In this document: positions 1 through 64,000 of the stretch, one piece after another
Position numbering within the stretch: position 1 is the first letter of the stretch
How the letters are laid out: every line of letters begins with the position of its first letter
DNA from: Endomicrobiales bacterium
GTDB lineage: Bacteria; Elusimicrobiota; Endomicrobiia; Endomicrobiales; CAWCFT01
DNA length: 64,000 bases
NCBI GenBank assembly: GCA_963794945.1
Contig: CAWCFT010000004.1
Span: 352,001-416,000, forward strand
Direction of reading: 5' to 3'
Notes under the pieces: model-generated
What the model was told of the DNA's origin: nothing
What the model saw: only the letters and a program-made list of their open reading frames with translations
Databases searched by the model: none
Made by a program: the position numbers and the translations under genes

Positions 1-1960
1 AATACTTTTCCGCTGTTCTTATGCGCTTCCACGTACTGTAATGTAACATAGAATAATTCGCTGAAGGCTGGAACTTTAATATTGCTCCCATAGACTTTTT
101 TAAGTTTATCGTAATACTTATGCAGGCCCTCTAGAAACGCCCTTGCAGCCACATGCGATTTATTGCTTTCACTGATGCCCCAAAGTTTTTTAAGCGTGTC
201 ATCATGAAATAAGCGATTATAATGATTCGAATAGTAGTTTCTCAAAACCGCCTGAATATCTTTATAACGCTCTTGATACCGGCTTTCCATTTTTCCTAAC
301 AGCTCAAAAAAAGCGTATGAACTCAAATCCGCCGCCAGTTCCGCCGTTGCGCCTACCTCCTCAAAATTTTCGTCGCAATACAGCCAGAATATCCAGTGGC
401 CCAACTCGTGCGCGAGAACGCCAACGAACTGGCTGTCCTTGCCGTATTCTCTAATAATATCATTACGACCTATTTGAAAGTGAGTGCTTGCAATACTGTC
501 AAAATTCTCCATTAATTGCGTAGTGCTCATAATGTCTTTAGCAATGCTTTGAAAATCGTATGGTTGAACCAGCTCCGCCTTTTTAATATAATCATCTTCA
601 TTTACCAATAACCATACAGCCAGGAAATATGTTTTCGCCCTTTCGTTTAACCAGGCGGAATCATCCGGGAACACATTGGCCAAATCCAATTCCGCGGAAT
701 CCAGAACAAGTTTAAGGGCGTGAGGGATAATTATACTTCTGTTTGCTGGAGGGCTTAAACCCGCCGTGTAAAGTATCAATTCTTCAGGCACTCCCAAAGC
801 GTCCTGATTGTTAATCAGCGTCTCAGTTATACGGTCAAAAGAGTCTATTTTAGATAAAATATTATCCGCAAAACGGCTGTCTTTCTTTAACACATTTATT
901 GAATAGTTTTTTATCAGCCATTTGGCCTCGTATACGGATTTGTCTTCCATGCACGAATTAACCATTCCATTAAGATAGGATAGCCTGTCTTCTTTTGTCG
1001 GTTCCACGGGCCCATTTTCCGTAAAGGCCTTGACCTTGCCCTCAATCACACAGGAATCGTAATATGATTTGAGATATTGATAATACTCAGATTCTTTTTT
1101 AATTTCAATTCCTGTTTTTATTCCCGTTAATGACTCCAATAGATCCATTAACATGTTTTTGTGTTCCGCTCTCATTGAATCGGAAGGCGAGTTCAGGTTA
1201 ACACGGTTTGTCAGGAATTCTATCGGGACTGTCAGGAGATACATAGCCGCGTACTTGCCGTTTGAATTTCCTTTCGCGATTTCAAAAAGTATTTTTAAAG
1301 CCTCTATATCATCGAAGCTTGCCGCTCTGTCGCCCAATATTTTAAGGCCGTAGATATCATTCCAACCTTTCATAGCCATATCTTTTACCGGGCCTTTTAT
1401 CAGCCTGCCTATTGCCGCTTCAGCATCACTGTTAAGCCCATTTACGGAAAGAGCCGTAGTTAAGAGCATATAAATGGACAATAGGCGTGGGCCGTCAGCA
1501 GTTACAGAAGCTTCTTCAAGCTCACTTATTACCCTTCTGTCTCCGTTTTTCAATCTCTTTTTGTAGCGTGTTATACGATCATAAAAATCTTCATCGGATT
1601 TTTTCTTGCTTTTCACATAAGCAGAAGCATTCATCAAGTTTATTAAAATTTCTATATTCTTATTGTTGACATCTTTTATTATATTGTTTAACAGCACGAG
1701 TTTCTCAAAATCGGCAAACGACTTACCTTCGTTAATATCCTTCCTCGCTAAACGAATAAATTCTTTAAAATCTTCTTCAAAATCATATGCTGTTTTATAT
1801 TTTTCGATGACTCCTGGAATTCCGATCTTATACGCAAGCATGTATGACATATCCGGGGTCAGCCCGTTGCGGGTCACAATCTTAAAATCATCATTCGGTT
1901 TCTCAGATTGATTTTGTTTCTCTGAATGCGCAAGATTGTGCGGGGCGCCTGATTGGGCGT
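1..1960 (-). CDS. Continuation of the giant protein (frameshifted, open to the window edge), with HExxH zincin module
   Basis: Manual translation: one minus frame is stop-free from ~1980 to 1 (HAQSGAPHNLAHSEKQNQSEKPNDDF...VLAHELGHW...ELAAD...). It overlaps the end of ORF 1903..11007 and is absent from the ORF track, presumably because it has no stop in the window. Confidence 0.8.
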
Positions 1961-4900
1961 GGGTTCTGAGATATATCTGGCTGGTTCTGCTGCTGCATGA
2001 TGACATTTATTATATTGTTAACTAACGATACTTCCACCCCCAAAGCATCTGCAATCTTTTGGAGTTCTTCGTCAGAAAATTGCCAGTTTAAATCTTGATT
2101 GTCTTGCGCAAGGGCGCGAATAACTTCTTGCTTGCTTTCTTCAGTTAATAATCTCAGAGGTATCGCTTCCCTCGCCACATCATAACCACCCCAATTACTG
2201 TATGTCAATCTCTCCGATGTCACTGGATTGACAATGGTTGAATATCCTCCCGGCTCTATCACAATTCCTTCATTTTTCAGCTTTGTAAAATCAAAAGTGA
2301 GTACGACCGGCCTTCCTCCTACCTGTTTTGCCTTGCTTTCACCATAATGGTTCTGAGGCAAAGAGCTAAGGAATATAAACTTTTCTCCTTGCATTGCGTT
2401 TAAATTATCGGTTTTCTGTGGCGTAATATAACCATCTGAATCAAAAATCATATTCCGCACAAGCGCACTTGAAGTAGCGTGTGATTCGGTTTCAGGCAAC
2501 CCGTCTACGAGACTACCATTGTAATTGAACAACTCGGCTTTCTTTTTATTAAAAGCATCTAAGAATTTTTGTAAACGGGCATCAAATTTCCCATTGGCTG
2601 ATTTTTCTGCCGGGTTGGCAACACCAGTGTCAGGCTTGGCTAATGCACCTGCCTGTGGAGTGCTTTCATTAGAAACGGCTTTCCGCTTCAAAACCGTGAA
2701 TATTTTGACAGCGAGAAGTACTGAAATATCCACTATGGCTATAATAGGAGCATTAAAAACACCCGCCGCGGCAAGTATCACCGCCAGCGGAGCCACGTTA
2801 AGAGTGTTGTTGAGGCCTAACCCTGGATTCCCATTATTTGCTCCAATTTCATCAAATTCTACCTTTTCGCTTGGGTTTGAATGAACAAGAGTGATCGCAT
2901 TTATTGTTCTATAATCATATATTATTATCCCTGCTCTTCTTAATCTCCCTAAATCTGACTTAATGATAATAACACCTGGTTTATTCGCATCATAACCTTT
3001 TACTGTGTCTAAACCCTCTTCTCCTACTCCCCAGTAAGAAGCATTCACACCCAATGTGCTCGGCAAACCCGCATATTTCGCGTCTACGGATCTGTAAACG
3101 GGAACGTCATCCGGCATTAACTGACACAACAGAGAATCTACTATTTTTGTCATAATATTATGAACAATATGCTTCTCCATGCTGTCTAAAAGCATTTTTG
3201 TATACATTCCATGAATATCAATCTTATAATATTTCAGCAAGACAGCGTCAATCACATCTGTCACCTGCCTGGCATTCAAATATTTCCCTTTTAACTTCTC
3301 TTGAACTCTAACTCTAATCCTTGCGATCTTTTCCGGATCAGTAAGAACGCTTAACGTTCCGCCATGCTCCTGTTTGAAATATTTATCAACTTCATCTGTG
3401 TATTCCCTTGGAACATCTCTGCCAAACAAATTCTGCAGCACCGGTTCCGTAAATAATCCGTCAGGCTTGGCTGACCCTGTTTCGGAAAGGCTGGGGCCGT
3501 GATTACTATTGTTATTTACCTGCGCAAATATCAGAGAAGCAGAGGGCTGAGTGGTTTGAATAGCGGCGCGTCTGCCGTCAAAAATAATCTCAAACAAGTC
3601 ATATATTTCCCGGTCGTACCTGGCAAGTTCGTCAGGGTGCAAAACATAGGTTTTGAAGAATTCAGCAATGAACTCATCGGCATCCGTCCGCACCGCAGGC
3701 CCGCCATCATATTCGGGGACCAAAAATGTATACTCGTATGCATGCGCGGTAATGGGCTCCGCCTTGGATTTAAAATATTCTTTCTGGCGTTTTTTAAATA
3801 ATTCCGTTATAAGCTTGTGCATCAGCGCGTCTAACTTCTCATCTACAGATGCTTGTTCGGACACTGAGATGTCCGGATTATCCAACAATTTCTTTTCTGA
3901 ACCCGATAGCTTATAACCGTATGTATCCGCCCACTGCCTGAACCGTTTTGCGCTGTAGAGAAACGGCACGTTGAAATATTTCCCTGCCACGCTATGCCCC
4001 AATTCATGGAACAGAGTGTTTGCAATACCCCCAGATGAATTTACATATAGCGTTATAGACCTTCCATCGGGTGAGTAGTTTGCCCTGCCATTATTCTCTA
4101 AAATAATTTCTTTGATGTTGGAATTATACCCTTTGAATTTGAACGGCACAGAAGCCAGTTCCTCGTCTATCTGTATCATTACTGATTTGATACTCTCTAA
4201 ATCCGCGTGGGTCAATAATTTATCTGTAGTAATTCCCATATCTTCGAAATCATCGGCATAATGCAGAGTAATATTAATATCGTACCTATCTTCAAAGTGA
4301 ACTTGTAGTACTGCCCTGAGTTTATCTGGGTCCATCATGCCGGCTTTATCAAGCACTTCCAGCTTCCTGGCTAAATCCCATCGTTTATCAAGCTTCGCTT
4401 CAATCAGCCAGTTATTCAAATACTCTGTATTATTAAATAATGCGTCCCGAACCTTAAATGTATCACGCGGCTGCTTCTTTCCACGGTTGTAATTTATTAT
4501 GAAGGCAACCCGCTCTTCCTCTTTTTCGGCGCGGTCCTTCAATTCAGTGAACGCGTTAATAATATCTTCTGCAATGCCGAGCGATCGCAGATAATCGCTG
4601 TCGGCATAGTAATAATTAAACAGAGCTTCACGCAGTAAAGCCAGCTTCTCCTTATCCCCTTTTAATATTTTATTCGCTTGCCCTGAAACTTCAACCGCGT
4701 GAATAATAAACAACCTCAGCCGGAATTCTATTCTCTTAGACAGCTCCGTGATAAGAGCGGAATCCCTCGCGCTTGCATACCTAAGGTATACGCTTAGCTG
4801 ACGCAATTCGCCCAGCCCTAATCCATGAGATTTTGGAGAATCCAGGAATTGTCTTATTAATTCCTGCGTATAATCCGGGTTGTTCGCGTATATGGAATCT

Positions 4901-7900
4901 TCTATTTCTTTAAGAATATTCTCTTCTGACTTATTTTCTACCACATCTCTTGCTTTCGCTCTTCTTTTCATGATTATCTGCTGAAGGCGCGCTTCATACT
5001 TAAGATTAGAAACAGTGGAATTGATTTTTTTGCGGATAATCTGGATAACAGCGGCAGGAAACAGGAAAAAATCTAACAGGTGTACGACAAGCTCAAATTT
5101 GTTGAGGTTCCGCAGAACAGGTAAAGGCTCCAAAAGCCGGTGTAGAAGCCCGTGCGCCCGCGCGAATGGATTCCTGGACTGACGTTCTTCATCTACCGTC
5201 AGCTTGGTTGTTTTGTTTACTGCCAGTGCAACGCCTTTACCGATCGCAGTAACACCCAATATCGCAATTGCTAGGTTCGTAGTGAAATACGCCAGAGAGC
5301 CCGCATCCAGCCCGAAATAGCTGAACATCGTAAGGCCGATTATTGCCAGCACCTCTAACCCCAAATCTTTGAGGGCTATAAAATTCGGTTTCCGTGTATT
5401 TTCTTTTGTTTTCTGTTGATTTTGTTTTGGCTTAGATTTAACCGGGAAAGTTTCGTATCTCATGACAGGTTTTTTATCGCTAATACTCCATTTCCCTTCA
5501 AGGCTTATCCAGAGAGTCTTTTCCTGAGAATTATTCTTTCCAAAATTATAAAGTGTCACACCGACAAAATTTCCCAATAATTCAGGTTCATTCTTATAAT
5601 ACAATGATGGGAATTGTTTTTCGTCTTTTATCCCCAGCAATGAACAAACCTTGCCGGTATTTTTGGGGTCAGCTAGCATGCCAAAAGCATCGCGCACAAG
5701 TTTCTGCGCTTTAATCTGCGTTTCATCTGCGCCGAACGCTTCAAGCACATTGACATTCTCGCTGTATGCCAAATATTCATCATATAACCTTGTCATTTCA
5801 CCCGATCTTACTTTGGGCCCATTAAGGACATGCCGTAGTTCGTGCGCCGTTCTCACAGCCAGCCATTGCGCCTGTTTATCCGAAGTAATACGGTCAAAAG
5901 CAGGGCCGCTAATAGCAATGATTCGAAGCGACGTATTTGCCACAGCAAAGCTTTCGCTGTCAAATCCTTCCAGGAAAAGCACTTTATAGCCGCTAACCTC
6001 GTCAGCCGTAAATAAACCTTTATCAACCATCAGCTGGTTGGCATCCGCAACGGCTTGCTTATATTTAATACTGTTCGATAAATCAATAGATTTTATTAAT
6101 TGGATTTTTGGGTCTTCAAAACTCTGATTCAACATATTCAATATATCCAACAAGCCATCACTGTAAACAATGTCGCCGATTTCTTGTTTAATGTTTGCCG
6201 GACTGGTTTTATTATTGTTTCCTGTATTTTGAGTGTTCTCGAAATTAGATTTGATTGAATTCCGGGCGAATTTACTCAGGGTTTGCGCATCCAGCCCGAA
6301 ATAGCTGAACATCGCAAGGCCGATTATTGCCAAAACCTCTAACCCCAAATCTTTGAGGGCTATAAAATTCGGGCGCGGGTTTTCTCCTTTCTTCTCAACT
6401 GTGGCTGCCGACTCTTTCAATTCGGCCCCTTTCTTTCGAAATTCGATCGATAGCCCTATATTTTCCTTGATTCCCGGTAATTGAACAAATTGGGCCAATG
6501 TATATTGTTTGCCGTCAATTTTTACGAAAAACTCGTAATCTGTATCCGCTTTAATTGCTGCGCTGGCCAGCGGGGTTCTTCCCATAACCGCCTTGATGAT
6601 CGCTTCTTCGGGCAATTGTATGCCGGCTTTTCTGTTTTCTTCCAGCTCCGGCTTCAGATGTTCTCCTATTTGCCTAAATTCTTCCAGGGCCTGCTCATTA
6701 ATTACATTGCCGCCCTCTATTATGTCCGCGTCTTTGAATACTTGTTTTAGGATGCCAGGCATAAGGCCTTTGCCCTGATAACCTTCATTGAAAAATATCC
6801 CGAAGTCCTTAGCTGTTTTATCTTTGGTTAGCCTGTAATTAGCCCAACCTACTTGCTTTCCCTCCGCATTAATCACTGATATTTTCTTCTTTATCCCTTC
6901 TTCTCCTTCCGGATTTTTTAAATCTTTCAGCTTAAGCGTGTACTCATTGCCATTCTTGTCTTTTATCGTTATAGGCTGTTCTTCGCCAGATGTCAGCGGG
7001 GCGGCTTTGGCTATCAGGTTATAGATAAAATGCGAAAGCGCATACGCCAGATAAACGGCTATCAGGCTGTGGCCAAGCAGGGCTGTCGCAACCGTAGCCG
7101 CGATTATTCCCAACCCGCCAAAAAACCTTGATTTATCAAGTCCTTTCCCCATTAAGGCGTCAGCAATTACCATAGCTAAGTGGATAGGAAAGTCCCATAT
7201 GGCCAGGAAAGGCGCAAGGAATAGTTCCGTAGCACGCTTTGAAAGACCAAACCGTTGTCCAAATTCATAAGTTGAATCAAGCGTAAGGGCATTACCCTTT
7301 GAACCAGATTGAGCCGGGAAAGCCTCTGTACCAGCAGTCGAGACGTTGCGGGTAGGCGCTATATCCGCGCTTTTATTCTCCGGTAATGTAAATATTGCTT
7401 TTTCTTCTGCAGAGAAAATGTCCGGAAAAATATTTTTTTCATTTATAACAGAAAGTATATACTTGATATCTTTTTCAAGATTGTCGACAATCTGGTTTTG
7501 GTTTTCATTTTGGCTCAAACCTTGGCATTGCAGGTTAATAATATGCATGATACTATCAAAATGGCCCTGAAAATTACCATTAGCATCTGGTTTAATATTT
7601 TCCCGAACCATAATATCCAAAGACCTATCCCAAAGAGTTTCATATGATTTCACTGACGCTTTAATTGAACCGTCACCGTTTTCAGTTTTTTCTTCGACGA
7701 CATTATCTCCAAAAAAATCCCCTGGCCTGCCGGCATTAGCTATAACATAGTGCTTAATCAGCAATTCATACACCTTCACAATATGTTTAAGCGCCTTATA
7801 ATCATCCAGCATTTGGGAATACGATCCCTCGCGCACTGCATCGTGTAAAATCAACACTTGTGAACGAAGGCTCTCAAAATCCGTTCTTACAACATGTTCA

Positions 7901-10900
7901 TCTATCATTCCCCGTACCACATAGAATGTCTTGTACGAAGTAAAAAATTCTTTTATTTTTTTCGACATCTCCTGGTTTCCTACTAACTTAAAGAACACAA
8001 AACGTTCAAGTATGTTGCGCATTACATGCTTGCTTTTTGATTCATATGCCTCCGGCGGCAGGCTGAAGATATCTTTTATTTCCGACAAATATATTACCCG
8101 CTTACCAAGCTTCTTTTCGTTACCTATTTCGCCGTATTTTTTATCGAAAAGCGCCATGAGTTCCGCAAGCTCTGGGCTTGGCCGAACGCTGGTTTTTTCA
8201 TAACATTTCTCGATCCAGGCCTGCATCAATTGATTAAGTTCTTCCGTACGTTTCCGTATAGCCGGGCCATCAGCGCCCAAATCATCAATAATAATATCAA
8301 TATCTATATCGCTGTCATCACTATTGCGCGCAAGGCCTCTTGCAACACTACCGGTAAAAAGGAACATAGTTTTATTATCATCAATACCAATGGATTTTGA
8401 GAAATTCGGTTTTTCTTCAGAAAATCTTTCATAAATACGCTTTGAATATTGTTCATTGTATTTGTGGGAAGATAGATCTTTTTCTTTAAAAGAAAAGGTT
8501 TCAACACCAAGTTTGAATGCCCTTTTTAAGGCATCTTCGCGTTCCCTTTTGTGACCAGACAACAGATTGTTCAAGGATGAACCCAGTGTCAGCGGGGCGG
8601 ATTTGAATATCGTGTTGTAGAGCCCGTGGGTCAAAATGTTGCCGGCAACACCTCCAGCCGCTGAAGTGAATACGTTTGTCGTTATACCGAAAACATAAAC
8701 CCCGGCAATAATCATGACGGCCCAGATAGCCGTAATGCCGGCCATGCGCGCGTAATTCTTCCAGGCTTTATCTGCTTTTTCATGGGCATTGTAGAATTTT
8801 ACCGGCCTTAGAGTGTTTAAAAGCTCCCGCGCGCCGATCACTATGCCAACATAAAATTCCACGAGAACCCTGTTGTAGAACCAGTTGATATACCTGTTAT
8901 TTTTGCTTCTGGTGGAATTTTCCCTGATAGTCTTCGCGATATTTTCGTTCTGAGGGAGCACAAGCGTGGGCGTTTCCAGGTCTGACAACCCTGTATTCGT
9001 TTGGTCTATAGAGGAAGAATCGTTCGGGTAGGAAACAGCTCCTGTTTCGGAGTTAAACATAAAGACAAGTTCTTCGGGGTTCTTGCCGTCAATATCAGAT
9101 GTTTTGAAGGCGAACAAATAATTATTGCTGCTGTCAGCAGATCGTTTACAAAACTGGAATACCACCCGCCCAAGCCCTTCTTTTTCGAAAGACAGGAAAT
9201 CATCCTTAAGCTTCTGTTCGATACTCGCCGGTGATTTGCCAATTAGGGCGCTCAATATTTTCTCCGCGTGATCTTTAAGCGCAATATTGGGGTTCGATGA
9301 GCTAAGCTCCTGAAGCACTTTTGCTACCACGAGATCGGAAAGCTTTTCGGCTGGCTTCTCTTCGGAAATAGGCAAAGGCGCGAAGCTTTGGGCAAGTATT
9401 TTTGCCTGATGTTTAACAAGCTCGCTGTAGATAAGGTCGGAAACTTTTGTGTCTTTTGTAATATTGGGCGTCACAACAAAGTATTTGATATTTCTTTGTT
9501 TTAAAAGCTTGCTTATGCCCTCGGTATGGAAACCGCCTGTCACCACTACTATTATATCTTTGGCGTTGTCCAGGGCATTTTTTAGCTTTGATTCTTCAAT
9601 CCCTGATTGGATAGCAGCGCCCTGCGCGGCCGGCTGTTTCGCGACAGCGGTTTTACCTGCCAGCGAACTTGAAGCAGATATATTGTCAAGGAAAACCGTG
9701 TTCCTTTTTATATTCGCCGCGTAGTATTCATCCAGCAGCTGAAAATCTTTTGTTAGAGAATTCAAACTGTCGACAGAAGAATACTTTGACCACAAGCTCC
9801 TGAATTTTGGAAAATTCTCGTTGAAATACACGTAGTCATCGGCCGTAAGGTTATTGTTGAGGTAATTACCGAAATATACAAAAAACGAAGAAAGGAAAGC
9901 TACTTCCAGTTCGCCCATGTCGTTCGAAAGCCCGGAATGTATCTCACTGACCAGCTGTTTTTCTTCCTTGATCATCTCTACCGGGTTCAGCTCCTTGCTT
10001 TTTTCTATGTAGCTAAAGAACTTGTTAAGCTCGGGGAAGTTAACGCCGACCTCTATCTTATACTCCTTTGATATCTTGGCGAGATAGCCGTAAAGTTCAT
10101 CGAGTTTTGAGAAGTTGTCTGTCTTCTCCAGCAGCTGGTTGTACGCCGCGAAGGGCAGGCCCGCCTTGAGCTCAGCCATGTAGCCCTGAAGCTCCAGGTT
10201 AACCCTCTTATAATTGAGCCTTTCGCCCTGGTTCATCAGGTCCAAGTACAGTACAATGTTCCTGAACTTGTTTATGTCGATATCTGACAGATTCCCGAAG
10301 CGGTAACCGGAAGAATTTAATTTTTCAACATATTTTTCAAGCAGTTTGTAATATTTTTTGGGCTCCATCTTGCCGGTTTTGTATTCATTTAGAAGCTTTT
10401 CGAACCTCGCGTTCTGTGAATTGTAATAACGCTCCTTCATTGTTTCAAGCTCGGCCTCAAGCCTGGCTGCTATCCTGGCGTAACGTTCTTTATTTTGAGT
10501 TATCGTGTTCAGGCGTACGAAATTTTCCTTGTAAAGCCTGTAGTCTTCGATGCCTGCGAGTATGTTAGGTTTGCGCGTTAGCACCGAGAAATACTCTGCG
10601 CCGGTGAGCCTGCCCTGGTTTACAAGGTTTTCAGTCATTTCTTTTTGGAAATCCTTGTCCTTTATCCCGGTAAGCCAGGCCGTATCTACGCTACCTGACG
10701 CGCCTTCGATATATATCTTTTTGAGCGGATATTGTTCATCCACCGCTGCTATAACCTTCGCGATGTTTCTCTGGACCTCAGCGTTGCAGTGCAGGTCCTG
10801 GATATTGATAACTACCGCGTCATCCGAACCCGCCGAATACTCCGTCACCCGTCCCGCGGATTGAGGGATAACGGAATCATCCAGAATTCGCTTAAATTCC

Positions 10901-11007
10901 TTGATTGTATGCGTATTGTCAACTGCCGCCTGAACTATACTCGAAAAAACCGAAGAGTACAGGAAGCAGGCTGTTGTTAGGATTGCAGTTAGTTTTTTGA
11001 AATTCAT
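1903..11007 (-). CDS. Giant secreted/membrane multi-domain protein (TraB/TIKI/ChaN-like N-terminus; NTase, GNAT, zincin and ART-like modules)
   Basis: 3034-aa ORF with N-terminal signal peptide. Motifs: IQDLH, IEG, GGFH; GSVARG..DSDID; YQGKGL; HELRH; HELGH..DEFIAE. Several hydrophobic linker segments. Confidence 0.85.
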   Translation of the reverse strand: MNFKKLTAILTTACFLYSSVFSSIVQAAVDNTHTIKEFKRILDDSVIPQSAGRVTEYSAGSDDAVVINIQDLHCNAEVQRNIAKVIAAVDEQYPLKKIYIEGASGSVDTAWLTGIKDKDFQKEMTENLVNQGRLTGAEYFSVLTRKPNILAGIEDYRLYKENFVRLNTITQNKERYARIAARLEAELETMKERYYNSQNARFEKLLNEYKTGKMEPKKYYKLLEKYVEKLNSSGYRFGNLSDIDINKFRNIVLYLDLMNQGERLNYKRVNLELQGYMAELKAGLPFAAYNQLLEKTDNFSKLDELYGYLAKISKEYKIEVGVNFPELNKFFSYIEKSKELNPVEMIKEEKQLVSEIHSGLSNDMGELEVAFLSSFFVYFGNYLNNNLTADDYVYFNENFPKFRSLWSKYSSVDSLNSLTKDFQLLDEYYAANIKRNTVFLDNISASSSLAGKTAVAKQPAAQGAAIQSGIEESKLKNALDNAKDIIVVVTGGFHTEGISKLLKQRNIKYFVVTPNITKDTKVSDLIYSELVKHQAKILAQSFAPLPISEEKPAEKLSDLVVAKVLQELSSSNPNIALKDHAEKILSALIGKSPASIEQKLKDDFLSFEKEGLGRVVFQFCKRSADSSNNYLFAFKTSDIDGKNPEELVFMFNSETGAVSYPNDSSSIDQTNTGLSDLETPTLVLPQNENIAKTIRENSTRSKNNRYINWFYNRVLVEFYVGIVIGARELLNTLRPVKFYNAHEKADKAWKNYARMAGITAIWAVMIIAGVYVFGITTNVFTSAAGGVAGNILTHGLYNTIFKSAPLTLGSSLNNLLSGHKREREDALKRAFKLGVETFSFKEKDLSSHKYNEQYSKRIYERFSEEKPNFSKSIGIDDNKTMFLFTGSVARGLARNSDDSDIDIDIIIDDLGADGPAIRKRTEELNQLMQAWIEKCYEKTSVRPSPELAELMALFDKKYGEIGNEKKLGKRVIYLSEIKDIFSLPPEAYESKSKHVMRNILERFVFFKLVGNQEMSKKIKEFFTSYKTFYVVRGMIDEHVVRTDFESLRSQVLILHDAVREGSYSQMLDDYKALKHIVKVYELLIKHYVIANAGRPGDFFGDNVVEEKTENGDGSIKASVKSYETLWDRSLDIMVRENIKPDANGNFQGHFDSIMHIINLQCQGLSQNENQNQIVDNLEKDIKYILSVINEKNIFPDIFSAEEKAIFTLPENKSADIAPTRNVSTAGTEAFPAQSGSKGNALTLDSTYEFGQRFGLSKRATELFLAPFLAIWDFPIHLAMVIADALMGKGLDKSRFFGGLGIIAATVATALLGHSLIAVYLAYALSHFIYNLIAKAAPLTSGEEQPITIKDKNGNEYTLKLKDLKNPEGEEGIKKKISVINAEGKQVGWANYRLTKDKTAKDFGIFFNEGYQGKGLMPGILKQVFKDADIIEGGNVINEQALEEFRQIGEHLKPELEENRKAGIQLPEEAIIKAVMGRTPLASAAIKADTDYEFFVKIDGKQYTLAQFVQLPGIKENIGLSIEFRKKGAELKESAATVEKKGENPRPNFIALKDLGLEVLAIIGLAMFSYFGLDAQTLSKFARNSIKSNFENTQNTGNNNKTSPANIKQEIGDIVYSDGLLDILNMLNQSFEDPKIQLIKSIDLSNSIKYKQAVADANQLMVDKGLFTADEVSGYKVLFLEGFDSESFAVANTSLRIIAISGPAFDRITSDKQAQWLAVRTAHELRHVLNGPKVRSGEMTRLYDEYLAYSENVNVLEAFGADETQIKAQKLVRDAFGMLADPKNTGKVCSLLGIKDEKQFPSLYYKNEPELLGNFVGVTLYNFGKNNSQEKTLWISLEGKWSISDKKPVMRYETFPVKSKPKQNQQKTKENTRKPNFIALKDLGLEVLAIIGLTMFSYFGLDAGSLAYFTTNLAIAILGVTAIGKGVALAVNKTTKLTVDEERQSRNPFARAHGLLHRLLEPLPVLRNLNKFELVVHLLDFFLFPAAVIQIIRKKINSTVSNLKYEARLQQIIMKRRAKARDVVENKSEENILKEIEDSIYANNPDYTQELIRQFLDSPKSHGLGLGELRQLSVYLRYASARDSALITELSKRIEFRLRLFIIHAVEVSGQANKILKGDKEKLALLREALFNYYYADSDYLRSLGIAEDIINAFTELKDRAEKEEERVAFIINYNRGKKQPRDTFKVRDALFNNTEYLNNWLIEAKLDKRWDLARKLEVLDKAGMMDPDKLRAVLQVHFEDRYDINITLHYADDFEDMGITTDKLLTHADLESIKSVMIQIDEELASVPFKFKGYNSNIKEIILENNGRANYSPDGRSITLYVNSSGGIANTLFHELGHSVAGKYFNVPFLYSAKRFRQWADTYGYKLSGSEKKLLDNPDISVSEQASVDEKLDALMHKLITELFKKRQKEYFKSKAEPITAHAYEYTFLVPEYDGGPAVRTDADEFIAEFFKTYVLHPDELARYDREIYDLFEIIFDGRRAAIQTTQPSASLIFAQVNNNSNHGPSLSETGSAKPDGLFTEPVLQNLFGRDVPREYTDEVDKYFKQEHGGTLSVLTDPEKIARIRVRVQEKLKGKYLNARQVTDVIDAVLLKYYKIDIHGMYTKMLLDSMEKHIVHNIMTKIVDSLLCQLMPDDVPVYRSVDAKYAGLPSTLGVNASYWGVGEEGLDTVKGYDANKPGVIIIKSDLGRLRRAGIIIYDYRTINAITLVHSNPSEKVEFDEIGANNGNPGLGLNNTLNVAPLAVILAAAGVFNAPIIAIVDISVLLAVKIFTVLKRKAVSNESTPQAGALAKPDTGVANPAEKSANGKFDARLQKFLDAFNKKKAELFNYNGSLVDGLPETESHATSSALVRNMIFDSDGYITPQKTDNLNAMQGEKFIFLSSLPQNHYGESKAKQVGGRPVVLTFDFTKLKNEGIVIEPGGYSTIVNPVTSERLTYSNWGGYDVAREAIPLRLLTEESKQEVIRALAQDNQDLNWQFSDEELQKIADALGVEVSLVNNIINVIMQQQNQPDISQNPRPIRRPAQSCAFRETKSI
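5302..5388. repeat. 87-bp intragenic direct repeat, copy 1
   Basis: Matches 6286-6372 with 3 mismatches; encodes PNFIALKDLGLEVLAIIGL(T/A)MFSYFGLDA. Confidence 0.95.
6286..6372. repeat. 87-bp intragenic direct repeat, copy 2
   Basis: Matches 5302-5388 with 3 mismatches. Confidence 0.95.
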
Positions 11008-11043
11008 TGTTTGTTCTCTATTGCCGTTTACCGGCTTCTTCCC

Positions 11044-11082
11044 AAGAAAAAGAAAAACCCGGCTTTATGCTTCAAGCCGGGC
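11044..11082 (-). terminator. Intrinsic terminator between leader ORF and giant gene
   Basis: Minus strand GCCCGGCTT-gaagcata-AAGCCGGGT followed by TTTTCTTTTTCTT, starting 4 nt after the leader stop codon. Confidence 0.75.
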
Positions 11083-11086
11083 AGCA

Positions 11087-11575
11087 CTATACTCTAATGG
11101 CAAAACCTATCTCCCACGGAAGATTTGACTTCGCCAAGAATACAAGATATTGAAGAAATAGACAGTTAACACATTTTATAAATCCCGGCGGCGGGAATAC
11201 CTGAGGTATGACAAAACACGCGGGGTCAATCCCAGGCACTGACGCCTTCTGCACTGTTCCGCGGTCCCGCATTATACTTGAAGCACTGTTGTCTGTACTG
11301 GTTATGATATTTTTTGAAGAACAATTATCGCGGGAAGAGCTTGGAGACGGAAAAGGGTTTAACTTAGGCACAAGCGGGTTATCATTACAGACTTGAAGAT
11401 TCACAGCGCTTAATGGGTTGAATACTGAAGAGAAAAGCTTTGCCATCTGAGAATTTCCGGACTTTACAGCCGGGATAAGGCAAACATCCGGAATTACCGC
11501 TGAGAAAGCGGCTATCCCGGAATTGAGCAATATACAGAACGCCAAAATGACTCCGGCTGTTTTTCTCATTTTCAC
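11087..11575 (-). CDS. Signal-peptide-bearing leader protein upstream of the giant gene
   Basis: 162 aa; basic-hydrophobic N-terminus ending AAFSA; Ser/Pro-rich middle; C-terminal PPPG...LAKSNLPW. Confidence 0.65.
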   Translation of the reverse strand: MKMRKTAGVILAFCILLNSGIAAFSAVIPDVCLIPAVKSGNSQMAKLFSSVFNPLSAVNLQVCNDNPLVPKLNPFPSPSSSRDNCSSKNIITSTDNSASSIMRDRGTVQKASVPGIDPACFVIPQVFPPPGFIKCVNCLFLQYLVFLAKSNLPWEIGFAIRV

Positions 11576-11604
11576 CCTTTTCGGAGATAGTTAATCTGCA
11601 ATAT

Positions 11605-11633
11605 ATTCTAATGGCAATTCTATATTATTGCAA
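11605..11633 (-). promoter_or_regulatory. sigma70-like promoter for leader ORF
   Basis: TTGCAA-17 nt-TAGAAT on minus strand, ~30 nt upstream of the start. Confidence 0.55.
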
Positions 11634-11763
11634 GTAAAATTATAAAATATTATCCTACAGAAAAGATGATACTAATATGATGGGTAATACAACGGAAGAA
11701 TATGTGAAATTTTATTGAAACGTGAAGAAATATGGTGAAACCGATTTTAGCGGATTAAAAATA

Positions 11764-12981
11764 TCAAACTACAGCCGAAATGCTGACTGCGCAATTCTCA
11801 CCGGCTGTTATAGGTATCGTTGAAACTTGAACGTTATATCTTTTACCTTTAAAATCCAGTTTGAAACCTCCTTTCTGGGGCCTCTTGTTCTCGGCTGCGT
11901 CCAAACCTGAAAGTATCTTGTAGCGCGACACTATAGTTCCGCCAGTTTTGGCCATGACCTGGAATGATTTCTGCTGCCCAAAACGTATAGATGAAAGCGG
12001 GTTCCTGGGCTCGATAAGAATACTGTTTTCACCTTTGATCATAGCCTTAGAAAGCAAAACATTTGACAACTTCATTATAGCCGTAGATTCCCATTTATTT
12101 GACGTATTCGCTTCTTTGAACGGACTTATAATGTTAAAACCGCCGGCGGGCACTCCAGGGCTAACCCTGTCTTTGTCAAAAAGCAGGTCAATGTTAGCTG
12201 GTTCGGTAACCGCGAAACAGTAGTCCGCCACGCTTTTAAGAAGGCTTACAAGGCCCTCGTTAAAGGGTTCGGCTAAGATGAAACACGGGTCACCTGCCGC
12301 GTCCCTTGTGGCAACGACCCTGTTGTTTTGAAGGAAGGAAACTGGCAATAACCCGAGCTGGACCGACTCGGGATCAACCACCGGGAAATATTTCATTTTA
12401 TAGAATTCAGCGAGACTTTCAGCAATGTGATCTGGTTGAATATTGAGCTTTTCGACGTTCAGGTAAAAATCAGACGGGCTGGAATTCAGTATCTCCTTTT
12501 GCCCCGCTTCTATTTCACTTTTTCCGGCCAGATACTTAAGGAACTCAAGAAACGGCCCGTCGGCCGGTTGCTGCTTAAGAGCTCCCGCCTTTTGCAGAAA
12601 TTCACTCCACCGGCTGCCGGTATCGATGTTCTTGGCAACGCTGTTAATAAGGTCAGTCTTTCTAAACGGTTTGACCATATAATCGACAACCCCGTAAGAA
12701 AAAGCGTTAGGCTTATCGTTGTCCTGCCCGGCGCTCGCGAAAATTATGGGTACGGCAACCTCGCCCTCTTCTTTTCTCAGGCCCGCGCAGAACTCGAATC
12801 CGTTCATTTTGGGCATCATTATATCGAGTATTATGAGGTCAGGCCTGAAGCTCTTGAATTTCTCCAGGCCGTCTAACCCGTTCTCGGCAGTTTCAATAAT
12901 ATAATCCATATCTTTAAAACATGCCCTGTATATGTCCAGAATATCCGTGTCATCATCAATTACAAGTATGCGCTTCCCCAT
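11764..12981 (-). CDS. Response regulator receiver fused to GspE/PilB N-terminal domains, lacking the ATPase domain
   Basis: REC (ILVIDDD, LDIMMP, KPF); T2SSE_N-like segment; degenerate PilB motifs SILIEP, RYKILSGLD..KRPQKG, VSTIP..GEN; no Walker A. Confidence 0.75.
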   Translation of the reverse strand: MGKRILVIDDDTDILDIYRACFKDMDYIIETAENGLDGLEKFKSFRPDLIILDIMMPKMNGFEFCAGLRKEEGEVAVPIIFASAGQDNDKPNAFSYGVVDYMVKPFRKTDLINSVAKNIDTGSRWSEFLQKAGALKQQPADGPFLEFLKYLAGKSEIEAGQKEILNSSPSDFYLNVEKLNIQPDHIAESLAEFYKMKYFPVVDPESVQLGLLPVSFLQNNRVVATRDAAGDPCFILAEPFNEGLVSLLKSVADYCFAVTEPANIDLLFDKDRVSPGVPAGGFNIISPFKEANTSNKWESTAIMKLSNVLLSKAMIKGENSILIEPRNPLSSIRFGQQKSFQVMAKTGGTIVSRYKILSGLDAAENKRPQKGGFKLDFKGKRYNVQVSTIPITAGENCAVSISAVV

Positions 12982-13102
12982 GATGGTCCGCCTCCGCTAA
13001 CGTGTTCTATGCTGCTAGCCGTTAATGAACTACAGGAATAGTATAGTAGACATTTATTACACTAACAAGTACATTTTCAAAACGAAAAGATGGAAATTAT
13101 GA

Positions 13103-15127
13103 CTACAAGTAATAATCAAAGTTCTTTTCGGTGCGCTGGAACCTTCTTATCTTGAAAATGTGAGCGCATGTTTTTGAGGGGTCGAGTTTTACAAAGTTCC
13201 TGGGGCCGTTCCAAAGATACCTCTCTCCGCCAAGAAGGTCGTGTACCTGAAATGGCTTCTTGTCGGAGATGCCGAACTTCTCAAGCGGTATCTCTATCCA
13301 CCCGGACTGCGCCCACTTCGTGTCTATGTTCACGATGGTCAGCAATATCTCCGAATAGTCATCGCTATACTTCGCGTAGCATATGAGAGAATCATTATCC
13401 ACCTTCAGGAATTCCAGATTATAATCGTACTGCAAGGCGGCGTTAGTGTTCCTTATGTGGTTGACCTTGGTTATAAGTGGCTTAAGGCTATCTGGGTCGG
13501 CGAGCTCCCAGTGCTTGATCTCGTATTTTTCCGAATCCAGGTACTCTTCGCTTTTAGGGGCTACCGGCTTGTTTACACAGAGCTCGAAAGCCGGGCCGTA
13601 TATCCCGTAGTTCGCACCGAGGGTTGCCGCGAGAAGGAAACGCACCTTGAAAGCGTTAACGCCGCCAAGCTGGAGGTATTCCGTCAGTATGTCTGGTGTG
13701 TTGGTCCAGAGGTTTGCCCTGAAAAATTCTTTCACTTCTGTTTGGGTTATCTCGGTAATGAACTGGGTAAGCTCCCATTTGTTGTTGCGCCATGGAAAAT
13801 AGTTATATGACTGCGAAAAACCGAGTTTAGCGAGGCGGTACAAAAGCTTCGGCCTGGTAAAGGCCTCCGCAAGAAAGATCACATCTGGGTTATCCTTCTT
13901 TATGCCGGTAAGCATCCACTCCCAGAACGACAGGTCTTTCGTGTGCGGATTGTCCACTCTAAATATCTTTACGCCCTGCTTGATCCAGTAATCGATTATG
14001 TTCTTAAGCTCGTCCCAGAGCTCCTGCCAGTTCTCGGTCTCGAAATCTATGGGGTATATGTCCTGGTATTTTTTCGGCGGATTTTCGGCGTACTGGATTG
14101 TGTTGTCGGGCCGTTTGCGGAACCACTCCGGGTGCTCTTTTACGTACGGGTGGTCGGGTGAGCACTGGTACGCGATATCGAGAGCAATAGATATGCCCAG
14201 TTCACCGGCTTTTGCTATCAGCTCCTTAAAATCTTCCAGTGTCCCAAGCTGCGGATTTATTGCATAATGGCCGCCTTCCTTTCCGCCAATGGCCCATGGG
14301 CTCCCCACTGCCCCCTTCTCGGCCACTGTCGAATTATTTTTGCCCTTCCGGAATTTTATGCCTATCGGGTGTATTGGCGGCAGATAAAGAACATTGAAAC
14401 CCATTTCCGAAATGTACGGCAACCGAGCTATCACGTCCTTGAATGTGCCGTGCTTACCGGGAACTGTGCTCGTGGAGCGCGGAAAAAGCTCATACCATGC
14501 TCCAAAACGGGCTATTTTCGGGTCAACGATTACCGTCAGCTCTTTGTACATTACGGCTTTTGACCTGTCCGGGTAGCGGGCCATTATTTTGCTGAGCTCT
14601 TCAGACAAAGCGGCCTTGTTCGCTTCAGCTTTGTTGCGTTTGTCATTAAGTTTTTCTATTATCTTGTTAAGTTTTTCCTTGTCTTTAGGCAGCGCTTTCT
14701 TTTGTACAGCACTGATGAACTCGAGCCCGATGAGCAGGTCGACCGAGACATCCTGGTCGGCATCAACCCTCTTTTTAAAATCTCTCTGCCACGATTTGAA
14801 ATGGTCAATCCAGGCCTGAAGCGTGTATTGCCAGCGCCCAATCTCGGCAACCTTGAACTCCCCTTCCCACCTGTCGTTCTCGGTGTGGGTCATTGGAGTT
14901 TCAGACCACTTTACCTTGCCTTCTTTGCGGTAAAGCAGTACGGCAGTAAGTTCATTATTGCCATCGACAAAAATGTCCGCTTCCACTTTTATGGTGTCTT
15001 CGACTATCCTTTTAATGGGAAACCTGCCGCCGTTGATCTTAGGCTGAACGCTTTCTATCTGAACGCGCATCCTTGCCTTGTCGCTAGGTGTGTTCTCAAT
15101 GACCTTTTTGACGGCTTGCTTTGCCAT
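13103..15127 (-). CDS. glgE: Alpha-1,4-glucan:maltose-1-phosphate maltosyltransferase
   Basis: GH13_3 motifs WYELFPRS, YLPPIHPIG, ENPPKKYQDIYP, FRVDNPHTK, FLAEAFTRP. Confidence 0.95.
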   Translation of the reverse strand: MAKQAVKKVIENTPSDKARMRVQIESVQPKINGGRFPIKRIVEDTIKVEADIFVDGNNELTAVLLYRKEGKVKWSETPMTHTENDRWEGEFKVAEIGRWQYTLQAWIDHFKSWQRDFKKRVDADQDVSVDLLIGLEFISAVQKKALPKDKEKLNKIIEKLNDKRNKAEANKAALSEELSKIMARYPDRSKAVMYKELTVIVDPKIARFGAWYELFPRSTSTVPGKHGTFKDVIARLPYISEMGFNVLYLPPIHPIGIKFRKGKNNSTVAEKGAVGSPWAIGGKEGGHYAINPQLGTLEDFKELIAKAGELGISIALDIAYQCSPDHPYVKEHPEWFRKRPDNTIQYAENPPKKYQDIYPIDFETENWQELWDELKNIIDYWIKQGVKIFRVDNPHTKDLSFWEWMLTGIKKDNPDVIFLAEAFTRPKLLYRLAKLGFSQSYNYFPWRNNKWELTQFITEITQTEVKEFFRANLWTNTPDILTEYLQLGGVNAFKVRFLLAATLGANYGIYGPAFELCVNKPVAPKSEEYLDSEKYEIKHWELADPDSLKPLITKVNHIRNTNAALQYDYNLEFLKVDNDSLICYAKYSDDYSEILLTIVNIDTKWAQSGWIEIPLEKFGISDKKPFQVHDLLGGERYLWNGPRNFVKLDPSKTCAHIFKIRRFQRTEKNFDYYL

Positions 15128-15203
15128 TATTGTTACTCCTCTCAGTGATAAGGCGTAAGTGATAAGTGAACAACAAGATTAGCATTTTTATTCTGCTTAC
15201 TTC

Positions 15204-16429
15204 TTACCCCTTTTTAATAAGTTCCTTATAAAAATCTATGGTCTTTGCCGCGATGCTGGCCCAGCTGAAATGGTCAACAACACGCTGACGGGCTTTACGG
15301 CCCATTTGTTTTATTTTTTCATCCGAACAGGCTATTGAGTTTACGGCCGTGGCCAGATCCAGAGCGAATTTTTCAGGGTCCAACGGCTCAGCCTCAGTTT
15401 CACTTTCTGGCCGCTACCGGAACGAGTAGCCCGGTCTCGCCGTGAACAACGACCTCAGGTATCCCACCAACGGCAGACGCAACAACCGGTATCTGGCAGG
15501 CCATAGCTTCTAGGTTTATTATGCCGAACGGCTCGTAAACCGAGGGGCAGACAAAAACGCACGCCTGCGAATATATGGCCACGAGGTCGTCATGCGTCAC
15601 CATGTTTGGTATCCAGATTATTTTGCTTTTGGAATCTTTCCTGGCCTTTTCGATATTTGTTTTCATCTCTTCGCCGATCTCTTTCGTGTCCGGAGCGCCT
15701 GCGCAGAGTACTACCTGGCTGCCGGGCTTCAAATATTTTATTGCATTGACCAGGTGGATAATGCCCTTCTGCCGTGTTATTCTGCCGACGAAAAGGATGT
15801 AGGGGATGTTTTTGTCTACGCCGTATTTGTCGAGAACTTTCGGGTTTATTGTAGGCTTGAACTCATCTAAGTCTATGCCGTTGTGGATTATCCTTACTTT
15901 ATCGGGGTTTACGCCGTAGAGGTTGTGGACGTCATTTTTCATAGAAGCAGAGACAGCTATCACACCGTCTGCATTCTCATAAGCAGTCTTTTCTATCCAA
16001 GAGCTGGCAAAATAAGCAGAGCCAAGCTGTTCGGCTTTCCAGGGACGGTGTGGTTCCAGTGAGTGAGTGGTCAGCACCAGAGACGCCTTTAACAATTGTT
16101 TGGATAAGAGGCCCGCGAAATGGCTGTACCAGGTATGGCAATGGACGATGTCCGCCTCGCCCAATTCACCGAGACATAAGTATATCGCGGAACATCGTGT
16201 CCAAAAACTTGTCGTGCCTCGGGTCTTTCGCCGAGAACTTGTATTTAGGGTCAACACCCAGGACCGACAGGCCGCCCTTATCTTCTTTCTGTCCGCCGAA
16301 ACAGAGGACTTTTACCGAATGCCTTCCGCCGTCAGCCTTGACGAGCTCTTTGGTCAGGTGCTCTACGTGGACTCCGGCGCCGCCGTAAATGTTTGGGGGA
16401 TATTCGTTGGTGAGTATGGCTATTTTCAT
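15204..16429 (-). CDS. glgA: GT4 glycogen synthase / maltose-1-phosphate synthase (GlgA/GlgM type), two frameshifts
   Basis: Fragments MKIAILTNEYPPNIYGGAGVHV, HCHTWY..HSLEP..WKAEQLG, GRITRQKG, PSVYEPFGIINLEAMAC; C-terminal FSWASIA in another frame; adjacent to glgE. Confidence 0.85.
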
Positions 16430-16679
16430 GTTTTCGCCTTTGGACAATTATATAATTTTATAAACCGTATTACAAAATGAGATTGTTGAAAAACCCAAAC
16501 AATCTCTGATTATGACTTCCTTATTAATGTAACTTAAATGAAACCCCCGGAGTGGGGCGCGGATTTTACCATGATTACACAGATTATGGCTCATCGGTGT
16601 ATCTACGTAATCTGCTTTAATAATCTGTGTAATCAAGATCGTTGATGGTTTTTTCAACGGTCTCAAAGTGGATGCCTGT

Positions 16680-18763
16680 CTACTTTATCAGCCGTTTGAA
16701 ATTGAACTTCTCGGTGCCGGGCGCGTTCTCGCTTGTGTTGTATGAATTTTTCAGCGTGTCCCACTGCTGGCGGCCTGGTTTTATAAAACAGAGGTCGATA
16801 CCGAAGTTGGATACACCTATCTCCTTGAACTTCCTTCGGGCAGTAAATATGCTGACCGGCTTTTCGGGTATCAAAAGCGCGAGGCCTGACTCGAAGACAG
16901 GCTTAAACGAGGTGCCGTCGCTTTCGTCGTGGGCCGATGAGCAGTCTTTTATAAGTTCTTCTGTGAGCATCTCTTTCGTTATGAGCCTGGACCTTACTAC
17001 TGGAGGATACCCGTAGAGGTAAACGACAATAAATTTGCCGAGCCCCGGCCCGCTCATTTTCCGGAGGTTGAGGAAATCGTCTTCCCATGACGCGGTAAAA
17101 TACTTGATGCCCAGATCCGATAGGAAAGGACGACGTAAGCGTTCCAGGTGTAAAGGAAAGGGCCGGCTGAGAGCTCAACATCCATGCCTTCGAACAAGCC
17201 GAACTGTGAGACGTTGTTTAGCACCCACTTGTGGATGCCTTCAGCGGCCATCTTGTTTATTGACTGTTTGAAAAGCGGCAGCTCACGCTGGCCTATAAAT
17301 GGCGGCAGTTCACCCGCAATTTGTTCAGCCAAACCGTTCGGAAGTTTGGCCGCGAGATGAAGGTTGTCTTTTGTGAGATAAAAAACGTATCTGTTATTCT
17401 TTGACGGCCGAGGCAGCACATCCAGCCACTCGATATTATCAAACCTTACCCAGAGGCTGTCGCCTTTTTCATCCGCAACAATTTGTTTCTTGGATTCTTT
17501 CCACTTATTTGAGATAAGCGCGGTGTATGCCTGGGTCGGCTGACTCAAACCTGTCAGATCTTGGGTTATTTTTCTTGTACTCTTCGTAAACAGAGTCTAT
17601 CTCTTTTTCTATGTCTTTCTGGTCGTATGCCGTATCAACTGTTTTAAATACTGGGTTGCCCCGGACAAACTCGCCGGCCTTACCGAACGGGATAATATAT
17701 TTAGAGCCGTCTTTGGAGAATTCCTTTACCTTGAAAGCCACAGTGTTGTCGGTACCGGGGTTAGATATCCTGAGCCTGTCACCCTCGACTATCTCGCCCG
17801 CGCCTTCTACAGGCTCAACCACTAAATTGCCGTTCGACACGTCCGTGATGTTCCCGATGAGGTTTCCCAGGCACTGAGCTTTGCCGGGTTGAAACATGTT
17901 GTCGTCACGTCCCGAAAATAGGCAGGCCGTTTTTTCCCTTGCCATGTCTCCAGAAAGTATTTTTTTCACTTCTGCGAGCGCGTTAGAAAAATCGCTTTCG
18001 GAAGCGTCTATTAGCATTCGGTATGCCTTTACAACTCTGTACACATACTCGCTGCTTCTCATGCGGCCTTCGATCTTGAGAGAGGCTATGCCTATGCTTT
18101 TTAGCTTGCCCACGTGTTCGGCAAGCTCCAGGTCCCTGGGCGAAAATATATAGCCGCGGTTCTTGCCGTTCTGCCAGAGCCGCCTGCAGGGCTGTGTGCA
18201 CCGCCCGCGGTTGCCGCTAAGCCGCCTATGAAACTCGAGAAGAGGCACATACCCGATAGAGAAAAACAAAGGGCGCCGTGCCCGAAAACCTCTATCCCTA
18301 TAGGCGAGCCGTTGGCTATGATCTTCAGCTCCGCGAACGAAAGCTCCCTAGCCATTATGGCGCGCTTAAAACCGTTCTTGGACAGAAAGTCCACGCCCAT
18401 GCGGTTGTGGACCGCCATCTGCGTGCTCGCGTGGAGCGCTATGTCAGGGAAATATTTTCTTATTATATCGGAAAGCCCTAAGTCCTGAACAATTACCGCG
18501 TCCGGAGAGAGCTGGTCAATGTAGGATACGCGTTTTACGACGTCGCTGATCTCTTCGTGTTTTATGAGGGTGTTCAGGGCAAGGTAGACCTTTACGCCGC
18601 TGTTCTTGGCATGGTCCATTAGCACTCGCAGGTCAAAGAGGTTTATGTTGGAGGCGGAAATCCTCGCGTTGAAATCCGGAACGCCTATATAAACAGCGTC
18701 GGCTCCGGCGCGTATAGCTGTTATAAATGACTCTTTCGAGCCGACTGGGGCTAGCAATTCCAT
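16680..18763 (-). CDS. U32-family protein (RNA hydroxylation, RlhA/TrhP-like), split by ~3 frameshifts
   Basis: MELLAPVGS, GADAVY, HASTQ, ARELS, HGALCFS, NRGRCTQPCRR, SLKIEGRMR across four overlapping minus ORFs. Confidence 0.85.
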
Positions 18764-18796
18764 ATGTGTTTCACTACGCTTTCTGGCCTGTTTTGC

Positions 18797-19123
18797 TTAT
18801 CCTGCCTGCCCGCAATCCTTCATCATGTTTATCAGCTGTTTTTCATCGAGCCCAACACCGGGTTCGGCATCCAACCGTTTAACTACGGTCCCCTTCTCAA
18901 AATACAGCACCGTGGGCACGGCTTCTATTGAAAATTTGTCTTCGCATCCGTCTAGGATATGGGTCATTACCCGTAAGCAGTTTTGGGCCTTCGCGTGCTT
19001 CTCAAAGATTGGCAAGAACCGCCTGGAGTGAGGGCACCATGAGGCGTAGAATAGAACAAGCACACTTTTACCGCTTTTAAGGAATGCTTCAAACTCTTGT
19101 TCGCTGCTTATCTCTTTGCTCAT
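18797..19123 (-). CDS. Thioredoxin-like protein (CxxS)
   Basis: VLFYASWCPHS and cis-Pro AVPT motif. Confidence 0.85.
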   Translation of the reverse strand: MSKEISSEQEFEAFLKSGKSVLVLFYASWCPHSRRFLPIFEKHAKAQNCLRVMTHILDGCEDKFSIEAVPTVLYFEKGTVVKRLDAEPGVGLDEKQLINMMKDCGQAG

Positions 19124-19207
19124 GATATTACTCCCAGCCTTCATAATAAGTTATCACGGAAAATCATACCTTTTTCTATGTGTAAAATCAATCAGGCGAA
19201 CACGATA

Positions 19208-19252
19208 AAATACCCCCTGATCAGCCGTTTGGCGGATAAACAAGGGGTAAAA
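19208..19252 (-). terminator. Probable terminator after the 53-aa gene
   Basis: TACCCC...GGGGTA stem with flanking A/T runs. Confidence 0.45.
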
Positions 19253-19335
19253 TAACTTGCACTGATGCGCGCCTGAAGGCATCAGTAGCTAATATTATTC
19301 GTTAGTCTAAGCTTGACTGTAGTTTATAGGCCTGA

Positions 19336-19497
19336 CTATTTGTTGTATTTTTCAACAAACTTCTTAATGTCTTCGATATTTTCCAATATCAGCTTGGCCT
19401 TTTTTAAGCCGAACTGGAACGGAAACTTATCATCTTCTGAGTTCTTGATAACCAGCATGGGGTTGCCTTTGTATTCCGACTCTGAAACTACTGACAT
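19336..19497 (-). CDS. 53-aa small protein, possibly PC4/whirly-like nucleic-acid binding
   Basis: Not in ORF track. MSVVSESEYKGNPMLVIKNSEDDKFPFQFGLKKAKLILENIEDIKKFVEKYNK; strong RBS GGAGGG upstream of ATG. Confidence 0.8.
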   Translation of the reverse strand: MSVVSESEYKGNPMLVIKNSEDDKFPFQFGLKKAKLILENIEDIKKFVEKYNK

Positions 19498-19534
19498 GAT
19501 CTACCCTCCTTTATTTACCAAACAAACTTACCAC

Positions 19535-20026
19535 TTATATTTTCATAAGTTCGTCTTCTATCATTTCAAAATTCTGATCGCCGAGCTTATCTGCCACCTC
19601 CTGGAATATCACGAGGTCTTCGATCTGCGCGTGTTTGCTCAAGGCCCAGATTATGTACTGGCACTTTTTAATGAAATCTATAGATAGCTCACCCTCGCCT
19701 TTCTCCATCTCTTCCGCGATAGCCACAAGCTGCCTGAATTCCTCCATGAATTTATCGTGCTCATTTATAGTGTCTTTGATCGTATCTGCAAGTTCGCCCT
19801 CTACGCCCGGAGCGTTGAGAAGCGCTTTAAATATAATATTTTCCTTCAAAAAATGCCTGGCCATAGAAACATTAAAGAACTTGATTATCCCTTCAAGATC
19901 AAACAGGACTCCCCTGGTGTTAAAAACCTTAAGAAATCCGTTAACCACGGCCAACTGTTCGGTTATCTCGTCGTGCACATCGGTCACGGATTTGATAATT
20001 CTCATTTTATCCATAGCTGGCTCCAA
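19535..20026 (-). CDS. Hemerythrin-like domain protein
   Basis: H, HFLKEN, EH and HAQIED.VIF pattern in an all-helical protein. Confidence 0.75.
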   Translation of the reverse strand: MEPAMDKMRIIKSVTDVHDEITEQLAVVNGFLKVFNTRGVLFDLEGIIKFFNVSMARHFLKENIIFKALLNAPGVEGELADTIKDTINEHDKFMEEFRQLVAIAEEMEKGEGELSIDFIKKCQYIIWALSKHAQIEDLVIFQEVADKLGDQNFEMIEDELMKI

Positions 20027-20064
20027 TAAGATACACCTGTTGCTGCCGCCTAATTACGCGCTTA

Positions 20065-20093
20065 ATTCTAACCTAAAATAAATCCCCTGTCAA
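20065..20093 (-). promoter_or_regulatory. sigma70 promoter of hemerythrin gene
   Basis: TTGACA-17 nt-TAGAAT. Confidence 0.65.
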
Positions 20094-20141
20094 CACTCAC
20101 AGGGATTTTGGTTTAACCAGTCTTTTGATTTTGACTTCTGG

Positions 20142-20297
20142 TTTGCCAACTGCCCGCGTTTTCGTAGCGAAAAATTGAGAATTGGAGCGAAATGCAGGAA
20201 TCTGAGTCGCGGCGTAGCAGCGCTACGCAAGACGATGATTCCGAAATTGCAGCCCAATTATCAATTTTGCAGCCGAAACTAGCGGGCGGTTGGCAAA
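20142..20297. repeat. 156-bp imperfect palindrome (REP/MITE-like)
   Basis: Ends TTTGCCAACTGCCCGC / GCGGGCGGTTGGCAAA; centre GCGTAGC-agc-GCTACGC; pairing along most of the length. Confidence 0.7.
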
Positions 20298-20299
20298 TC

Positions 20300-20333
20300 A
20301 AAAGAAAAAGAGCCTTCCTTACGAAAGGCTCTT
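20300..20333 (-). terminator. Intrinsic terminator after Lys-rich gene
   Basis: AAGAGCCTTT-cgtaa-GGAAGGCTCTT then TTTCTTTT on minus strand. Confidence 0.75.
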
Positions 20334-20411
20334 AAATCTTTAAAACGTTTTAAAGACGTTGCCCGAGGTTCGAGCCCCCAGAGGGGTCCCTCAACGGCAT
20401 TTTGAAATAGC

Positions 20412-20660
20412 TTATTTTTTCTTCTTCTTTCCGCCTTTTCCACGGCGAACCATCTTCGCTCTCGCGACATCGCCTGCTTTGTCGATGAAGTAAAGGAAAC
20501 CTTCTTCTTTCTTCACTCCGACTTTTGCGACCTTCTCGGGCTTACCGCCCTTCTTGCCGCCGCGGGCCATTTTCACGCGGGAAACGTCACCGCCTTTGTC
20601 GATGAAATAGAGGAAACCATCCGCTCTTTTCACTCCAACTTTCGTCACTTTCTCTGCCAT
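20412..20660 (-). CDS. Small Lys-rich protein made of two ~40-aa tandem repeats
   Basis: EKVxKVGVK...GFLYFIDKxGDVxRxKMxR twice; RBS AAGGAGGTGA. Confidence 0.85.
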   Translation of the reverse strand: MAEKVTKVGVKRADGFLYFIDKGGDVSRVKMARGGKKGGKPEKVAKVGVKKEEGFLYFIDKAGDVARAKMVRRGKGGKKKKK

Positions 20661-20691
20661 TTTATTTCACCTCCTTTTATTTACAAATATA

Positions 20692-21849
20692 TTACTGCTT
20701 TTGTTTTTCTTCGTTAGTCACAGGGCCGCTGTTCTTTTCCGGGTAGACAAAAACTTTTCCCTGGTAATTCTTGACTATAACAGCCTTGCGGTTCCTGGAG
20801 ATAATATATTCCGGATTTATCGGCACCTTGCCGCCGCCGCCGGGGGCGTCTATCACATAAGCAGGCACCGCGTAACCGGTCGTAAAACCCCTCAATGCTT
20901 CTATTATCTTTATTCCCTGCGTCACTGTAGTCCTGAAATGCTCGGTGCCGGCCGCGAGGTCGCACTGGTAAAGGTAATACGGTCTTACCCTGATCTTGAG
21001 CAGCTCGTGCATGAGTTTCATCATAACCGCTGGTTTATCGTTAATGCCTTTTAAAAGAACAGTTTGGCTGCCAAGCGGTATACCCGCATCTGAGAGCATC
21101 GCGCAGGCGTTTGCAACTTCAGGTGACAGCTCCCTTGGATGGTTAACATGGATGCTGATGAAAAGCGGGTGATGGCTTTTAAGCACCGCGACCAGTTCCT
21201 TAGTTACCCTTTGAGGCAGCGTGACCGGCACCCTGGTGCCGATCCTGATTATCTCAATGTGGTTTATGGAACGCAAGCTTTTAAGCAGGCTGTCAAGCTT
21301 TGAATCAGAAAGTAAAAGAGCATCGCCGCCCGAAATTAGAACATCCCTTATCTTCTTGTTCTGCCTTATATACTCCAGCGCCGCTTCCAGTTTCGTCTCG
21401 CTCAGGTTTTCTTCCGAGCTGCCTACTATTCTGCGCCTTGTGCAGTGCCTGCAGTACATCGCGCAGGCGTCTGTTACAAGAAGCAGTACCCTGTCGGGGT
21501 AACGGTGAACAAGGCCCGGAACGACCATGTCCTGCTCTTCACCGCAGGGATCGGCCAGCTCGTGCACGCTTGTCTTGAATTCGTCAAGTGAAGGAACGGC
21601 CTGCCGCCTTATTGGGCAGTCTGCGTCATTTTTATCCATCAAGGCCGCGAAGTGCGGCGTGATCGCCATTCTGAGCCTGCCTGAAGAATACTGGACCGCT
21701 TTCTTTTCTTCGGGAGTGAGGTTTACCCACTTTTCCAGCTCGTTTAACGTTGTGATCCTGTGCTGCAGCTGCCAGTGCCAATTGTTCTTTTCGTCTTTTT
21801 CGGATCTGGATTTTTCCGTTTTGACATCAATGGCATCGGATGAACTCAT
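20692..21849 (-). CDS. kamA: Lysine 2,3-aminomutase (KamA-family radical SAM)
   Basis: HRYPDRVL, CAMYCRHCTR, SGGDAL, RIGTR, RPYYLYQCD, DAPGGGGK (PLP Lys). Confidence 0.92.
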   Translation of the reverse strand: MSSSDAIDVKTEKSRSEKDEKNNWHWQLQHRITTLNELEKWVNLTPEEKKAVQYSSGRLRMAITPHFAALMDKNDADCPIRRQAVPSLDEFKTSVHELADPCGEEQDMVVPGLVHRYPDRVLLLVTDACAMYCRHCTRRRIVGSSEENLSETKLEAALEYIRQNKKIRDVLISGGDALLLSDSKLDSLLKSLRSINHIEIIRIGTRVPVTLPQRVTKELVAVLKSHHPLFISIHVNHPRELSPEVANACAMLSDAGIPLGSQTVLLKGINDKPAVMMKLMHELLKIRVRPYYLYQCDLAAGTEHFRTTVTQGIKIIEALRGFTTGYAVPAYVIDAPGGGGKVPINPEYIISRNRKAVIVKNYQGKVFVYPEKNSGPVTNEEKQKQ

Positions 21850-21877
21850 TGATTCCTTTTGTGTCTAAGGTAAATAC

Positions 21878-22132
21878 TCAAACGGATTCTTTGTTCTTAT
21901 CTTTATTGAAAAAAGGCAGCGCCGGTTCCTCTTTCTTTGTTATTATTTTTTCTTTAAGCCATGCGTCAACTACTTCTTTTGAAAACCTGTACTGGCGGCC
22001 TATCCTGGATGCCGGTATTTTTTGTTGCCTGATAAGGTTATATATTTTAGACTTACCAATGCCAAGATATTCAGAAAGTTCTCTGATGTCCATTACTTGT
22101 TTTATATCTTTTTGTGTTCCATTTGTTTCCAT
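21878..22132 (-). CDS. Excisionase/BldC-like helix-turn-helix protein
   Basis: MDIRELSEYLGIGKSKIYNLIRQQKIPASRIGRQYRF..VDAWL. Confidence 0.9.
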   Translation of the reverse strand: METNGTQKDIKQVMDIRELSEYLGIGKSKIYNLIRQQKIPASRIGRQYRFSKEVVDAWLKEKIITKKEEPALPFFNKDKNKESV

Positions 22133-22173
22133 ATTTTATCACCTTGTGTCTTGTACTTGCATCCTATGTCATA

Positions 22174-22203
22174 ATTATAACACTATATTTTTATGTTTGT
22201 CAA
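22174..22203 (-). promoter_or_regulatory. sigma70 promoter of HTH-kamA unit
   Basis: TTGACA-18 nt-TATAAT with extended -10 TG. Confidence 0.7.
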
Positions 22204-22394
22204 TAGTTAAATATTTCCATGTACTGCCATTAGGCTTTGAACAGCCTTATAATCTGCTATATTCTGCTGTTTGATAATGATACTACTTGTTTGTACTGCA
22301 AACATTATTACAACTATATGATGTAACAACAAAAACCACCCGCAAAAAGGTGGCTTATCAAAAAAGAATAAAATTAATTAATATTTCGGTGGGA

Positions 22395-22445
22395 TTTTCT
22401 GCAGGCTTACAGGCTTATTGAAAGCCTGCAAGCCGCAAAAAATTT
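22395..22445 (-). terminator. Long hairpin 3' of histone gene
   Basis: GCAGGCTTACAGGCTT-attga-AAGCCTGCAAGCCGC flanked by T/A runs. Confidence 0.55.
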
Positions 22446-22467
22446 GTGGGTTAAATATGATATCGGT

Positions 22468-22647
22468 TTACAGATCTTCCGAACCAAGTGTTTTTTTGTT
22501 TCCTGCTAACTTTGCTTTCTCAATTGACGCCTTTACTATTTCTTCGATCTTCGCGGAGAGAGACGCCGTATAATCCGCCCCTGTCCTGAAACCTGCTTCC
22601 TTTACCATCTTCTTTACCTTGCTTACTACAACCATAATTTCTGCCAT
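22468..22647 (-). CDS. Bacterial histone-fold protein (Bd0055/HBb-like)
   Basis: 59 aa, below ORF-track cutoff: MAEIIGVVSKVKKMVKEAGFRTGADYTASLSAKIEEIVKASIEKAKLAGNKKTLGSEDL; RBS GGGAGGTG; aligns by eye end to end with Bdellovibrio histone (MAEVLVVTSKVKKLIKE...AKADGRKTVMARD). Confidence 0.88.
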   Translation of the reverse strand: MAEIMVVVSKVKKMVKEAGFRTGADYTASLSAKIEEIVKASIEKAKLAGNKKTLGSEDL

Positions 22648-22739
22648 TTGTATTGTTCACCTCCCTTTAACTTATATTATTTTATCGAAAATATTTCAGT
22701 ATGTCCACTTTTTTTTAAAAAAGTATCTAGGTTATGATA

Positions 22740-23555
22740 TTAAAAATTTTTAAATACACCGAATGACATGGTGTATTTCTTATAACTGTCCTGCAGTTCA
22801 AGGTAAGCCACGCTCGCTGTATATCCATAGCTTTTCTTGAGCCACTTACGGTATTTCAGCTCAACGCTTGTGACGTTACCGCTGACCTGCTGCGGAGGGA
22901 AAGCGTAGGTGGCGAGATAACCCTGCCCGCCAGCGGAACAGTTGAGATATATCCAGCTTTTGCCTTCCTGCCCGTAAGCTGCGCTCAAAAGTGTCGAACC
23001 TGAAACAAAACCGCCCGGGTCGCTCGTGTTCTGCAAATACCTGTAGGATAATATCCATTTTTCCATGTACACCGTGATACCCGGGGAAATAACGGTGTCT
23101 AAATGTTCGTCATGCGCCTTCATGTAGGTGCCGCCGAGTGTCAGCACGATATTTTTTTTAGCGCCTACCTTAAAATTGCAATCGTTGTTTGCCCTGAACG
23201 CCTGCAGGTACGGTGAGTCTGTACCGGCGGACAAAGCCGAATAAGTGTAGAACCACGGGCTCCAGTCTCTGTAAGCTCCAGCGATGCCTACCGCCCCGCC
23301 GCCGTCTATCCTTGAGTAAAAACCACCCTCGCAGAACCAGGTGAACCCCGTAAACGGCATCGAATAATAATCAAGCAGAACGGATTTGTTCTCTCCGTAA
23401 ACATCCTTTGGAGAATACTGCTCGTAAAAAACCGTGCATTCGAGCCTGTTCTTAAAATCCTCTGTTGGCTGCACGGGGATTATCGGGGCGTTCTCTGCGG
23501 GCAAGCGCAACGCGCAGCACAACAGCACGAGGCCCATAACTATCAGTTTGTTCAT
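22740..23555 (-). CDS. YaiO-family outer-membrane beta-barrel
   Basis: Signal peptide, aromatic-rich alternating strands, YRDWSP motif, terminal Phe; GT2 context. Confidence 0.75.
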   Translation of the reverse strand: MNKLIVMGLVLLCCALRLPAENAPIIPVQPTEDFKNRLECTVFYEQYSPKDVYGENKSVLLDYYSMPFTGFTWFCEGGFYSRIDGGGAVGIAGAYRDWSPWFYTYSALSAGTDSPYLQAFRANNDCNFKVGAKKNIVLTLGGTYMKAHDEHLDTVISPGITVYMEKWILSYRYLQNTSDPGGFVSGSTLLSAAYGQEGKSWIYLNCSAGGQGYLATYAFPPQQVSGNVTSVELKYRKWLKKSYGYTASVAYLELQDSYKKYTMSFGVFKNF

Positions 23556-25387
23556 TTACTTTCCTTTAAGAATATTTTCTTTGCGCCAGGGTTATCGTTA
23601 ACAACCATATAATAGTAATCCTCGTCCGAAGAGACCGATATATCCGCTCCTTCAGGTTGAATGTACCCGTTCCTGGGCACAGCGACAGTTATGTCTTTTA
23701 ATCCCTCGGGATTATCGATATTCACCTCAAGGCCGCCGTTTACCCGTGAAAAATAATATTCTGTCCTGAGGAACCTCATCATAAATTCCGCGAAGTAGCT
23801 CATCGGTTTTACAGTGAGATCACCTGCCCTCATACGAGCCTGCGCGTAATCTAGGAAATCGCTTATCGGCCCGGGGTAGCTTGAAATATTGTACGGGTGA
23901 GAATAGATAAGCCTCACAGTCCGGTTACTTGTTATGTAATCCACCGTTGACAAAAGCCAGTCCTTTACCTCGCGCGGCGTCCTGCCAGCCTGTTCCATTT
24001 CATAAAAAGAAGCCGAAATGCCAAGCGGCATTAAAGGGAAAGCTATAACGCAGGTAGAAATCATAACACCGTTGGAAAAAGTTCTGTTCGGAGACGAACC
24101 GCTGTCGCCCGTATAATAATAGGACCCCATACCGAGCTCTTGAAGGGCTTCCGTTGTATAAGGCTGAACATGTACCCCAACCGGCGCAGCGTATTCGGTT
24201 ATATTGTAACCTGTTATAGCTTTAAGCGCGTCGTTATTCTTTTTTATGTACATCTCTACCTCAGGTTTTTTAAAAAGTCCTCTTTCTATATTGTCCGCGA
24301 ACCAGTTGTGCGCCCAGCCTCCGTGCGAACCGATAATCCCGTAACCTAGCAGCATCTCGGCGTATTTCCTGCCTTTTCCCTCCGCGTCAAACCCGAGCCC
24401 GTCGCCCGGCTTGTCCCTGAAATCTCCTGCCGTGATGTGGAGCGAGTATTCCAACCCTTTTCTGAGGTACTTTTTTTCTATCATGAACGGAATGCTTTTG
24501 TAATCGATGTTGGCGTCTATGTGCCAGTTGATCACAAGCCCGCCTTTGCCGCGCGGGACATTTAGCAAGTGCGGCAGGTGCACAACCTTAAATGCGAATG
24601 TCCGAAGGACAGACCTCAGCGGCAGGTCATCCGAATATGCTTTAAGGAACCCTAGAGGGAGGTTGACGTACACAACTTTACCTTTGCCGTAATTTCTCAG
24701 TATCACAGCCGGCAGCCTGTCATTTTCTCCTATAACCGCGTAAGCGTAAACGTCGTCCGCGCTGAAGCCTCCCGCTGTTTCGGTGCGGGCTATCGGGTAT
24801 TGAAGTGAACCGTAAACGTAACCCGTAAGAAGCTTTCCCCCGAACAATTTTCCGGGCGGTATCCCGAAATATCCCGCGGCGACATTGTCTTTGAACTGTA
24901 TGCTTCCCTTTACGTACGAACGCTCCTTTAAAGTTGAATACAGCACATAATTGACTCCGCAGAACTCTGTAAAAAGTGACTCGTCCCTGTAGAAACCGCC
25001 CGGCGTTCTTACGCCGGCGTCGTAAACAAATAAGCAAGAACCGCCGGCCGCGAGGTAGCTCGACACCCATGGTTTGATATCCGGCGGCAGTGAAGAGCAT
25101 ATGTTGTCCGGGAAAATTATAGCCGGGCAGTTGGCTTCCAGTTCTGCAGGGTTGGCCGACAGAAGATAAGATACGCTTACGAACTGGAAAGGTATGCCTT
25201 CTTCCTCCAGTACGCTTTTGTACGCTAAAGCCTCCGGCTTGTGCGCCATCGATGCGCCGCTCGAAACCACAAGGACCCGGATGTGCTTGCTTATTTTATT
25301 GTTCTCTATAACCGAGCGGGCCGCGTAGCAAACAAGGAAAATCAAAACAGCCGCAAGCGCGGTATTCCTTAATATCTTCATGTTCAT
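23552..25387 (-). CDS. Polysaccharide deacetylase-domain protein
   Basis: N-terminal anchor; NWHID, GSHGGWAH, YAAPVG, YSHP motifs. Confidence 0.75.
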   Translation of the reverse strand: MNMKILRNTALAAVLIFLVCYAARSVIENNKISKHIRVLVVSSGASMAHKPEALAYKSVLEEEGIPFQFVSVSYLLSANPAELEANCPAIIFPDNICSSLPPDIKPWVSSYLAAGGSCLFVYDAGVRTPGGFYRDESLFTEFCGVNYVLYSTLKERSYVKGSIQFKDNVAAGYFGIPPGKLFGGKLLTGYVYGSLQYPIARTETAGGFSADDVYAYAVIGENDRLPAVILRNYGKGKVVYVNLPLGFLKAYSDDLPLRSVLRTFAFKVVHLPHLLNVPRGKGGLVINWHIDANIDYKSIPFMIEKKYLRKGLEYSLHITAGDFRDKPGDGLGFDAEGKGRKYAEMLLGYGIIGSHGGWAHNWFADNIERGLFKKPEVEMYIKKNNDALKAITGYNITEYAAPVGVHVQPYTTEALQELGMGSYYYTGDSGSSPNRTFSNGVMISTCVIAFPLMPLGISASFYEMEQAGRTPREVKDWLLSTVDYITSNRTVRLIYSHPYNISSYPGPISDFLDYAQARMRAGDLTVKPMSYFAEFMMRFLRTEYYFSRVNGGLEVNIDNPEGLKDITVAVPRNGYIQPEGADISVSSDEDYYYMVVNDNPGAKKIFLKESK

Positions 25388-26596
25388 ACAGTTAAACCCG
25401 AGTGTTCGTTAAGGCAGTAGCCGTGAATGATCACGTCCTTGCCCAGCGTGAGCTTGGTTTTGGATATCACGGACCTCGCCTCTGTGTCACTGCCTACTTC
25501 AGTGCAAGACGCTAAATATATTTCTTTTGCCGAATAAACATTGCCCATTATGATACAGTGTTCGCCAACATAAATATTACCGTTAGCGAATATGCTTCCC
25601 TTGACCGTTACGGAATCGTCTATCTGCACGCTGCCGTGCGCCTTGATGTTCGACGATATCTCGCAGCCTTTGCCTATGATAAGGTCATTTTGCACTATCA
25701 GGTCGCGGTCAACTTTTGTCCCCTGCGGGATTGAAAGCGTACTCTCGTTGTTGCACCAGGCGCCGTCACATATGTTCTTAAACCCTGGCCGGGCCGGCGG
25801 CTCAGCTGAACACGTTCCGCTCGAGAACGTTATGATGGGGTTGCCGGCGATATATTTGAACCTGCAGCGCCGGCCCACTTCAAGCTTGCCCATGCATGCA
25901 ACCCTTATACCAAGCGTTGAATTGTTGCCGACCTGAATGTTACCCTCAGCGCCGGCCCACCGGATGATCTTCGCGCCTTCTTCGAACAATATATCGCCTT
26001 TGGCGGCTGAAAGCCCTCACGATATTGTTGCAGCCCAGGTGGGCGTTCTCCGCCACATAAACTTCTTTTTCGAGAGTCACATTATCTTCTGTGTTGAGCT
26101 CCGTTTTTACGAACAGCAGTTCCCTGAAAGTGCTTCCTTTAACCAGCCTGACAGCATCGTTTACCGAAACCTTCTCGTATTTTGAGAACAAGGCGTTTAT
26201 CATCCCGACCGGCGGGTCTTCACCTATGGCGTTGAAGATAAGCTGCTCGAAAGACTTTTCAAAGTACATCGAGTCTTTTGTGTATTTCGGGTCGATATTG
26301 AGCGACATCAGGTCTTTGGGCTTAAGCAGTTCCCTCAGCGCGAAATAGAATGGGAATATCAGTATGATCGAAAAGATAACTGAGAGAACTATGAATACCC
26401 CGCCCTTTGAAAGGCCGATCTTTTTTGAGATGCTTTCCAGCTCAGCGGCGCTGGCTACGGTATAGTCCCGGCTCGAGGCCGCGTAGGTGTCGCCCCGCAC
26501 GTGGTCCCGGGCCTGCCCGCAAAAGCATTTTGCCTGCGCCAGCATCAACGCGAAGGCAATTATTATTACCGCCTGTAACGCTCTGTTTTTGCCCAT
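25384..26596 (-). CDS. Membrane-anchored beta-helix (bactofilin/hexapeptide-like) protein, one frameshift
   Basis: Two overlapping ORFs (25946..26596, 25384..25989) with TM segment and repeated V/I-x-G-x-I/V motifs. Confidence 0.65.
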
Positions 26597-27813
26597 ATGA
26601 CTTCCCTTGTACCGAACTGGTCTATTATAGCGTCCAACGAACCAAGCGTGCAGCTGTAAAGGTTGAAAAGAAAATTAAACAGCACGAACGGCAGAAGCCT
26701 TATCCTGTCGGTGAACCCGTCCATGACCGAGGCCGTCCCTATCTGGTAGAACGGAGCGAAGTTGCCGAAGAGGTTGAACCCGGCGACCGCGAGGAATATG
26801 AAAAGGCTTTCGTATATCTGTATCTGGTCAAGGAAGAACAGTGCCGTAGCGTCGATTATTCCCAGAGATAGTATTATAGGTATTATATATATGGAAAGCA
26901 AAAGAGTGCCGTCTATTTTAACTTTCCAGCTGACGAACCTGGACTTCCACAACGGCGCTAGGTATTTGAACATCACCTGCGTGTGCCCGCGGGACCAGCG
27001 CCGCACTTGCCTCGCCCGGACATCCCAGTCTTCCGGCACTTCTTCGTAGCACTCCAGGCGGTTGTTGTAAATGACTTTCCACCCATTTATTATAAGCTTG
27101 AAAGTCAGCTCGGTGTCTTCGGTAAGTATGTCCGGGCTGAAACTACCCAGGCCAACGACCACGCTTTTCCTGAAACCGCCTACGGTGCCGCCGTACTGCG
27201 GGATAAGGTTCAGGTTCTGCCTCGCCTGCTGGTCCACCTGGTAACCCGCAGAACGCTCAAGGCTTAGGAGCTTCGTCAAAAGGTTAACATCCGAGTTATC
27301 CGGCACAACCCTGCCCATCACCGCCCCCACTTCCGGGTCTTTAAAAGACATGACCATGTCCCGCACTATCCCCCGCGGAGGCGTGTAGTCCGCGTCGAAA
27401 ACAACTATTATTTCGCCCCGCGCGATCTTCAGCGCGTCGTTGATGGCGGCCGGCTTCCCTCTTTTTCCTTCATGCCTGTTCAGCGGCTTGATGAGTTCGT
27501 ACTTTGCCGCGAACTCGTCGATTATCTTTTGCGTTCCGTCAGTTGAGTGGTCGTTGACAGGTATGATCTCGAGTTTTTCCGCCGGATAGATCATGTCCGC
27601 GAGGCACTGCAGCATGTTGCGGGCGACCTTCTCTTCATTGTGCATCGGAACAACTATCGTCACCATCGGCAGGTCAGAATCCATAATATCCTGGTGGCTC
27701 ATTTTCTGTTCGGTGGATATACGGTTCATGCTGAATATAAAATGCCTCAGTATGTAAAGAAGCATTACAACCAGCGAGAACGTGATGTAAGCTTTCATTA
27801 ATGTTATTATCAT
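26566..27813 (-). CDS. Processive GT2 glycosyltransferase (cellulose synthase/IcaA-like)
   Basis: PMHNEE, DHSTD, GKPAAIN, FDAD, TEDTE, QVRRW; C-terminal TM helices. Confidence 0.9.
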   Translation of the reverse strand: MIITLMKAYITFSLVVMLLYILRHFIFSMNRISTEQKMSHQDIMDSDLPMVTIVVPMHNEEKVARNMLQCLADMIYPAEKLEIIPVNDHSTDGTQKIIDEFAAKYELIKPLNRHEGKRGKPAAINDALKIARGEIIVVFDADYTPPRGIVRDMVMSFKDPEVGAVMGRVVPDNSDVNLLTKLLSLERSAGYQVDQQARQNLNLIPQYGGTVGGFRKSVVVGLGSFSPDILTEDTELTFKLIINGWKVIYNNRLECYEEVPEDWDVRARQVRRWSRGHTQVMFKYLAPLWKSRFVSWKVKIDGTLLLSIYIIPIILSLGIIDATALFFLDQIQIYESLFIFLAVAGFNLFGNFAPFYQIGTASVMDGFTDRIRLLPFVLFNFLFNLYSCTLGSLDAIIDQFGTREVIWAKTERYRR

Positions 27814-27904
27814 TGAAATTTCCCTATTTGAAACAAATTCGAAATCCGAAGCGCGAAATCCTGAACAAACTACAAACAGAAAACAATTGAAAAGCCCTTT
27901 ATTC

Positions 27905-27992
27905 TGTCATTTCGATCCGCCTCTGGCGGAGAGAAATCTTTTCTTTTGTAGAACATAAGATCCCTCACCCGCATTGCGGGATTCGGGATGAC
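27905..27992. repeat. TGTCAT...ATGAC palindromic REP-like element
   Basis: Similar to 28842-28925 and 29011-29080; shared CCGCCTCTGGCGGA and GAGAAATCT. Confidence 0.7.
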
Positions 27993-28053
27993 CAACTCAT
28001 AATCGAATTGGAAGTACCCTTTAGGGTATTAGAATTTCGAAATTGTTTTTAAT

Positions 28054-28827
28054 TTAGCACTTCCACGCCAGCTGGTCGCCCTGGAGCCTTTTTGATATTA
28101 TGCTCGCGTAAACCGAGTATATGCCCACAATGTAAACCGTGTCCAGCGGCGGGTCGAAAGCGATGAACATTGTCGCCATAAAAACATAACTGAACCTGTG
28201 GATTAGGAACAGGAAAAGCACATACCTTACAAACCCGAACGCGATGGAATAGACAAGCACGGTCGCGATAACCGCGTACTGCTCGAATATGTTCGCTGGC
28301 AGAAGGACCAGCGATATGGCCATTACTACGGGGATAATCGCCCATATACCTATCTCGGTGGCAAGGTAGAAGTCTGAAAATCGCAGCACGTTGTAGGGGA
28401 AACTGTCAGGGAACAACAGGAATACCGCAGCCGATACGGCCGTTATCATCAGCACAAAGCTCGCGTACAGCGTGATGGACCTCGGCACTTTTTTTACCTT
28501 GGCCAGCAGCCAAATGCCTGCAACGCACGCCGCGCACAAACCGGCTGAAAACCAGGGTGTCGGGTATTTGCCCATGAAGTCCACAAGGTACATCTTGCCG
28601 AACAGCGAAATCTGCTTTTCCGCTATGTCGGTGTGCACTCCGCTTAGGTAGGTAAAGATGTCTTTAGCGGCGGTGCTTATTAGAAATGTTATGTCGGACG
28701 AGAAGACAATAACGAAAACTATGAACGGAACGCATAGCGCGGCAAACCTCAGAAAATTCCCTATCTTTCCCGGGAAATATATCCTTCGGTACGCCCTGTG
28801 GCAGTATATCTGGCCTTCTTTATTCAT
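28054..28827 (-). CDS. Multi-pass membrane protein of the EPS locus
   Basis: 257 aa with ~6 hydrophobic helices. Confidence 0.75.
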   Translation of the reverse strand: MNKEGQIYCHRAYRRIYFPGKIGNFLRFAALCVPFIVFVIVFSSDITFLISTAAKDIFTYLSGVHTDIAEKQISLFGKMYLVDFMGKYPTPWFSAGLCAACVAGIWLLAKVKKVPRSITLYASFVLMITAVSAAVFLLFPDSFPYNVLRFSDFYLATEIGIWAIIPVVMAISLVLLPANIFEQYAVIATVLVYSIAFGFVRYVLFLFLIHRFSYVFMATMFIAFDPPLDTVYIVGIYSVYASIISKRLQGDQLAWKC

Positions 28828-28841
28828 TGATACCCGTTAGT

Positions 28842-28925
28842 TGTCATTTCGAATCCCGCCTGGGCGGGAGAGAAATCTTTCTGAGCGGCAAGATTCCTCT
28901 CCGCCTCTGGCGGATCGGAATGACA
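28842..28925. repeat. TGTCAT...ATGACA palindromic REP-like element
   Basis: Terminal inverted repeat with nested hairpins. Confidence 0.7.
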
Positions 28926-29010
28926 GGCCCACGTCAGGAATAACCGTTGTCACCCGCGCGCCAAAGTAGTATAATTTGAGACAGTTGAAAAACATCGATT
29001 CCAGCTTTTC

Positions 29011-29080
29011 TGTCATTCCCGAGTGCCTTAATCGGGAATCCATTATCAAATGAATTGTAGATTCCCGCTTTCGCGGGATT
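29011..29080. repeat. TGTCATTCCC...-type palindromic element
   Basis: TGTCATTCCCGA..TCGGGAATC...GATTCCCGC.ttc.GCGGGA. Confidence 0.6.
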
Positions 29081-29101
29081 CAATGATCTCAAGGAGCCAA
29101 C

Positions 29102-29449
29102 ATGTTCTGCCCTAAATGCCGCACCGAATATATTGACGGTTTAAAAACATGCGACGATTGCGGGACGGCGCTGGTGGAAACCCTGCCTGAAGAATGCCGT
29201 AACGAAGAGCTTGATTACCGCAAACTTACTGATGTTTTTACTACCAACAATTCAATTGAAGCGAACTTCATCAAATCCCTTCTTGGCTCCAACAACATCG
29301 AGTGCTTCATCAGCAACGAACACCTTGTCTCTATCAATATTCTTATGAGCCAGGCCGTCCAGATGAAAGTCCTGGTGGCTCCCGAAAACGCGCCCCGCGC
29401 AAAAGAAATAATCACACAGTATTATAAAGACCTGCAGGCCGGGCACTGA
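29102..29449 (+). CDS. Zinc-ribbon + DUF2007-like protein
   Basis: MFCPKC..EY..G...CDDCG..LV; EA..IKSLL..NNIEC; RBS AAGGAG. Confidence 0.85.
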   Translation: MFCPKCRTEYIDGLKTCDDCGTALVETLPEECRNEELDYRKLTDVFTTNNSIEANFIKSLLGSNNIECFISNEHLVSINILMSQAVQMKVLVAPENAPRAKEIITQYYKDLQAGH

Positions 29450-29494
29450 CCATATTTATACGCGTTTTAGCCGTCAAACAAAATACCCCCCACC

Positions 29495-29921
29495 TTATTT
29501 AATTATTGAACTGGATCTTTCAAAAAATTTTGCTGCATGCTTTAGTAAGCCTTCACAGGCTTGTTCTGTCCATCTGTCATAGTAATCAGCATCTTCTCTG
29601 AGATTTTTCGCTTCCTGCAATGCTTCCAATAATTCCGCGGGTATTTTGTTTGTTTTCACATACAATTCTCTTATAGCTGCCGCCAGGCAAAAATGGCTGT
29701 GTTCGCGAAGATTTTCCGCGTACAAAAGCGCCCGCGCGCTATGAAACATTGAATAGTAGGTTTGCACCGTGGCCCATTTATAATCTTTTTCTTCGTAAGT
29801 TTTTTGCGCCCTCTTCAAGTCTGATTCCGCGGTCATCCAGCTCCTTGCGGGCCAATTCCTTTCCTCTTGAAAAAGGCTTAATTTTTCCTCGTTTTAAACA
29901 ATCGTCATACTCAAGGCTCAT
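29495..29921 (-). CDS. HEPN-domain protein (one frameshift near 29835)
   Basis: N-terminus MSLEYDDCLKRGKI in one frame; AESDL..A, YYSMFHSARALL, SH, LREDADY in the next; ATGA overlap with MNT. Confidence 0.8.
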
Positions 29922-30469
29922 CTTTCCTTTTCCTCCGCAAGCGTTATACCTCTTTCTATTTCTTTGTAAAAGACGGGGTTTTTTTCCTTCCATTCCGCAA
30001 GCTCTGCCTGGGTTTTCACTATAACCTGCGTCTTTCGGTTCGACTTATACGAAGACAATATTTTATTAACAGCCTCGTTGTCCCTGGCAAGGACAAAAAG
30101 GTCGATATCGCTGTCAGACATATCCTCGCCGCGGCTGGCGCTGCCAAAAAGGATTATTTTTCTTGATACGGTAATGAGTTTGCTCACAAGGCTTTCCAGG
30201 CTGACCGTGACAAACAGCACCTTAAACTGCTTGGCGATAAAATTATCGTGGTTGAAACTGTAGATCAACAGGTTTCCCCTTGAATGCCTATGGACAAGAT
30301 GCTGTCTCGCCAGGTCTTTCAGCGCCAGATAAACTCCCGGGCGGCTCAGCTTTGTAACAGCCTGTATCTCGCTAGAAATGAAATCTTTCTCGGGGCTTGC
30401 CGCCAGAAATGATAACACCTTAAGCGCGTTAGAAGAATTAAAAACAGTAACCTTTGAAATCCCTTCCAT
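29918..30469 (-). CDS. wHTH + minimal nucleotidyltransferase (MNT antitoxin-like)
   Basis: N-terminal wHTH; ILFGSASRGED..DSDIDL. Confidence 0.88.
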   Translation of the reverse strand: MEGISKVTVFNSSNALKVLSFLAASPEKDFISSEIQAVTKLSRPGVYLALKDLARQHLVHRHSRGNLLIYSFNHDNFIAKQFKVLFVTVSLESLVSKLITVSRKIILFGSASRGEDMSDSDIDLFVLARDNEAVNKILSSYKSNRKTQVIVKTQAELAEWKEKNPVFYKEIERGITLAEEKER

Positions 30470-30480
30470 AAAAACCCCGT

Positions 30481-30553
30481 GTATATTAATTTATACTTAT
30501 GTATAATATATTATACTTGTGTATATTATACTATACAGTAAGTGCCTTGTCAA
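30481..30553 (-). promoter_or_regulatory. Consensus promoter with three tandem palindromic operators
   Basis: TTGACA-17-TATAAT; GTATA-N6-TATAC at 30481, 30501 and 30521. Confidence 0.8.
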
Positions 30554-30562
30554 TGGGCTTAC

Positions 30563-30838
30563 CTAATGAAAAGCACTATTATTATTGTGCCTGAAATGCA
30601 CGAACACCCTGCCGAAATTCTTGTCGTCGTTCTCCAGCCTGTGGTATAGGCATTTTATTTTAGGCTGAGCGAGGAACCGCTGAACGTGCTTCTTTAGCTG
30701 GCCGCTGCCTTTGCCGGTAATTATCTCAACAAGCGGGATGCGCTTACTAACCGCTTCTTCCATAACGCGGTTAAGCTCGCTTTCGATCGCCTGCCCTTTG
30801 TTGAATATCTCATGCAGATCCAGTTTTATTTTTGCCAT
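30563..30838 (-). CDS. Stand-alone Smr domain protein
   Basis: KLDLH, VEIITGKGSGQLK, NFG..FV. Confidence 0.9.
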   Translation of the reverse strand: MAKIKLDLHEIFNKGQAIESELNRVMEEAVSKRIPLVEIITGKGSGQLKKHVQRFLAQPKIKCLYHRLENDDKNFGRVFVHFRHNNNSAFH

Positions 30839-30907
30839 GATTTAGATGTTATCCTCACTTATCATACCAGCCCGGGGTAATGAGTTTGCCTTGTTTTCGG
30901 CAGGCTT

Positions 30908-31513
30908 TTACTGCTTTAGAACCTCATCAACCAGGGCTATGTACTGCTCCTTAGACATCCCATAGCCCTTCAGCACGGGTTCATTAACGGCGTCCATGTT
31001 CTTGTTTTCCAGCGACTGCCTGATTGCCTGAAGCCAGGATTTGTTAGTAGCACCCATAGTTTTGATCTGGTCAGGTGAAGGCAGGGCAGCCGCTGTTGCG
31101 TTAGCGTTCACGGCCTGTCCGCTGCCAGCTACCTCGCCCGCCGCTGCTTTGCCTTTACCCTTTCCAGAGTTGGGCTTCCCTTTCTTCTTGCCGGTCTTGC
31201 CTGCCGCGGCCGGCTTCTTGACTACACCAAGTACCTGATAGCCAGCCTCACCCATGCCTTTAATCCTTACGCCGTATTTGGCATAATCAGGCCCCATCAG
31301 CGGTATCTGTCCCCTCAAATACCTGGCCTTCTTGTCTGCCTCTTCTTTAGTTTTAAAAGGCTTGCCTATCAACGCTGCCTTTTCTTCAGGGCTGCATTTT
31401 AGTCCCTGGTCAACCTGATCCATGATAGACTTGCACTGCGGGTCAAGCTGCTTCTTTGAAACCTGCTTTAAGCTTACAAATCCAACTACGTCCATGCCCT
31501 CCATTTCTCCCAT
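30908..31513 (-). CDS. Hypothetical Lys-rich protein
   Basis: 201-aa ORF with RBS GGAGGG; two domains joined by a K/G/A-rich linker. Confidence 0.7.
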   Translation of the reverse strand: MGEMEGMDVVGFVSLKQVSKKQLDPQCKSIMDQVDQGLKCSPEEKAALIGKPFKTKEEADKKARYLRGQIPLMGPDYAKYGVRIKGMGEAGYQVLGVVKKPAAAGKTGKKKGKPNSGKGKGKAAAGEVAGSGQAVNANATAAALPSPDQIKTMGATNKSWLQAIRQSLENKNMDAVNEPVLKGYGMSKEQYIALVDEVLKQ

Positions 31514-31600
31514 GATGTTCCCTCCAGTCTGGGCTAAACCTGCCCATCATTAATAGCCATAGTAAGTATGAAATTAATTGTACTTTAAATGATTTTTACT

Positions 31601-31695
31601 TTTGTCATGGAATGTGTCATACAACATGTCATTGAACTAGTTATATACTCGTTCTATAACTTGTCATGGAACATGTCATAGAACTTGTTATAATT
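31601..31695. repeat. Eight tandem ~12-bp direct repeats (consensus CWTGTCATRGAA)
   Basis: tttgtcatggaa tgtgtcatacaa catgtcattgaa ctagttatata ctcgttctataa cttgtcatggaa catgtcatagaa cttgttataatt. Confidence 0.75.
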
Positions 31696-31717
31696 TATTT
31701 CAGAACTGCATATCTAA

Positions 31718-31819
31718 TTATTTACTGACCTGTTTTGCTTTTTTTATAAGCCTTTTCTCTTTCAATGTTTTTCCAGCTACCTTTTTTACATCTCTTCTTG
31801 ACTTTTGCTCATGACTCAT
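31718..31819 (-). CDS. 33-aa very basic small protein
   Basis: MSHEQKSRRDVKKVAGKTLKEKRLIKKAKQVSK; RBS AAGGAG; not in ORF track. Confidence 0.65.
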   Translation of the reverse strand: MSHEQKSRRDVKKVAGKTLKEKRLIKKAKQVSK

Positions 31820-32063
31820 GGCTTTCTCCTTTTGTCTTATTTTAAGCTAATGTTAAATATTGTTTTACTTTTAAAGTCTTAATTTAGATTTTTCCGTATT
31901 CTTTCACTTAATGAGCAAGGTGTCTTCGGAATTCTTTAATTCATTAGAGCCGTTACATTTATATTTCATAATTGTAATAGTAACACATAATATTTGCTAC
32001 CGTGATTTACATCGCAGTCTCAACACGATCATATTTTCACAATAGAGTTAAATTTTCATTATT

Positions 32064-32393
32064 TTAGGGCATAAGATCGCCATTTTCATCTAGTTTCCAG
32101 GACGTTTTATTTAGTTCTTTTATTGCTTTTTGATGCTTTTCATTTGTGTATTTCTGAACTTCATTTTTTAAGTTCAATATTTCTATTTGTTGGTTTAGAT
32201 CACGTTTATCATAAAAATCATTCAAATTCTGAAATATAACTAAAAATATCGAAACTACAAGAAAAACAATCCATATTATCCGCTCTGATACTTTTTCAGA
32301 TTTAACAGAAAGAAAAGAAGTAACCAGAATACTTAATATTATCAATATTATATTTATTGCAACGTTCATATCATTTCCAAATCTTCTATGCAC
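32064..32393 (-). CDS. AT-rich hypothetical membrane protein
   Basis: Two TM helices plus coiled-coil; start uncertain. Confidence 0.5.
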   Translation of the reverse strand: MHRRFGNDMNVAINIILIILSILVTSFLSVKSEKVSERIIWIVFLVVSIFLVIFQNLNDFYDKRDLNQQIEILNLKNEVQKYTNEKHQKAIKELNKTSWKLDENGDLMP

Positions 32394-32533
32394 CTTTATC
32401 TAAAAACTTGCACACAACGAAGGAATTCCCAGGCCACAATATTTATCTTTCGTACTTTCTGTCATAATGTATCTTATGTCACATTCAGCTTACTCTGACG
32501 TCAATCAAAAACACCACGGCACGGGGCTTGCAT

Positions 32534-34783
32534 TTACACGCGCGCGAGTATTTTTTCTATGTGTTCAATACTGCTTGACGCGAGCATCTCATCGGCCGCT
32601 GCTTTGGCTTTTATGGAATCTATGTTTGAGATCAGTTTCTGGTTCTCGGCGAAATATATCGGGTTCATGCTCAGGGCGGTTATTCCGATGCCTATCAGGA
32701 AAGGTATATACTGCGCTGTCTGCGCCATGTCGCCGCAAACCGAGACTTCCCTACTGTGCTTAAGTCCTGCCGCCGCAACTTTTTTGATAGCGCGCAGAAC
32801 CGCGGGGTGGTGAGGCACGTAATAATCCGCGACTTCCTCATTAGTGCGGTCGGCCGCGAGCATATATTGGACTAGGTCGTTTGTGCCTATTGAGAAAAAG
32901 TCGGCGGTAGCGGAAAAATCGTCTATGATGTCGATTACCGAAGGGACCTCAACCATTATGCCTATCTTGGGCGCGGCGTTGTGGGGCACTTTCGCCGCGC
33001 GCAGGGAGTCGATGCCCTCGAGCACGATATTCTTGGCTTTTTCGAACTCTTCTATTGAGTACACCATCGGGAACATGATCTTTAAATTCGCGTCCACGCC
33101 TGCCCGGAGCACCGCCTTTATCTGCTGGGAAAATATATCTTTGTGCTTGAGCGAGAACCGTATCGAGCGCATGCCGAGGAAAGGGTTCTCTTTTTTTGCC
33201 GACTGGTAGTACGGCAGGGCCTTGTCGCCGCCGATGTCGAGCGTCCTGAAGGTTATTTCTTTTTTGGGCGAGCCTTCAACGAGCTTGCGGTAGACAAAAT
33301 ACTGCTCTTCTTCGGACGGAAAATTCCTGCGGATGATGAAAGGGAACTCCGAGCGGTAGAGGCCTATGCCGTCGCACGCGAGCTTCTTTATGAAATCGAG
33401 GTCTTTAAGGAGGTTTACGTTCGCGAGAAGGTTTATCCTCACCCCGTCCTTGGTTTTTGTTACCGGCTCCATCTTGATGCTGGCGGAAGAGACGGCCAGC
33501 TGTTTTATCTTGTCCTTGTATTCATCCACAACGAATTTTTCCGGGTTGATAAAAACGTTGCCTAGCTCCGCGTCAACAAGTACCTTTGTGCCGGGCTCGA
33601 TATTGACGATACCGGGCTCGTTTACTATCACAAGCGGTATCTGGAGCGAACGCGCGAGGATGGCCACGTGAGAGGTCACGCCACCCGAATTGAGTATTAT
33701 CCCTCTTATATTCTGCGTGGAAAGCGTCAGTATGTCGGACGGGTACATCTCGCTTGCTACAACCACGGACCTTTTTACACCCGGCAGCTTTATCTCTTTT
33801 TTTACGAGGTTCGAGACTATCCTGGTTACGAGGTCTTCTATGTCCTGCGCTTTTTCTTTCATGTACTCGTCGGCCCCGTTGAGGAACATATCGCGGTATT
33901 TTTTACCGACCGTGATGACCGCCGCGGGCGGGTTGACGCCCTTTGCTATAAGCGCCTCTATCGAACTAAGGACACTTTTATCCTTTATTATCATTATGTG
34001 CGAAGTAAATATCATAGAGGCGGCGTCACTTAACTGGTCGCCGACTTTTTTCTGCATGGTTTCAAGCTGGTTCTCCGTGGCGTCTACGGCGGCATAAAAA
34101 TCTTTCAGTGTGTACCGGCGACTGAACTCCAGTTTTTCTATCCTGCTAAACCCCGCTTCTTTTGTGACTACCGCGGCCGGGCCGTAAGCGTACCCGCGCG
34201 AAGCCGTCCTGCCTTTAAGGAACTTAAATTCAAAGACGGGCTTAGCCGTTTTTATTTCCCTTGCCGCTCCGGTCCTGTTAAACGACATCATGAACCTGGC
34301 GTTCTCTATGAGGCTCGCGAGCTGGGAGGCGATGATCTTTACTGCGAGCAGGTCGTTCTCTTCAAAGCGGTTCTCCTCTGTTCTCTGAAGCATCAGCACG
34401 CCGATCTTCGACGACCCGTTAACTATGGGAACGGACAGGAACGATTTATAAAGCTCTTCATGCGTGCCTTTGAAATACTTGAAGTTCGGATGGCTGAACC
34501 CGTCAATGGTGCAGATGGGCTCGTTGAGGCCTAGGCTTGTGCCGGCTATGCCTTCGCCGAGCTTAAGGCGTATCTTTCCGATAAGACCCGCATCGAAACC
34601 CACGTTCGCGCGCAGGACAAGCTCTTTTTTTTCTTCTTCGTAAAGGTAGATGGAACAGATGTTCGCTTTCATCCTGCGGGCAATGAGCTCAACTATATTA
34701 TTCAAAAGCGTTTCGATAGTGTTCGCGCCTTTAAACACCCAGTCAAGCTCTCCGATGTCGAGTAATAATTTTATGTAATCCAT
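32534..34783 (-). CDS. ptsP: GAF-containing PEP-protein phosphotransferase (EI-Ntr)
   Basis: N-terminal GAF; TSHVAILAR, GLYRSE, RTLDIGGDK, SIGTNDL, VCGD. Confidence 0.93.
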   Translation of the reverse strand: MDYIKLLLDIGELDWVFKGANTIETLLNNIVELIARRMKANICSIYLYEEEKKELVLRANVGFDAGLIGKIRLKLGEGIAGTSLGLNEPICTIDGFSHPNFKYFKGTHEELYKSFLSVPIVNGSSKIGVLMLQRTEENRFEENDLLAVKIIASQLASLIENARFMMSFNRTGAAREIKTAKPVFEFKFLKGRTASRGYAYGPAAVVTKEAGFSRIEKLEFSRRYTLKDFYAAVDATENQLETMQKKVGDQLSDAASMIFTSHIMIIKDKSVLSSIEALIAKGVNPPAAVITVGKKYRDMFLNGADEYMKEKAQDIEDLVTRIVSNLVKKEIKLPGVKRSVVVASEMYPSDILTLSTQNIRGIILNSGGVTSHVAILARSLQIPLVIVNEPGIVNIEPGTKVLVDAELGNVFINPEKFVVDEYKDKIKQLAVSSASIKMEPVTKTKDGVRINLLANVNLLKDLDFIKKLACDGIGLYRSEFPFIIRRNFPSEEEQYFVYRKLVEGSPKKEITFRTLDIGGDKALPYYQSAKKENPFLGMRSIRFSLKHKDIFSQQIKAVLRAGVDANLKIMFPMVYSIEEFEKAKNIVLEGIDSLRAAKVPHNAAPKIGIMVEVPSVIDIIDDFSATADFFSIGTNDLVQYMLAADRTNEEVADYYVPHHPAVLRAIKKVAAAGLKHSREVSVCGDMAQTAQYIPFLIGIGITALSMNPIYFAENQKLISNIDSIKAKAAADEMLASSSIEHIEKILARV

Positions 34784-34887
34784 TTAATTTAACCTCATTC
34801 TATTTTATTATCCGGATTAGTTGTCATATACATGTAAAGGCTGTATCGAGCTCAGATTTTGCCCTTGGTACAGCCGACACATCATTT

Positions 34888-34996
34888 ACTCCCCCCCTCT
34901 TTTGTGCAAAGAGGGGCTGGGAGGAGTTCTTTGATGCTCTCCTGTGTCTCAGTTTATACCCTCCCCTCAATCCCCTCTTTACAAAAGAGGGGAAGC
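34888..34996. repeat. CCCCTC...GAGGGG paired-hairpin REP-like element
   Basis: CCCCTCTTTTGTGCAAAGAGGGG and CCCCTCTTTACAAAAGAGGGG in inverted arrangement. Confidence 0.6.
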
Positions 34997-35063
34997 TTGT
35001 ATTTTACTTCTTCTCTCTGCCCATTGAAATTACTTTTTGAAAAGGCCGTATTGCTGGTAACCG

Positions 35064-35102
35064 CAAAAAAACCACATACGCATAAGCGATGTGGTTTTTT
35101 TG
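35064..35102. terminator. Bidirectional terminator after RND gene
   Basis: CAAAAAAACCACAT...ATGTGGTTTTTTTG. Confidence 0.7.
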
Positions 35103-35184
35103 ATAACTAATATTGTTAGTTTTGCGCACCGGAACCCCTTTTTGCATCCACTTAGGTGTCAGAACTTACTATTTATATTATACA

Positions 35185-38100
35185 TTATTTCTCGCCAAGC
35201 TCTTGCATCGCCAGCTTTACCTCTTCCTGATGATGTTTGCTTTCCAGCCCCGACAGCAGGCTGTAAACGCAGGGCACCACAAACAGTGTAAGAACAGTGG
35301 AGACAATAACTCCGCCTATAACGACTACCGCCATGGGAACGCGCGTTTCGGCTCCGGGCCCGATAGCCATGGCCGCCGGTATAGCGGCAGCGACTGTCGC
35401 GACAGAAGTCATCAGAATGGGCCTGAGCCTCAGCGGGCAGGCCGCTTTTAAAGCTTCTATCGCGTTCATGCCAGTCATCCCTTTTCTGGTTTGTAAAATC
35501 CACAAGAAGGATGGAATTCTTTCTTAACGATGCCCATAAGAAGTATTATGCCTATGGCGCTGTAGATATTTAGCGTTTGGTGCGTAAGGTACAGGGCTAT
35601 GCCCGCGCCCGACACGCTGAACGGCAAAGCTATCAGTACCGTGAACGGATGTATGAAACTGTTGAACTGTGTGCCGAGCACCATGTACGCCACAAAAATA
35701 CCAAGTATAAGAGCGATGTAAAGGCTGCTGAAAGAATCCTGGAAGGTTTGTGCCGCGCCTGAGAAAACTATTTTGTAGCCTTCGGGAAGTATTTTTTTTG
35801 CCAGCTGTTCCACCGCCTGTATGGCCTCGCCCTGCGATTTACCCGGGGCGGCGTTGGCGAACATCCTTATGGCGCGCTCGCGGTTCTCGCGTGTAACCGA
35901 AAGGAGGGCCGGTTTCTGCACCATATCAACTACTTCGGGAAGCTTTATGACTTCACCCCTGTCGTTCTTCACCCATATCTTGCTCAAGTCTTCCACCTGG
36001 TTCATATTATCCGAGACCATCTGCACCCTTATGTCATAGCGCCTGGTTTTGTGCGTGTACTTGCCCACCCTTACGCCGCCTACAAGGCCGTTGATGGTGT
36101 TGCCTATGGTCGTTATGCTTACGCTGTGTTTGGAAGCGTTTGCCCTGTTGGGCACTATCCTTACCTCGGGCATACCCACGTTGTAGTCAGAGTCAATGTC
36201 CACCATCAGGCCGCTTTTTTCCATCTCCTTCCACATCTGGCCGCTGAGCTCCGCGAGCTTGTCCCAGTCAAAGCCTGTTATGGTGAACTCAACAGGGAAA
36301 CCGCGCTTCGCCGTGAACCCGAGAAGAGACGGATCCTGAAGGACCACCTTTGTTACTCCCGGGATAGTTTTTAATTCCTTCCTTAATATAGGCATCAAAG
36401 CTTGAGGCGTGAGCCTGCGGTGCGCCTTATTATCCACGGGGCGCTCGCCTAAAGGCTTGAGGTTCATCATCAGCATGCCGGTGTTGACCTGGCTGCCGCC
36501 CGCGCCGATGTTGTAGAAATAATCGTTAATTTCAGGGTGAGCTTTTATCATCTTACCGGCGGTATCATAAACTGACCTTGTAAAATCAAGCGACGATCCT
36601 ATCTTGGTTTCAAGTTTAAGCATTAGCCTCGCCTGGTCCTGCGGTGGAACGAACTCTTTTTTAACCATGCCGAAAAATATGAGCGACACGGCGAATATCA
36701 AAAACGCGCCGGCAATAACCTTCCACCTGTGGTTCAGGCATAAGGTAAGCAAAGCGGCGTATTTAACACGCAGCCTGTCCATCAAATTGTCCATGAATTT
36801 ACCTATGCCGGAGTTGTGGCCGACTGACAGGTACTGCGAGCAGTACATGGGAGTGAGCGTCAAAGCGCCGAGAAGCGATATAGCCACAGCGACGGATATA
36901 GTCACGCCGAATTGAAGGAAATATTTTCCTATAACACCCTGCATGAATATCACGGGAACGAATATGGCAAGTATCGCGGCGCTGGCGGCGATAGCGGCAA
37001 AGGTAATTTCCCTCGCGCCGATTATGGCCGAACGCAGTTTTGTTTCGCCGTTTTCCCTGTGGCGGGCGATGTTCTCAAGCATCATTATGGCGTCGTCCAC
37101 CACTATGCCTATGACAAGCGAAAGGCCCAGCAGCGTAAAGGCGTTGAGCGTGAACCCGAGCACATAGATAACGAAAAGCGTGCCGCAGATGGACATCGGG
37201 ATAGTCAGGAACACGTTGACCGCCGAACCGAACGAGCCGAGGAACAACCAGCATACTAGAGAGGTCAGAATTATGGACAGTATCATTACAAAATACATAT
37301 CCTTCATTGAATCTTCCACGAAAGTCGAGGCGTCGAACCTCACGCCGAGATGCACGCCTTCGGGAAGGTATTTCTCCAGCTCCTTTATCTTCTTCTTGAT
37401 ATTGTGGGCCACCTCTACCGCGTTCGTGTTGCGCTGTTTTCTTACACCTATGCTTACGGCGTACTCGTCCATCACCTTCGACAGTTGCCTGATGTTGGCG
37501 AGGTCGTCTTGAACAGTAGCCACGTCGCCTATGCGGAATTTTTTCCATAAAAGGGAGTCAACACCGTTCACCCTAGACGGAATGATCAGCGAACTGAACT
37601 CCTCGGGCGTTTTAGCCTCGCCGACGACTCTGACGTTCGTTTCGTTAGGCCCGGAATCTATGTAGCCGGCGGGCAGTTCGGCGTGCTGCGCAAGTATAGC
37701 AGCGCTGACGTCGTCCACCGTCAGCTCGTCTTTTTTCATCTTGTCTGCGTTGAGCCAGACCCTCAGGTTGGGGTCATTGTAGCCGCCGAGCGTTATCTCG
37801 CCAACGTTATGCACCATGGATATCTGGTCTTTGACATAGTCCCTGGTATAATCGACCAGGTACCTCAGCGACTTGTTGGCGGCGGAAACCGTCATCCAGA
37901 TTATGGGGTTGTCTTCGGGGTTGCTCTTTGTTATTATCGGCGGGTCCATATCGGACGGCAAGTTTTTTTGGGCGCGGGCTATACAGCTCTGGACCTGCTG
38001 CAAAGATACGTCGATGTCGCGGCCGAGGTCGAACTGTATCGTTATCTGCGACGTTCCTTCAAGAGTAGTTGAGGTCACTTCCTGTATGCCTTCCACACCC

Positions 38101-38315
38101 ATTATTGTGTCTTCAATGGTATCGGTAATGACTGTTTCCATGACTTCCGGCGCGGCGTTCTGCCACGTTGTGGTGACTGTCAGCACTGGGAAATCAACGT
38201 CCGGCAGCTGGCTTACGCCCAGCCTCAAAAAAGCCACGAGGCCGAATACCACGATGCCGATCAAAAGCATCCACGCGAAAACCGGATTTTTAATAGATGT
38301 GTCTGATAAAGCCAT
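35185..38315 (-). CDS. AcrB/MdtBC-type RND efflux permease (frameshift near 35515)
   Basis: LPDVDFP, GIVVDDAIMMLENI, GIVKK; C-terminal RLRPILMT...PMAVVVIGG in the next minus frame (the ORF track lists that piece as +, but it reads on minus). Confidence 0.92.
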
Positions 38316-38330
38316 GTTCTTCTCCTGTTG

Positions 38331-40154
38331 TTAACGAACTTTATATAGACTGCTCGCGGGAAATGTGTTCACGAGCTCGAAATATTCGTTGAAATCTTTG
38401 CTGTTAAAACAAGTTAACCTGCATGCACCCGATTTGTTGAATATATAGACGCCATTTTCATCTTTATGGAAATCATCTTCGGTAAAAAGCATGTAATCGA
38501 TATTGTTGCGCTTCAGATAATCGCGGCAGGCCAAAGCGCTTGGCGAATCCCAGAACATCCATGTTCTTTGGGTAGATAACGCGTGGCTTTATGTAATATG
38601 TTTTCATAAGCATCGGCGCCACGGGCATTATACGTTTATTTTCAGGTATGCTGCTATTTATATAGCTTATCATATCATAATGCGGGACCCTTTTTGAGAG
38701 GTAATGCTCTGTGGTCTCCATCCCGATAATATATTTTACCCTGTTAAGCCCGTAGTAGACACTAAAAACAGTGTTAGGGCATATAAGAATCAGTGCAAGG
38801 ACTATAACTGTGAATTTCGGCAGGGCCTCATGCAAACTCACTATGGCGTAACCGGCGGCGACGGAGAACAACGCCGTGCTTAATATCATCATCCTGCCTA
38901 TCTCGATATTAAGCCTTAAAAAGATCAGCGCGTAGACGTTGATAAAGGCCAGCAGAACAAAAATAAGCACATTACTGTTCTTTTTAAAGAAAAATAAGAG
39001 CGGCAGGAAGCACATGAGCACCGGCCCCGTGCCAGCAAATCCGTTCTCAAGCGCGTTATCGAGCGGCCACCTGAGATAGTCCATATAGCGATTGCCCGAA
39101 GGCCTTGTGCTGTTTGCTATCGCGTTGAAAGGGATGTGGGCTGAGAGGTAAGCGGGATAAACAGGGTTGCCTGTATGGATATAGTTCTTTACAAATGTCG
39201 GGAGCATAAAAACCACAACTATCCCGGCGAATATCATTATCTCTACAGCTTTTTTCCCAAAACTGGTATCTTTCCTTAAATATTCGATGTAAAGAAGCGC
39301 GGCAAGGACGGCTGCAACTATGCCTATACCTGTGTATTTTATGCCTAACGTGAAAGCGGACATTACTGCGAGCGAAATGAACCATAGCCTTGCGTGGCCT
39401 GAATCTCTCCACCTAAACAGCGCGTACACCGCAAGCATGCCGAAAAATGAAACCGGGAAATCAATATTCGCCATCCCCGAAAGCAGTGAGGTCTGGACCG
39501 CCGTATAAAATACCAGCCCGGCAACAAGAGAATATTTTTTGCCAAGATAACGTGAAGCGGAAAGCATGACCGCCATTGCCGTAAATATTCCCATCGAAAG
39601 GTGGATAAGCTTTGGGAATATGTCGTTCCTCAGGAGCATACCCAGCACGTACATCATGTGAAAGAGGACCGGGTAACAGCTGCAGTAATTGTTGCTCAGG
39701 TCCACTATGCCGTGAAAGCGTATGTATTCTTTCGGAATCACTAGATTATAGATCATCTCTATATCCGCGCTGGGCGGGGCGTAAGCGTACAAAAGGTTGA
39801 AAAATATAAAGGCCGGAAATATCAACAGAAGATATTTTTGCGGCCCGGATTTCTGGAATATGCTGCCGTATACTGCCATAACCGCCGCGCCAGGTCAATT
39901 ACCTGCCTGCCAAAGACCAAAACCAAGCCAACAGATAAGGCTATTACAAAGCTCCTGTAATACAAACCCAATACGCCAAGAACCATTATTGCGAAACACG
40001 TGATCACCGTACCCCAGCCCAGAGAGAACAAAAGTTCTTCTATCGTGCCGAGATTTTCACCCGAAAATTTGAGCGTCGGATACCTGCCTATACTCGCGAT
40101 TACAAGCCAGAAAAGGATAGTTACCAATAGGTCAATAAAAAAATTTATTATCAT
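38331..40154 (-). CDS. GT-C (ArnT/PMT-like) membrane glycosyltransferase, two frameshifts; a 34-codon hydrophobic ORF at 40151-40255 may be its N-terminus
   Basis: Many TM helices; PP..D..YNL..PK.Y, YP, GIKYTG, KN..HTGNPVYP. Confidence 0.7.
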
Positions 40155-40274
40155 ATTCTCGATTTTAGGTATGATGTTATATTCGTAAGCAGGTTAGAGT
40201 AGAAGTATGCCAGTACAACAAGAACCCATAGGATGGAGACTATCTTGGTTTTCATATTCTTTTAAATTCATTCG

Positions 40275-41532
40275 TTATTTCAAAGTTGCCGCAATATCAA
40301 GCAGGATTTTATCCACTTTAGCCTGAACAAGCGCCCTGTCAAGGTTGCGTTTTGCGTCTAACATCGTGCTTATTGACTCCAAGGCCGCCAGATTGCTTAC
40401 AAGCCCGTAGCGGTAGTCTTGAAGCTGCATTTCACAGCTTTTTGCGGCCTTGTCATACGCGTCCTGATAAGCCACCGATTGTTTTATAGATGAAACAGCC
40501 TGCTGGTATAACTTGCGTATCTCGCTTATAGTTTTGGCGCGTTACAAGCGAAAGCCTGTGATCATATTCTTTCAACCGCGATGTTTCTTCAACGATTTTT
40601 CCCTGCAACGAGCCGCCCTGATATAGCGGGAAATTCAGCGTTAAAAAGTATTCCAGTCGCTTCCAGAAAACGCGCTATCCCTATGCGTGTACCAGTCAGC
40701 GAGAAGGTTAAGGGTAGGCAGACGGGCGCCTTTTGCTATATCCAGGCTGTATTTTTCCGAATCCACATCGTTTTCCGCCGCCTCTATATCCGACCTGTGT
40801 TTTTCCGGAATTTAAAAAACCTCTATCGGTTCTATTGAATTGACATCGGGCATTTCATCTTTAACTGAAATCAATGAGGTCTGAAGTCCCGGTTAAAAAA
40901 GCAAGGTCTTCAATAGCATTCGCGCGACGCCGTTATCGCTTTCTTCCTGGGCTAAGGCCGGCTATCTGGGACTGCACCATAAGTATCTCGCTGTCCCTGG
41001 ATTTCCCAGCCTGACTCTCTCCGTAAGTTCGGTTATCCTGTTTTCCAGGATTTTCTCGCTGCTCCTTAGATTTTCGATATCGGCGTTAACAAGGACAAGG
41101 GAATAAAATGCGGATGCCATCTGAGACTTCAAGTCACGCTCAACATTCTCATAAATATAACCCTCGGTTGTCACCTGATTTTTTGCCTGATTGTACGCTT
41201 TAAAATCTCTTAACCCGTAAAACAGAGGCTGGTTAACGCTGAAATATGAATCATTTAGATCTCCCGGATAGAGTCCGCCCGCTGTATCCATATCGGTCTT
41301 TACGAAGTTATACCCAACCGCAGGCATAATATTACCCCTGGTACTCTTTTACCTTCTGCTTAGCCTCGCTCTGGTGCTCGCTCTGGATCAACAGGTCATC
41401 ACTTTTTTTCCGGGCCAGCTCCGTACATTGCTGAAGGGTCAGGGGAGATGATGCTACCTCCGCTGAAGCAACGGCTGAAACACAAATTAAAACAATCGTT
41501 GCAAAACTGGCAAGCTTATTGAATAGCTTCAT
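40275..41532 (-). CDS. TolC-family outer membrane efflux protein, multiple frameshifts
   Basis: Fragments: signal peptide + LTLQQC; P.V...QPLFYG; Q.QDYRYGLVSNL..L. Confidence 0.75.
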
Positions 41533-41669
41533 AGATAGAAATCTCACCCTTTCCCGATAATTATAACAATAAACCACCCCGCAAATGCGTGATGGTTTTG
41601 TTCCTTTCGCTTGGGTCTATTATATCAATATTTTAATGCAAATTCAATCAATTCTAACCCACTTAATAT

Positions 41670-42248
41670 TTAATTTCCCTGGCTCGTTCCTGGAGGGTTT
41701 TGATTACCGCTTTGCATAGAATCGGGCGGGGTATTTGCCGCTTCCTTTTCTTTTTTTATTCTTTCCCTGATAACTATAAGTTTTGCCTGCTGCCCATCAT
41801 CAAGTAAATTAAAAGCCTTCTCATATGCTTCAAGAGATACCATCTGGACGTTGACGAAGGCTTCAGTCAGCTCCTTGATCTTTGCCCGCGCCCCGGCAAA
41901 ATCCGGCTTTACACCTTCAAGCATAGCCGCCAGCTCTTCCTGGCATTTATGCACCGGCTCGTAACGAAGAGATGTTTCCTTTATCTGGTCTGCGCGTATC
42001 TTTCTTATCTGTTCCGCCTGCTCATCTGTCAAACCGAGTTCTTTCGAAAAAGTCAGTATCTCGCGCAATCTGTCGGTATTAACTTCGGGGCGCTGTTGAG
42101 GCGGCTTGCTTTGTCCGCTGTCACCGCGCATGTGGCCGCCGTGGCCCATGCCGCCGCCGCCCATTGAACCCATGCCGCCCATATCGCAGTTCGCCCCGGC
42201 CGCCGCCAGCATTAAAATAAATATTGAAAACTGAAGGATCCTTTTCAT
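41670..42248 (-). CDS. Spy/CpxP-family periplasmic protein
   Basis: Signal peptide, G/M/H-rich linker, LGLTDEQ...LLDDGQ motifs. Confidence 0.75.
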   Translation of the reverse strand: MKRILQFSIFILMLAAAGANCDMGGMGSMGGGGMGHGGHMRGDSGQSKPPQQRPEVNTDRLREILTFSKELGLTDEQAEQIRKIRADQIKETSLRYEPVHKCQEELAAMLEGVKPDFAGARAKIKELTEAFVNVQMVSLEAYEKAFNLLDDGQQAKLIVIRERIKKEKEAANTPPDSMQSGNQNPPGTSQGN

Positions 42249-42259
42249 TTGCTTTCAGC

Positions 42260-42784
42260 TCAGGCCTTGGCCACCCACAATCCTGTACAGGCAAACGGAG
42301 GTTTGCCGTCGTTCATGAACCCTCTATCCTGCGGCGGGCCGTTCTTAAAGTTCTTATGAATGAATTCCTTGAATTTCTTCTGCTGTTCGGGTGTCATATC
42401 TTTTCTCATGTTTATCGAGCGGCTGATTATAGCCTTCTCGATCTTTGCCTGGCTTAGCGAAATATCGTTGATCAGTTCGTCGACCTTCTTTTCATCGACA
42501 GGGTCGGTGTCAACAAGGGTAAAGAGCTCCTCCCTTTTTTTCTGCAGTTCTTCCCTCAGCGGATCCATTGTTTTTTTCATTTCCTGGTGGTCTTTTTCCA
42601 TCTGCGCCACCTGCTGGTCAGTCAGGTCAAGCATTTTTTTAAGTTTGTTTTGGAAGAACATATGAGGGCCATGCCCTCTTTCAAAATATCTTTTCATGAT
42701 CCAGTGATGGCCGAAAGTGAGGACAACGGCGAGGTTGAAAGCGAGCGAAACCGCAAGCAGTATAAGCACTAATTTCTTGTTCAC
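42260..42784 (-). CDS. Periplasmic heavy-metal sensor (ZraP/Spy-like)
   Basis: VSLAFNL anchor; LDLTDQQ and MTPEQ motifs. Confidence 0.8.
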   Translation of the reverse strand: MNKKLVLILLAVSLAFNLAVVLTFGHHWIMKRYFERGHGPHMFFQNKLKKMLDLTDQQVAQMEKDHQEMKKTMDPLREELQKKREELFTLVDTDPVDEKKVDELINDISLSQAKIEKAIISRSINMRKDMTPEQQKKFKEFIHKNFKNGPPQDRGFMNDGKPPFACTGLWVAKA

Positions 42785-42789
42785 CTAAG

Positions 42790-43275
42790 TTAGCCTCCGA
42801 TAATCTTACTATATACTTTTTGAGCCTGTTCGCCCGGGATGTCGTTCAGATACGCAAGCGCCAGAGTGTCGTTTTCTTCGGCCGTTACTGAGGCGGCCTG
42901 CTGTGAGTATTTTGACCAGATATTGTGCGCCAGATAGTTCCCGGCAACCGAAGTAATAAGCACAATGGAAGCAAGTGCCGCCACGTTTACCCACTTTGGC
43001 AGTATAGATGATATAACGGCTCCGAAATCAAATGAGTTCTCTTCCCGCACTGCGCGTTCTATCCCGCTCCTAACTTTGAACCACAGTGCTTCCGGCGGAA
43101 CGGCAGGCACGGTATTCCTTAAAGGCTCTACTGCAGCAAACATCAGGGCTTCCCTGAAAGCGTGACAGCCGGCGCAGATGCTCAAGTGCAGTTCCATTTC
43201 CCCCAGGACCTTCGCGTCTGTTTCTTTGTCGATGTAATCCGTAATAATGATGTCCCGAATTTTATCGCAATTCAT
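42790..43275 (-). CDS. zf-HC2 anti-sigma factor
   Basis: MNC...HLSICAGC; single TM; follows ECF sigma. Confidence 0.85.
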   Translation of the reverse strand: MNCDKIRDIIITDYIDKETDAKVLGEMELHLSICAGCHAFREALMFAAVEPLRNTVPAVPPEALWFKVRSGIERAVREENSFDFGAVISSILPKWVNVAALASIVLITSVAGNYLAHNIWSKYSQQAASVTAEENDTLALAYLNDIPGEQAQKVYSKIIGG

Positions 43276-43828
43276 TTGCCGTCACTCCTTTCATAAGTAT
43301 TTCTCTCGCCCGTTTTAGCCTTGTCCGCACAGTGTTTATATTTATATTGAGAGCCTTGGCTACCTCTTCGTAGCTTAACCCCTGCATCTCCCTAAGAACT
43401 ATACAGGCCCTGTAATCAGCGCTAAGCTTTGCCAGCAGGTTATCAACTATCTCCTTGCTGCTTCTTATATCCGTGCTTCTTTCAACCGAGTTGTCATGTT
43501 CCGAGCCTGCGTCAGCGATGTTCTCGTCATATTCTACCATCTTGCCCGAACGGTTCTGGGCTCTTTTTCTCACGTTAAGGGAAGCGTTAACCGTGATCCT
43601 GTAAACCCATGTCTTAAAAGACGACCGGAATTTAAAGCTTTTTAAGCCTTCGAATATCTTCAGGAACACTTCCTGGGTGGCCTCTTCGGCGTCTTCCCTG
43701 TGGCCAGTCACCCTTAGCGCGACATTATAGACAAAACCTGAAGCGGCTTTGTATATAACTTCAAATTCCTTTATATCGCCTTTTGAAGCCTTTTTCAGAA
43801 GTTCGTGGGATAGATCACTGATCTCCAT
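43262..43828 (-). CDS. ECF RNA polymerase sigma factor
   Basis: DAEEATQEVF, FKTWVYRITVN, LSYEEVA..GTV-like TVRTRLKRAR. Confidence 0.93.
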   Translation of the reverse strand: MEISDLSHELLKKASKGDIKEFEVIYKAASGFVYNVALRVTGHREDAEEATQEVFLKIFEGLKSFKFRSSFKTWVYRITVNASLNVRKRAQNRSGKMVEYDENIADAGSEHDNSVERSTDIRSSKEIVDNLLAKLSADYRACIVLREMQGLSYEEVAKALNININTVRTRLKRAREILMKGVTANELR

Positions 43829-43845
43829 TATACCTCTTGCATGAT

Positions 43846-43874
43846 TTAGACAGTTCCGTCTCTTGGAAAGTTTC
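43846..43874 (-). promoter_or_regulatory. Autoregulatory ECF-type promoter
   Basis: GAAACTT-16 nt-GTCTAA just upstream of the ECF gene, matching sigmaE-type GGAACTT-N16-GTCnAA. Confidence 0.7.
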
Positions 43875-43887
43875 AGTAATAATTAAC

Positions 43888-44688
43888 TTAGTAAGACTGC
43901 TCTTTGGAAGGGAATTCGCCTGACCTTACTTCTTCGCTGTATTGTTTCACCGCGGTCATGATATCTTTTTTTAGGTTCGCGTAGTGTTTTACGAATCTCG
44001 GGGATATCTCTGAGTAGAGGCCGAGTATATCGTCCGTAACAAGTACCTGACCGTCGCAGAAAGGCCCCGCGCCGATGCCTATGGTTGGTATAGAAACGGC
44101 TTTCGTGATCTTCTTGGCCAGCTCGGCCGGTATGCATTCAAGTACTATCATGAAAACACCTGATTTTTCAAGTGCTTTCGCGTCTTCTATCATCTGTATG
44201 GAAGCTTCTTCAGTTTTCCCCTGGACTTTCCAGCCGCCAAACTTGTTTACGCCCTGCGGCGTAAGGCCAAGGTGGCCTATGACCGGGATCTTTGCGCTGA
44301 GTATGGCCTCGATGCTCTTTAGCATCTCACGGCCACCCTCAATTTTGACGGCTTCCGCGCCGCCCTCTTTCAATAGAAGCCCCGCATTGCGCACCGCGTC
44401 TGAAGGGCTCGTTTCATATGATAAGAAAGGCATGTCCGCGGCAAGGAAAGCGTTAGAGTTACCTCTTTTGACCGCCCTGCAGTGGTAAAGTATGTCTTCC
44501 ATAGTCACGGGAAGAGTGGACTCGTAGCCAAGCTTGACCATGCCCATAGAATCGCCCACGAGCACGACGTCAACGCCTGCCTCGTTAAGTATTTTTGACA
44601 TGGAATAATCGTAGCAGGTAAGCATTACTATCTTCTCGCCGGTGCTTTTCATCTCGATAAGTTTCAGTGTTGTCACTTTGTCTTTCAT
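43888..44688 (-). CDS. panB: 3-methyl-2-oxobutanoate hydroxymethyltransferase
   Basis: LVGDS, ADMPF, VKIEGG, GHLGLTPQ, IGIGAG..CDGQVLV. Confidence 0.96.
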   Translation of the reverse strand: MKDKVTTLKLIEMKSTGEKIVMLTCYDYSMSKILNEAGVDVVLVGDSMGMVKLGYESTLPVTMEDILYHCRAVKRGNSNAFLAADMPFLSYETSPSDAVRNAGLLLKEGGAEAVKIEGGREMLKSIEAILSAKIPVIGHLGLTPQGVNKFGGWKVQGKTEEASIQMIEDAKALEKSGVFMIVLECIPAELAKKITKAVSIPTIGIGAGPFCDGQVLVTDDILGLYSEISPRFVKHYANLKKDIMTAVKQYSEEVRSGEFPSKEQSY

Positions 44689-44701
44689 AATTTCGTTTGG
44701 T

Positions 44702-45226
44702 TTAGCTCTTTTGGCTTTCGTTTGTTCTAGTTTTATAAATTTTAACCTTTTGTTCCGGATAAGTCAATAAAGCCTCATTCCTGAGGCGGCTGACAGTTTT
44801 TCTTAAAACCGGATGGACCATACCCGGAGCTATATCGCAGAGAGGCTTTAGCACAAAAAGCCTTTTTATGATCTCCGGATGTGGGATTTTCAATCCCACT
44901 TTTTTCACCACCCTGCTTCCGTAGACAAGGATGTCTATGTCTATTTCTCTGGGGCCCCACTTGAGCTTCCGTATTTTGCGCCCCAGATTTTTTTCTGTCC
45001 CCTTGGAAAACTTGAGCAATTCTTCAGGGCTTAGATCTGTTCTCGAGGACAAAACCGCGTTAACAAAATCCTTTTGCTTTGGCCCCACTGGGGAGCTCTC
45101 ATAAAAGCGTGAAACCCTCACGCTTTTAAAGTGAGGGTTGCTTTTTACAGCTTCCACCGCGGCCTTAATATTGCGGGCCCTGTCGCCTATGTTTGAGCCC
45201 AAGCCTAGAAATATTTTAACATTCAT
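44702..45226 (-). CDS. folK: HPPK pyrophosphokinase
   Basis: LGLGSNIG, FVNAV, WGPREIDIDIL, IPHP. Confidence 0.95.
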   Translation of the reverse strand: MNVKIFLGLGSNIGDRARNIKAAVEAVKSNPHFKSVRVSRFYESSPVGPKQKDFVNAVLSSRTDLSPEELLKFSKGTEKNLGRKIRKLKWGPREIDIDILVYGSRVVKKVGLKIPHPEIIKRLFVLKPLCDIAPGMVHPVLRKTVSRLRNEALLTYPEQKVKIYKTRTNESQKS

Positions 45227-45305
45227 TTAAGATTAAAGATTGCAAGATTTGAAGATTATAGAATTCAATTTTTCTAATTTTTAATCTTCAATTTGTAATT
45301 GGCTT

Positions 45306-46469
45306 CTACCACTTGATCTTCGCTATCCGTTCAAGCGCCTGGTTTATGCGCGGCACAGGCACCGTGAGCGCGAAGCGCACGTAACCCTCGCCCGACACCC
45401 CGAGCCCGTTGCCAGGCGTACAGACAATGCCCGCCTCATCCAATAACTTAGAGACCGTGTCTTGCGACGAATAACCCTTGGGAGTATGCGCCCAAACGTA
45501 GAATGTCGCTTCCGGCTTTCTCACGTTCCAGCCAAGCTTTACAAGGCCGTTTACCAGAGCGTCACGCCTGTCGCGGTACATTTTCCTCATCTCTTCGACA
45601 CAGTCCTGCGGACCTTCAAGCGCGGCAACGGCCGCATCCTGTATGGCGCCGAAGACGCCTGAATCATAGTTATCTTTGACCATCGAAAGGCCTTTTACTA
45701 TTTCGCTGTTGCCGCACACCCATGCAACACGCCAGCCGGTCATGTTGTAGGTCTTGGAGAGCGAATGGAATTCCACACCGACTTCTTTTGCCCCGGGGAC
45801 TTCCAGGAAGCTCATGGGTTTGTTCTCGTAATACATCTCGGAGTACGCTGCGTCATGAGCGACTATTATGTTGTGCTTCTTTGCGAAAACGACCACCTTC
45901 TCGTAGAACGTGCGGTCCGCTACCGCGGCCGTGGGATTGTTAGGGTAATTGATGAACAGTATCCTGGCCTTCTTTAATACCTCTTCTGGAATTATTGAAA
46001 TGTCCGGCAGGAACCCGTTCTTTTCAAGGAGCGGCATGAAATACGACCTGCCTCCAGAAAATATCGTGCCGGTGTTGTATACGGGGTAGCCGGGCTCCGG
46101 TACAAGGACAATGTCGCCCGGGTCTATGAATCCCAGATGGAAATGGCCTATGCCTTCCTTAGAGCCAAGGAGCGAACACACCTCGGTCTCGGCGTCAAGT
46201 TCAACGTTGAACCTCGACTTGTACCACTTTGCCACGGCCTGCCTGAATGCCTTTGTGCCGGACCCAAAAGGGTACTGGTGGTTAGCGGGCTTCGCCAGCG
46301 CTTCCTGGCCCGCATTAATAATGTGCGCGGGAGTCGGCTGGTCGGGGTCGCCCACGCCAAGCGATATTATATCAACTCCGCGCTCGATTGCGGCCTTCTT
46401 CTTCTTGTCTATCTCAACGAACAGGTAAGGCGGCAGCTTCTTTAGCTTCTCGCTGTAATCAAAATTCAT
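45306..46469 (-). CDS. dapL: LL-diaminopimelate aminotransferase
   Basis: LPPYLF, LGVGDPD, GSKEG, NYPNNPT, SLSKTYNMTGWR; dap operon context. Confidence 0.88.
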   Translation of the reverse strand: MNFDYSEKLKKLPPYLFVEIDKKKKAAIERGVDIISLGVGDPDQPTPAHIINAGQEALAKPANHQYPFGSGTKAFRQAVAKWYKSRFNVELDAETEVCSLLGSKEGIGHFHLGFIDPGDIVLVPEPGYPVYNTGTIFSGGRSYFMPLLEKNGFLPDISIIPEEVLKKARILFINYPNNPTAAVADRTFYEKVVVFAKKHNIIVAHDAAYSEMYYENKPMSFLEVPGAKEVGVEFHSLSKTYNMTGWRVAWVCGNSEIVKGLSMVKDNYDSGVFGAIQDAAVAALEGPQDCVEEMRKMYRDRRDALVNGLVKLGWNVRKPEATFYVWAHTPKGYSSQDTVSKLLDEAGIVCTPGNGLGVSGEGYVRFALTVPVPRINQALERIAKIKW

Positions 46470-46544
46470 ATTAACTCCAAACAAGTGGTAAGCGATAAGT
46501 TGTAAGTGAAATCAAGTCAAAGCATGGCAAGACTTGCTTTACAC

Positions 46545-46907
46545 TTACCCCTTAGCCCTTACCCCTTTATTATAAACTTTCCATCCGGCTATAATCGCGG
46601 CTATGAGCAGTATCAACGCCGTTACGTTAGTTATCCAGCCTTCAAATACGCCCATCGCAAAAGGGTATCCGATATATCCGAAATCGTGCGCGGTCTTTTT
46701 TGTGAATATCAGCTGAAGCGCGGGCACGATCTTTGCCTGAATACCGCCTCCGAACACAAGCAGCGCCCAGAGAAGCCAGAACAATACCGTGTTGGCGAAC
46801 AGCACGAACAATATCATCGCGCCGATGTGCACCGGGTCGTAGCGCGGCTCGTCCCGGTCTTCGACATCGGAAAAAAAATCCTTGATCAATTGAAATAAAT
46901 TTTTCAT
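46545..46907 (-). CDS. Small membrane protein
   Basis: YDPVHIGA motif, 2-3 TM helices, inside dap operon. Confidence 0.7.
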   Translation of the reverse strand: MKNLFQLIKDFFSDVEDRDEPRYDPVHIGAMILFVLFANTVLFWLLWALLVFGGGIQAKIVPALQLIFTKKTAHDFGYIGYPFAMGVFEGWITNVTALILLIAAIIAGWKVYNKGVRAKG

Positions 46908-46980
46908 GGTTAATGAATAGTTGTAAGCAAAGGACTGTCGACCACACTTATCACTTAGCCCTTATCCCTTATCACTGTTT

Positions 46981-47733
46981 CTAAACGACTTTATTTAAAA
47001 GAACACCTATCTTTTGTATCCTTACTTCCACTTTATCACCCGAGTTCAAAGGCCCCACGCCTGGCGGTGTGCCGGTAGCAATAATGTCCCCGGGCATCAG
47101 TGTCATCATCCTTGAAACATATGAAACTATCTCGTCAACTTTAAATATGAGGTCCGAGGTGCTTGATCTCTGTTTGACCTTTCCGTTAACGAGCGTCTCC
47201 AGCTTAAGATTGTCGGCGTCTATTCCGTCTACGATCCACGGGCCTATAGGCGCGAACGTATCGAACGATTTCGAGCGAGCCCACTGGCCGTCTAAGTCCT
47301 GCAAGTCGCGGGCCGTGACATCATTAAAACATGTGTATCCGAGAACATATTCTTTTGCTTTGGACGGTATGACGTCTTTTGCCTTTTTCTTTATGACTAT
47401 CGCGAGCTCGCCTTCATAATCAACCCTCTTCGATACAGCCGGACGGACTATCGCGTCACCTGTCCCCACTAACGCGCTCGGAGCCTTCAAGAAAAAAAGA
47501 GGGCGCATAGGGATCGGCATTTTCAACTCCCTCGCGTGCTCTATGTAGTTGAGCCCCATGGCTATTATCTTTGACGGGTGGCATGGAGCGAGGAGCCTTA
47601 CTTTTGAAAGAGGGAACTTTTTACCGGTTTTTTTGAAGTTTCCGAAATAGTTCGAGGTTATCTCTGCGGCCGTTTTTCCTTCCAGTATACCGTAATGTAC
47701 CCGGCCTGCGGCCTCGAAACGAAGATATCTCAT
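46981..47733 (-). CDS. Fumarylacetoacetate hydrolase family protein
   Basis: GLNY..HA, DYEGEL, NDVTARD, KSFDTF, TGTP. Confidence 0.92.
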   Translation of the reverse strand: MRYLRFEAAGRVHYGILEGKTAAEITSNYFGNFKKTGKKFPLSKVRLLAPCHPSKIIAMGLNYIEHARELKMPIPMRPLFFLKAPSALVGTGDAIVRPAVSKRVDYEGELAIVIKKKAKDVIPSKAKEYVLGYTCFNDVTARDLQDLDGQWARSKSFDTFAPIGPWIVDGIDADNLKLETLVNGKVKQRSSTSDLIFKVDEIVSYVSRMMTLMPGDIIATGTPPGVGPLNSGDKVEVRIQKIGVLLNKVV

Positions 47734-47902
47734 TTTTCCTCTTATATTAGTTTGGGACGAAAGAAGGCTTTTTCTCCCCGCAGAGAATAGACTCAGTCTT
47801 TCGTCCCGTAAAACAAAGTTAAAAGGGTTGAAAAGTTCAATGTTCAAAGCTTTACGGCTCTATCAATAAAACTTCAAAAACCTTTGAACACTTGAGCCTA
47901 TT

Positions 47903-48673
47903 CTATTTAAAACCCAGCACATCCTGCATATCGTAAAGCCCGGGATTTTTGCCATAGATCCATTTAGCCGCCCGGAGCGCTCCTGTGGCAAATGTGTCGC
48001 GCGTGTATGCGCGATGCGTAAGTTCCACCCGTTCGCCGGGGCCGGCGAGATAGACAGTGTGCTCGCCTACGATATCTCCGGCGCGGACCGACATGACGCC
48101 TATCTCATCCGAGGTGCGAGCGCCGACAATGCCCTGCCTGCCGTAAATGCCGGCCTTCTTAGGGTCTTTGCCAAGCGCACGTGAGATTATTTCAAGGAGC
48201 TTCGCCGCTGTTCCGGACGGAGCGTCTTTTTTCTTGTTGTGGTGCAGCTCGACTATCTCGATATCGTAGCCGGGAAGTATCTTTGCTGCCTCTTCGGATA
48301 GCTTGAAGAGCAGGTTCACTCCTACCGACATGTTAGGCGTGCAAACCACGGGTATCTTTTTTGAAGCGGCCCTTATCTCGCTCATCTCCGTTTCCGAAAA
48401 ACCCGTAGTACCTATCACGATTGCCTTAGAGTTCTTTATCGCTTCGACTAGATGCTCTATAGAAGCCTTGGGTGTTGTAAAATCTATTAGGACATCGCAC
48501 AGGGAAATTACCCTTGATATATCATCCGATATTGAAGGTGATCCGCTGCCGAGAGCCGGGTTGCCTGCGGTCTCCAGGGCTCCAGTGACTTCTATATCCT
48601 TATCGAGTTTCGCAAGCCCGATGATGCTTGTCCCCATCCTTCCTGCTGCTCCGCAAACTGATATTTTGATCAT
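47903..48673 (-). CDS. dapB: 4-hydroxy-tetrahydrodipicolinate reductase
   Basis: GAAGRMG, IDFT, GTTG, ELHHNKKKDAPSGTA. Confidence 0.96.
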   Translation of the reverse strand: MIKISVCGAAGRMGTSIIGLAKLDKDIEVTGALETAGNPALGSGSPSISDDISRVISLCDVLIDFTTPKASIEHLVEAIKNSKAIVIGTTGFSETEMSEIRAASKKIPVVCTPNMSVGVNLLFKLSEEAAKILPGYDIEIVELHHNKKKDAPSGTAAKLLEIISRALGKDPKKAGIYGRQGIVGARTSDEIGVMSVRAGDIVGEHTVYLAGPGERVELTHRAYTRDTFATGALRAAKWIYGKNPGLYDMQDVLGFK

Positions 48674-48776
48674 ATTTCACCTCAGTGTTAAGTGGTAAGG
48701 ATTAAGTGGTAAGTGAAAAACCAAATCAAAAGCCTATCCAGCCTGACTTAGCCCTTACCCCTTATCCCTGGTTTTG

Positions 48777-49659
48777 TTATTTTAAAAGTCCGTAATCCTT
48801 AAGCGCTTTCTCAAGCTTCTTCCTGTTAGGCTCTTCCATCTCGCAGAGAGGCAGCCTCAAGGTCCCTTCGCAAAGCCCCATTATGCCCATCGCTGTTTTG
48901 ACAGGTATTGGGTTTGTTTCGAGGAACATCGCCTTTACCAGCGGCATCAGCTTATTGTTGATCTCTTTTGCACTCTTTACGTCACCGCAAAGGTAAGCCT
49001 TGACCATGTCCGCGACGTCCTTAGGCACTATGTTCGCGACAACCGACACGACACCCGTGCCGCCGATCTCAAGCAGCGGCAAGGTAAGCGCATCGTCACC
49101 CGACAAAATGTCCATGTTCTGGTATGGCCTTGTGCACTGCAGCCATCTGTTCCAGCGATCCGGACGCCTCTTTTACAGCAACGACGTTCCCGCACTCTTT
49201 CGCTATCTTCGCAAGCGTCGGAGTTTCTATATTGACCGCCGTGCGGCTCGCTATGTTATATATCATGACAGGGATCTTGACGCAATTCGCCACTTCTTTA
49301 AAATGCAGAAAGAGCCCCTTCTGTGTGGGCTTGTTGTAATAGGGCGAAACAATAAGCACGCCGTCGCAGCCGGCCTTCTCGGCGAACCTGGTCATCTCGA
49401 TTGCTTCGTCAGTGCAGTTCGAGCCCGTGCCCGCGAGAACCTTGACCCGCTTTTTCGCGGCCTTGACCGTGACCTCTATAACGTGCTGGTGCTCTTCATT
49501 CGAGAGCGTGGGCGACTCACCAGTGGTTCCGCAGGGTATTATGCCCGAGGTGCCGCCCTCTATCTGGAACTCAACGAGTTCTTTTATCTTGTTGTCGTCA
49601 ACTTTGTTTTTTTTGTCGAATGGCGTAACAAGCGCCACATATGAACCTGAGAACCGCAT
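48777..49659 (-). CDS. dapA: 4-hydroxy-tetrahydrodipicolinate synthase (frameshift near 49120)
   Basis: ALVTPF, GTTGES, PYYNKP, KEASG, then LSGDD, ETNPIPVK in the next frame. Confidence 0.93.
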
Positions 49660-49811
49660 AAAACCCTCCAAAGCCTAATTTAAAATATCAAAATCAAATA
49701 TCAAATTTATGGTATCCGCCAAAGCGGATAGTCTTGATAAATCCCGCTTGCAATGTGAGATACATAAATTTTGATTTTTAATGCTTGATTATTGATTTCC
49801 CTATATTCCAG

Positions 49812-50639
49812 TTATATTTCCACTTCCCCGACAAAGCTTACTTCCGCCGGCCCTTCTAGGTATACGTTAGACACAGGCGACAGGAAATCACCCGCGTCGT
49901 TGATCGTGTAAGCAACCGAGAGAGTGTCTCCGCCCTTCGTTACGCAGTTCACCGGAGGCTTTACTATCCCCTTGAGGCCCGCGATTATCGCGCTAGCCGT
50001 AACTCCCGTGCCGCAGGCCAGAGTTTCGTCCTCAACACCGCGCTCGTAAGTCCTGACTATTATCGTGCGGTCGTCCTTTTTCTGGACAAAGTTAACATTG
50101 GTACCGTCCGGAGCGAACTCCCTGTGGTACCTGATCATCCTTCCGAGGCTGACGACGTCGGCCTTGTCTATGCTGTTGAGAAATATGACCGTGTGCGGTA
50201 CGCCCGTGTTGATGAATGAGGCGTCGAATTCCCTCTTCTCAACTTTTAGAGGAAAATCGAGCCTGACGTTCTTGGGCTCGTAAAGCGAAAGCCTGACGTT
50301 CTTACCGAGTATCTCGGCCTTTACAAGGCCCGCGTCCGTTTCGAACGCCATCTTCTTTGGTGCGGCTCCCAGCAGGTGCGCAAAACGCGCGATAGAACGT
50401 CCGCCGTTACCGCACATGGCTGCTACAGAACCGTCAGAATTGTAGTAGCGCATCCTGAAATCCGCCGGCTTTGAATCTTCCAGGAGGATCAGCCCATCCG
50501 CACCGACAGAGAACTTCCTGTTGCAGAGCTTACGGGCAAGTTCGGGTATGTGCCTGGCAAGCAGCTTCTTGCGATTGTCTATCATCACAAAATCGTTACC
50601 CGCCGCTGATATTTTATAGAAACAAACTTTCTTCTTCAC
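49812..50639 (-). CDS. dapF: Diaminopimelate epimerase
   Basis: GNDF, MCGNG, GVPH, NVNF, ERGVEDETLACGTG. Confidence 0.96.
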   Translation of the reverse strand: MKKKVCFYKISAAGNDFVMIDNRKKLLARHIPELARKLCNRKFSVGADGLILLEDSKPADFRMRYYNSDGSVAAMCGNGGRSIARFAHLLGAAPKKMAFETDAGLVKAEILGKNVRLSLYEPKNVRLDFPLKVEKREFDASFINTGVPHTVIFLNSIDKADVVSLGRMIRYHREFAPDGTNVNFVQKKDDRTIIVRTYERGVEDETLACGTGVTASAIIAGLKGIVKPPVNCVTKGGDTLSVAYTINDAGDFLSPVSNVYLEGPAEVSFVGEVEI

Positions 50640-51874
50640 CTTTTAACCTCTTTTATAACCAGGTCGCCGTAGGTTTCCCTGCCGCGAATAAGAACGGCAT
50701 TTCTGCTGTCCACCATAACCTCGGCCGCCCTTACTCTTGAGTTGTACTGGGAAGACATTGCGAAACCGTAGGCACCAGCACACTTTACCGCGAGGTATTC
50801 ACCCTGCTCAAGCCTGGGCAGCATCCTGTCTTTACCAAGGAAATCACCCGACTCGCAGATAGGGCCAACAACATCCGCCTTGACCTTTGACCTGCCGGGG
50901 TTCTTAACCGGCACTATATCGTGATACGCCTCGTAAAGCGTAGGGCGCACAAGGTCGTTCATGCCGCCATCTATCACCAGGAAGTTCTTTCCGCCGGCAC
51001 TCTTGCGGTAAATGACCTTCACAACAAGCACACCGGTATTGCCAACGATGTACCTGCCCGGTTCAAATATGAAAGTGCCCTTGAAATCTTTGAAGACGGG
51101 AAGCACCGCTCCCGCAAGGTCGGCCGGTGTTGGAACGTCTTCCTTGTTATAGCGTATGCCCAGCCCTCCGCCAAGATCAACATAACGAAGAACTATGCCG
51201 GATCTATTGAGGCGCCTGACAATGCCCGCAACACGTTCCGCTGCGGCCTTGAAAGGCCCGACTTCCGTTATCTGTGAACCTATATGCGAATGGATCCCGG
51301 CAACATCAATCCCCTTAAGTTTTGAAGCGTAAACATAAGACTCGATTACCTCAGAATAAGGTATGCCGAACTTCGCCCTCTTCTGGCCGGTGGAAATATA
51401 ATGATGCGTATGCGGGTCTATATTAGGGTTTATCCTGAACGCTACTGTCGCCTTCTTTTTCAGCCTCAAAGCAGTTTTGTTGATGCTGTTCAACTCTTCC
51501 ATTGACTCGACATTGAACATCAGTATATTGTTCTTCAGGGCATACTCTATCTCATCTTCTGTCTTGCCGATGCCGGCGTATACCATCTTCCTTGGCTTAA
51601 AACCGGATTTTAAAGAGCGGTAAAGCTCGCCGCCGGATGTAATGTCCACACCCGCGCCTTCACGCGAGAGTATCTTCAATATATTATAGTTCGAGTTTGC
51701 CTTAAGCGCGTAGCAGATAATATGCGTTACTTTATTAAACGCATTGTTAAATGAATTATAATTTGAAATCAGCTGATCTTTTGAGTAAACGAACAACGGC
51801 GTGCCGAACTTCCCGGCCAGGCCCTCAACGCTGGAATTCTCAATAAACAACCTATTGTTCCTATAAGTGAGCAT
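50636..51874 (-). CDS. lysA: Diaminopimelate decarboxylase
   Basis: YALKAN, HIGSQ, GGG, EPGR, GPICESGD; RBS AAGGA before MLTY. Confidence 0.96.
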   Translation of the reverse strand: MLTYRNNRLFIENSSVEGLAGKFGTPLFVYSKDQLISNYNSFNNAFNKVTHIICYALKANSNYNILKILSREGAGVDITSGGELYRSLKSGFKPRKMVYAGIGKTEDEIEYALKNNILMFNVESMEELNSINKTALRLKKKATVAFRINPNIDPHTHHYISTGQKRAKFGIPYSEVIESYVYASKLKGIDVAGIHSHIGSQITEVGPFKAAAERVAGIVRRLNRSGIVLRYVDLGGGLGIRYNKEDVPTPADLAGAVLPVFKDFKGTFIFEPGRYIVGNTGVLVVKVIYRKSAGGKNFLVIDGGMNDLVRPTLYEAYHDIVPVKNPGRSKVKADVVGPICESGDFLGKDRMLPRLEQGEYLAVKCAGAYGFAMSSQYNSRVRAAEVMVDSRNAVLIRGRETYGDLVIKEVKR

Positions 51875-52037
51875 AATAGTCCTTTTTATCATGTTTATAA
51901 GAGGGATATCATAACAATTTAGGTCAATTTTGTCAATTCCGAAAATCTTTTGCACTTCGGCCAATCGTAATCAATTTTCTATTTAAAATCACTATATTTT
52001 TAATATGTGCGCGTTTCTAGTAATTCTCTGATCTGAG

Positions 52038-55000
52038 CTATCTAATAACAGCATATTTTGGCAAGTTGCGTAGAAATGATCTCAAATAATTTACATTGTT
52101 TTCTTTAAACGTGCTCTTCTTAAGTTTGATACCGGGTCGTTCGCCCCGCACGAACTCGATAGTACCTTCATAATCTTTGGCAAGCTTTAGGACCGATTCG
52201 GCTACAAACTCCATCTTTTCCGATACGTATACTGTAATGTATTCATCATCTTCTATTATGCTTTTTACCTTAAGTTTCTCGGCAAGCAGCCTCAATCCGC
52301 AAATATCCAGCAGGTTGCCGCAGGCAACCGGCATTGGCCCGAACCTGTCCTGTAGTTCGAGCCTCACAGCTGTTATCTCTTCTTCGGATACAGCCGAGGC
52401 AAGCCGGCGGTAGAAAATTATCCTAAGGTCGTCAGCCGTAACGTAATCTTCGGGTATATGGGCCGGAAGAATGAACTCTATCTGCGTTTTCCAAGCTTCT
52501 TCCTTCTCGAATTTCTCGCCTTTTACCTTTTTGCTCATCTCATCAATTAAACGGGAATAAAGCTCAAAACCTATATCGCGCACGAAACCGTGTTGTTCTG
52601 CGGATAATATATTGCCCGCTCCCCTTATTTCCAAGTCGCGAAGCGCAAGCCTGAACCCCGAGCCTAGCTCGCCGAACTCCTGCAGTGCTCTAAGCCTCTT
52701 TGCGGAATCTTCCGTTATCTGCTCGGGCGTGTAGAAAAGGTAGCAGTAGGCTTTCTGTTTTTCCCTGCCTATCCTGCCCCTGAGCTGGTAAAGCTGGGCA
52801 AGGCCGAAGTTCTCGGCTTCTTCTATTATCATCGTGTTCGCGCTTGGTATATCCAGGCCGGACTCTATTATAGTCGTCGCCACAAGCATCTCGAGCTCCC
52901 TGTGCATGAACTGCCACATGGTCTTTTCTATTTCGTGAGCGGAAAGCTGGCCATGGACTATGCCTATTTTTGTACCGGGAACGAGTTTTGAAAGGTAATC
53001 GGCTCTTGAAAAAATAGTTTCAACCCTGTTATGTACATAAAATACCTGTCCCCCACGCGATAGCTCGGCCTCTATCACCCGTTTGACGGTTTTTTCATCG
53101 TACGGGCCCAAGTGAGTTTCTATGGGCAGCCTTCCGTAAGGCGGAGTCTCTATTACAGACAGGTCCCGAAGGTTCGAAAGCGCCAGCGACAGCGTCCGAG
53201 GTATGGGCGTTGCGGACAGAAGGAGAACGTCGACGCTTTTTTTCAAGGATTTGATCTTCTCTTTCTGTTTGACGCCGAACCTGTGCTCTTCGTCTATTAT
53301 CAAAAGGCCCAGGTCTTTAAAAGCGATATCTTTCTGCAGGAGCCTGTGTGTGCCTATTACAATATCCACCAGGCCCCTTTTTGTGTCTTCGATCACTTTT
53401 TTCTGCTCGGCTTTAGACTGGAACCGCGACAGCATAGCGACTTTTACAGGGAAAGGCGATAGCCTTCCCGAGAAAGTCTGGAAGTGCTGCTCGGCAAGGA
53501 CGGTTGTAGGGACCAGCACCGCTACCTGCGATGCGCCCTGCACCGCCTTGAACGCGGCGCGAACGGCAACCTCGGTTTTTCCAAAACCCACATCGCCGCA
53601 AACTACACGCTCCATTGGACGGGCTGCTTTAAGGTCTTCATTAACGTCTTCTATGGCGCGTTCCTGGTCTTCGGTTTCCTGGTATGGGAACGATTCAGCC
53701 AGTTCCTTTTCCCATGTAGTGTCTTCAGGGAACGCCCGGCCCGGAGCATTCTTGCGCTCGGCGTAGAGTTTTAGGAGCTCTTCGGCCAGGTCCTCTGCGC
53801 CCTTTTTCGCCCTCTGTTTCGCCCTCTCCCAGGCGCCGGTGTCGAGGCTGTAAAGTTTCGGCCTGTGGCCTTCGATCCCCACGTACTTAGTTACTACCTT
53901 GAAATCGTCGACCGGCACGTAGAGCTTGTCGCCGCCCTTGTATTCAAGGCAGAGATATTCGTTCTCAGCTCCGCCGCGGACTATTTTCTTCAGCCCCAAA
54001 TATTTGCCTATTCCGTATTTTTCATGTACCACGAAATCGCCCGAGTTTATCTCCCATAACCCCTCGAGGCGCCTGCCGGTCTTAAATTTCGGAAAGCTGA
54101 CCGGCCGCTTTTTATAAAGTATCTGGAGGCTCGTAAATACTGCGAGCTTCCTTTTTGGAGAGCTGAAACCCTCAGCGAGCGTGCCGGTAAATATCTCGGG
54201 CCCGCTTCCGTAAAACCCGCTCTCCCGCAGAATGTCCTCAACCCGCTCCTTTTCTCCCTCGTTGGCGGCGAATATCACGGTTCTGTAGCCGTCTTTCCTG
54301 TACTTCGCAAGCTCAGCCGAGAACAGTTTGAAATTTCCACCGAGCAGGCCGAAACCAGCGAGGTCGAATTCCGGAGAAAGGATATCGTACTTAATATTTT
54401 TAAAACTCCGCGCTACATCCGCCATCTCTTCATCGGGCCCCAGGTCATCAAAGACCACAGTGTCCTTCGGGAGATGGTCCCGGAGCGTGGAGTTGCCGCT
54501 TTCACCTGCGGGTGCGAGCACAAAACTGCTTATGAACTTTTCCGACCGCTGGCTTGACACCTCGAACTCTTTGATCGACTCGATATTGTCGCGGGCAAAA
54601 ACAACCCTTATGGGCTGGGCCCTGTCGGAAGGCCAGATATCGAGCACTTCGCCGCGCCTTGAGAACTGCCCCTTGTCTTCAACAAAATCTATGCGGGAGT
54701 ATCCGAACTTGACCAGTGATTCGATGAGGATGTCGAACTGCATTACTTTCGCGTTCTCGAAAACAAGCCGCGCGCCCCTGAGGGTATCTGGCTCGAACGT
54801 TTTTTTGGAGATGGCTGAATTGCTTGTGATTATTATACCGGAAGGCGATGCTGCTATCTTATTTAGAGTTGTGATCCTTTCAAACTGGTCTGAGGAGGGA
54901 AACAGCAATATCTGCGGGCTGGCCGAGATCTGGCCCAGGGCCTGCAGGCTTTCATGCCAGGTAGACATGTAGTCTTCAGGCGTAACAACAACAAGCACAC

Positions 55001-55079
55001 CGTTTTTGGGCAGATTTTCCAGCGCGAAATAGGCTTTTGCCCCTATCCCCATGGTAGATTGAGCCTTCCCGCTTGTCAT
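52038..55079 (-). CDS. mfd: Transcription-repair coupling factor (true start may be slightly upstream)
   Basis: UvrB-like N-part, CarD-like VVHEKYGIG, GDVGFGKT, DEEHRFG, SATPIPRT, QLRGRIGR. Confidence 0.96.
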   Translation of the reverse strand: MTSGKAQSTMGIGAKAYFALENLPKNGVLVVVTPEDYMSTWHESLQALGQISASPQILLFPSSDQFERITTLNKIAASPSGIIITSNSAISKKTFEPDTLRGARLVFENAKVMQFDILIESLVKFGYSRIDFVEDKGQFSRRGEVLDIWPSDRAQPIRVVFARDNIESIKEFEVSSQRSEKFISSFVLAPAGESGNSTLRDHLPKDTVVFDDLGPDEEMADVARSFKNIKYDILSPEFDLAGFGLLGGNFKLFSAELAKYRKDGYRTVIFAANEGEKERVEDILRESGFYGSGPEIFTGTLAEGFSSPKRKLAVFTSLQILYKKRPVSFPKFKTGRRLEGLWEINSGDFVVHEKYGIGKYLGLKKIVRGGAENEYLCLEYKGGDKLYVPVDDFKVVTKYVGIEGHRPKLYSLDTGAWERAKQRAKKGAEDLAEELLKLYAERKNAPGRAFPEDTTWEKELAESFPYQETEDQERAIEDVNEDLKAARPMERVVCGDVGFGKTEVAVRAAFKAVQGASQVAVLVPTTVLAEQHFQTFSGRLSPFPVKVAMLSRFQSKAEQKKVIEDTKRGLVDIVIGTHRLLQKDIAFKDLGLLIIDEEHRFGVKQKEKIKSLKKSVDVLLLSATPIPRTLSLALSNLRDLSVIETPPYGRLPIETHLGPYDEKTVKRVIEAELSRGGQVFYVHNRVETIFSRADYLSKLVPGTKIGIVHGQLSAHEIEKTMWQFMHRELEMLVATTIIESGLDIPSANTMIIEEAENFGLAQLYQLRGRIGREKQKAYCYLFYTPEQITEDSAKRLRALQEFGELGSGFRLALRDLEIRGAGNILSAEQHGFVRDIGFELYSRLIDEMSKKVKGEKFEKEEAWKTQIEFILPAHIPEDYVTADDLRIIFYRRLASAVSEEEITAVRLELQDRFGPMPVACGNLLDICGLRLLAEKLKVKSIIEDDEYITVYVSEKMEFVAESVLKLAKDYEGTIEFVRGERPGIKLKKSTFKENNVNYLRSFLRNLPKYAVIR

Positions 55080-55225
55080 GTCACCGACAATGATACAAAA
55101 TCCTTATGGATAAAAAAAGGCTGCCTGGTTTACCAGCCTCCTCCGCCGCCATGAATATTCCGCCTTTTATAAGCCATCTCACTATCTTTAAGACTGAACA
55201 CTATGGTTTATAAATTGTTTGAGGC

Positions 55226-55771
55226 CTATGCCTGCTGCTTCTTAAGCGCCGCAAAGCATTCATGGATACATTCTTTTATAGTCTCCAGAAACATTTTGTC
55301 CATGTATTCATCGGTTGCTTTTAACGATTTTATTTCCAGCGAAGCGTCCGCAGAAGCCGTTTTAGTGCCGCCGCCGATTGTAAACTGTATCTTAAGTGAA
55401 AGGTTCACGCCTTCGAATTTTGTAGGCCACTCTGACCTCAATACTTTTTCACCTTTTTCAACAAAGACTGTTATATCGTATCCCTGCCCGTTCTTTCCCG
55501 TATATTTGAGCACCTCATTCTTTATGAATGACTTTTGTTCTTCCGTAAGGGCCGGGCTTACCCGGTCGCTTGTCCCCGCCTTCATAAAAAATTTTGGGTC
55601 AAGAAGACGGTCAGAAACACCGGTTCTTTCATCCACAATCGAAAACGAGCGCATTGTAATCCAGCTAATATACGCGTCTTCAGGCTTAAGGTTGTCGGCA
55701 AGGTATTGGGATTTTACCGCGCAGCCGCAAAAAATGACAAACCCGATTAAAAACACTGAATATCTTCTCAT
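55226..55771 (-). CDS. Hypothetical lipoprotein
   Basis: Lipobox-like FCGC. Confidence 0.65.
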   Translation of the reverse strand: MRRYSVFLIGFVIFCGCAVKSQYLADNLKPEDAYISWITMRSFSIVDERTGVSDRLLDPKFFMKAGTSDRVSPALTEEQKSFIKNEVLKYTGKNGQGYDITVFVEKGEKVLRSEWPTKFEGVNLSLKIQFTIGGGTKTASADASLEIKSLKATDEYMDKMFLETIKECIHECFAALKKQQA

Positions 55772-55863
55772 TATTTACACCATCCACGCTTATTTTTACC
55801 GCACAACCAATGATACAAAATACGCAGGCGTGAAGCAATAATCGGCTGCCCCAACCCAGTTAA

Positions 55864-55891
55864 AACAAAAAGCTCCCGTTGCCGGGAGCCG
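55864..55891 (-). terminator. Terminator after PilZ gene
   Basis: GCTCCCG-gcaa-CGGGAGC followed by TTTTGTTTT on minus. Confidence 0.7.
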
Positions 55892-55920
55892 TGTTTTATC
55901 TCAAACCATACTTGAGGATA

Positions 55921-56247
55921 TTATACTATCGATATCTGCTGCAAAAATCTATCGAGCGCCAGCGTTTGGCCCGGCAGAAGCTTAATGCCGTACGCGCTGG
56001 AGTCAACCCTTTCCTGCGAGTACACGACCTCCCCTAAAAAATCGAACTCCTGGCCGTTTGGGAGGTCGCAGAAAAGCACCAGTTTTACCCCCTTAGGCAA
56101 CTGGTGGGTGCTGATAATGCCGAACCCGTCGTTGCACCAGTTCATTATAAAACCTTTTCCCATCGCTTTTTTGTTTTCGTGCGAGTAGATATCGATAGAG
56201 TTTATGTACGGCTTGCGTTCTTTTCTTCGACGTTCCTGAAAAGACAT
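55921..56247 (-). CDS. PilZ-domain protein
   Basis: ERRRKERK and NWCNDG (RxxxR, D/NxSxxG-like); RBS GGAGG; TTGACA-17-TATTAT promoter at 56300-56328. Confidence 0.8.
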   Translation of the reverse strand: MSFQERRRKERKPYINSIDIYSHENKKAMGKGFIMNWCNDGFGIISTHQLPKGVKLVLFCDLPNGQEFDFLGEVVYSQERVDSSAYGIKLLPGQTLALDRFLQQISIV

Positions 56248-56467
56248 GGTGACCTCCCCTCCTGCAAAGAACAGGCCTTCCTGAGCCAAATACAGCCCCA
56301 TAATATATCTTTGAAAAAATGTTGTCAAGCCGTTTTAACACATGTATCTTCAGCAGTCTTGCCTAGTGAAAATATGTCAGAAAATAGTGGAACGGAGCAA
56401 TTGCTTGCCTCCGGCTGATTTCGTACGATGATACCAGATGGTTACGAACCGGAAAAGGAGCGCAAAA

Positions 56468-57017
56468 ATGAATAGAACACTTTTAGCTTCGCTTTTTATC
56501 GTCACTGTGGCATGTTTTAGCGTATTTGCCAGCGGCCAGGGACGACGAAATGTCCATGCAAAAGCAATTGTCAGCGATAATGCAGGAACAGCATGTTAAA
56601 AGCAGCGCTGAAATTGACCCTGACAGAGCAAGCAACGAACAGCTGGAAGCTTTGGGCGGCGTGATAATGAACATGATGAACCCCACGCAGAAAATGCGCG
56701 AAATGATGGATTTTACGATGGGCGGCTCGGATTCGCCGCTGATGAAGGGCGCCAAAAGAATGCTGGGCTACAGGTATCTAAATTGTGGCCCCGGATCCAT
56801 GATGGGGCTCGGCATGATGGGCTACGGGCCCATGTGCCCGGCTATGATAACCAGCGGAACCATGATGGGCCAGAATATGTCAACTGCCCACCCCATGATG
56901 CACAGCCGGCACTTCTGGGTAGCTTCATTTTTTGTGATCTGGCTTGTAATAATAATTTTGGTTCTGCTTGTAATTATACTTGCGAAAAAGGCGTTCTGCA
57001 AAATGCCTCAGAATTGA
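56468..57017 (+). CDS. Met-rich exported protein with C-terminal TM (possible metal binding), frameshift near 56540
   Basis: RBS AAGGAG, signal peptide MNRTLLASLFIVTVACFSVFA in one frame; LEALG..M..M...MGG...MLGYRY and TM in the next. Confidence 0.7.
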
Positions 57018-57029
57018 TCTTATATAACA

Positions 57030-57182
57030 GAGGAAGTAGCGCGGCAGCGTTATTTCCTCACGGGTATGGAAAGCCCCATTAGAGAGTCATCATTTAGCTG
57101 ATTTTAGCCTTGGTCGGCCCGGAGAACCGCGTTCTTCGGAACAGATCGAGAATGGTGGAATACTTTAATGGGGCGTTTTTTT
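57030..57182 (+). ncRNA. Candidate structured RNA
   Basis: 13-bp hairpin plus a multibranched rod with G-U pairs favouring the + strand, a cUUCGg loop and a 3' U7 tract. Confidence 0.4.
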
Positions 57183-57287
57183 GGTAAAGGAGTGGAAAAA
57201 TATCACCGTTTTGTGTAACCGCACAATTGTCAGGGCGCGGCGTGTTTAATAGAATGACATTGAGGCTCCGGCTAAGCCGATCAAAAA

Positions 57288-57638
57288 ATGAAAACGTATT
57301 TTAAAATCTCAGCAGTTATAATATTTACAATATTTACGGAGACAAATCGCTTGTTTTGCGCCTCCCTTATAGCGAACTTGGCTCAAACAGCCTTAGCCGA
57401 GGAAATGGGGCAAAATAGAATTGTTCAGCTGATTTGCAAATCAGAAATTAAGTCCATATCCTTGCTTCTTTCCGGTTTTAAGCGCAGGCCTATTATTGAA
57501 AGTTATTTGACCGGGTTTTTCGGTTTTTTCAGTATCAAAACTGGCCGCAGTCAAGCGCCAAATAACATTTTCATTCTACACGCTGAGCCTATCAGCTCTC
57601 CGGCCAGGTATGTGCGTCACATACTAAGTGCGGGATGA
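57288..57638 (+). CDS. Hypothetical protein
   Basis: 116-aa ORF with hydrophobic N-terminus; followed by a long hairpin at 57695-57729. Confidence 0.35.
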   Translation: MKTYFKISAVIIFTIFTETNRLFCASLIANLAQTALAEEMGQNRIVQLICKSEIKSISLLLSGFKRRPIIESYLTGFFGFFSIKTGRSQAPNNIFILHAEPISSPARYVRHILSAG

Positions 57639-57794
57639 AAGGCGTGCGGCAAATAGAGCCGCTAAGGTGTTTATATATATCGGGTCAGTGAAAAAGAAGC
57701 TCTCGGTGCCAGGCATCGAGGGCTTCTTGATTTAAACCCGGAATTTCCAAGAATAAGGGTAAATAACGCTATATTTTCGCTGTTTGGTCAAATA

Positions 57795-57838
57795 AAAAGA
57801 AGCTCTTGAGCACGCGCCCAAGAGCTTCTTTCTTTTAT
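57795..57838. terminator. Bidirectional terminator after ppdK
   Basis: AAAGAAGCTCTTG...CAAGAGCTTCTTT with A/T tails. Confidence 0.75.
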
Positions 57839-57868
57839 ATTTTTGACTCTAAACCGCCAGAGTGCAAA

Positions 57869-60613
57869 CTATTTCTTCTTGCTTGTTTCCTTAAGCACAG
57901 CCTGCGCCGCGGCAAGGCGGGCTATCGGAACTCTGAAAGGCGAACAGGAAACGTAGTTCATGCCGATCTTGTGGCAGAACTCGACCGACTTGGGGTCTCC
58001 GCCGTGCTCTCCGCAGATACCGATCTTGAGGTCTTTCTTAACTTTCCTTCCGCGCTCGATGCCGATTTTCATTAGCTCACCGATGCCGTCCTGGTCGATG
58101 GTCCCGAACGGGTCATCCGCAAGGATCTTCTTGTTGATGTAATCAAGCAGGAAGCCGCCGATGTCGTCGCGGGAGAAACCGAAACCCATCTGGGTAAGGT
58201 CGTTGGTGCCGAAGCTGAAGAACTCGGCCACTTCAGCGATCTTTCCAGCCTGAAGCGCCGCTCTCGGTATCTCTATCATCGTTCCGAACATGTACGTTAT
58301 TTTTTTGAGGCCGTACTTTTCACAGGTCTCTTTATAAATTCTGTCTACTATGGCCTTCTGGTCAAGCAGCTCTTTTTCGTTGCAGACGACGGGTATCATT
58401 ATTTCGGGATTGACCTTCTTTCCCGCCTTAACAAGTTCAGCCGCAGCTTCAAGTATCGCCCTCACCTGCATCTCGGTGACTTCAGGGTAAGTTACTCCGA
58501 GCCTTACTCCGCGGTGCCCCATCATCGGATTGCTTTCTTTTAAGCTTTCTCCGCGCTTCTTTGCATCATCAACGGAGATGCCGAGCTCTTTGGCCATATC
58601 GGCTATCTTGTCTTCGCTGTGGGGAACGAACTCGTGCAGCGGCGGATCGATCATCCTGATCGTTATGGGGAAACCATTGAGAACTTCCATGGTCGCCTTG
58701 ATATCGCTTTTGACGAAAACTGAAAGCTCTTTCAAGACTGCCTTGCGTTCTTCAACGGTTTTCGACATGATCATTTTCCTGAGCAGGAACAGCGGTTTAT
58801 CGCTGCCCTCGCCGTAGAACATATGCTCTATGCGGAAAAGCCCAATGCCTTCGGCTCCGAACTCCATCGCTTTCTTCGCGTCTTTCGGTGTGTCGGAGTT
58901 GGTGCGGACTTTAAGCTTTCTGAATTTATCTACAAGCTTCATAAGCTGTTTGAACGAGGCGTTGTGCTCAAGGTCAGGGTCAACCAGGGGAAGCTTCGCC
59001 GCGTAAACCGTGCCTTTCGTGCCGTTGAGCGTAATCCAATCGCCTTCTTTTACAGTTACTCCGCTCTTTGTTGTAAATGATTTCTCATCATCGGCTATTT
59101 CAAGCCCTTCGCAGCCGACTATGCAGCATTTGCCCCATCCGCGCGCGACAAGCGCCGCGTGTGAGGTCATGCCGCCCTTGGAGGTAAGAATAGCTTCTGC
59201 TTTATGCATTCCGTCCACGTCTTCGGGAGACGTCTCTTCTCTTACAAGAATGACTTTCTCACCCTTTTCCGCCCACTTCACTGCGTCGTGGGACGAGAAC
59301 ACTACGCGCCCAACCGCTCCGCCGGGGCCTGCCGGAAGGCCTTTCGCTATTATCTTGGTCGCGCCTTCGGCTTTCGGGTCGGTCATCGGGAGAAGAAGCT
59401 CAACGAGCTGGTTCGAAGGAACGCGGGCAACTGCTGTCGCCGCGTCAATGAATTTTTCATTATACATATCAACGGCCATTCTTACGGCCGCGGTTCCGTT
59501 CCTCTTTCCTATCCTGCACTGAAGCATGAATAGTTTGCCGTTCTCTATGGTGAACTCTATGTCCTGCATGTCTTTGTAGTGGGTCTCGAGCCTTCTCTGT
59601 ATGTCAAAAAGCTCTTTGTAGATAGCCGGCATTAATTTCTGAAGTGACGGCAGGTTCCTTGACTGGTCGTTCTTGGACTGGTCGTTGATAGGGGCCGGTG
59701 TCCTGATACCCGCGACAACGTCTTCGCCCTGCGCGTTGACAAGGTATTCGCCGTAGAAATAATTTTCGCCGTTGCCGGGGTTCCTTGTGAACGCGACGCC
59801 CGTGGCCGAATTATCTCCCATGTTGCCGAACACCATTGCCTGAACGTTTACAGCCGTTCCCCATTCATCCGGTATTCTTTCTATCCTGCGGTACTCAATG
59901 GCGCGTTTTCCGTTCCATGACATGAACACGGCGCCGATTCCGCCCCATATCTGGTCTTCTGGCTTTTCAGGGAAAGCTTCGCCCATCTCGGTTTTGACCA
60001 TTCCCTTGAACGTCGCTACAAGGCCCTTAAGTTCTTCTGCCGAGATCTCGGTATCAAGTTTATAGCCTTTCGAATGCTTGAGCTCTTCAAGCTTCTCGTC
60101 CATGAGCTTTCTGATGCCTTTGCCCCTGGCCGGCTCTCTTCCCGCGGCTTTTTCCATAACGACATCCGCGTACATCATGACAAGCCTGCGGTAAGCGTCA
60201 TAGGCAAAACGGGGGTTGTTGGTTTTCTTTATAAGGCCCTGCACTGTTTCGTCGTTGAGGCCGACGTTCAAAACCGTGTCCATCATTCCCGGCATCGATT
60301 TTCTCGCGCCTGAACGGACGGAAACAAGAAGCGGGTCGTTGACGTCTCCGAACTTCTTGCCCATTATAGCTTCTACTTTCGCCATGGCAGTTTTAACCTG
60401 AGCTTTGAGCTCAGCGGGGTATTTTTTCTTGTTCTCATAATAATAGGTACAAACTTCAGTTGTAATGGTAAATCCGGCAGGCACAGGCAGTCTCAGGGCC
60501 TTGTGTCCGGCCATCTCGGCAAGGTTAGCGCCTTTGCCGCCCAGCAGGTTCTTCATACTCTCGTTTCCGTCAGCTTTTCCGCCGCCGAAAGAATACACAT
60601 ACTTTTTAGGCAT
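57869..60613 (-). CDS. ppdK: Pyruvate, phosphate dikinase
   Basis: LGGKGANLAEM, SVRSGA, GGMTSHAALVARG, FSFGTNDLTQ, GICGEHGG. Confidence 0.97.
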   Translation of the reverse strand: MPKKYVYSFGGGKADGNESMKNLLGGKGANLAEMAGHKALRLPVPAGFTITTEVCTYYYENKKKYPAELKAQVKTAMAKVEAIMGKKFGDVNDPLLVSVRSGARKSMPGMMDTVLNVGLNDETVQGLIKKTNNPRFAYDAYRRLVMMYADVVMEKAAGREPARGKGIRKLMDEKLEELKHSKGYKLDTEISAEELKGLVATFKGMVKTEMGEAFPEKPEDQIWGGIGAVFMSWNGKRAIEYRRIERIPDEWGTAVNVQAMVFGNMGDNSATGVAFTRNPGNGENYFYGEYLVNAQGEDVVAGIRTPAPINDQSKNDQSRNLPSLQKLMPAIYKELFDIQRRLETHYKDMQDIEFTIENGKLFMLQCRIGKRNGTAAVRMAVDMYNEKFIDAATAVARVPSNQLVELLLPMTDPKAEGATKIIAKGLPAGPGGAVGRVVFSSHDAVKWAEKGEKVILVREETSPEDVDGMHKAEAILTSKGGMTSHAALVARGWGKCCIVGCEGLEIADDEKSFTTKSGVTVKEGDWITLNGTKGTVYAAKLPLVDPDLEHNASFKQLMKLVDKFRKLKVRTNSDTPKDAKKAMEFGAEGIGLFRIEHMFYGEGSDKPLFLLRKMIMSKTVEERKAVLKELSVFVKSDIKATMEVLNGFPITIRMIDPPLHEFVPHSEDKIADMAKELGISVDDAKKRGESLKESNPMMGHRGVRLGVTYPEVTEMQVRAILEAAAELVKAGKKVNPEIMIPVVCNEKELLDQKAIVDRIYKETCEKYGLKKITYMFGTMIEIPRAALQAGKIAEVAEFFSFGTNDLTQMGFGFSRDDIGGFLLDYINKKILADDPFGTIDQDGIGELMKIGIERGRKVKKDLKIGICGEHGGDPKSVEFCHKIGMNYVSCSPFRVPIARLAAAQAVLKETSKKK

Positions 60614-60741
60614 TTTTTTCTCCTTTTTATTAAAAACGATTACGCTGATTATTACTGAGATTACACGGATAAATCAAAAAGTCTAAATCTGTGTGATCTG
60701 TTTTTAATCTGTGTAATCAGGAGGCTATTTTAATAGCCCCT

Positions 60742-60975
60742 TCATTTTTTTTGTTCGTTGAGGATTGTGGACTTTGCGAGGGCATCTAGGGTTGGTTTAT
60801 GTATGGTGCGCTTATAATCCAATATAAGTCCGTAGACCTCGTCCATCGATTCTTTTATGACAAGCCGGTTGTTAGTGTAAAGATTTATGACCGTATCCGG
60901 CACCGATTCTATGCTTTCAATGAGCTCGGCGTTTAATATTACTTGTTGGCCGTTTAAACGATGTACTTTTATCAC
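60742..60975 (-). CDS. flbD: FlbD/SwrD-family protein
   Basis: (V)IKVHRLNG..VILNAELIESIESVPDTVI...KES; GTG start 5 nt after a TTGACT-17-TAGAAT promoter (60981-61009). Confidence 0.8.
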   Translation of the reverse strand: MIKVHRLNGQQVILNAELIESIESVPDTVINLYTNNRLVIKESMDEVYGLILDYKRTIHKPTLDALAKSTILNEQKK

Positions 60976-61107
60976 GGCTAATTCTACAACTTCAGGTTCC
61001 AAAAGTCAAGCCGGAGGCCCGGCATGTTAGACAGGGTAATTCCAGAGCGCCTTTCATGAGTGGCCAAGAACATGATTTTAACGTTGTTCGGTTATCTACG
61101 CCTGCGG

Positions 61108-62256
61108 TTAGACACTCTTAACAAAACGGTTTATCTTCGAAACTACTATGTTTTCCCAGAATTTGTTCGCGGATGTCCGGAAATCGTTTGGCTTAACCTT
61201 TGTATTTATGGCCTTCTCCAACATACGTCCTATTACTCCTGAACGATATAACGATTCACCGGCTTTCTGTATGGAATCTAATACCAGATTATACGTTTTA
61301 AAAAAAGTGGGGTCATTGTGGAGGAACATGCATGCGGTCCTATAAATGCCTCCTAAATACGGCATATGAGCGCCGTGGCTGACCGCCTTGAAATATTCTA
61401 TAACCGCGTTGAAGTGCGATTGTTCAGGGAACCCGCAAACCGAGAACACGAAAAAAGACTGCTCTTTCTTTACCCGCCGGGGATGCCGCGTTTTTGACAG
61501 CCCGGCTATCATGTACGGGTGCTCAAGGCAAAATGCGCGTTCAATGAAATTTTTTAGTTTGCCGGGGACGGTGTCCCAGTATAGGGGAAAGGCGTATATA
61601 ATGAGATCGGAACCGTAGTAGCGGTCGTAGAGGGCGTTCAAGTCATCCTGTTGCACGCACTTTCCCGTATTGTTTTTCCAGCAATGGAAACAACCGGCGC
61701 AGGGGAGAATGTTTGCCGAACACAGATCAACGGTTTCCACAACGGCGCCCGCGCCGGCCATTCCTTTGATGAACCTGTTCAGGTACAGATAAGTATAACC
61801 GTTACGTCCCCTGGGCGCCCCGTTAATTACCAGAACTTTTTCCGGCGGATGCCAATTTTTGAGAGGTTTTAATTCGAATTCAGCGGGGGGATCGGCTGTC
61901 TCAACGCCTATTTTATACAACAGATCCTTTCTGATGATTCGGTCAAATACTTTTGTGTCGCCCTCAAATTTCAGTTTTCCTGTTACCGCCCCCCACACCG
62001 GGTTCAACTTGCCCCTGGCAAGTTCAAGCCAGTCGTACAGACTGGCCGTGAGTTTTACATCGTACGTTTTAATACAGCCAAAATCAAAGACCAGCTTATC
62101 GCCATCCGAAACAAAATAACAAAGTATTTTTTCATCCCGGAATTCCAGGTCGAGCCGTATACTGCCTTTTTCTTTTTTTGACGACGAATTAAAAGCATCG
62201 ATGATGTAACAGGAAAGGATTGTTAAGTTCTCACGCGAGCTGATTTCCTCTTTCAT
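61108..62256 (-). CDS. SCP2 domain + iron-sulfur flavoprotein/NADPH-dependent FMN reductase
   Basis: LARGKLNP..GKLKFEGD; INGAPR, CAGCFHCW..C, PLYWD..PG.LKNFIER. Confidence 0.85.
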   Translation of the reverse strand: MKEEISSRENLTILSCYIIDAFNSSSKKEKGSIRLDLEFRDEKILCYFVSDGDKLVFDFGCIKTYDVKLTASLYDWLELARGKLNPVWGAVTGKLKFEGDTKVFDRIIRKDLLYKIGVETADPPAEFELKPLKNWHPPEKVLVINGAPRGRNGYTYLYLNRFIKGMAGAGAVVETVDLCSANILPCAGCFHCWKNNTGKCVQQDDLNALYDRYYGSDLIIYAFPLYWDTVPGKLKNFIERAFCLEHPYMIAGLSKTRHPRRVKKEQSFFVFSVCGFPEQSHFNAVIEYFKAVSHGAHMPYLGGIYRTACMFLHNDPTFFKTYNLVLDSIQKAGESLYRSGVIGRMLEKAINTKVKPNDFRTSANKFWENIVVSKINRFVKSV

Positions 62257-62324
62257 GGTTTCCTCCTTGCATTCTTAATAAATTATAGCAAGGAGCTTGT
62301 CTCAGCGCATTAACATTTGTTAAT

Positions 62325-62930
62325 TCATTTATTTTTACCCGTACGGATACGTGATAACGAAACCTGGGTTAACCCCAAAAATGAGGCCGTGTCTTTTAAG
62401 CTTATTCTGCCCCTCAGATGACTGTACTCCGCCAAAAAAGTTGTGTACCGCGCGGCGCCGTCCTCTTTCAGAAAACTCGCCTCTCTTCTCTCTTTTTCGG
62501 CATATATCTTTTCAGTATATTTCCTTGCTATCGCGCACCACGCAAGTGACGCGCCTATATTATTACTGTAGGTTTGGAAACCGATCGACAGCACCGCTGT
62601 CTCTTCCATGGCTTCGATATAGTATGGTGAAGGGAATTGGTAAAGGAAGCCCGCGTAAGAAGCGGCAAAATCGTTCTCCGGAGAGAAATGTTTTACCCAC
62701 TCGTTGCCGTCTGCGTCGATATAATAATATTTCATCAAACCTTTGACAATAAAACCTATTTTATCCGGGACTTCCCCTTCTCTCACGAAAAGGTCTCCCT
62801 TGTTGTAATGCTCTACCCTGAATGCATCCCTTATCTCGTTTTCGTTGATGATCACACCTGAGCCGGATATCTTTTTTAATTCATTTATTAGCACGGTATG
62901 ATAGTTATCCCTGCTATTTGCATTTGGCAA
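62325..62930 (-). CDS. Crp/Fnr-family transcriptional regulator
   Basis: cNMP-binding barrel; ASFLGLTQVSLSRIR; GGAG before TTG start. Confidence 0.88.
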   Translation of the reverse strand: MPNANSRDNYHTVLINELKKISGSGVIINENEIRDAFRVEHYNKGDLFVREGEVPDKIGFIVKGLMKYYYIDADGNEWVKHFSPENDFAASYAGFLYQFPSPYYIEAMEETAVLSIGFQTYSNNIGASLAWCAIARKYTEKIYAEKERREASFLKEDGAARYTTFLAEYSHLRGRISLKDTASFLGLTQVSLSRIRTGKNK

Positions 62931-64000
62931 GATTAGCTCCCTTTGTGGATTTAGTCTGCGGTATTTCCGCAAGGGCGGCCTGTATGCACCTGATAACGAA
63001 TGTGATCTCCTGCTTTGTTATGCTTAGAGGCGGCATGAGGACCAGAATATTGCCCAGCGGGCGGATTATGAGGCCCTTTGGGCGGCAGGCGGCGCAAACG
63101 CGGGCTCCAATTTTTAGTTTCGCGGGAAAATCTTCCTTTGTCCGGAGGTCTTTTACCAGTTCTATGCCTGCCATCAGCCCTTTCTGGCGGATGTCGCCGA
63201 CACAGTTCAAGCCCCGCAATTTTGAAAGCTCTATTTTCAAGTGCTCAATTTTGGCCGGCAGCGCTTTCAGCACGTTCTCTTTTTTAAATATATCAAGGTT
63301 AGCTAGAGCAGCTGCGCAGGCAAGCGGGTTTGCGGTGTACGTGTGTCCGTGAAAAAACGTTTTGAATTCCTCGTATTTACCCAGAAAGGCTTTGTAAACT
63401 TCTTCCGTTGCGAGTGTTGCGGCAAGCGGAAGGTATCCGCCGGTGATACCTTTTGAGAGGCACATGAGGTCGGGGCTGACGCCTTCGTGCTCAACAGCGA
63501 ACATCTTACCTGTCCTTCCAAACCCGGTCGCCACCTCATCGCATATAAGCAGCACCTTGTATTTCCGGCAAAGCTTTTCTATCTCCTTTACATAGCCCCG
63601 CGGCATCACAAGCATCCCCGCCGCGCCCTGCACCAGCGGCTCGATCACCGCCGCCGCTATCTCTTTGTGGTGTTCTTTGAATATTTTTTCAGCCTCTTTG
63701 AGGCATTCGCCTCCGCAACTCATTGCCTCGCAGTGGTTTGCAAAGCTGCTAATTTTTGATCTTTGATTCTTGATTTTTGATTTTCTGTATTCGCAACGGT
63801 AGCAGTACGGCGACGGCGCGAAAAAGGTTTTAAACAGCATCGGGCGGAACTTGGCGTGAAAATCTTCCATTCCGCCAACGGAAACGGAGCCTATTGTGTC
63901 GCCGTGGTAGGCATTGACGAAAGAGAGGAACTTCGTTTTTTTTGTGTTGCCTTTCTGGCACCAGTACTGGTAGGCCATCTTGAGCGCGACCTCAACGGAA
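62914..64000 (-). CDS. bioA: Adenosylmethionine-8-amino-7-oxononanoate aminotransferase (5' partial)
   Basis: AYHGDT, EPLVQGAAG, DEVATGFGRTG, LSKGITGG, FFHGHTYTANP. Confidence 0.95.
   Translation of the reverse strand, partial: SVEVALKMAYQYWCQKGNTKKTKFLSFVNAYHGDTIGSVSVGGMEDFHAKFRPMLFKTFFAPSPYCYRCEYRKSKIKNQRSKISSFANHCEAMSCGGECLKEAEKIFKEHHKEIAAAVIEPLVQGAAGMLVMPRGYVKEIEKLCRKYKVLLICDEVATGFGRTGKMFAVEHEGVSPDLMCLSKGITGGYLPLAATLATEEVYKAFLGKYEEFKTFFHGHTYTANPLACAAALANLDIFKKENVLKALPAKIEHLKIELSKLRGLNCVGDIRQKGLMAGIELVKDLRTKEDFPAKLKIGARVCAACRPKGLIIRPLGNILVLMPPLSITKQEITFVIRCIQAALAEIPQTKSTKGANLAKCK

Follow-up and report, generated by a model that had tools for sequence, protein, structure and literature searches.

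A probable single 31.8-kb gene of an Elusimicrobiota bacterium, predicted to encode a membrane-threaded modular giant protein with a TIKI-like head

Giant membrane-threaded multi-enzyme proteins have been described from Omnitrophota and other phyla of the PVC group (West-Roberts et al. 2023, bioRxiv 10.1101/2023.11.21.568195), a 'multi-enzyme metabolic cluster' class of giant proteins has been reported (bioRxiv 10.64898/2026.06.07.730766) and very large Elusimicrobiota genes are already on record in the giant-protein literature (PMC11573180), each according to the accessible part of the source. The gene analyzed here lies on a contig (C4) of an uncultivated Elusimicrobiota bacterium of Endomicrobia type, and its beginning is contained in the window, the 64,000-nt stretch of DNA that was analyzed. 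As far as the accessible text describes the Omnitrophota/PVC giants, the predicted product resembles them in its length (more than 10,000 aa), in its signal peptide and many TM helices, in the many unrelated and highly diverged enzyme domains placed along one chain with most of the length unannotated, and in a topology that is puzzling for cofactor-dependent enzymes. In contrast to those giants, Pfam searches gave no SecA-DEAD, dockerin, C39 or S8 domain; a TIKI-like head of its own appears to define an Elusimicrobiota family, such a head not being found described for them in the same text; and the paralogues number 7-12 in a genome, with modules flanked by linker repeats.

With the MARTX toxins of Vibrio, the gene shares an array of unrelated enzyme modules, the set of which varies among relatives. 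MARTX toxins carry RTX-type repeats, an inositol-phosphate-activated cysteine protease domain and type I secretion genes, and are not known to have a Sec signal peptide and ~20 TM-like helices. In the present gene, RTX-type repeats, the cysteine protease domain and nearby type I secretion genes were not found, whereas a Sec-type signal peptide and ~20 TM-like helices are predicted. The MARTX-like layout proposed in the initial annotation lacks the defining MARTX parts; its statement that the architecture is unrelated to RTX/RHS/CdiA repeats agrees with the lack of any such Pfam match. A further likeness concerns the head, whose predicted fold is of the TIKI class, as is that of the MARTX effector RRSP (PMC6254334, accessible part). 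Actinobacterial giant multi-toxins and polymorphic toxins, in the accessible part of the survey by Zhang et al. 2012 (PMC3482391), are likewise very long, contain several enzymatic domains including metallopeptidases and owe their variety to recombination; in contrast to them, the present gene is followed by no immunity gene, has no RHS, filamentous-haemagglutinin or other stalk repeats, carries its variable parts internally with a C-terminal tail conserved in the closest relative, and has TM linkers between modules.

Seven frames (f1 to f7), all on the minus strand, together cover 31,771 nt (~31.8 kb) or ~10,590 codons. The first, f1, runs from position 11007 to 1903 (3034 codons, stop at 1903-1905); 20.8 kb of the seven-frame gene lies beyond the window start and the window contains only its N-terminal third. 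A single protein of more than 3,600 aa running past the edge had been annotated. The predicted product does run past the edge and is larger than was claimed, but the 3034-aa frame stops, and the next one (3-2006) is in a different frame with a 104-nt overlap, a break that the annotation does not mention. We consider it probable that the seven frames are one gene carrying six assembly-error breaks and that it encodes a membrane-threaded modular protein with a TIKI-like head. The features present in the window are the following.

10927..11007 (-), start codon and signal-peptide-like N-terminus, aa 1-27, read from the translation
9298..10926 (-), head domain, aa 28-570, from paralogue and homologue alignments and an AlphaFold model
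8887..9297 (-), post-head region, aa 571-707, common only to the closest relative (P0003), no Pfam family
8590..8886 (-), linker L1, aa 708-806, 2-3 TM-like helices by hydropathy, ending in ...YNTIFKSAPLT
7225..8589 (-), module M1, aa 807-1261, nucleotidyltransferase-like, GS-x13-DxD at 8281-8352
6994..7224 (-), linker L2, aa 1262-1338, 2-3 TM-like helices by hydropathy
6370..6993 (-), module M2, aa 1339-1546, GNAT-like, YQGKGL at 6763-6780
6286..6372 (-), 87-nt direct repeat (family D1), copy 1, encoding the single-helix linker L3, PNFIALKDLGLEVLAIIGLAMFSYFGLDA
5386..6282 (-), module M3, aa 1576-1874, zincin-fold HExxH, HELRH at 5830-5844
5302..5388 (-), 87-nt direct repeat (family D1), copy 2, which is the first helix of L4
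5029..5385 (-), linker L4, aa 1875-1993, three TM-like helices by hydropathy
3508..5028 (-), module M4, aa 1994-2500, HELGH at 3994-4008, zincin by motif only
2809..3507 (-), module M5, aa 2501-2733, first of two modules annotated as ART-like, no family assigned
2683..2808 (-), linker L5, aa 2734-2775, hairpin of two helices, with a copy at 83% identity in f2 beyond the window
1906..2682 (-), module M6, aa 2776-3034, second module annotated as ART-like, no family assigned
1903..2006 (-), frame break f1/f2, 104-nt overlap of two open frames, low-complexity Q/N/P-rich
3..2006 (-), frame f2, first 668 of 1110 codons, HELGH at 396-410

The translation begins with a signal-peptide-like sequence, as annotated (K4 and K5, a hydrophobic core, then VQA|A), and this region is conserved in a 22-sequence head alignment. 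The ~545-aa N-terminal domain proposed behind it was also recovered, all alignments of paralogues and homologues placing its end at about residue 540-570. Neither Pfam nor PDB sequence searches gave a match to this head. In its AlphaFold model (pLDDT 80.5), an alpha/beta core is divided by a ~300-aa helical insertion; Foldseek returned no match at E<=1e-3, and the top rows of VIA-align were ChaN (Z 8.1, a moderate value), EreC (7.8), BcR135 (7.5/6.8) and HopBA1 (6.7). Residues D71, H73, E101, E138, E154, R165, N341, E348, R435, G491, G492 and H494 are invariant in the 22 sequences. The modeled fold resembles the TIKI/ChaN/erythromycin-esterase type, a superfamily comprising Tiki, TraB/PrgY, ChaN, erythromycin esterases, BcR135/136, HopBA1, PMT C2 and RRSP; this likeness concerns the head only and includes a core with a parallel sheet. 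RRSP has an E-x-H, E, H '2His/2Glu' set that D71-x-H73, E101 and H494 mirror, with an equal His-to-Glu spacing of 28 residues (PMC6254334, accessible part). The head departs from the superfamily in that the first Glu of the set is Asp, in that the insertion splits the core, with Z just 6.7-8.1, and in being fixed at the N-terminus of giant proteins. As this type of fold occurs together with a retained D-x-H...E...H set, the head is probably a hydrolase.

Across the family, 6980 cluster representatives were retrieved at E<=1e-3 and 598 at E<=1e-30, and the head is almost always N-terminal. It was found in 98 of 401 sampled Elusimicrobiota genomes, and 79 of the 80 genome loci kept were assigned to Elusimicrobiota, Endomicrobia or a named genus of the group. 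The source genome contains seven copies at 28-47% identity, and among the 99 family representatives with a length of 1500 aa or more, 79 also have TM-like segments. To judge from these sequences, the signal peptide and the ~545-aa head define a phylum-wide family with several copies per genome, to which the protein belongs. Collecting paralogues through the N-terminal domain, as had been recommended, gave a conserved head followed by a varying module content; past the head, paralogues have only linkers and a few modules in common.

After the head, the modules are NTase-like, GNAT-like, three with HExxH and two unknowns; beyond the window, the same gene continues with a kinase-like module and wHTH-like repeats, then with a head of CCA/poly(A)-polymerase type and with three modules of alpha-glucan enzymes (GT5 glycogen-synthase-like, GH77 and GDE). 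Pfam detected no module at gathering score in the window. The motifs of the initial annotation are present at the positions listed above, and the support beyond them is uneven. For M1, NTP_transf_2 and Polbeta were matched at E ~0.03, below gathering score, and for M2, Acetyltransf_1 at E 0.0049 (17.6 bits vs a cut-off of 20.7); PDB sequence searches gave no match to either, and the NTase and GNAT assignments stand as motifs with sub-threshold Pfam matches. A Glu lies 18 residues past the second His of HELRH in M3, E148 and E169 are invariant, and H147 and H151 are found in 13 of 14 alignment rows; of 121 other genomes of the class, 13 contain relatives, in each case within long frames. The M3 model (pLDDT 73.8) matched SjiH (prob 1.00) and selecase (prob 0.97) by Foldseek, and SjiH (Z 7.5), ChlB-HExxH (7.4), the zincin-like 3e11 (5.8) and BlaR1 (5.7) by VIA, so that a zincin fold is supported for this predicted structure. 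The two HELGH zincins have the motif and no support at the level of fold: M4 had no Pfam or PDB sequence match and no relative in the 121 other genomes, its nearest named protein-atlas clusters (zincin-like, M90 and ATLF at 0.90-0.92) being a weak lead, and the f2 module matched Pfam M48 and M78 just at E 0.06-0.08. The ART-like character attributed to M5 and M6 found no support in Pfam, PDB sequence searches or the protein atlas; M5 had no Pfam family, no PDB sequence match and an uninformative atlas position, and M6 had no significant Pfam or PDB match and no relative in the 121 genomes.

The soluble stretches are parted by hydrophobic linkers, as annotated: hydropathy identifies five TM-like regions in f1 (aa 714-806, 1262-1333, 1547-1575, 1875-1993 and 2734-2775) and ~20 TM-like helices in linker clusters over the whole gene, the helix count per linker being ambiguous by hydropathy only. 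Linkers recur within the gene. The motif YNTIFKSAPLT that ends L1 is found again at L2, L2 has a second copy with 63% identity in f4, 5.6 kaa downstream, and the 87-nt direct repeats flanking M3 are 97% identical and spaced by 984 nt (328 codons), in frame. The distance of M3-like modules from the start is 767-2181 aa in six relatives vs ~1620 aa here. Because ~20 TM-like segments accompany a Sec-type signal peptide, a membrane-threaded protein fits better than a secreted one, and a Sec-inserted, membrane-threaded modular protein is the most likely form that the sequence predicts. The Sec machinery would export the head and then thread the chain across the inner membrane at every linker, which would leave modules tethered on either membrane face; recombination at the repeated linker sequences would reshuffle the module set among paralogues and species. 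Against this reading, NTase, GNAT, kinase and glycogen-type modules require cytoplasmic cofactors; this need could be satisfied in the cytoplasm of the producer or of a target cell. The rapid module turnover suggests that the protein may serve interactions with other cells rather than core metabolism.

Alternatively, the product could be a polyvalent effector precursor, an exported giant protein that is cut apart by its own zincin modules, by the TIKI-like head or in a host-activated step, as in MARTX or the giant actinobacterial multi-toxins, the freed enzymes acting inside a host or prey cell. The NTase, GNAT, zincin and kinase-like chemistries are typical of effectors, relatives carry Ser/Thr kinase, deaminase, methyltransferase and APH modules, and extreme module turnover, modules with no detected relative and many paralogues per genome are the usual pattern of conflict genes. 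In the accessible parts of the sources, the fold class of the head includes the MARTX effector RRSP, PMT C2 and the type III effector HopBA1 (PMC6254334), and giant proteins with several toxin domains are known in Streptomyces (SACTE_5178, 13,652 aa; PMC3482391). However, RTX repeats, a C80 cysteine protease domain, type I secretion genes and an immunity gene were all not found, ~20 TM-like helices after a Sec signal peptide are expected to act as stop-transfer signals, and the ART assignment is unsupported. Moreover, the gene also encodes wHTH-like repeats and kinase-like, CCA/poly(A)-polymerase-type and alpha-glucan modules, which are not classic toxin warheads, and no cleavage motif common to the family was found, the linker motifs being specific to this gene. 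The annotated lack of small immunity ORFs extends to the true end of the gene, where rplM and rpsI follow directly, and no such ORF flanks the gene. We regard the effector precursor as doubtful; the protein may yet have an effector role.

The reading of the seven frames as one gene relies on their junctions. Neighboring frames overlap by 11-104 nt on one strand and have no gaps. The f3/f4 break is spanned by intact proteins P0005, P0077 and P0105, the f4/f5 break by P0086 and P0058, and the f5/f6 and f6/f7 breaks by P0003, whose end coincides with that of f7. This 6545-aa relative is a single ORF collinear with f1 1-807 (54% identity to P0003 1-809 by BLASTP), f2 327-709, which aligns with an internal module, and f4 262-508 plus the tail. 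At f2/f3, a short-read contig (>=99% identity) has a one-base difference within the 74-nt overlap, with a sign that places f2 and f3 in register; this support consists of one contig at depth 3.5, the difference lying 11 nt from its end. In other genomes, the same head is found on uninterrupted open frames that reach 11,814 aa, and one complete genome of 1.8 Mb contains 12 loci with the head, on intact frames of 1976-9030 aa. Similar splits affect housekeeping genes of the present assembly (GltB, in five or more frames, type III GlnA, MalQ and, within this window, a U32 peptidase), and for this reason the six single-base-type frame breaks are read as probable assembly errors. At f1/f2, the only break within the examined stretch, neither a homologue nor a read spanning the junction was found, and we infer that it is also an assembly error, two genes or a real frameshift being less probable alternatives at this junction.

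That f1 (3034 aa) is instead a complete gene followed by independent large genes of an operon is distinctly unlikely. It would account for the true stop of f1 and for the ATG of f2, which immediately follows a stop in the frame of f2, and no relative of the first ~330 residues of f2 was found that could indicate continuity with f1. Yet homologues or a read connect the frames at five of the six junctions, the frames overlap and intergenic space is absent, and f2 has neither signal peptide nor head while carrying TM linkers, one of them 83% identical to an f1 linker; P0003, the closest relative, combines an f1-like head, an f2-like module and the tail in a single ORF. A decaying pseudogene, in which the frameshifts would be real mutations of a disused giant gene, might explain six breaks within 31.8 kb and several modules with no detected relatives, but is highly improbable given seven frames free of in-frame stops (two of more than 2,700 codons), essential genes (gltB, glnA) broken likewise in the same assembly and a short-read contig contradicting one break.

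The window holds the start of a predicted long modular coding region with a conserved head, TM-like linkers and variable modules. It lies in a 2.9-Mb assembly of 19 contigs (window, C4:352001-416000), and its parts within the window are as follows.

11007 to 1903, minus strand: f1, the first frame, an ORF of 3034 codons
8281-8352, minus strand: GS-x13-DxD motif of M1, the NTase-like module
6763-6780, minus strand: YQGKGL motif of M2, the GNAT-like module
5830-5844, minus strand: HELRH motif of M3
3994-4008, minus strand: HELGH motif of M4
1903-1905, minus strand: stop codon of f1
3-2006, minus strand: start of f2, the second frame
396-410, minus strand: HELGH motif of the f2 module

All these motifs, which the initial annotation had listed, are present. 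The giant modular protein that it described is real and larger than claimed, but it is not one open frame: f2 lies in another frame than f1, overlaps it by 104 nt and carries the HELGH module located below position 1900. Seven successive frames on the same strand (f1 to f7, of 3034, 1110, 1531, 2792, 1549, 222 and 471 codons) overlap by 11-104 nt and span 31,771 nt in total, about 10,590 codons, a length which presupposes that the six breaks are errors and are read through. The end of f7 is followed, after 246 nt, by rplM and rpsI.

Four of the six breaks are spanned in alignments by intact single proteins from other metagenomes.

Intact proteins that bridge frame breaks
f3/f4: P0005 (2708-3304, then 3308-3554), P0077 and P0105
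f4/f5: P0086 (903-1300, then 1304-1666) and P0058
f5/f6 and f6/f7: P0003 (5740-5884, 5879-6081, 6081-6544), whose end coincides with that of f7

The f4/f5 break falls within a GT5-like module. P0003, the closest relative and a single ORF of 6545 aa, is also collinear with residues 1-807 of f1 (head and first linker, 54% identity), with the f2 module 327-709 and with the f4 module 262-508. For the f2/f3 break, a contig from a public run (179 nt aligned, 1 mismatch) ends in the 74-nt overlap and shows a one-base difference from the assembly, of the sign that puts f2 and f3 in register; this read evidence is thin, as the contig has a depth of 3.5 and the difference lies 11 nt from its end. No further indel was seen in the 16 pieces aligned to the locus from this run, the only public one in which the sequence was found; its coverage is low (share of words 0.10, contigs of 150-240 nt). 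The f1/f2 break had no coverage in that run. Neither did relatives bridge it: M6, the last module of f1, matched only itself among 122 class genomes (our own and 121 others), and when residues 1-330 of f2 were searched, proteins of 610-1943 aa yielded just the query itself and those of 1944-5000 aa no match. The assembly is rich in such breaks. The gene for the glutamate synthase large subunit (GltB) is broken into five or more overlapping frames, and that for type III GlnA into two (L002, C4:312001-332000); a U32 peptidase gene (window 17054-18763, minus strand) is broken into ORFs 18101-18763 and 17505-18269, which match Pfam profile positions 3-116 and 109-230, respectively; MalQ on contig C17 is likewise split. 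Combined, the homologue bridges, the f2/f3 read and this abundance of broken genes lead us to read all six breaks as assembly errors, the f1/f2 break by inference only, as is the continuity of the originally described protein across window positions 1903-2006. In practical terms, error-prone long-read assemblies show such genes as strings of overlapping ORFs, so that they are undercounted. The split GltB and GlnA genes sit just downstream of the giant gene. As to a methylation motif as a possible cause of the breaks, the six overlaps (C4:332624-354006) contain 9 GCGC words for 2.06 expected and 2 GGCGCC words for 0.14 expected; over 695 same-strand frame junctions genome-wide, the GCGC excess is only 1.29-fold and A5 runs are 2.13-fold enriched.

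The N-terminal domain of about 545 aa proposed from the sequence was borne out as a unit that recurs at the starts of seven paralogues and of relatives, with a boundary at 540-570. These first 540-570 residues, the head, occur in seven copies in the genome (28-47% identity), each opening a long chain of frames, and the seven loci together occupy 146 kb, or 5.0% of the assembly. A nine-frame locus of 35.8 kb, followed by frame walk in the same genome, also begins with this head. When the first 720 residues were used as query against 1.84 billion representative proteins, there were 6980 hits at E<=1e-3, of which 598 reached E<=1e-30; in the 150 proteins listed, which are 268-7833 aa long, the aligned region almost always begins no more than a few dozen residues from the N-terminus. 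A search of one genome per species returned 182 relatives; for the best 80 of these, the title gives Elusimicrobiota, Endomicrobia or a named genus of the group in 79 cases and a Bacteroidota MAG in one. Within the phylum, the head was found in 98 of 401 sampled genomes (E<=1e-10), where it opens intact frames, the longest of 11,814 aa. One complete single-contig genome of 1.8 Mb carries 12 head loci with intact frames of 1976-9030 aa, at least 134 kb in sum, and the share of the genome taken by the family is 5-7% in these bacteria. The head is one recognisable mark for thousands of giant modular proteins and gives a handle on a large share of Elusimicrobiota giants. Its distribution is patchy in a genus of ~1-Mb genomes (13/44), and it is present in all sampled genomes of several ~2-Mb genera (14/14, 6/6, 5/5 and 3/3); the number of head copies may go with genome reduction or with lifestyle.

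The AlphaFold model of the head (pLDDT 80.5, pTM 0.75) shows an alpha/beta core of five strands (52-71, 98-107, 150-153, 484-491 and 508-514) split by a helical insertion, 156-446. Foldseek gave no PDB match to this model at E<=1e-3 (EreC ranked second, probability 0.41), and a PDB sequence search with the head profile found nothing. In a second-look structural search, the top six rows all belonged to the TIKI superfamily (Z 8.1-6.7, values that are middling, over 156-193 aligned residues).

VIA-align matches of the head model (48,161 chains; Z values in the tool's middling range)
ChaN: Z 8.1
EreC: Z 7.8
BcR135: Z 7.5
HopBA1: Z 6.7
BcR136-type 2qgm: Z 6.3
PMT: Z 6.2

According to the accessible part of PMC6254334, the TIKI superfamily includes PMT, HopBA1, Bcr135, ChaN and the MARTX effector RRSP, whose 2His/2Glu set is E3900, H3902, E3930 and H4030. 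The residues invariant in an alignment of 22 heads are D71, H73, E101, G102, E138, E154, R165, N341, E348, R435, G491, G492 and H494. D71, H73, E101 and H494 each come directly after a predicted core strand in the model. In sequence order, D71-x-H73, E101 and H494 of the head follow the RRSP set, with a spacing of 28 residues from His to Glu in both; the head, however, has an Asp where RRSP has its first Glu. With these middling scores, the modelled head may be called TIKI-like, short of a proven member of the superfamily, and is probably a hydrolase; the predicted active site is open to mutation and assay. The helical insertion (residues 154-452 of the head, window 9298-10926, minus strand) weakly resembles the periplasmic four-helix sensors TorS, McpS and McpZ, at Z values of 5.2-5.9 that are not meaningful for helical bundles.

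By inspection of the sequence, the N-terminus has the signal-peptide-like start that had been proposed (K4 K5, a hydrophobic core and VQA|A). Soluble stretches of f1 are separated by hydrophobic segments at aa 714-806, 1262-1333, 1547-1575, 1875-1993 and 2734-2775, and hydropathy gives about 20 TM-like segments over the whole gene, with helix counts that are ambiguous at linkers other than the first. TM-like linkers are also present in 79 of 99 long family members. The first linker cluster has Lys/Arg-rich flanks, which fit with three helices there and would put M1 in the cytoplasm. In the most likely scheme, the signal peptide would take the head across the inner membrane, and each linker would then act as a stop-transfer or start-transfer element, so that the chain would cross the membrane again and again and present modules on both sides of it. 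A cleavage motif shared by the linkers was sought in 182 family sequences and rejected: KxAPLT, NFIALKDLG and APLAVIL are essentially confined to their own gene. Such gene-specific motifs do not amount to a family-wide cleavage signal.

When paralogues were collected by the N-terminal domain, as the initial annotation had proposed, module content differed among the seven and linkers were still shared; beyond the head, the seven have in common only the linkers and a few modules. The giant gene and P0003 share the head, three blocks and the tail, and about 8,000 aa between these are not shared. M4 and M6 have no relative among 121 other class genomes. A module like M3 starts at 767, 835, 855, 864, 1256 and 2181 aa in six relatives and at about 1620 aa here. 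Of twelve further members of the family, five show no such domain, and the others have between them kinase, HATPase, methyltransferase, APH, GH94, deaminase, HAD and HTH families. Linkers are also duplicated within the gene, the second linker of f1 recurring in f4 (63% identity) and the fifth in f2 (83%). Furthermore, M3 is bracketed by a single-helix linker that forms an 87-nt direct repeat (97% identity, 984 nt apart, in frame), so that homologous recombination would delete or insert exactly one module. Repeated linkers around modules hint at how the module set is reshuffled.

Inside the window, Pfam and NCBIfam searches with whole frames and eight separate modules gave no match at gathering score, and PDB sequence searches found nothing for the tail, M1, M2, M4 and M5+M6. 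The best-supported module is M3. Its relatives occur in 13 of 121 other class genomes, always within long frames. All 14 aligned sequences keep E148 and E169, and 13 of them have H147 and H151, a pattern that fits HExxH with a third metal ligand downstream on the following helix. A PDB search by profile gave only HtpX (E 0.039). With the M3 model (pLDDT 73.8), Foldseek against the PDB returned nothing at E<=1e-3; SjiH (probability 1.00) and selecase (0.97), then BlaR1, PprI and HtpX, were matched at E values of only 0.05-0.5. In VIA-align, 9 of the top 11 rows were HExxH proteins (Z 7.5-5.0), among them SjiH (7.5), ChlB-HExxH (7.4), the zincin-like 3e11 (5.8) and BlaR1 (5.7). As the model matches HExxH proteins, a zincin fold is supported for M3, in agreement with the original assignment and with the invariant E148 and E169; peptidase chemistry is not certain, because the two highest-scoring matches are HExxH proteins related to oxygenases. 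One of the 14 M3-type modules, in a relative (L111:1210-2109), has AYEASR in place of AHExxH and so lacks both zinc-binding histidines; from its sequence, this module of a different giant protein seems to have been inactivated.

The other assignments fared less well. M1 has an NTase motif and a sub-threshold NTP_transf_2/Polbeta match (E about 0.03), and M2 has a GNAT motif-A-like YQGKGL and a sub-threshold Acetyltransf_1 match (E 0.0049), but neither has a Pfam match at cut-off or a PDB sequence match. For the two further putative HELGH zincins, M4 and the f2 module, the motif stands but nothing was found beyond it, bar a weak protein-atlas lead from M4 to zincin-like, M90 and ATLF clusters. 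The two modules labelled ART-like, M5 and M6, drew no ART support at the sequence level from Pfam, PDB sequence search or the protein atlas, and that label stands as an unsupported candidate. Beyond the window, families are more readily recognised.

Modules of the giant gene beyond the window
YrbL/protein-kinase-like module: just below Pfam cut-off
Repeats: match wHTH-bearing repeats of P0060, a metagenomic relative
PolyA_pol head: at or above Pfam cut-off
Glyco_transf_5 (GT5 glycogen-synthase-like), GH77 and GDE_C modules: at or above Pfam cut-off

Behind the last TM cluster, a membrane-free stretch of about 2,900 aa contains the GT5-like, GH77 and GDE_C modules and the tail in common with P0003, in which the C-terminal 680 aa are conserved. 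GH77 and GDE also form the end of the paralogue on contig C1. Of the 465 positions of the GH77 profile, each of these two giants matches just the first 257-270, about the N-terminal half; the catalytic half may therefore be missing or divergent. These alpha-glucan modules are not the cell's sole copies, as stand-alone, better-scoring GH77, GDE and GT5 genes are present elsewhere in the genome; the copies in the giant gene are therefore extra. Nor is the tail conserved family-wide: that of f7 is single-copy in the genome and, among the 150 representatives listed, is shared only by P0003 and P0004. Alpha-glucan genes flank the variable region, with a GlgE-type maltosyltransferase gene and a GT4/GT5-like gene upstream (window 13103-16257, minus strand) and the GT5-, GH77- and GDE-like modules at the C-terminal end of the giant (C4:333225-338500) on the other side.

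MARTX toxins are marked by glycine-rich RTX-type repeat regions at both ends, an autoprocessing cysteine protease domain (Peptidase_C80) and dedicated type I secretion genes adjoining the toxin gene. The proposed MARTX-like layout holds for the variable module array but not for these hallmarks. Pfam scans of the seven frames and single modules, with matches as weak as E 1-5 taken into account, showed no repeats of RTX/haemolysin type, in line with the originally proposed architecture without RTX repeats. Peptidase_C80 had no Pfam match in any frame, where a very diverged version could escape sequence search, and no type I secretion genes lie next to the giant gene on either side. The likeness is one of layout, in that the set of modules differs among the seven paralogues and from P0003, together with the fold class common to the head and RRSP, and gives no evidence of descent. 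Polymorphic toxin systems have a variable C-terminal toxin followed by an immunity gene, whereas in the giant the C-terminal 680 aa are conserved and the next genes are rplM and rpsI; the reported absence of an immunity ORF thus also holds at the gene's true end. The giant is closer to the giant multi-enzyme membrane proteins of the PVC group, with which it shares a length of at least 10,000 aa (if read through), about 20 TM-like segments, a signal-peptide-like start and many enzyme families tiled with none dominating. The general kind is already in print: the available text of two preprints describes giant TM-rich multi-enzyme proteins in Omnitrophota and very large genes in Elusimicrobiota (bioRxiv 10.1101/2023.11.21.568195; 10.64898/2026.06.07.730766), that of PMC11573180 places Elusimicrobiota among the phyla richest in proteins >5000 aa, none assigned to a COG, and that of PMC3482391 reports giant multi-toxin proteins in Streptomyces. 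Divergent SecA DEAD/preprotein-binding domains are described for "most" Omnitrophota giants in the accessible part of bioRxiv 10.1101/2023.11.21.568195; unlike these, the giant showed no SecA family in Pfam scans of all frames. In the accessible portions of this literature, a head-defined family, a TIKI-like head and repeat-bracketed modules were not found described, and the supplements of the giant-gene preprints may list members.

The biological function of the giant protein, as read from its sequence, is unproven. A role as an effector, perhaps once the head or the zincin modules have cut the chain, seems unlikely but is a live rival, since fast module turnover and many paralogues have the look of genes under conflict; a soluble secreted toxin is harder to square with some 20 hydrophobic helices that follow a Sec signal. 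Alternatively, the product could be a polyprotein: a Sec-threaded chain of at least 12 exchangeable enzyme cassettes whose TIKI-like head and zincin modules would cleave it at the membrane linkers and so release or expose, on either side of the envelope, a strain-specific enzyme cocktail directed at hosts, prey or competitors, with cassettes exchanged via repeated linker DNA. Taken jointly, with all its parts, this polyprotein scheme is quite improbable. Should other cells be the target of the modules, these gut and soil bacteria with small genomes would devote 5-7% of their DNA to a hypervariable arsenal of a hitherto unstudied kind; if they act at the producer's own membrane, this would be an unusual mode of enzyme tethering. 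Both outcomes are testable, starting from the head domain and one well-supported zincin cassette, M3.

Upstream, the giant gene is preceded by a 162-aa ORF without family (11087-11575) and then by a REC-MshEN-T2SSE-N protein. The 162-aa ORF was considered as a conserved neighbour and rejected, being absent upstream of 86 other heads. The second gene (11764-12981, minus strand) encodes 405 aa. It has a receiver domain and matches MshEN weakly; its match to the profile of a type II/IV secretion ATPase is limited to the first 109 of 370 positions, and the ATPase core is missing. Further upstream, window 22740-27813 (minus strand) holds a YaiO-type outer-membrane barrel gene, then a 611-aa ORF without family, two overlapping short frames and a family 2 glycosyltransferase gene, and may be an exopolysaccharide export locus.

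Follow-up and report, generated by a model that had tools for sequence, protein, structure and literature searches.

A putative bacterial dimer-class histone of the Elusimicrobiota with a lysine at the clamp position of loop L2

Introduction

Does a reading frame of 59 codons in an Endomicrobiales genome encode a functional bacterial histone, and does a departure from the usual motif in its second loop (L2) signify an unusual way of handling DNA or of assembling with a partner? The frame lies in a 64,000-nucleotide stretch of contig CAWCFT010000004.1 (assembly GCA_963794945.1, positions 352,001 to 416,000), referred to here as the window, and an original prediction made from the sequence alone had described it as a divergent histone of the Bdellovibrio Bd0055 type. 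Bacterial histones are a recent and thinly studied group, for which structures and biochemistry have been reported for Bdellovibrio HBb and Leptospira HLp only. The prediction stated that homologues are reported in Elusimicrobiota, and such reports are found in Hocher et al. 2023, in Schwab et al. 2024 (PMC11390915) and in Hu et al. 2024 (PMC11317129), the last of which names Elusimicrobiota as one of the phyla that have related histones. Our search of the full-text literature returned no experimentally characterised Elusimicrobiota histone.

Results

A short gene under purifying selection

The coordinates of the reading frame, its flanking signals and a small basic ORF close by are collected in Table 1. 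The frame begins with ATG, and its product ends in KKTLGSEDL and starts with MAE..VVVSKVKK, in agreement with the MAE..V.SKVK pattern expected of Bd0055-type histones. It had been said to be missing from the ORF track, which is explained by its length, since a product of 59 aa falls below the default minimum of 60 aa and the frame is listed only when the minimum is lowered to 40 aa. The predicted protein is small and basic (6.3 kDa, pI 9.35, net charge +3).

Table 1. Features of the putative histone locus, in window coordinates.
Feature	Position	Strand	Evidence or remark
Putative histone CDS, 59 aa + stop, HBb-type, alpha3-truncated	22468..22647	minus	ORF list, homology, substitution pattern
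Shine-Dalgarno-like GGGAGGTGA	22657..22665	minus	read from sequence; function putative
Promoter-like TGGACA-17-TAAAAT, 10/12	22679..22707	minus	consensus scan
Long near-perfect hairpin, ~21 bp, in the 3' UTR	about 22394..22443	minus	RNA fold
Intrinsic-terminator-like stem-loop, then T-run	22333..22356	minus	terminator scan; second hairpin of the RNA fold
82-aa very basic ORF	20412-20660	minus	downstream of the histone CDS, two genes away

We compared the frame with six distinct orthologues (ten rows in all, four of them duplicates in which the same genomes had been reached by two routes), and 28–37 of the 41–49 base differences fall at codon position 3, with synonymous codon changes exceeding non-synonymous ones in every orthologue pair. 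The third-position bias and the synonymous excess reflect purifying selection on this frame, and the 59-codon ORF is thus a real gene. A spurious ORF was considered and rejected on the basis of the codon-position bias and of conservation at the protein level, with 397 proteins matching at E ≤ 0.01 in a word-indexed protein search.

The ribosome binding site and 3' hairpin described in the original prediction are both found at this locus. The GGAGG core of GGGAGGTGA lies 12 nt from the ATG and the end of the extended match 9 nt from it. The promoter-like site taken alone is weak evidence, since the 900-base region has four such sites compared with 2.9 +/- 2.0 in shuffled sequences. The terminator scan returned one site where shuffles give 0.5. 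The 3' hairpin comes after the stop codon and ahead of the terminator-like site, and a 146-nt fold of this downstream region has -44.4 kcal/mol (z -6.16), with none of 200 shuffles folding as well. We rejected the idea that this hairpin is a repeat or mobile element, as its self-match is the only one in the genome with E < 0.3 and no Rfam family matches it at threshold; our guess is that it functions in mRNA stabilisation or in termination. The spacers around the gene are AT-rich, with 24% and 32% GC compared with 47% for the window. With a Shine-Dalgarno-like sequence and a promoter-like site on one side and a hairpin and a terminator-like site on the other, the gene looks monocistronic.

Gene neighbourhood

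The neighbouring genes encode a YaiO-like beta-barrel, an HTH_17 protein, a lysine 2,3-aminomutase-like radical SAM enzyme (KamA) and a weakly polysaccharide-deacetylase-like protein. We examined 11 other loci for the KamA, HTH_17, YaiO and 611-aa neighbours, and at a distance of up to 1.5 kb from the histone gene none of the four is seen again. A tRNA-Met gene is positioned directly upstream of the histone gene in three of these 11 loci and in 22 of another 72 whose upstream sequence is long enough, in each of these 25 loci of other Elusimicrobiota on the same strand and at a spacing of 50–250 nt; at the histone locus of the window we found no tRNA gene.

The 82-aa ORF two genes downstream consists of two repeats of ~35 aa, each with the pattern KVGVK..GFLYFIDK.GDV.., together with a Lys/Gly-rich linker and tail. 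It matches no Pfam family and has no relative in the PDB (best E 7), and it falls in an Atlas cluster of 121 members that are mostly from Elusimicrobiota. Look-alike clusters in DPANN-type archaea score 0.93–0.96, with a recognition value below the tool's own mark. The product might be another small nucleic-acid-binding protein.

Relationship to known histones

The 120 matches listed of the 397 are 69–98% identical to the protein, the closest of them at 98%, and are 59–63 aa long except for two of 70 and 88 aa; among these listed matches the source names are all 'hypothetical protein' of Elusimicrobia or Endomicrobiales, save one evident JGI misname. Scans of the 59-aa protein against Pfam and NCBIfam returned no family, even at E ≤ 10. 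When searched against PDB sequences with phmmer, the protein matches HBb/Bd0055 (8fvx and 8cmp, E 5.9e-7 and 6.6e-7), HLp (9qt0, E 0.0075) and HTkC (9f2c, E 0.011), and a 47-row family profile gives E values of 1.3e-11, 5.6e-7 and 9.6e-6 for the same three proteins, with the alignment to HBb (8fvx/8cmp) spanning residues 1–58. By these comparisons the protein is homologous, at the level of sequence, to alpha3 histones of solved structure from both bacteria and archaea.

The closest solved relative is HBb/Bd0055 of Bdellovibrio bacteriovorus (PDB 8fvx, 8fw7, 8cmp, 9ezz and 9f0e), a member of the 'bacterial dimer' class. Both proteins are singlets of ~60 aa with an MAE..VV.SKVKK N-terminus and an S9-K10 motif, with K52, T53 and D58 in the same numbering, and the 51 columns that Foldseek aligns are 41% identical; a handshake dimer like that of HBb is predicted for the window's protein. 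They differ in that L1 is one residue shorter in the window's protein, which has one extra residue before the clamp position, and in that it has no match to PF00808, a name that the PDB entries of HBb carry. The Elusimicrobia histones in Table S1 of Hocher et al. 2023 (e.g. OGR87431.1 and OGR84132.1) are closer still, having the same length, a KKTLG[AS]EDL ending and a GFRTG loop, and the sequence of OGR87431.1 is an orthologue 76% identical to the protein. There is no difference in kind between these proteins and ours, which is an orthologue from a different genome.

Other histone groups are more distant. The face-to-face (FtF) tetrameric histones HLp (Leptospira perolatii, 9qt0) and HTkC (Thermococcus kodakarensis, 9f2c) have the alpha3-truncated fold class in common with the protein, and HTkC shares its L1 arginine in the alignment, but FtF tetramerisation involves an Arg six residues and an Asn two residues before the clamp Arg (Schwab et al., PMC11390915), and at these tetramer-interface positions the protein has Ala45 and Gly49, the latter in 73 of 80 loci. 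Archaeal HMfB-type histones (PF00808) are similar in the logic of the handshake, in a basic-x-T....D motif in L2 and in the L1 arginine; relative to these nucleosomal histones, the protein has a shorter alpha2 and an alpha3 reduced to a turn, with no alpha3 helix in the model, and PF00808 finds nothing either in the protein or in the genome. It is also distinct from the DUF1931 pseudodimeric histones (PF09123), being a single 59-aa fold, and neither protein nor genome matches that family.

The 'bacterial dimer' category of alpha3 histones, in which Elusimicrobiota are included, was set by sequence clustering rather than by structure (Schwab et al. 2024, PMC11390915). By that measure the protein groups with HBb, at E 5.9e-7 for the single sequence and 1.3e-11 for the profile, and it has the layout of the class, a singlet of 59 aa with no other domain and, in the AlphaFold2 model, an alpha1-L1-short alpha2-L2 arrangement; in the class these elements are followed by an alpha3 of just 3–4 residues. 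Members of the class are expected to form handshake homodimers and no larger oligomers, and to bind DNA non-specifically with bending or coating. The Thr and Asp of the RxTxxxxD motif are present at the correct spacing as T53 and D58, and the clamp Arg, a highly conserved residue of the class, is replaced by Lys51. As the class is defined by clustering, and the published catalogue already holds forms with Lys, Lys51 does not exclude the protein from membership.

The lysine at the clamp position is a clade-wide feature

The protein has Lys at position 51, where HBb has its clamp Arg51, and Glu57 directly precedes Asp58. HMMER places the single-residue gap relative to HBb ambiguously. Two observations indicate that Lys51 lies under the clamp Arg: five of 80 orthologues have Arg51 in the same context, and the alignment of Hocher et al. 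2023 has a gap before the clamp Arg and the first Lys of KKTLG beneath it.

The original prediction presented KKTLGSED, with Lys in place of Arg, as a variant L2 motif of this gene. The variant is there, but it is not peculiar to the gene. KKT....D is found in 120 of the 120 close relatives among the matches listed, and across 80 loci from different Elusimicrobiota species position 51 is Lys in 75 and Arg in 5. Each of R21, T22, G23, T53, G55, E57 and D58 is present in all 80, as are S9, K12 and K16. By title, 78 of the 80 loci are from Elusimicrobia, Endomicrobia, Elusimicrobiales or Obscuribacterium, with one from a 'bacterium' and one from an 'Ignavibacteria bacterium'; this last is a KKT-type copy, 71% identical to the protein, on JBGFRZ010000066.1, and mis-binning or transfer is possible. 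Supplementary Table S1 and the alignment of Hocher et al. 2023 include 17 KKTLG sequences from Elusimicrobia MAGs, catalogued as bacterial histones. KKT....D is the consensus of the Elusimicrobiota clade, and it is in the published catalogue.

In the wider family the arginine form predominates. Reducing 358 proteins found at E ≤ 0.001 to 150 representatives at 50% identity, we counted 102 occurrences of RKT....D and 10 of KKT....D; 19 proteins of the wider family have no such motif, and these are mostly truncated or frameshifted. Many members are tandem doublets of the same fold with lengths of 118–150 aa, some of them with signal-peptide-like or zinc-finger-like N-terminal extensions, and these fit the doublet and ZZ classes that have been described. 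None of the literature passages on bacterial histones that were available to us comments on a lysine clamp, although the HMM logos of Schwab et al. may show it, and the available part of the supplements of Schwab et al. 2024 (PMC11390915) mentions neither Elusimicrobiota nor KKTLG.

The prediction had also pointed to the lack of a basic residue before the Asp. In archaeal HMfB, too, the residue preceding the clamp Asp would be Glu, and a non-basic residue at this position would then not be unusual among histones.

Predicted fold and homodimer

The AlphaFold2 model of the monomer has moderate confidence (mean pLDDT 68.6, pTM 0.38). It has helices at residues 2–17 and 24–47 separated by a loop and followed by 12 non-helical residues, where DSSP assigns no third helix. 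An alpha3-truncated histone has this layout, though with a one-turn alpha3 that the model does not resolve. In a Foldseek search of the PDB, HBb and HLp rank first and second, at E 0.35, and none of the five matches reaches E ≤ 0.001. A wide VIA structure search gave Z 4.2 for HLp (rmsd 2.6, 51 residues aligned) and Z 4.0 for HBb (rmsd 2.9, 50 residues aligned), with no chain at Z ≥ 5 and with unrelated helical hairpins reaching Z 4.6. The original prediction had made a three-helix histone fold its test in the predicted structure; the monomer is predicted with two helices, and a 59-residue two-helix chain is too simple for searches of this kind, so that they neither support nor refute a histone fold. 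The fold assignment is instead based on homology together with the model of the dimer.

Prediction with two copies of the chain gave ipSAE values of 0.53, 0.50 and 0.48, compared with 0.00 for the best of three controls; in the calibration of the method, 20 of 30 solved pairs and one of 23 single chains came up to the mark used. At least 80% of contacts are common to the runs, and the partner has a pLDDT of 73 or more. A handshake homodimer is seen in the model, in which 34 packs on 34', 30 on 37'/38', alpha1 (11, 14 and 15) on alpha2', and L1 (18–23) on L2' (51–56), the tightest contacts being those of 53 with 21', 30 with 37', 34 with 34' and 23 with 54'. Because HBb dimers have already been solved, this pass may come from the memory of the prediction program; it speaks for likeness and not for binding. 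We infer from the model that the protein dimerises. Homology to HBb, HLp and HTkC and the handshake homodimer model both support the central claim of the original prediction, that this is a bacterial histone of the Bd0055 type.

DNA-contact residues and a possible clade-specific binding mode

The main DNA-contact residues of HBb are N22, R57, S9, T53, T8, S24, K10, K12, K52 and K16, with N22 and R57 making most of the contacts in molecular dynamics (Hu et al. 2024, PMC11317129). Six of these ten are identical in the protein (S9, K10, K12, K16, K52 and T53), and four are changed (T8 to V8, N22 to R21, S24 to G23 and R57 to E57), both of the top contact residues being among the four. Given these four differences, the binding mode of HBb may not transfer, and DNA binding by the Elusimicrobiota histone may differ in detail from that of HBb.

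A stronger form of this idea is that the Elusimicrobiota histones, while of the same family as HBb, bind DNA in a manner unlike it, with R21 as a minor-groove sprocket held by T53 of the partner chain, in the way known from archaeal and eukaryotic histones, and with the surface of L2 reshaped by Glu57 and the lysine clamp. The archaeal 'sprocket arginine' R19 is held by T54, and is missing in Bd0055 and not conserved across bacterial histones (Hocher et al.). R21 is a candidate for such an arginine: phmmer aligns it with Asn22 of HBb and, in archaeal HTkC (9f2c), with the L1 Arg, and among the contacts of the dimer model R21-T53' has the lowest expected error. The residues concerned are also fixed or nearly so in the species loci, at 80/80 for R21 and E57 and 75/80 for K51, and it is the residues N22 and R57, dominant in the HBb dynamics, whose places R21 and E57 take. 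Against this, insertion into the minor groove does not follow from a predicted dimer contact, and the exchange of Arg for Lys is conservative, with Arg retained in the five orthologues noted above. Moreover, an L1 Arg is present in 90 of the 182 domains of the 150 family representatives, compared with Asn in 53, and being so common in the wider family it characterises a large branch rather than one gene. We regard a binding mode particular to the clade as a tentative and rather unlikely proposal.

A further step would be to treat the Elusimicrobiota clade as a functionally distinct sub-type of bacterial histone, defined by the invariant L1 Arg, the lysine clamp and the invariant Glu57, that would engage the minor groove in the archaeal and eukaryotic style in place of the bending (Hu et al.) or end-on filaments (Hocher et al.) reported for HBb. 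We think this unlikely, but if true, these proteins would be the nearest counterpart in bacteria to the canonical recognition of DNA by histones.

Distribution and coexistence with HU

Of 301 genomes sampled from the phylum, 86 match the family profile, among them 74 of the 234 of high quality; counted by genus, 55 of 98 have a match. A histone is present in most families (e.g. in 24/27, 9/10 and 9/11 genomes), is rare in one (2/22), and by profile search is absent from two large ones, with 0/89 in a family of the window's own order and 0/88 in the other; both of these families have mostly small genomes of 1–2 Mb. Absence from two large families means that the histone is dispensable in those lineages, and the pattern would fit lineage-specific loss. 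HU (PF00216) is present in 289 of the 301 genomes whether or not there is a histone, and the source genome has one copy, about 16.6 kb beyond the end of the window. We considered complementarity between HU and the histone and rejected it on these counts, and HU copy number shows no simple compensation for absence of the histone. As HU is present irrespective of the histone, the histone presumably works beside HU and not instead of it, and it need not be the main nucleoid protein.

The coexistence of HU and the absence of the gene from two large families are also what might be seen if this histone-fold protein has no chromatin duty and serves as a specific regulator or as partner of another protein, and Schwab et al. 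(PMC11390915) caution that a prokaryotic protein with the histone fold is not necessarily a global organiser of the genome. Such a role is improbable, in that the DNA-contact residues of alpha1 and L2 shared with HBb are conserved, the protein is basic, with its pI of 9.35, and none of the four neighbours compared at 11 loci is conserved in a way that would suggest a dedicated partner.

Copy number

The source genome (2.9 Mb in 19 contigs, 85.9% complete) has a single histone match both in a protein search and with the family profile, for which eight candidates were scored, and it has no match at E ≤ 10 to PF00808 (ten candidates scored) or PF09123; at 85.9% completeness a second copy may have been missed, which is a small doubt. 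The suggestion in the original prediction that the protein is a divergent histone obligately dependent on a heteromeric histone partner is thus very improbable; in its favour are the altered motif itself and the weak second match (E 5.5e-7 to 7.8e-4) carried by 10 of the 86 histone-bearing genomes, and against it are the single copy and lack of any other histone-fold match here, the homodimer model that passes its controls, and the single match in the other 76 of the 86 genomes. The weak second profile matches in the ten Elusimicrobiota genomes are possible divergent paralogues or 'IHF histones', a group reported in Elusimicrobiota (Schwab et al.).

Discussion

We conclude, with a probability of roughly 0.85, that the gene at 22468..22647 encodes a single-fold, alpha3-truncated histone of the 'bacterial dimer' class, an orthologue of the catalogued Elusimicrobiota histones, that would act as a dimeric DNA-binding protein of the nucleoid. 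By analogy with HBb, we infer that it binds DNA, is abundant and has a role in the nucleoid. We envisage that two chains would associate head-to-tail in a handshake dimer, with the alpha2 helices crossing at residue 34 and with L1 packing against L2 of the opposite chain. The DNA backbone would then be bound, with no sequence preference, by each L1-L2 pair in combination with the S9/K10/K12/K16 face of alpha1, and the dimer would bend or coat DNA as an abundant nucleoid protein alongside HU. Lys51 would take the place of the clamp Arg and would still be able to pair with Asp58.

Since a clade with this exact motif has already been listed, the gene adds nothing to the catalogue of bacterial histones. 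What is added here is a quantified signature for the clade, with the lysine clamp in 75 of 80 species and R21 and E57 invariant, and the observation that the histone is not found in two large families with small genomes; the idea of a heteromer can be dropped. With solved structures and biochemistry confined to two bacterial histones, the Elusimicrobiota clade would make a sensible third model of how variation in L1 and L2 affects the handling of DNA.
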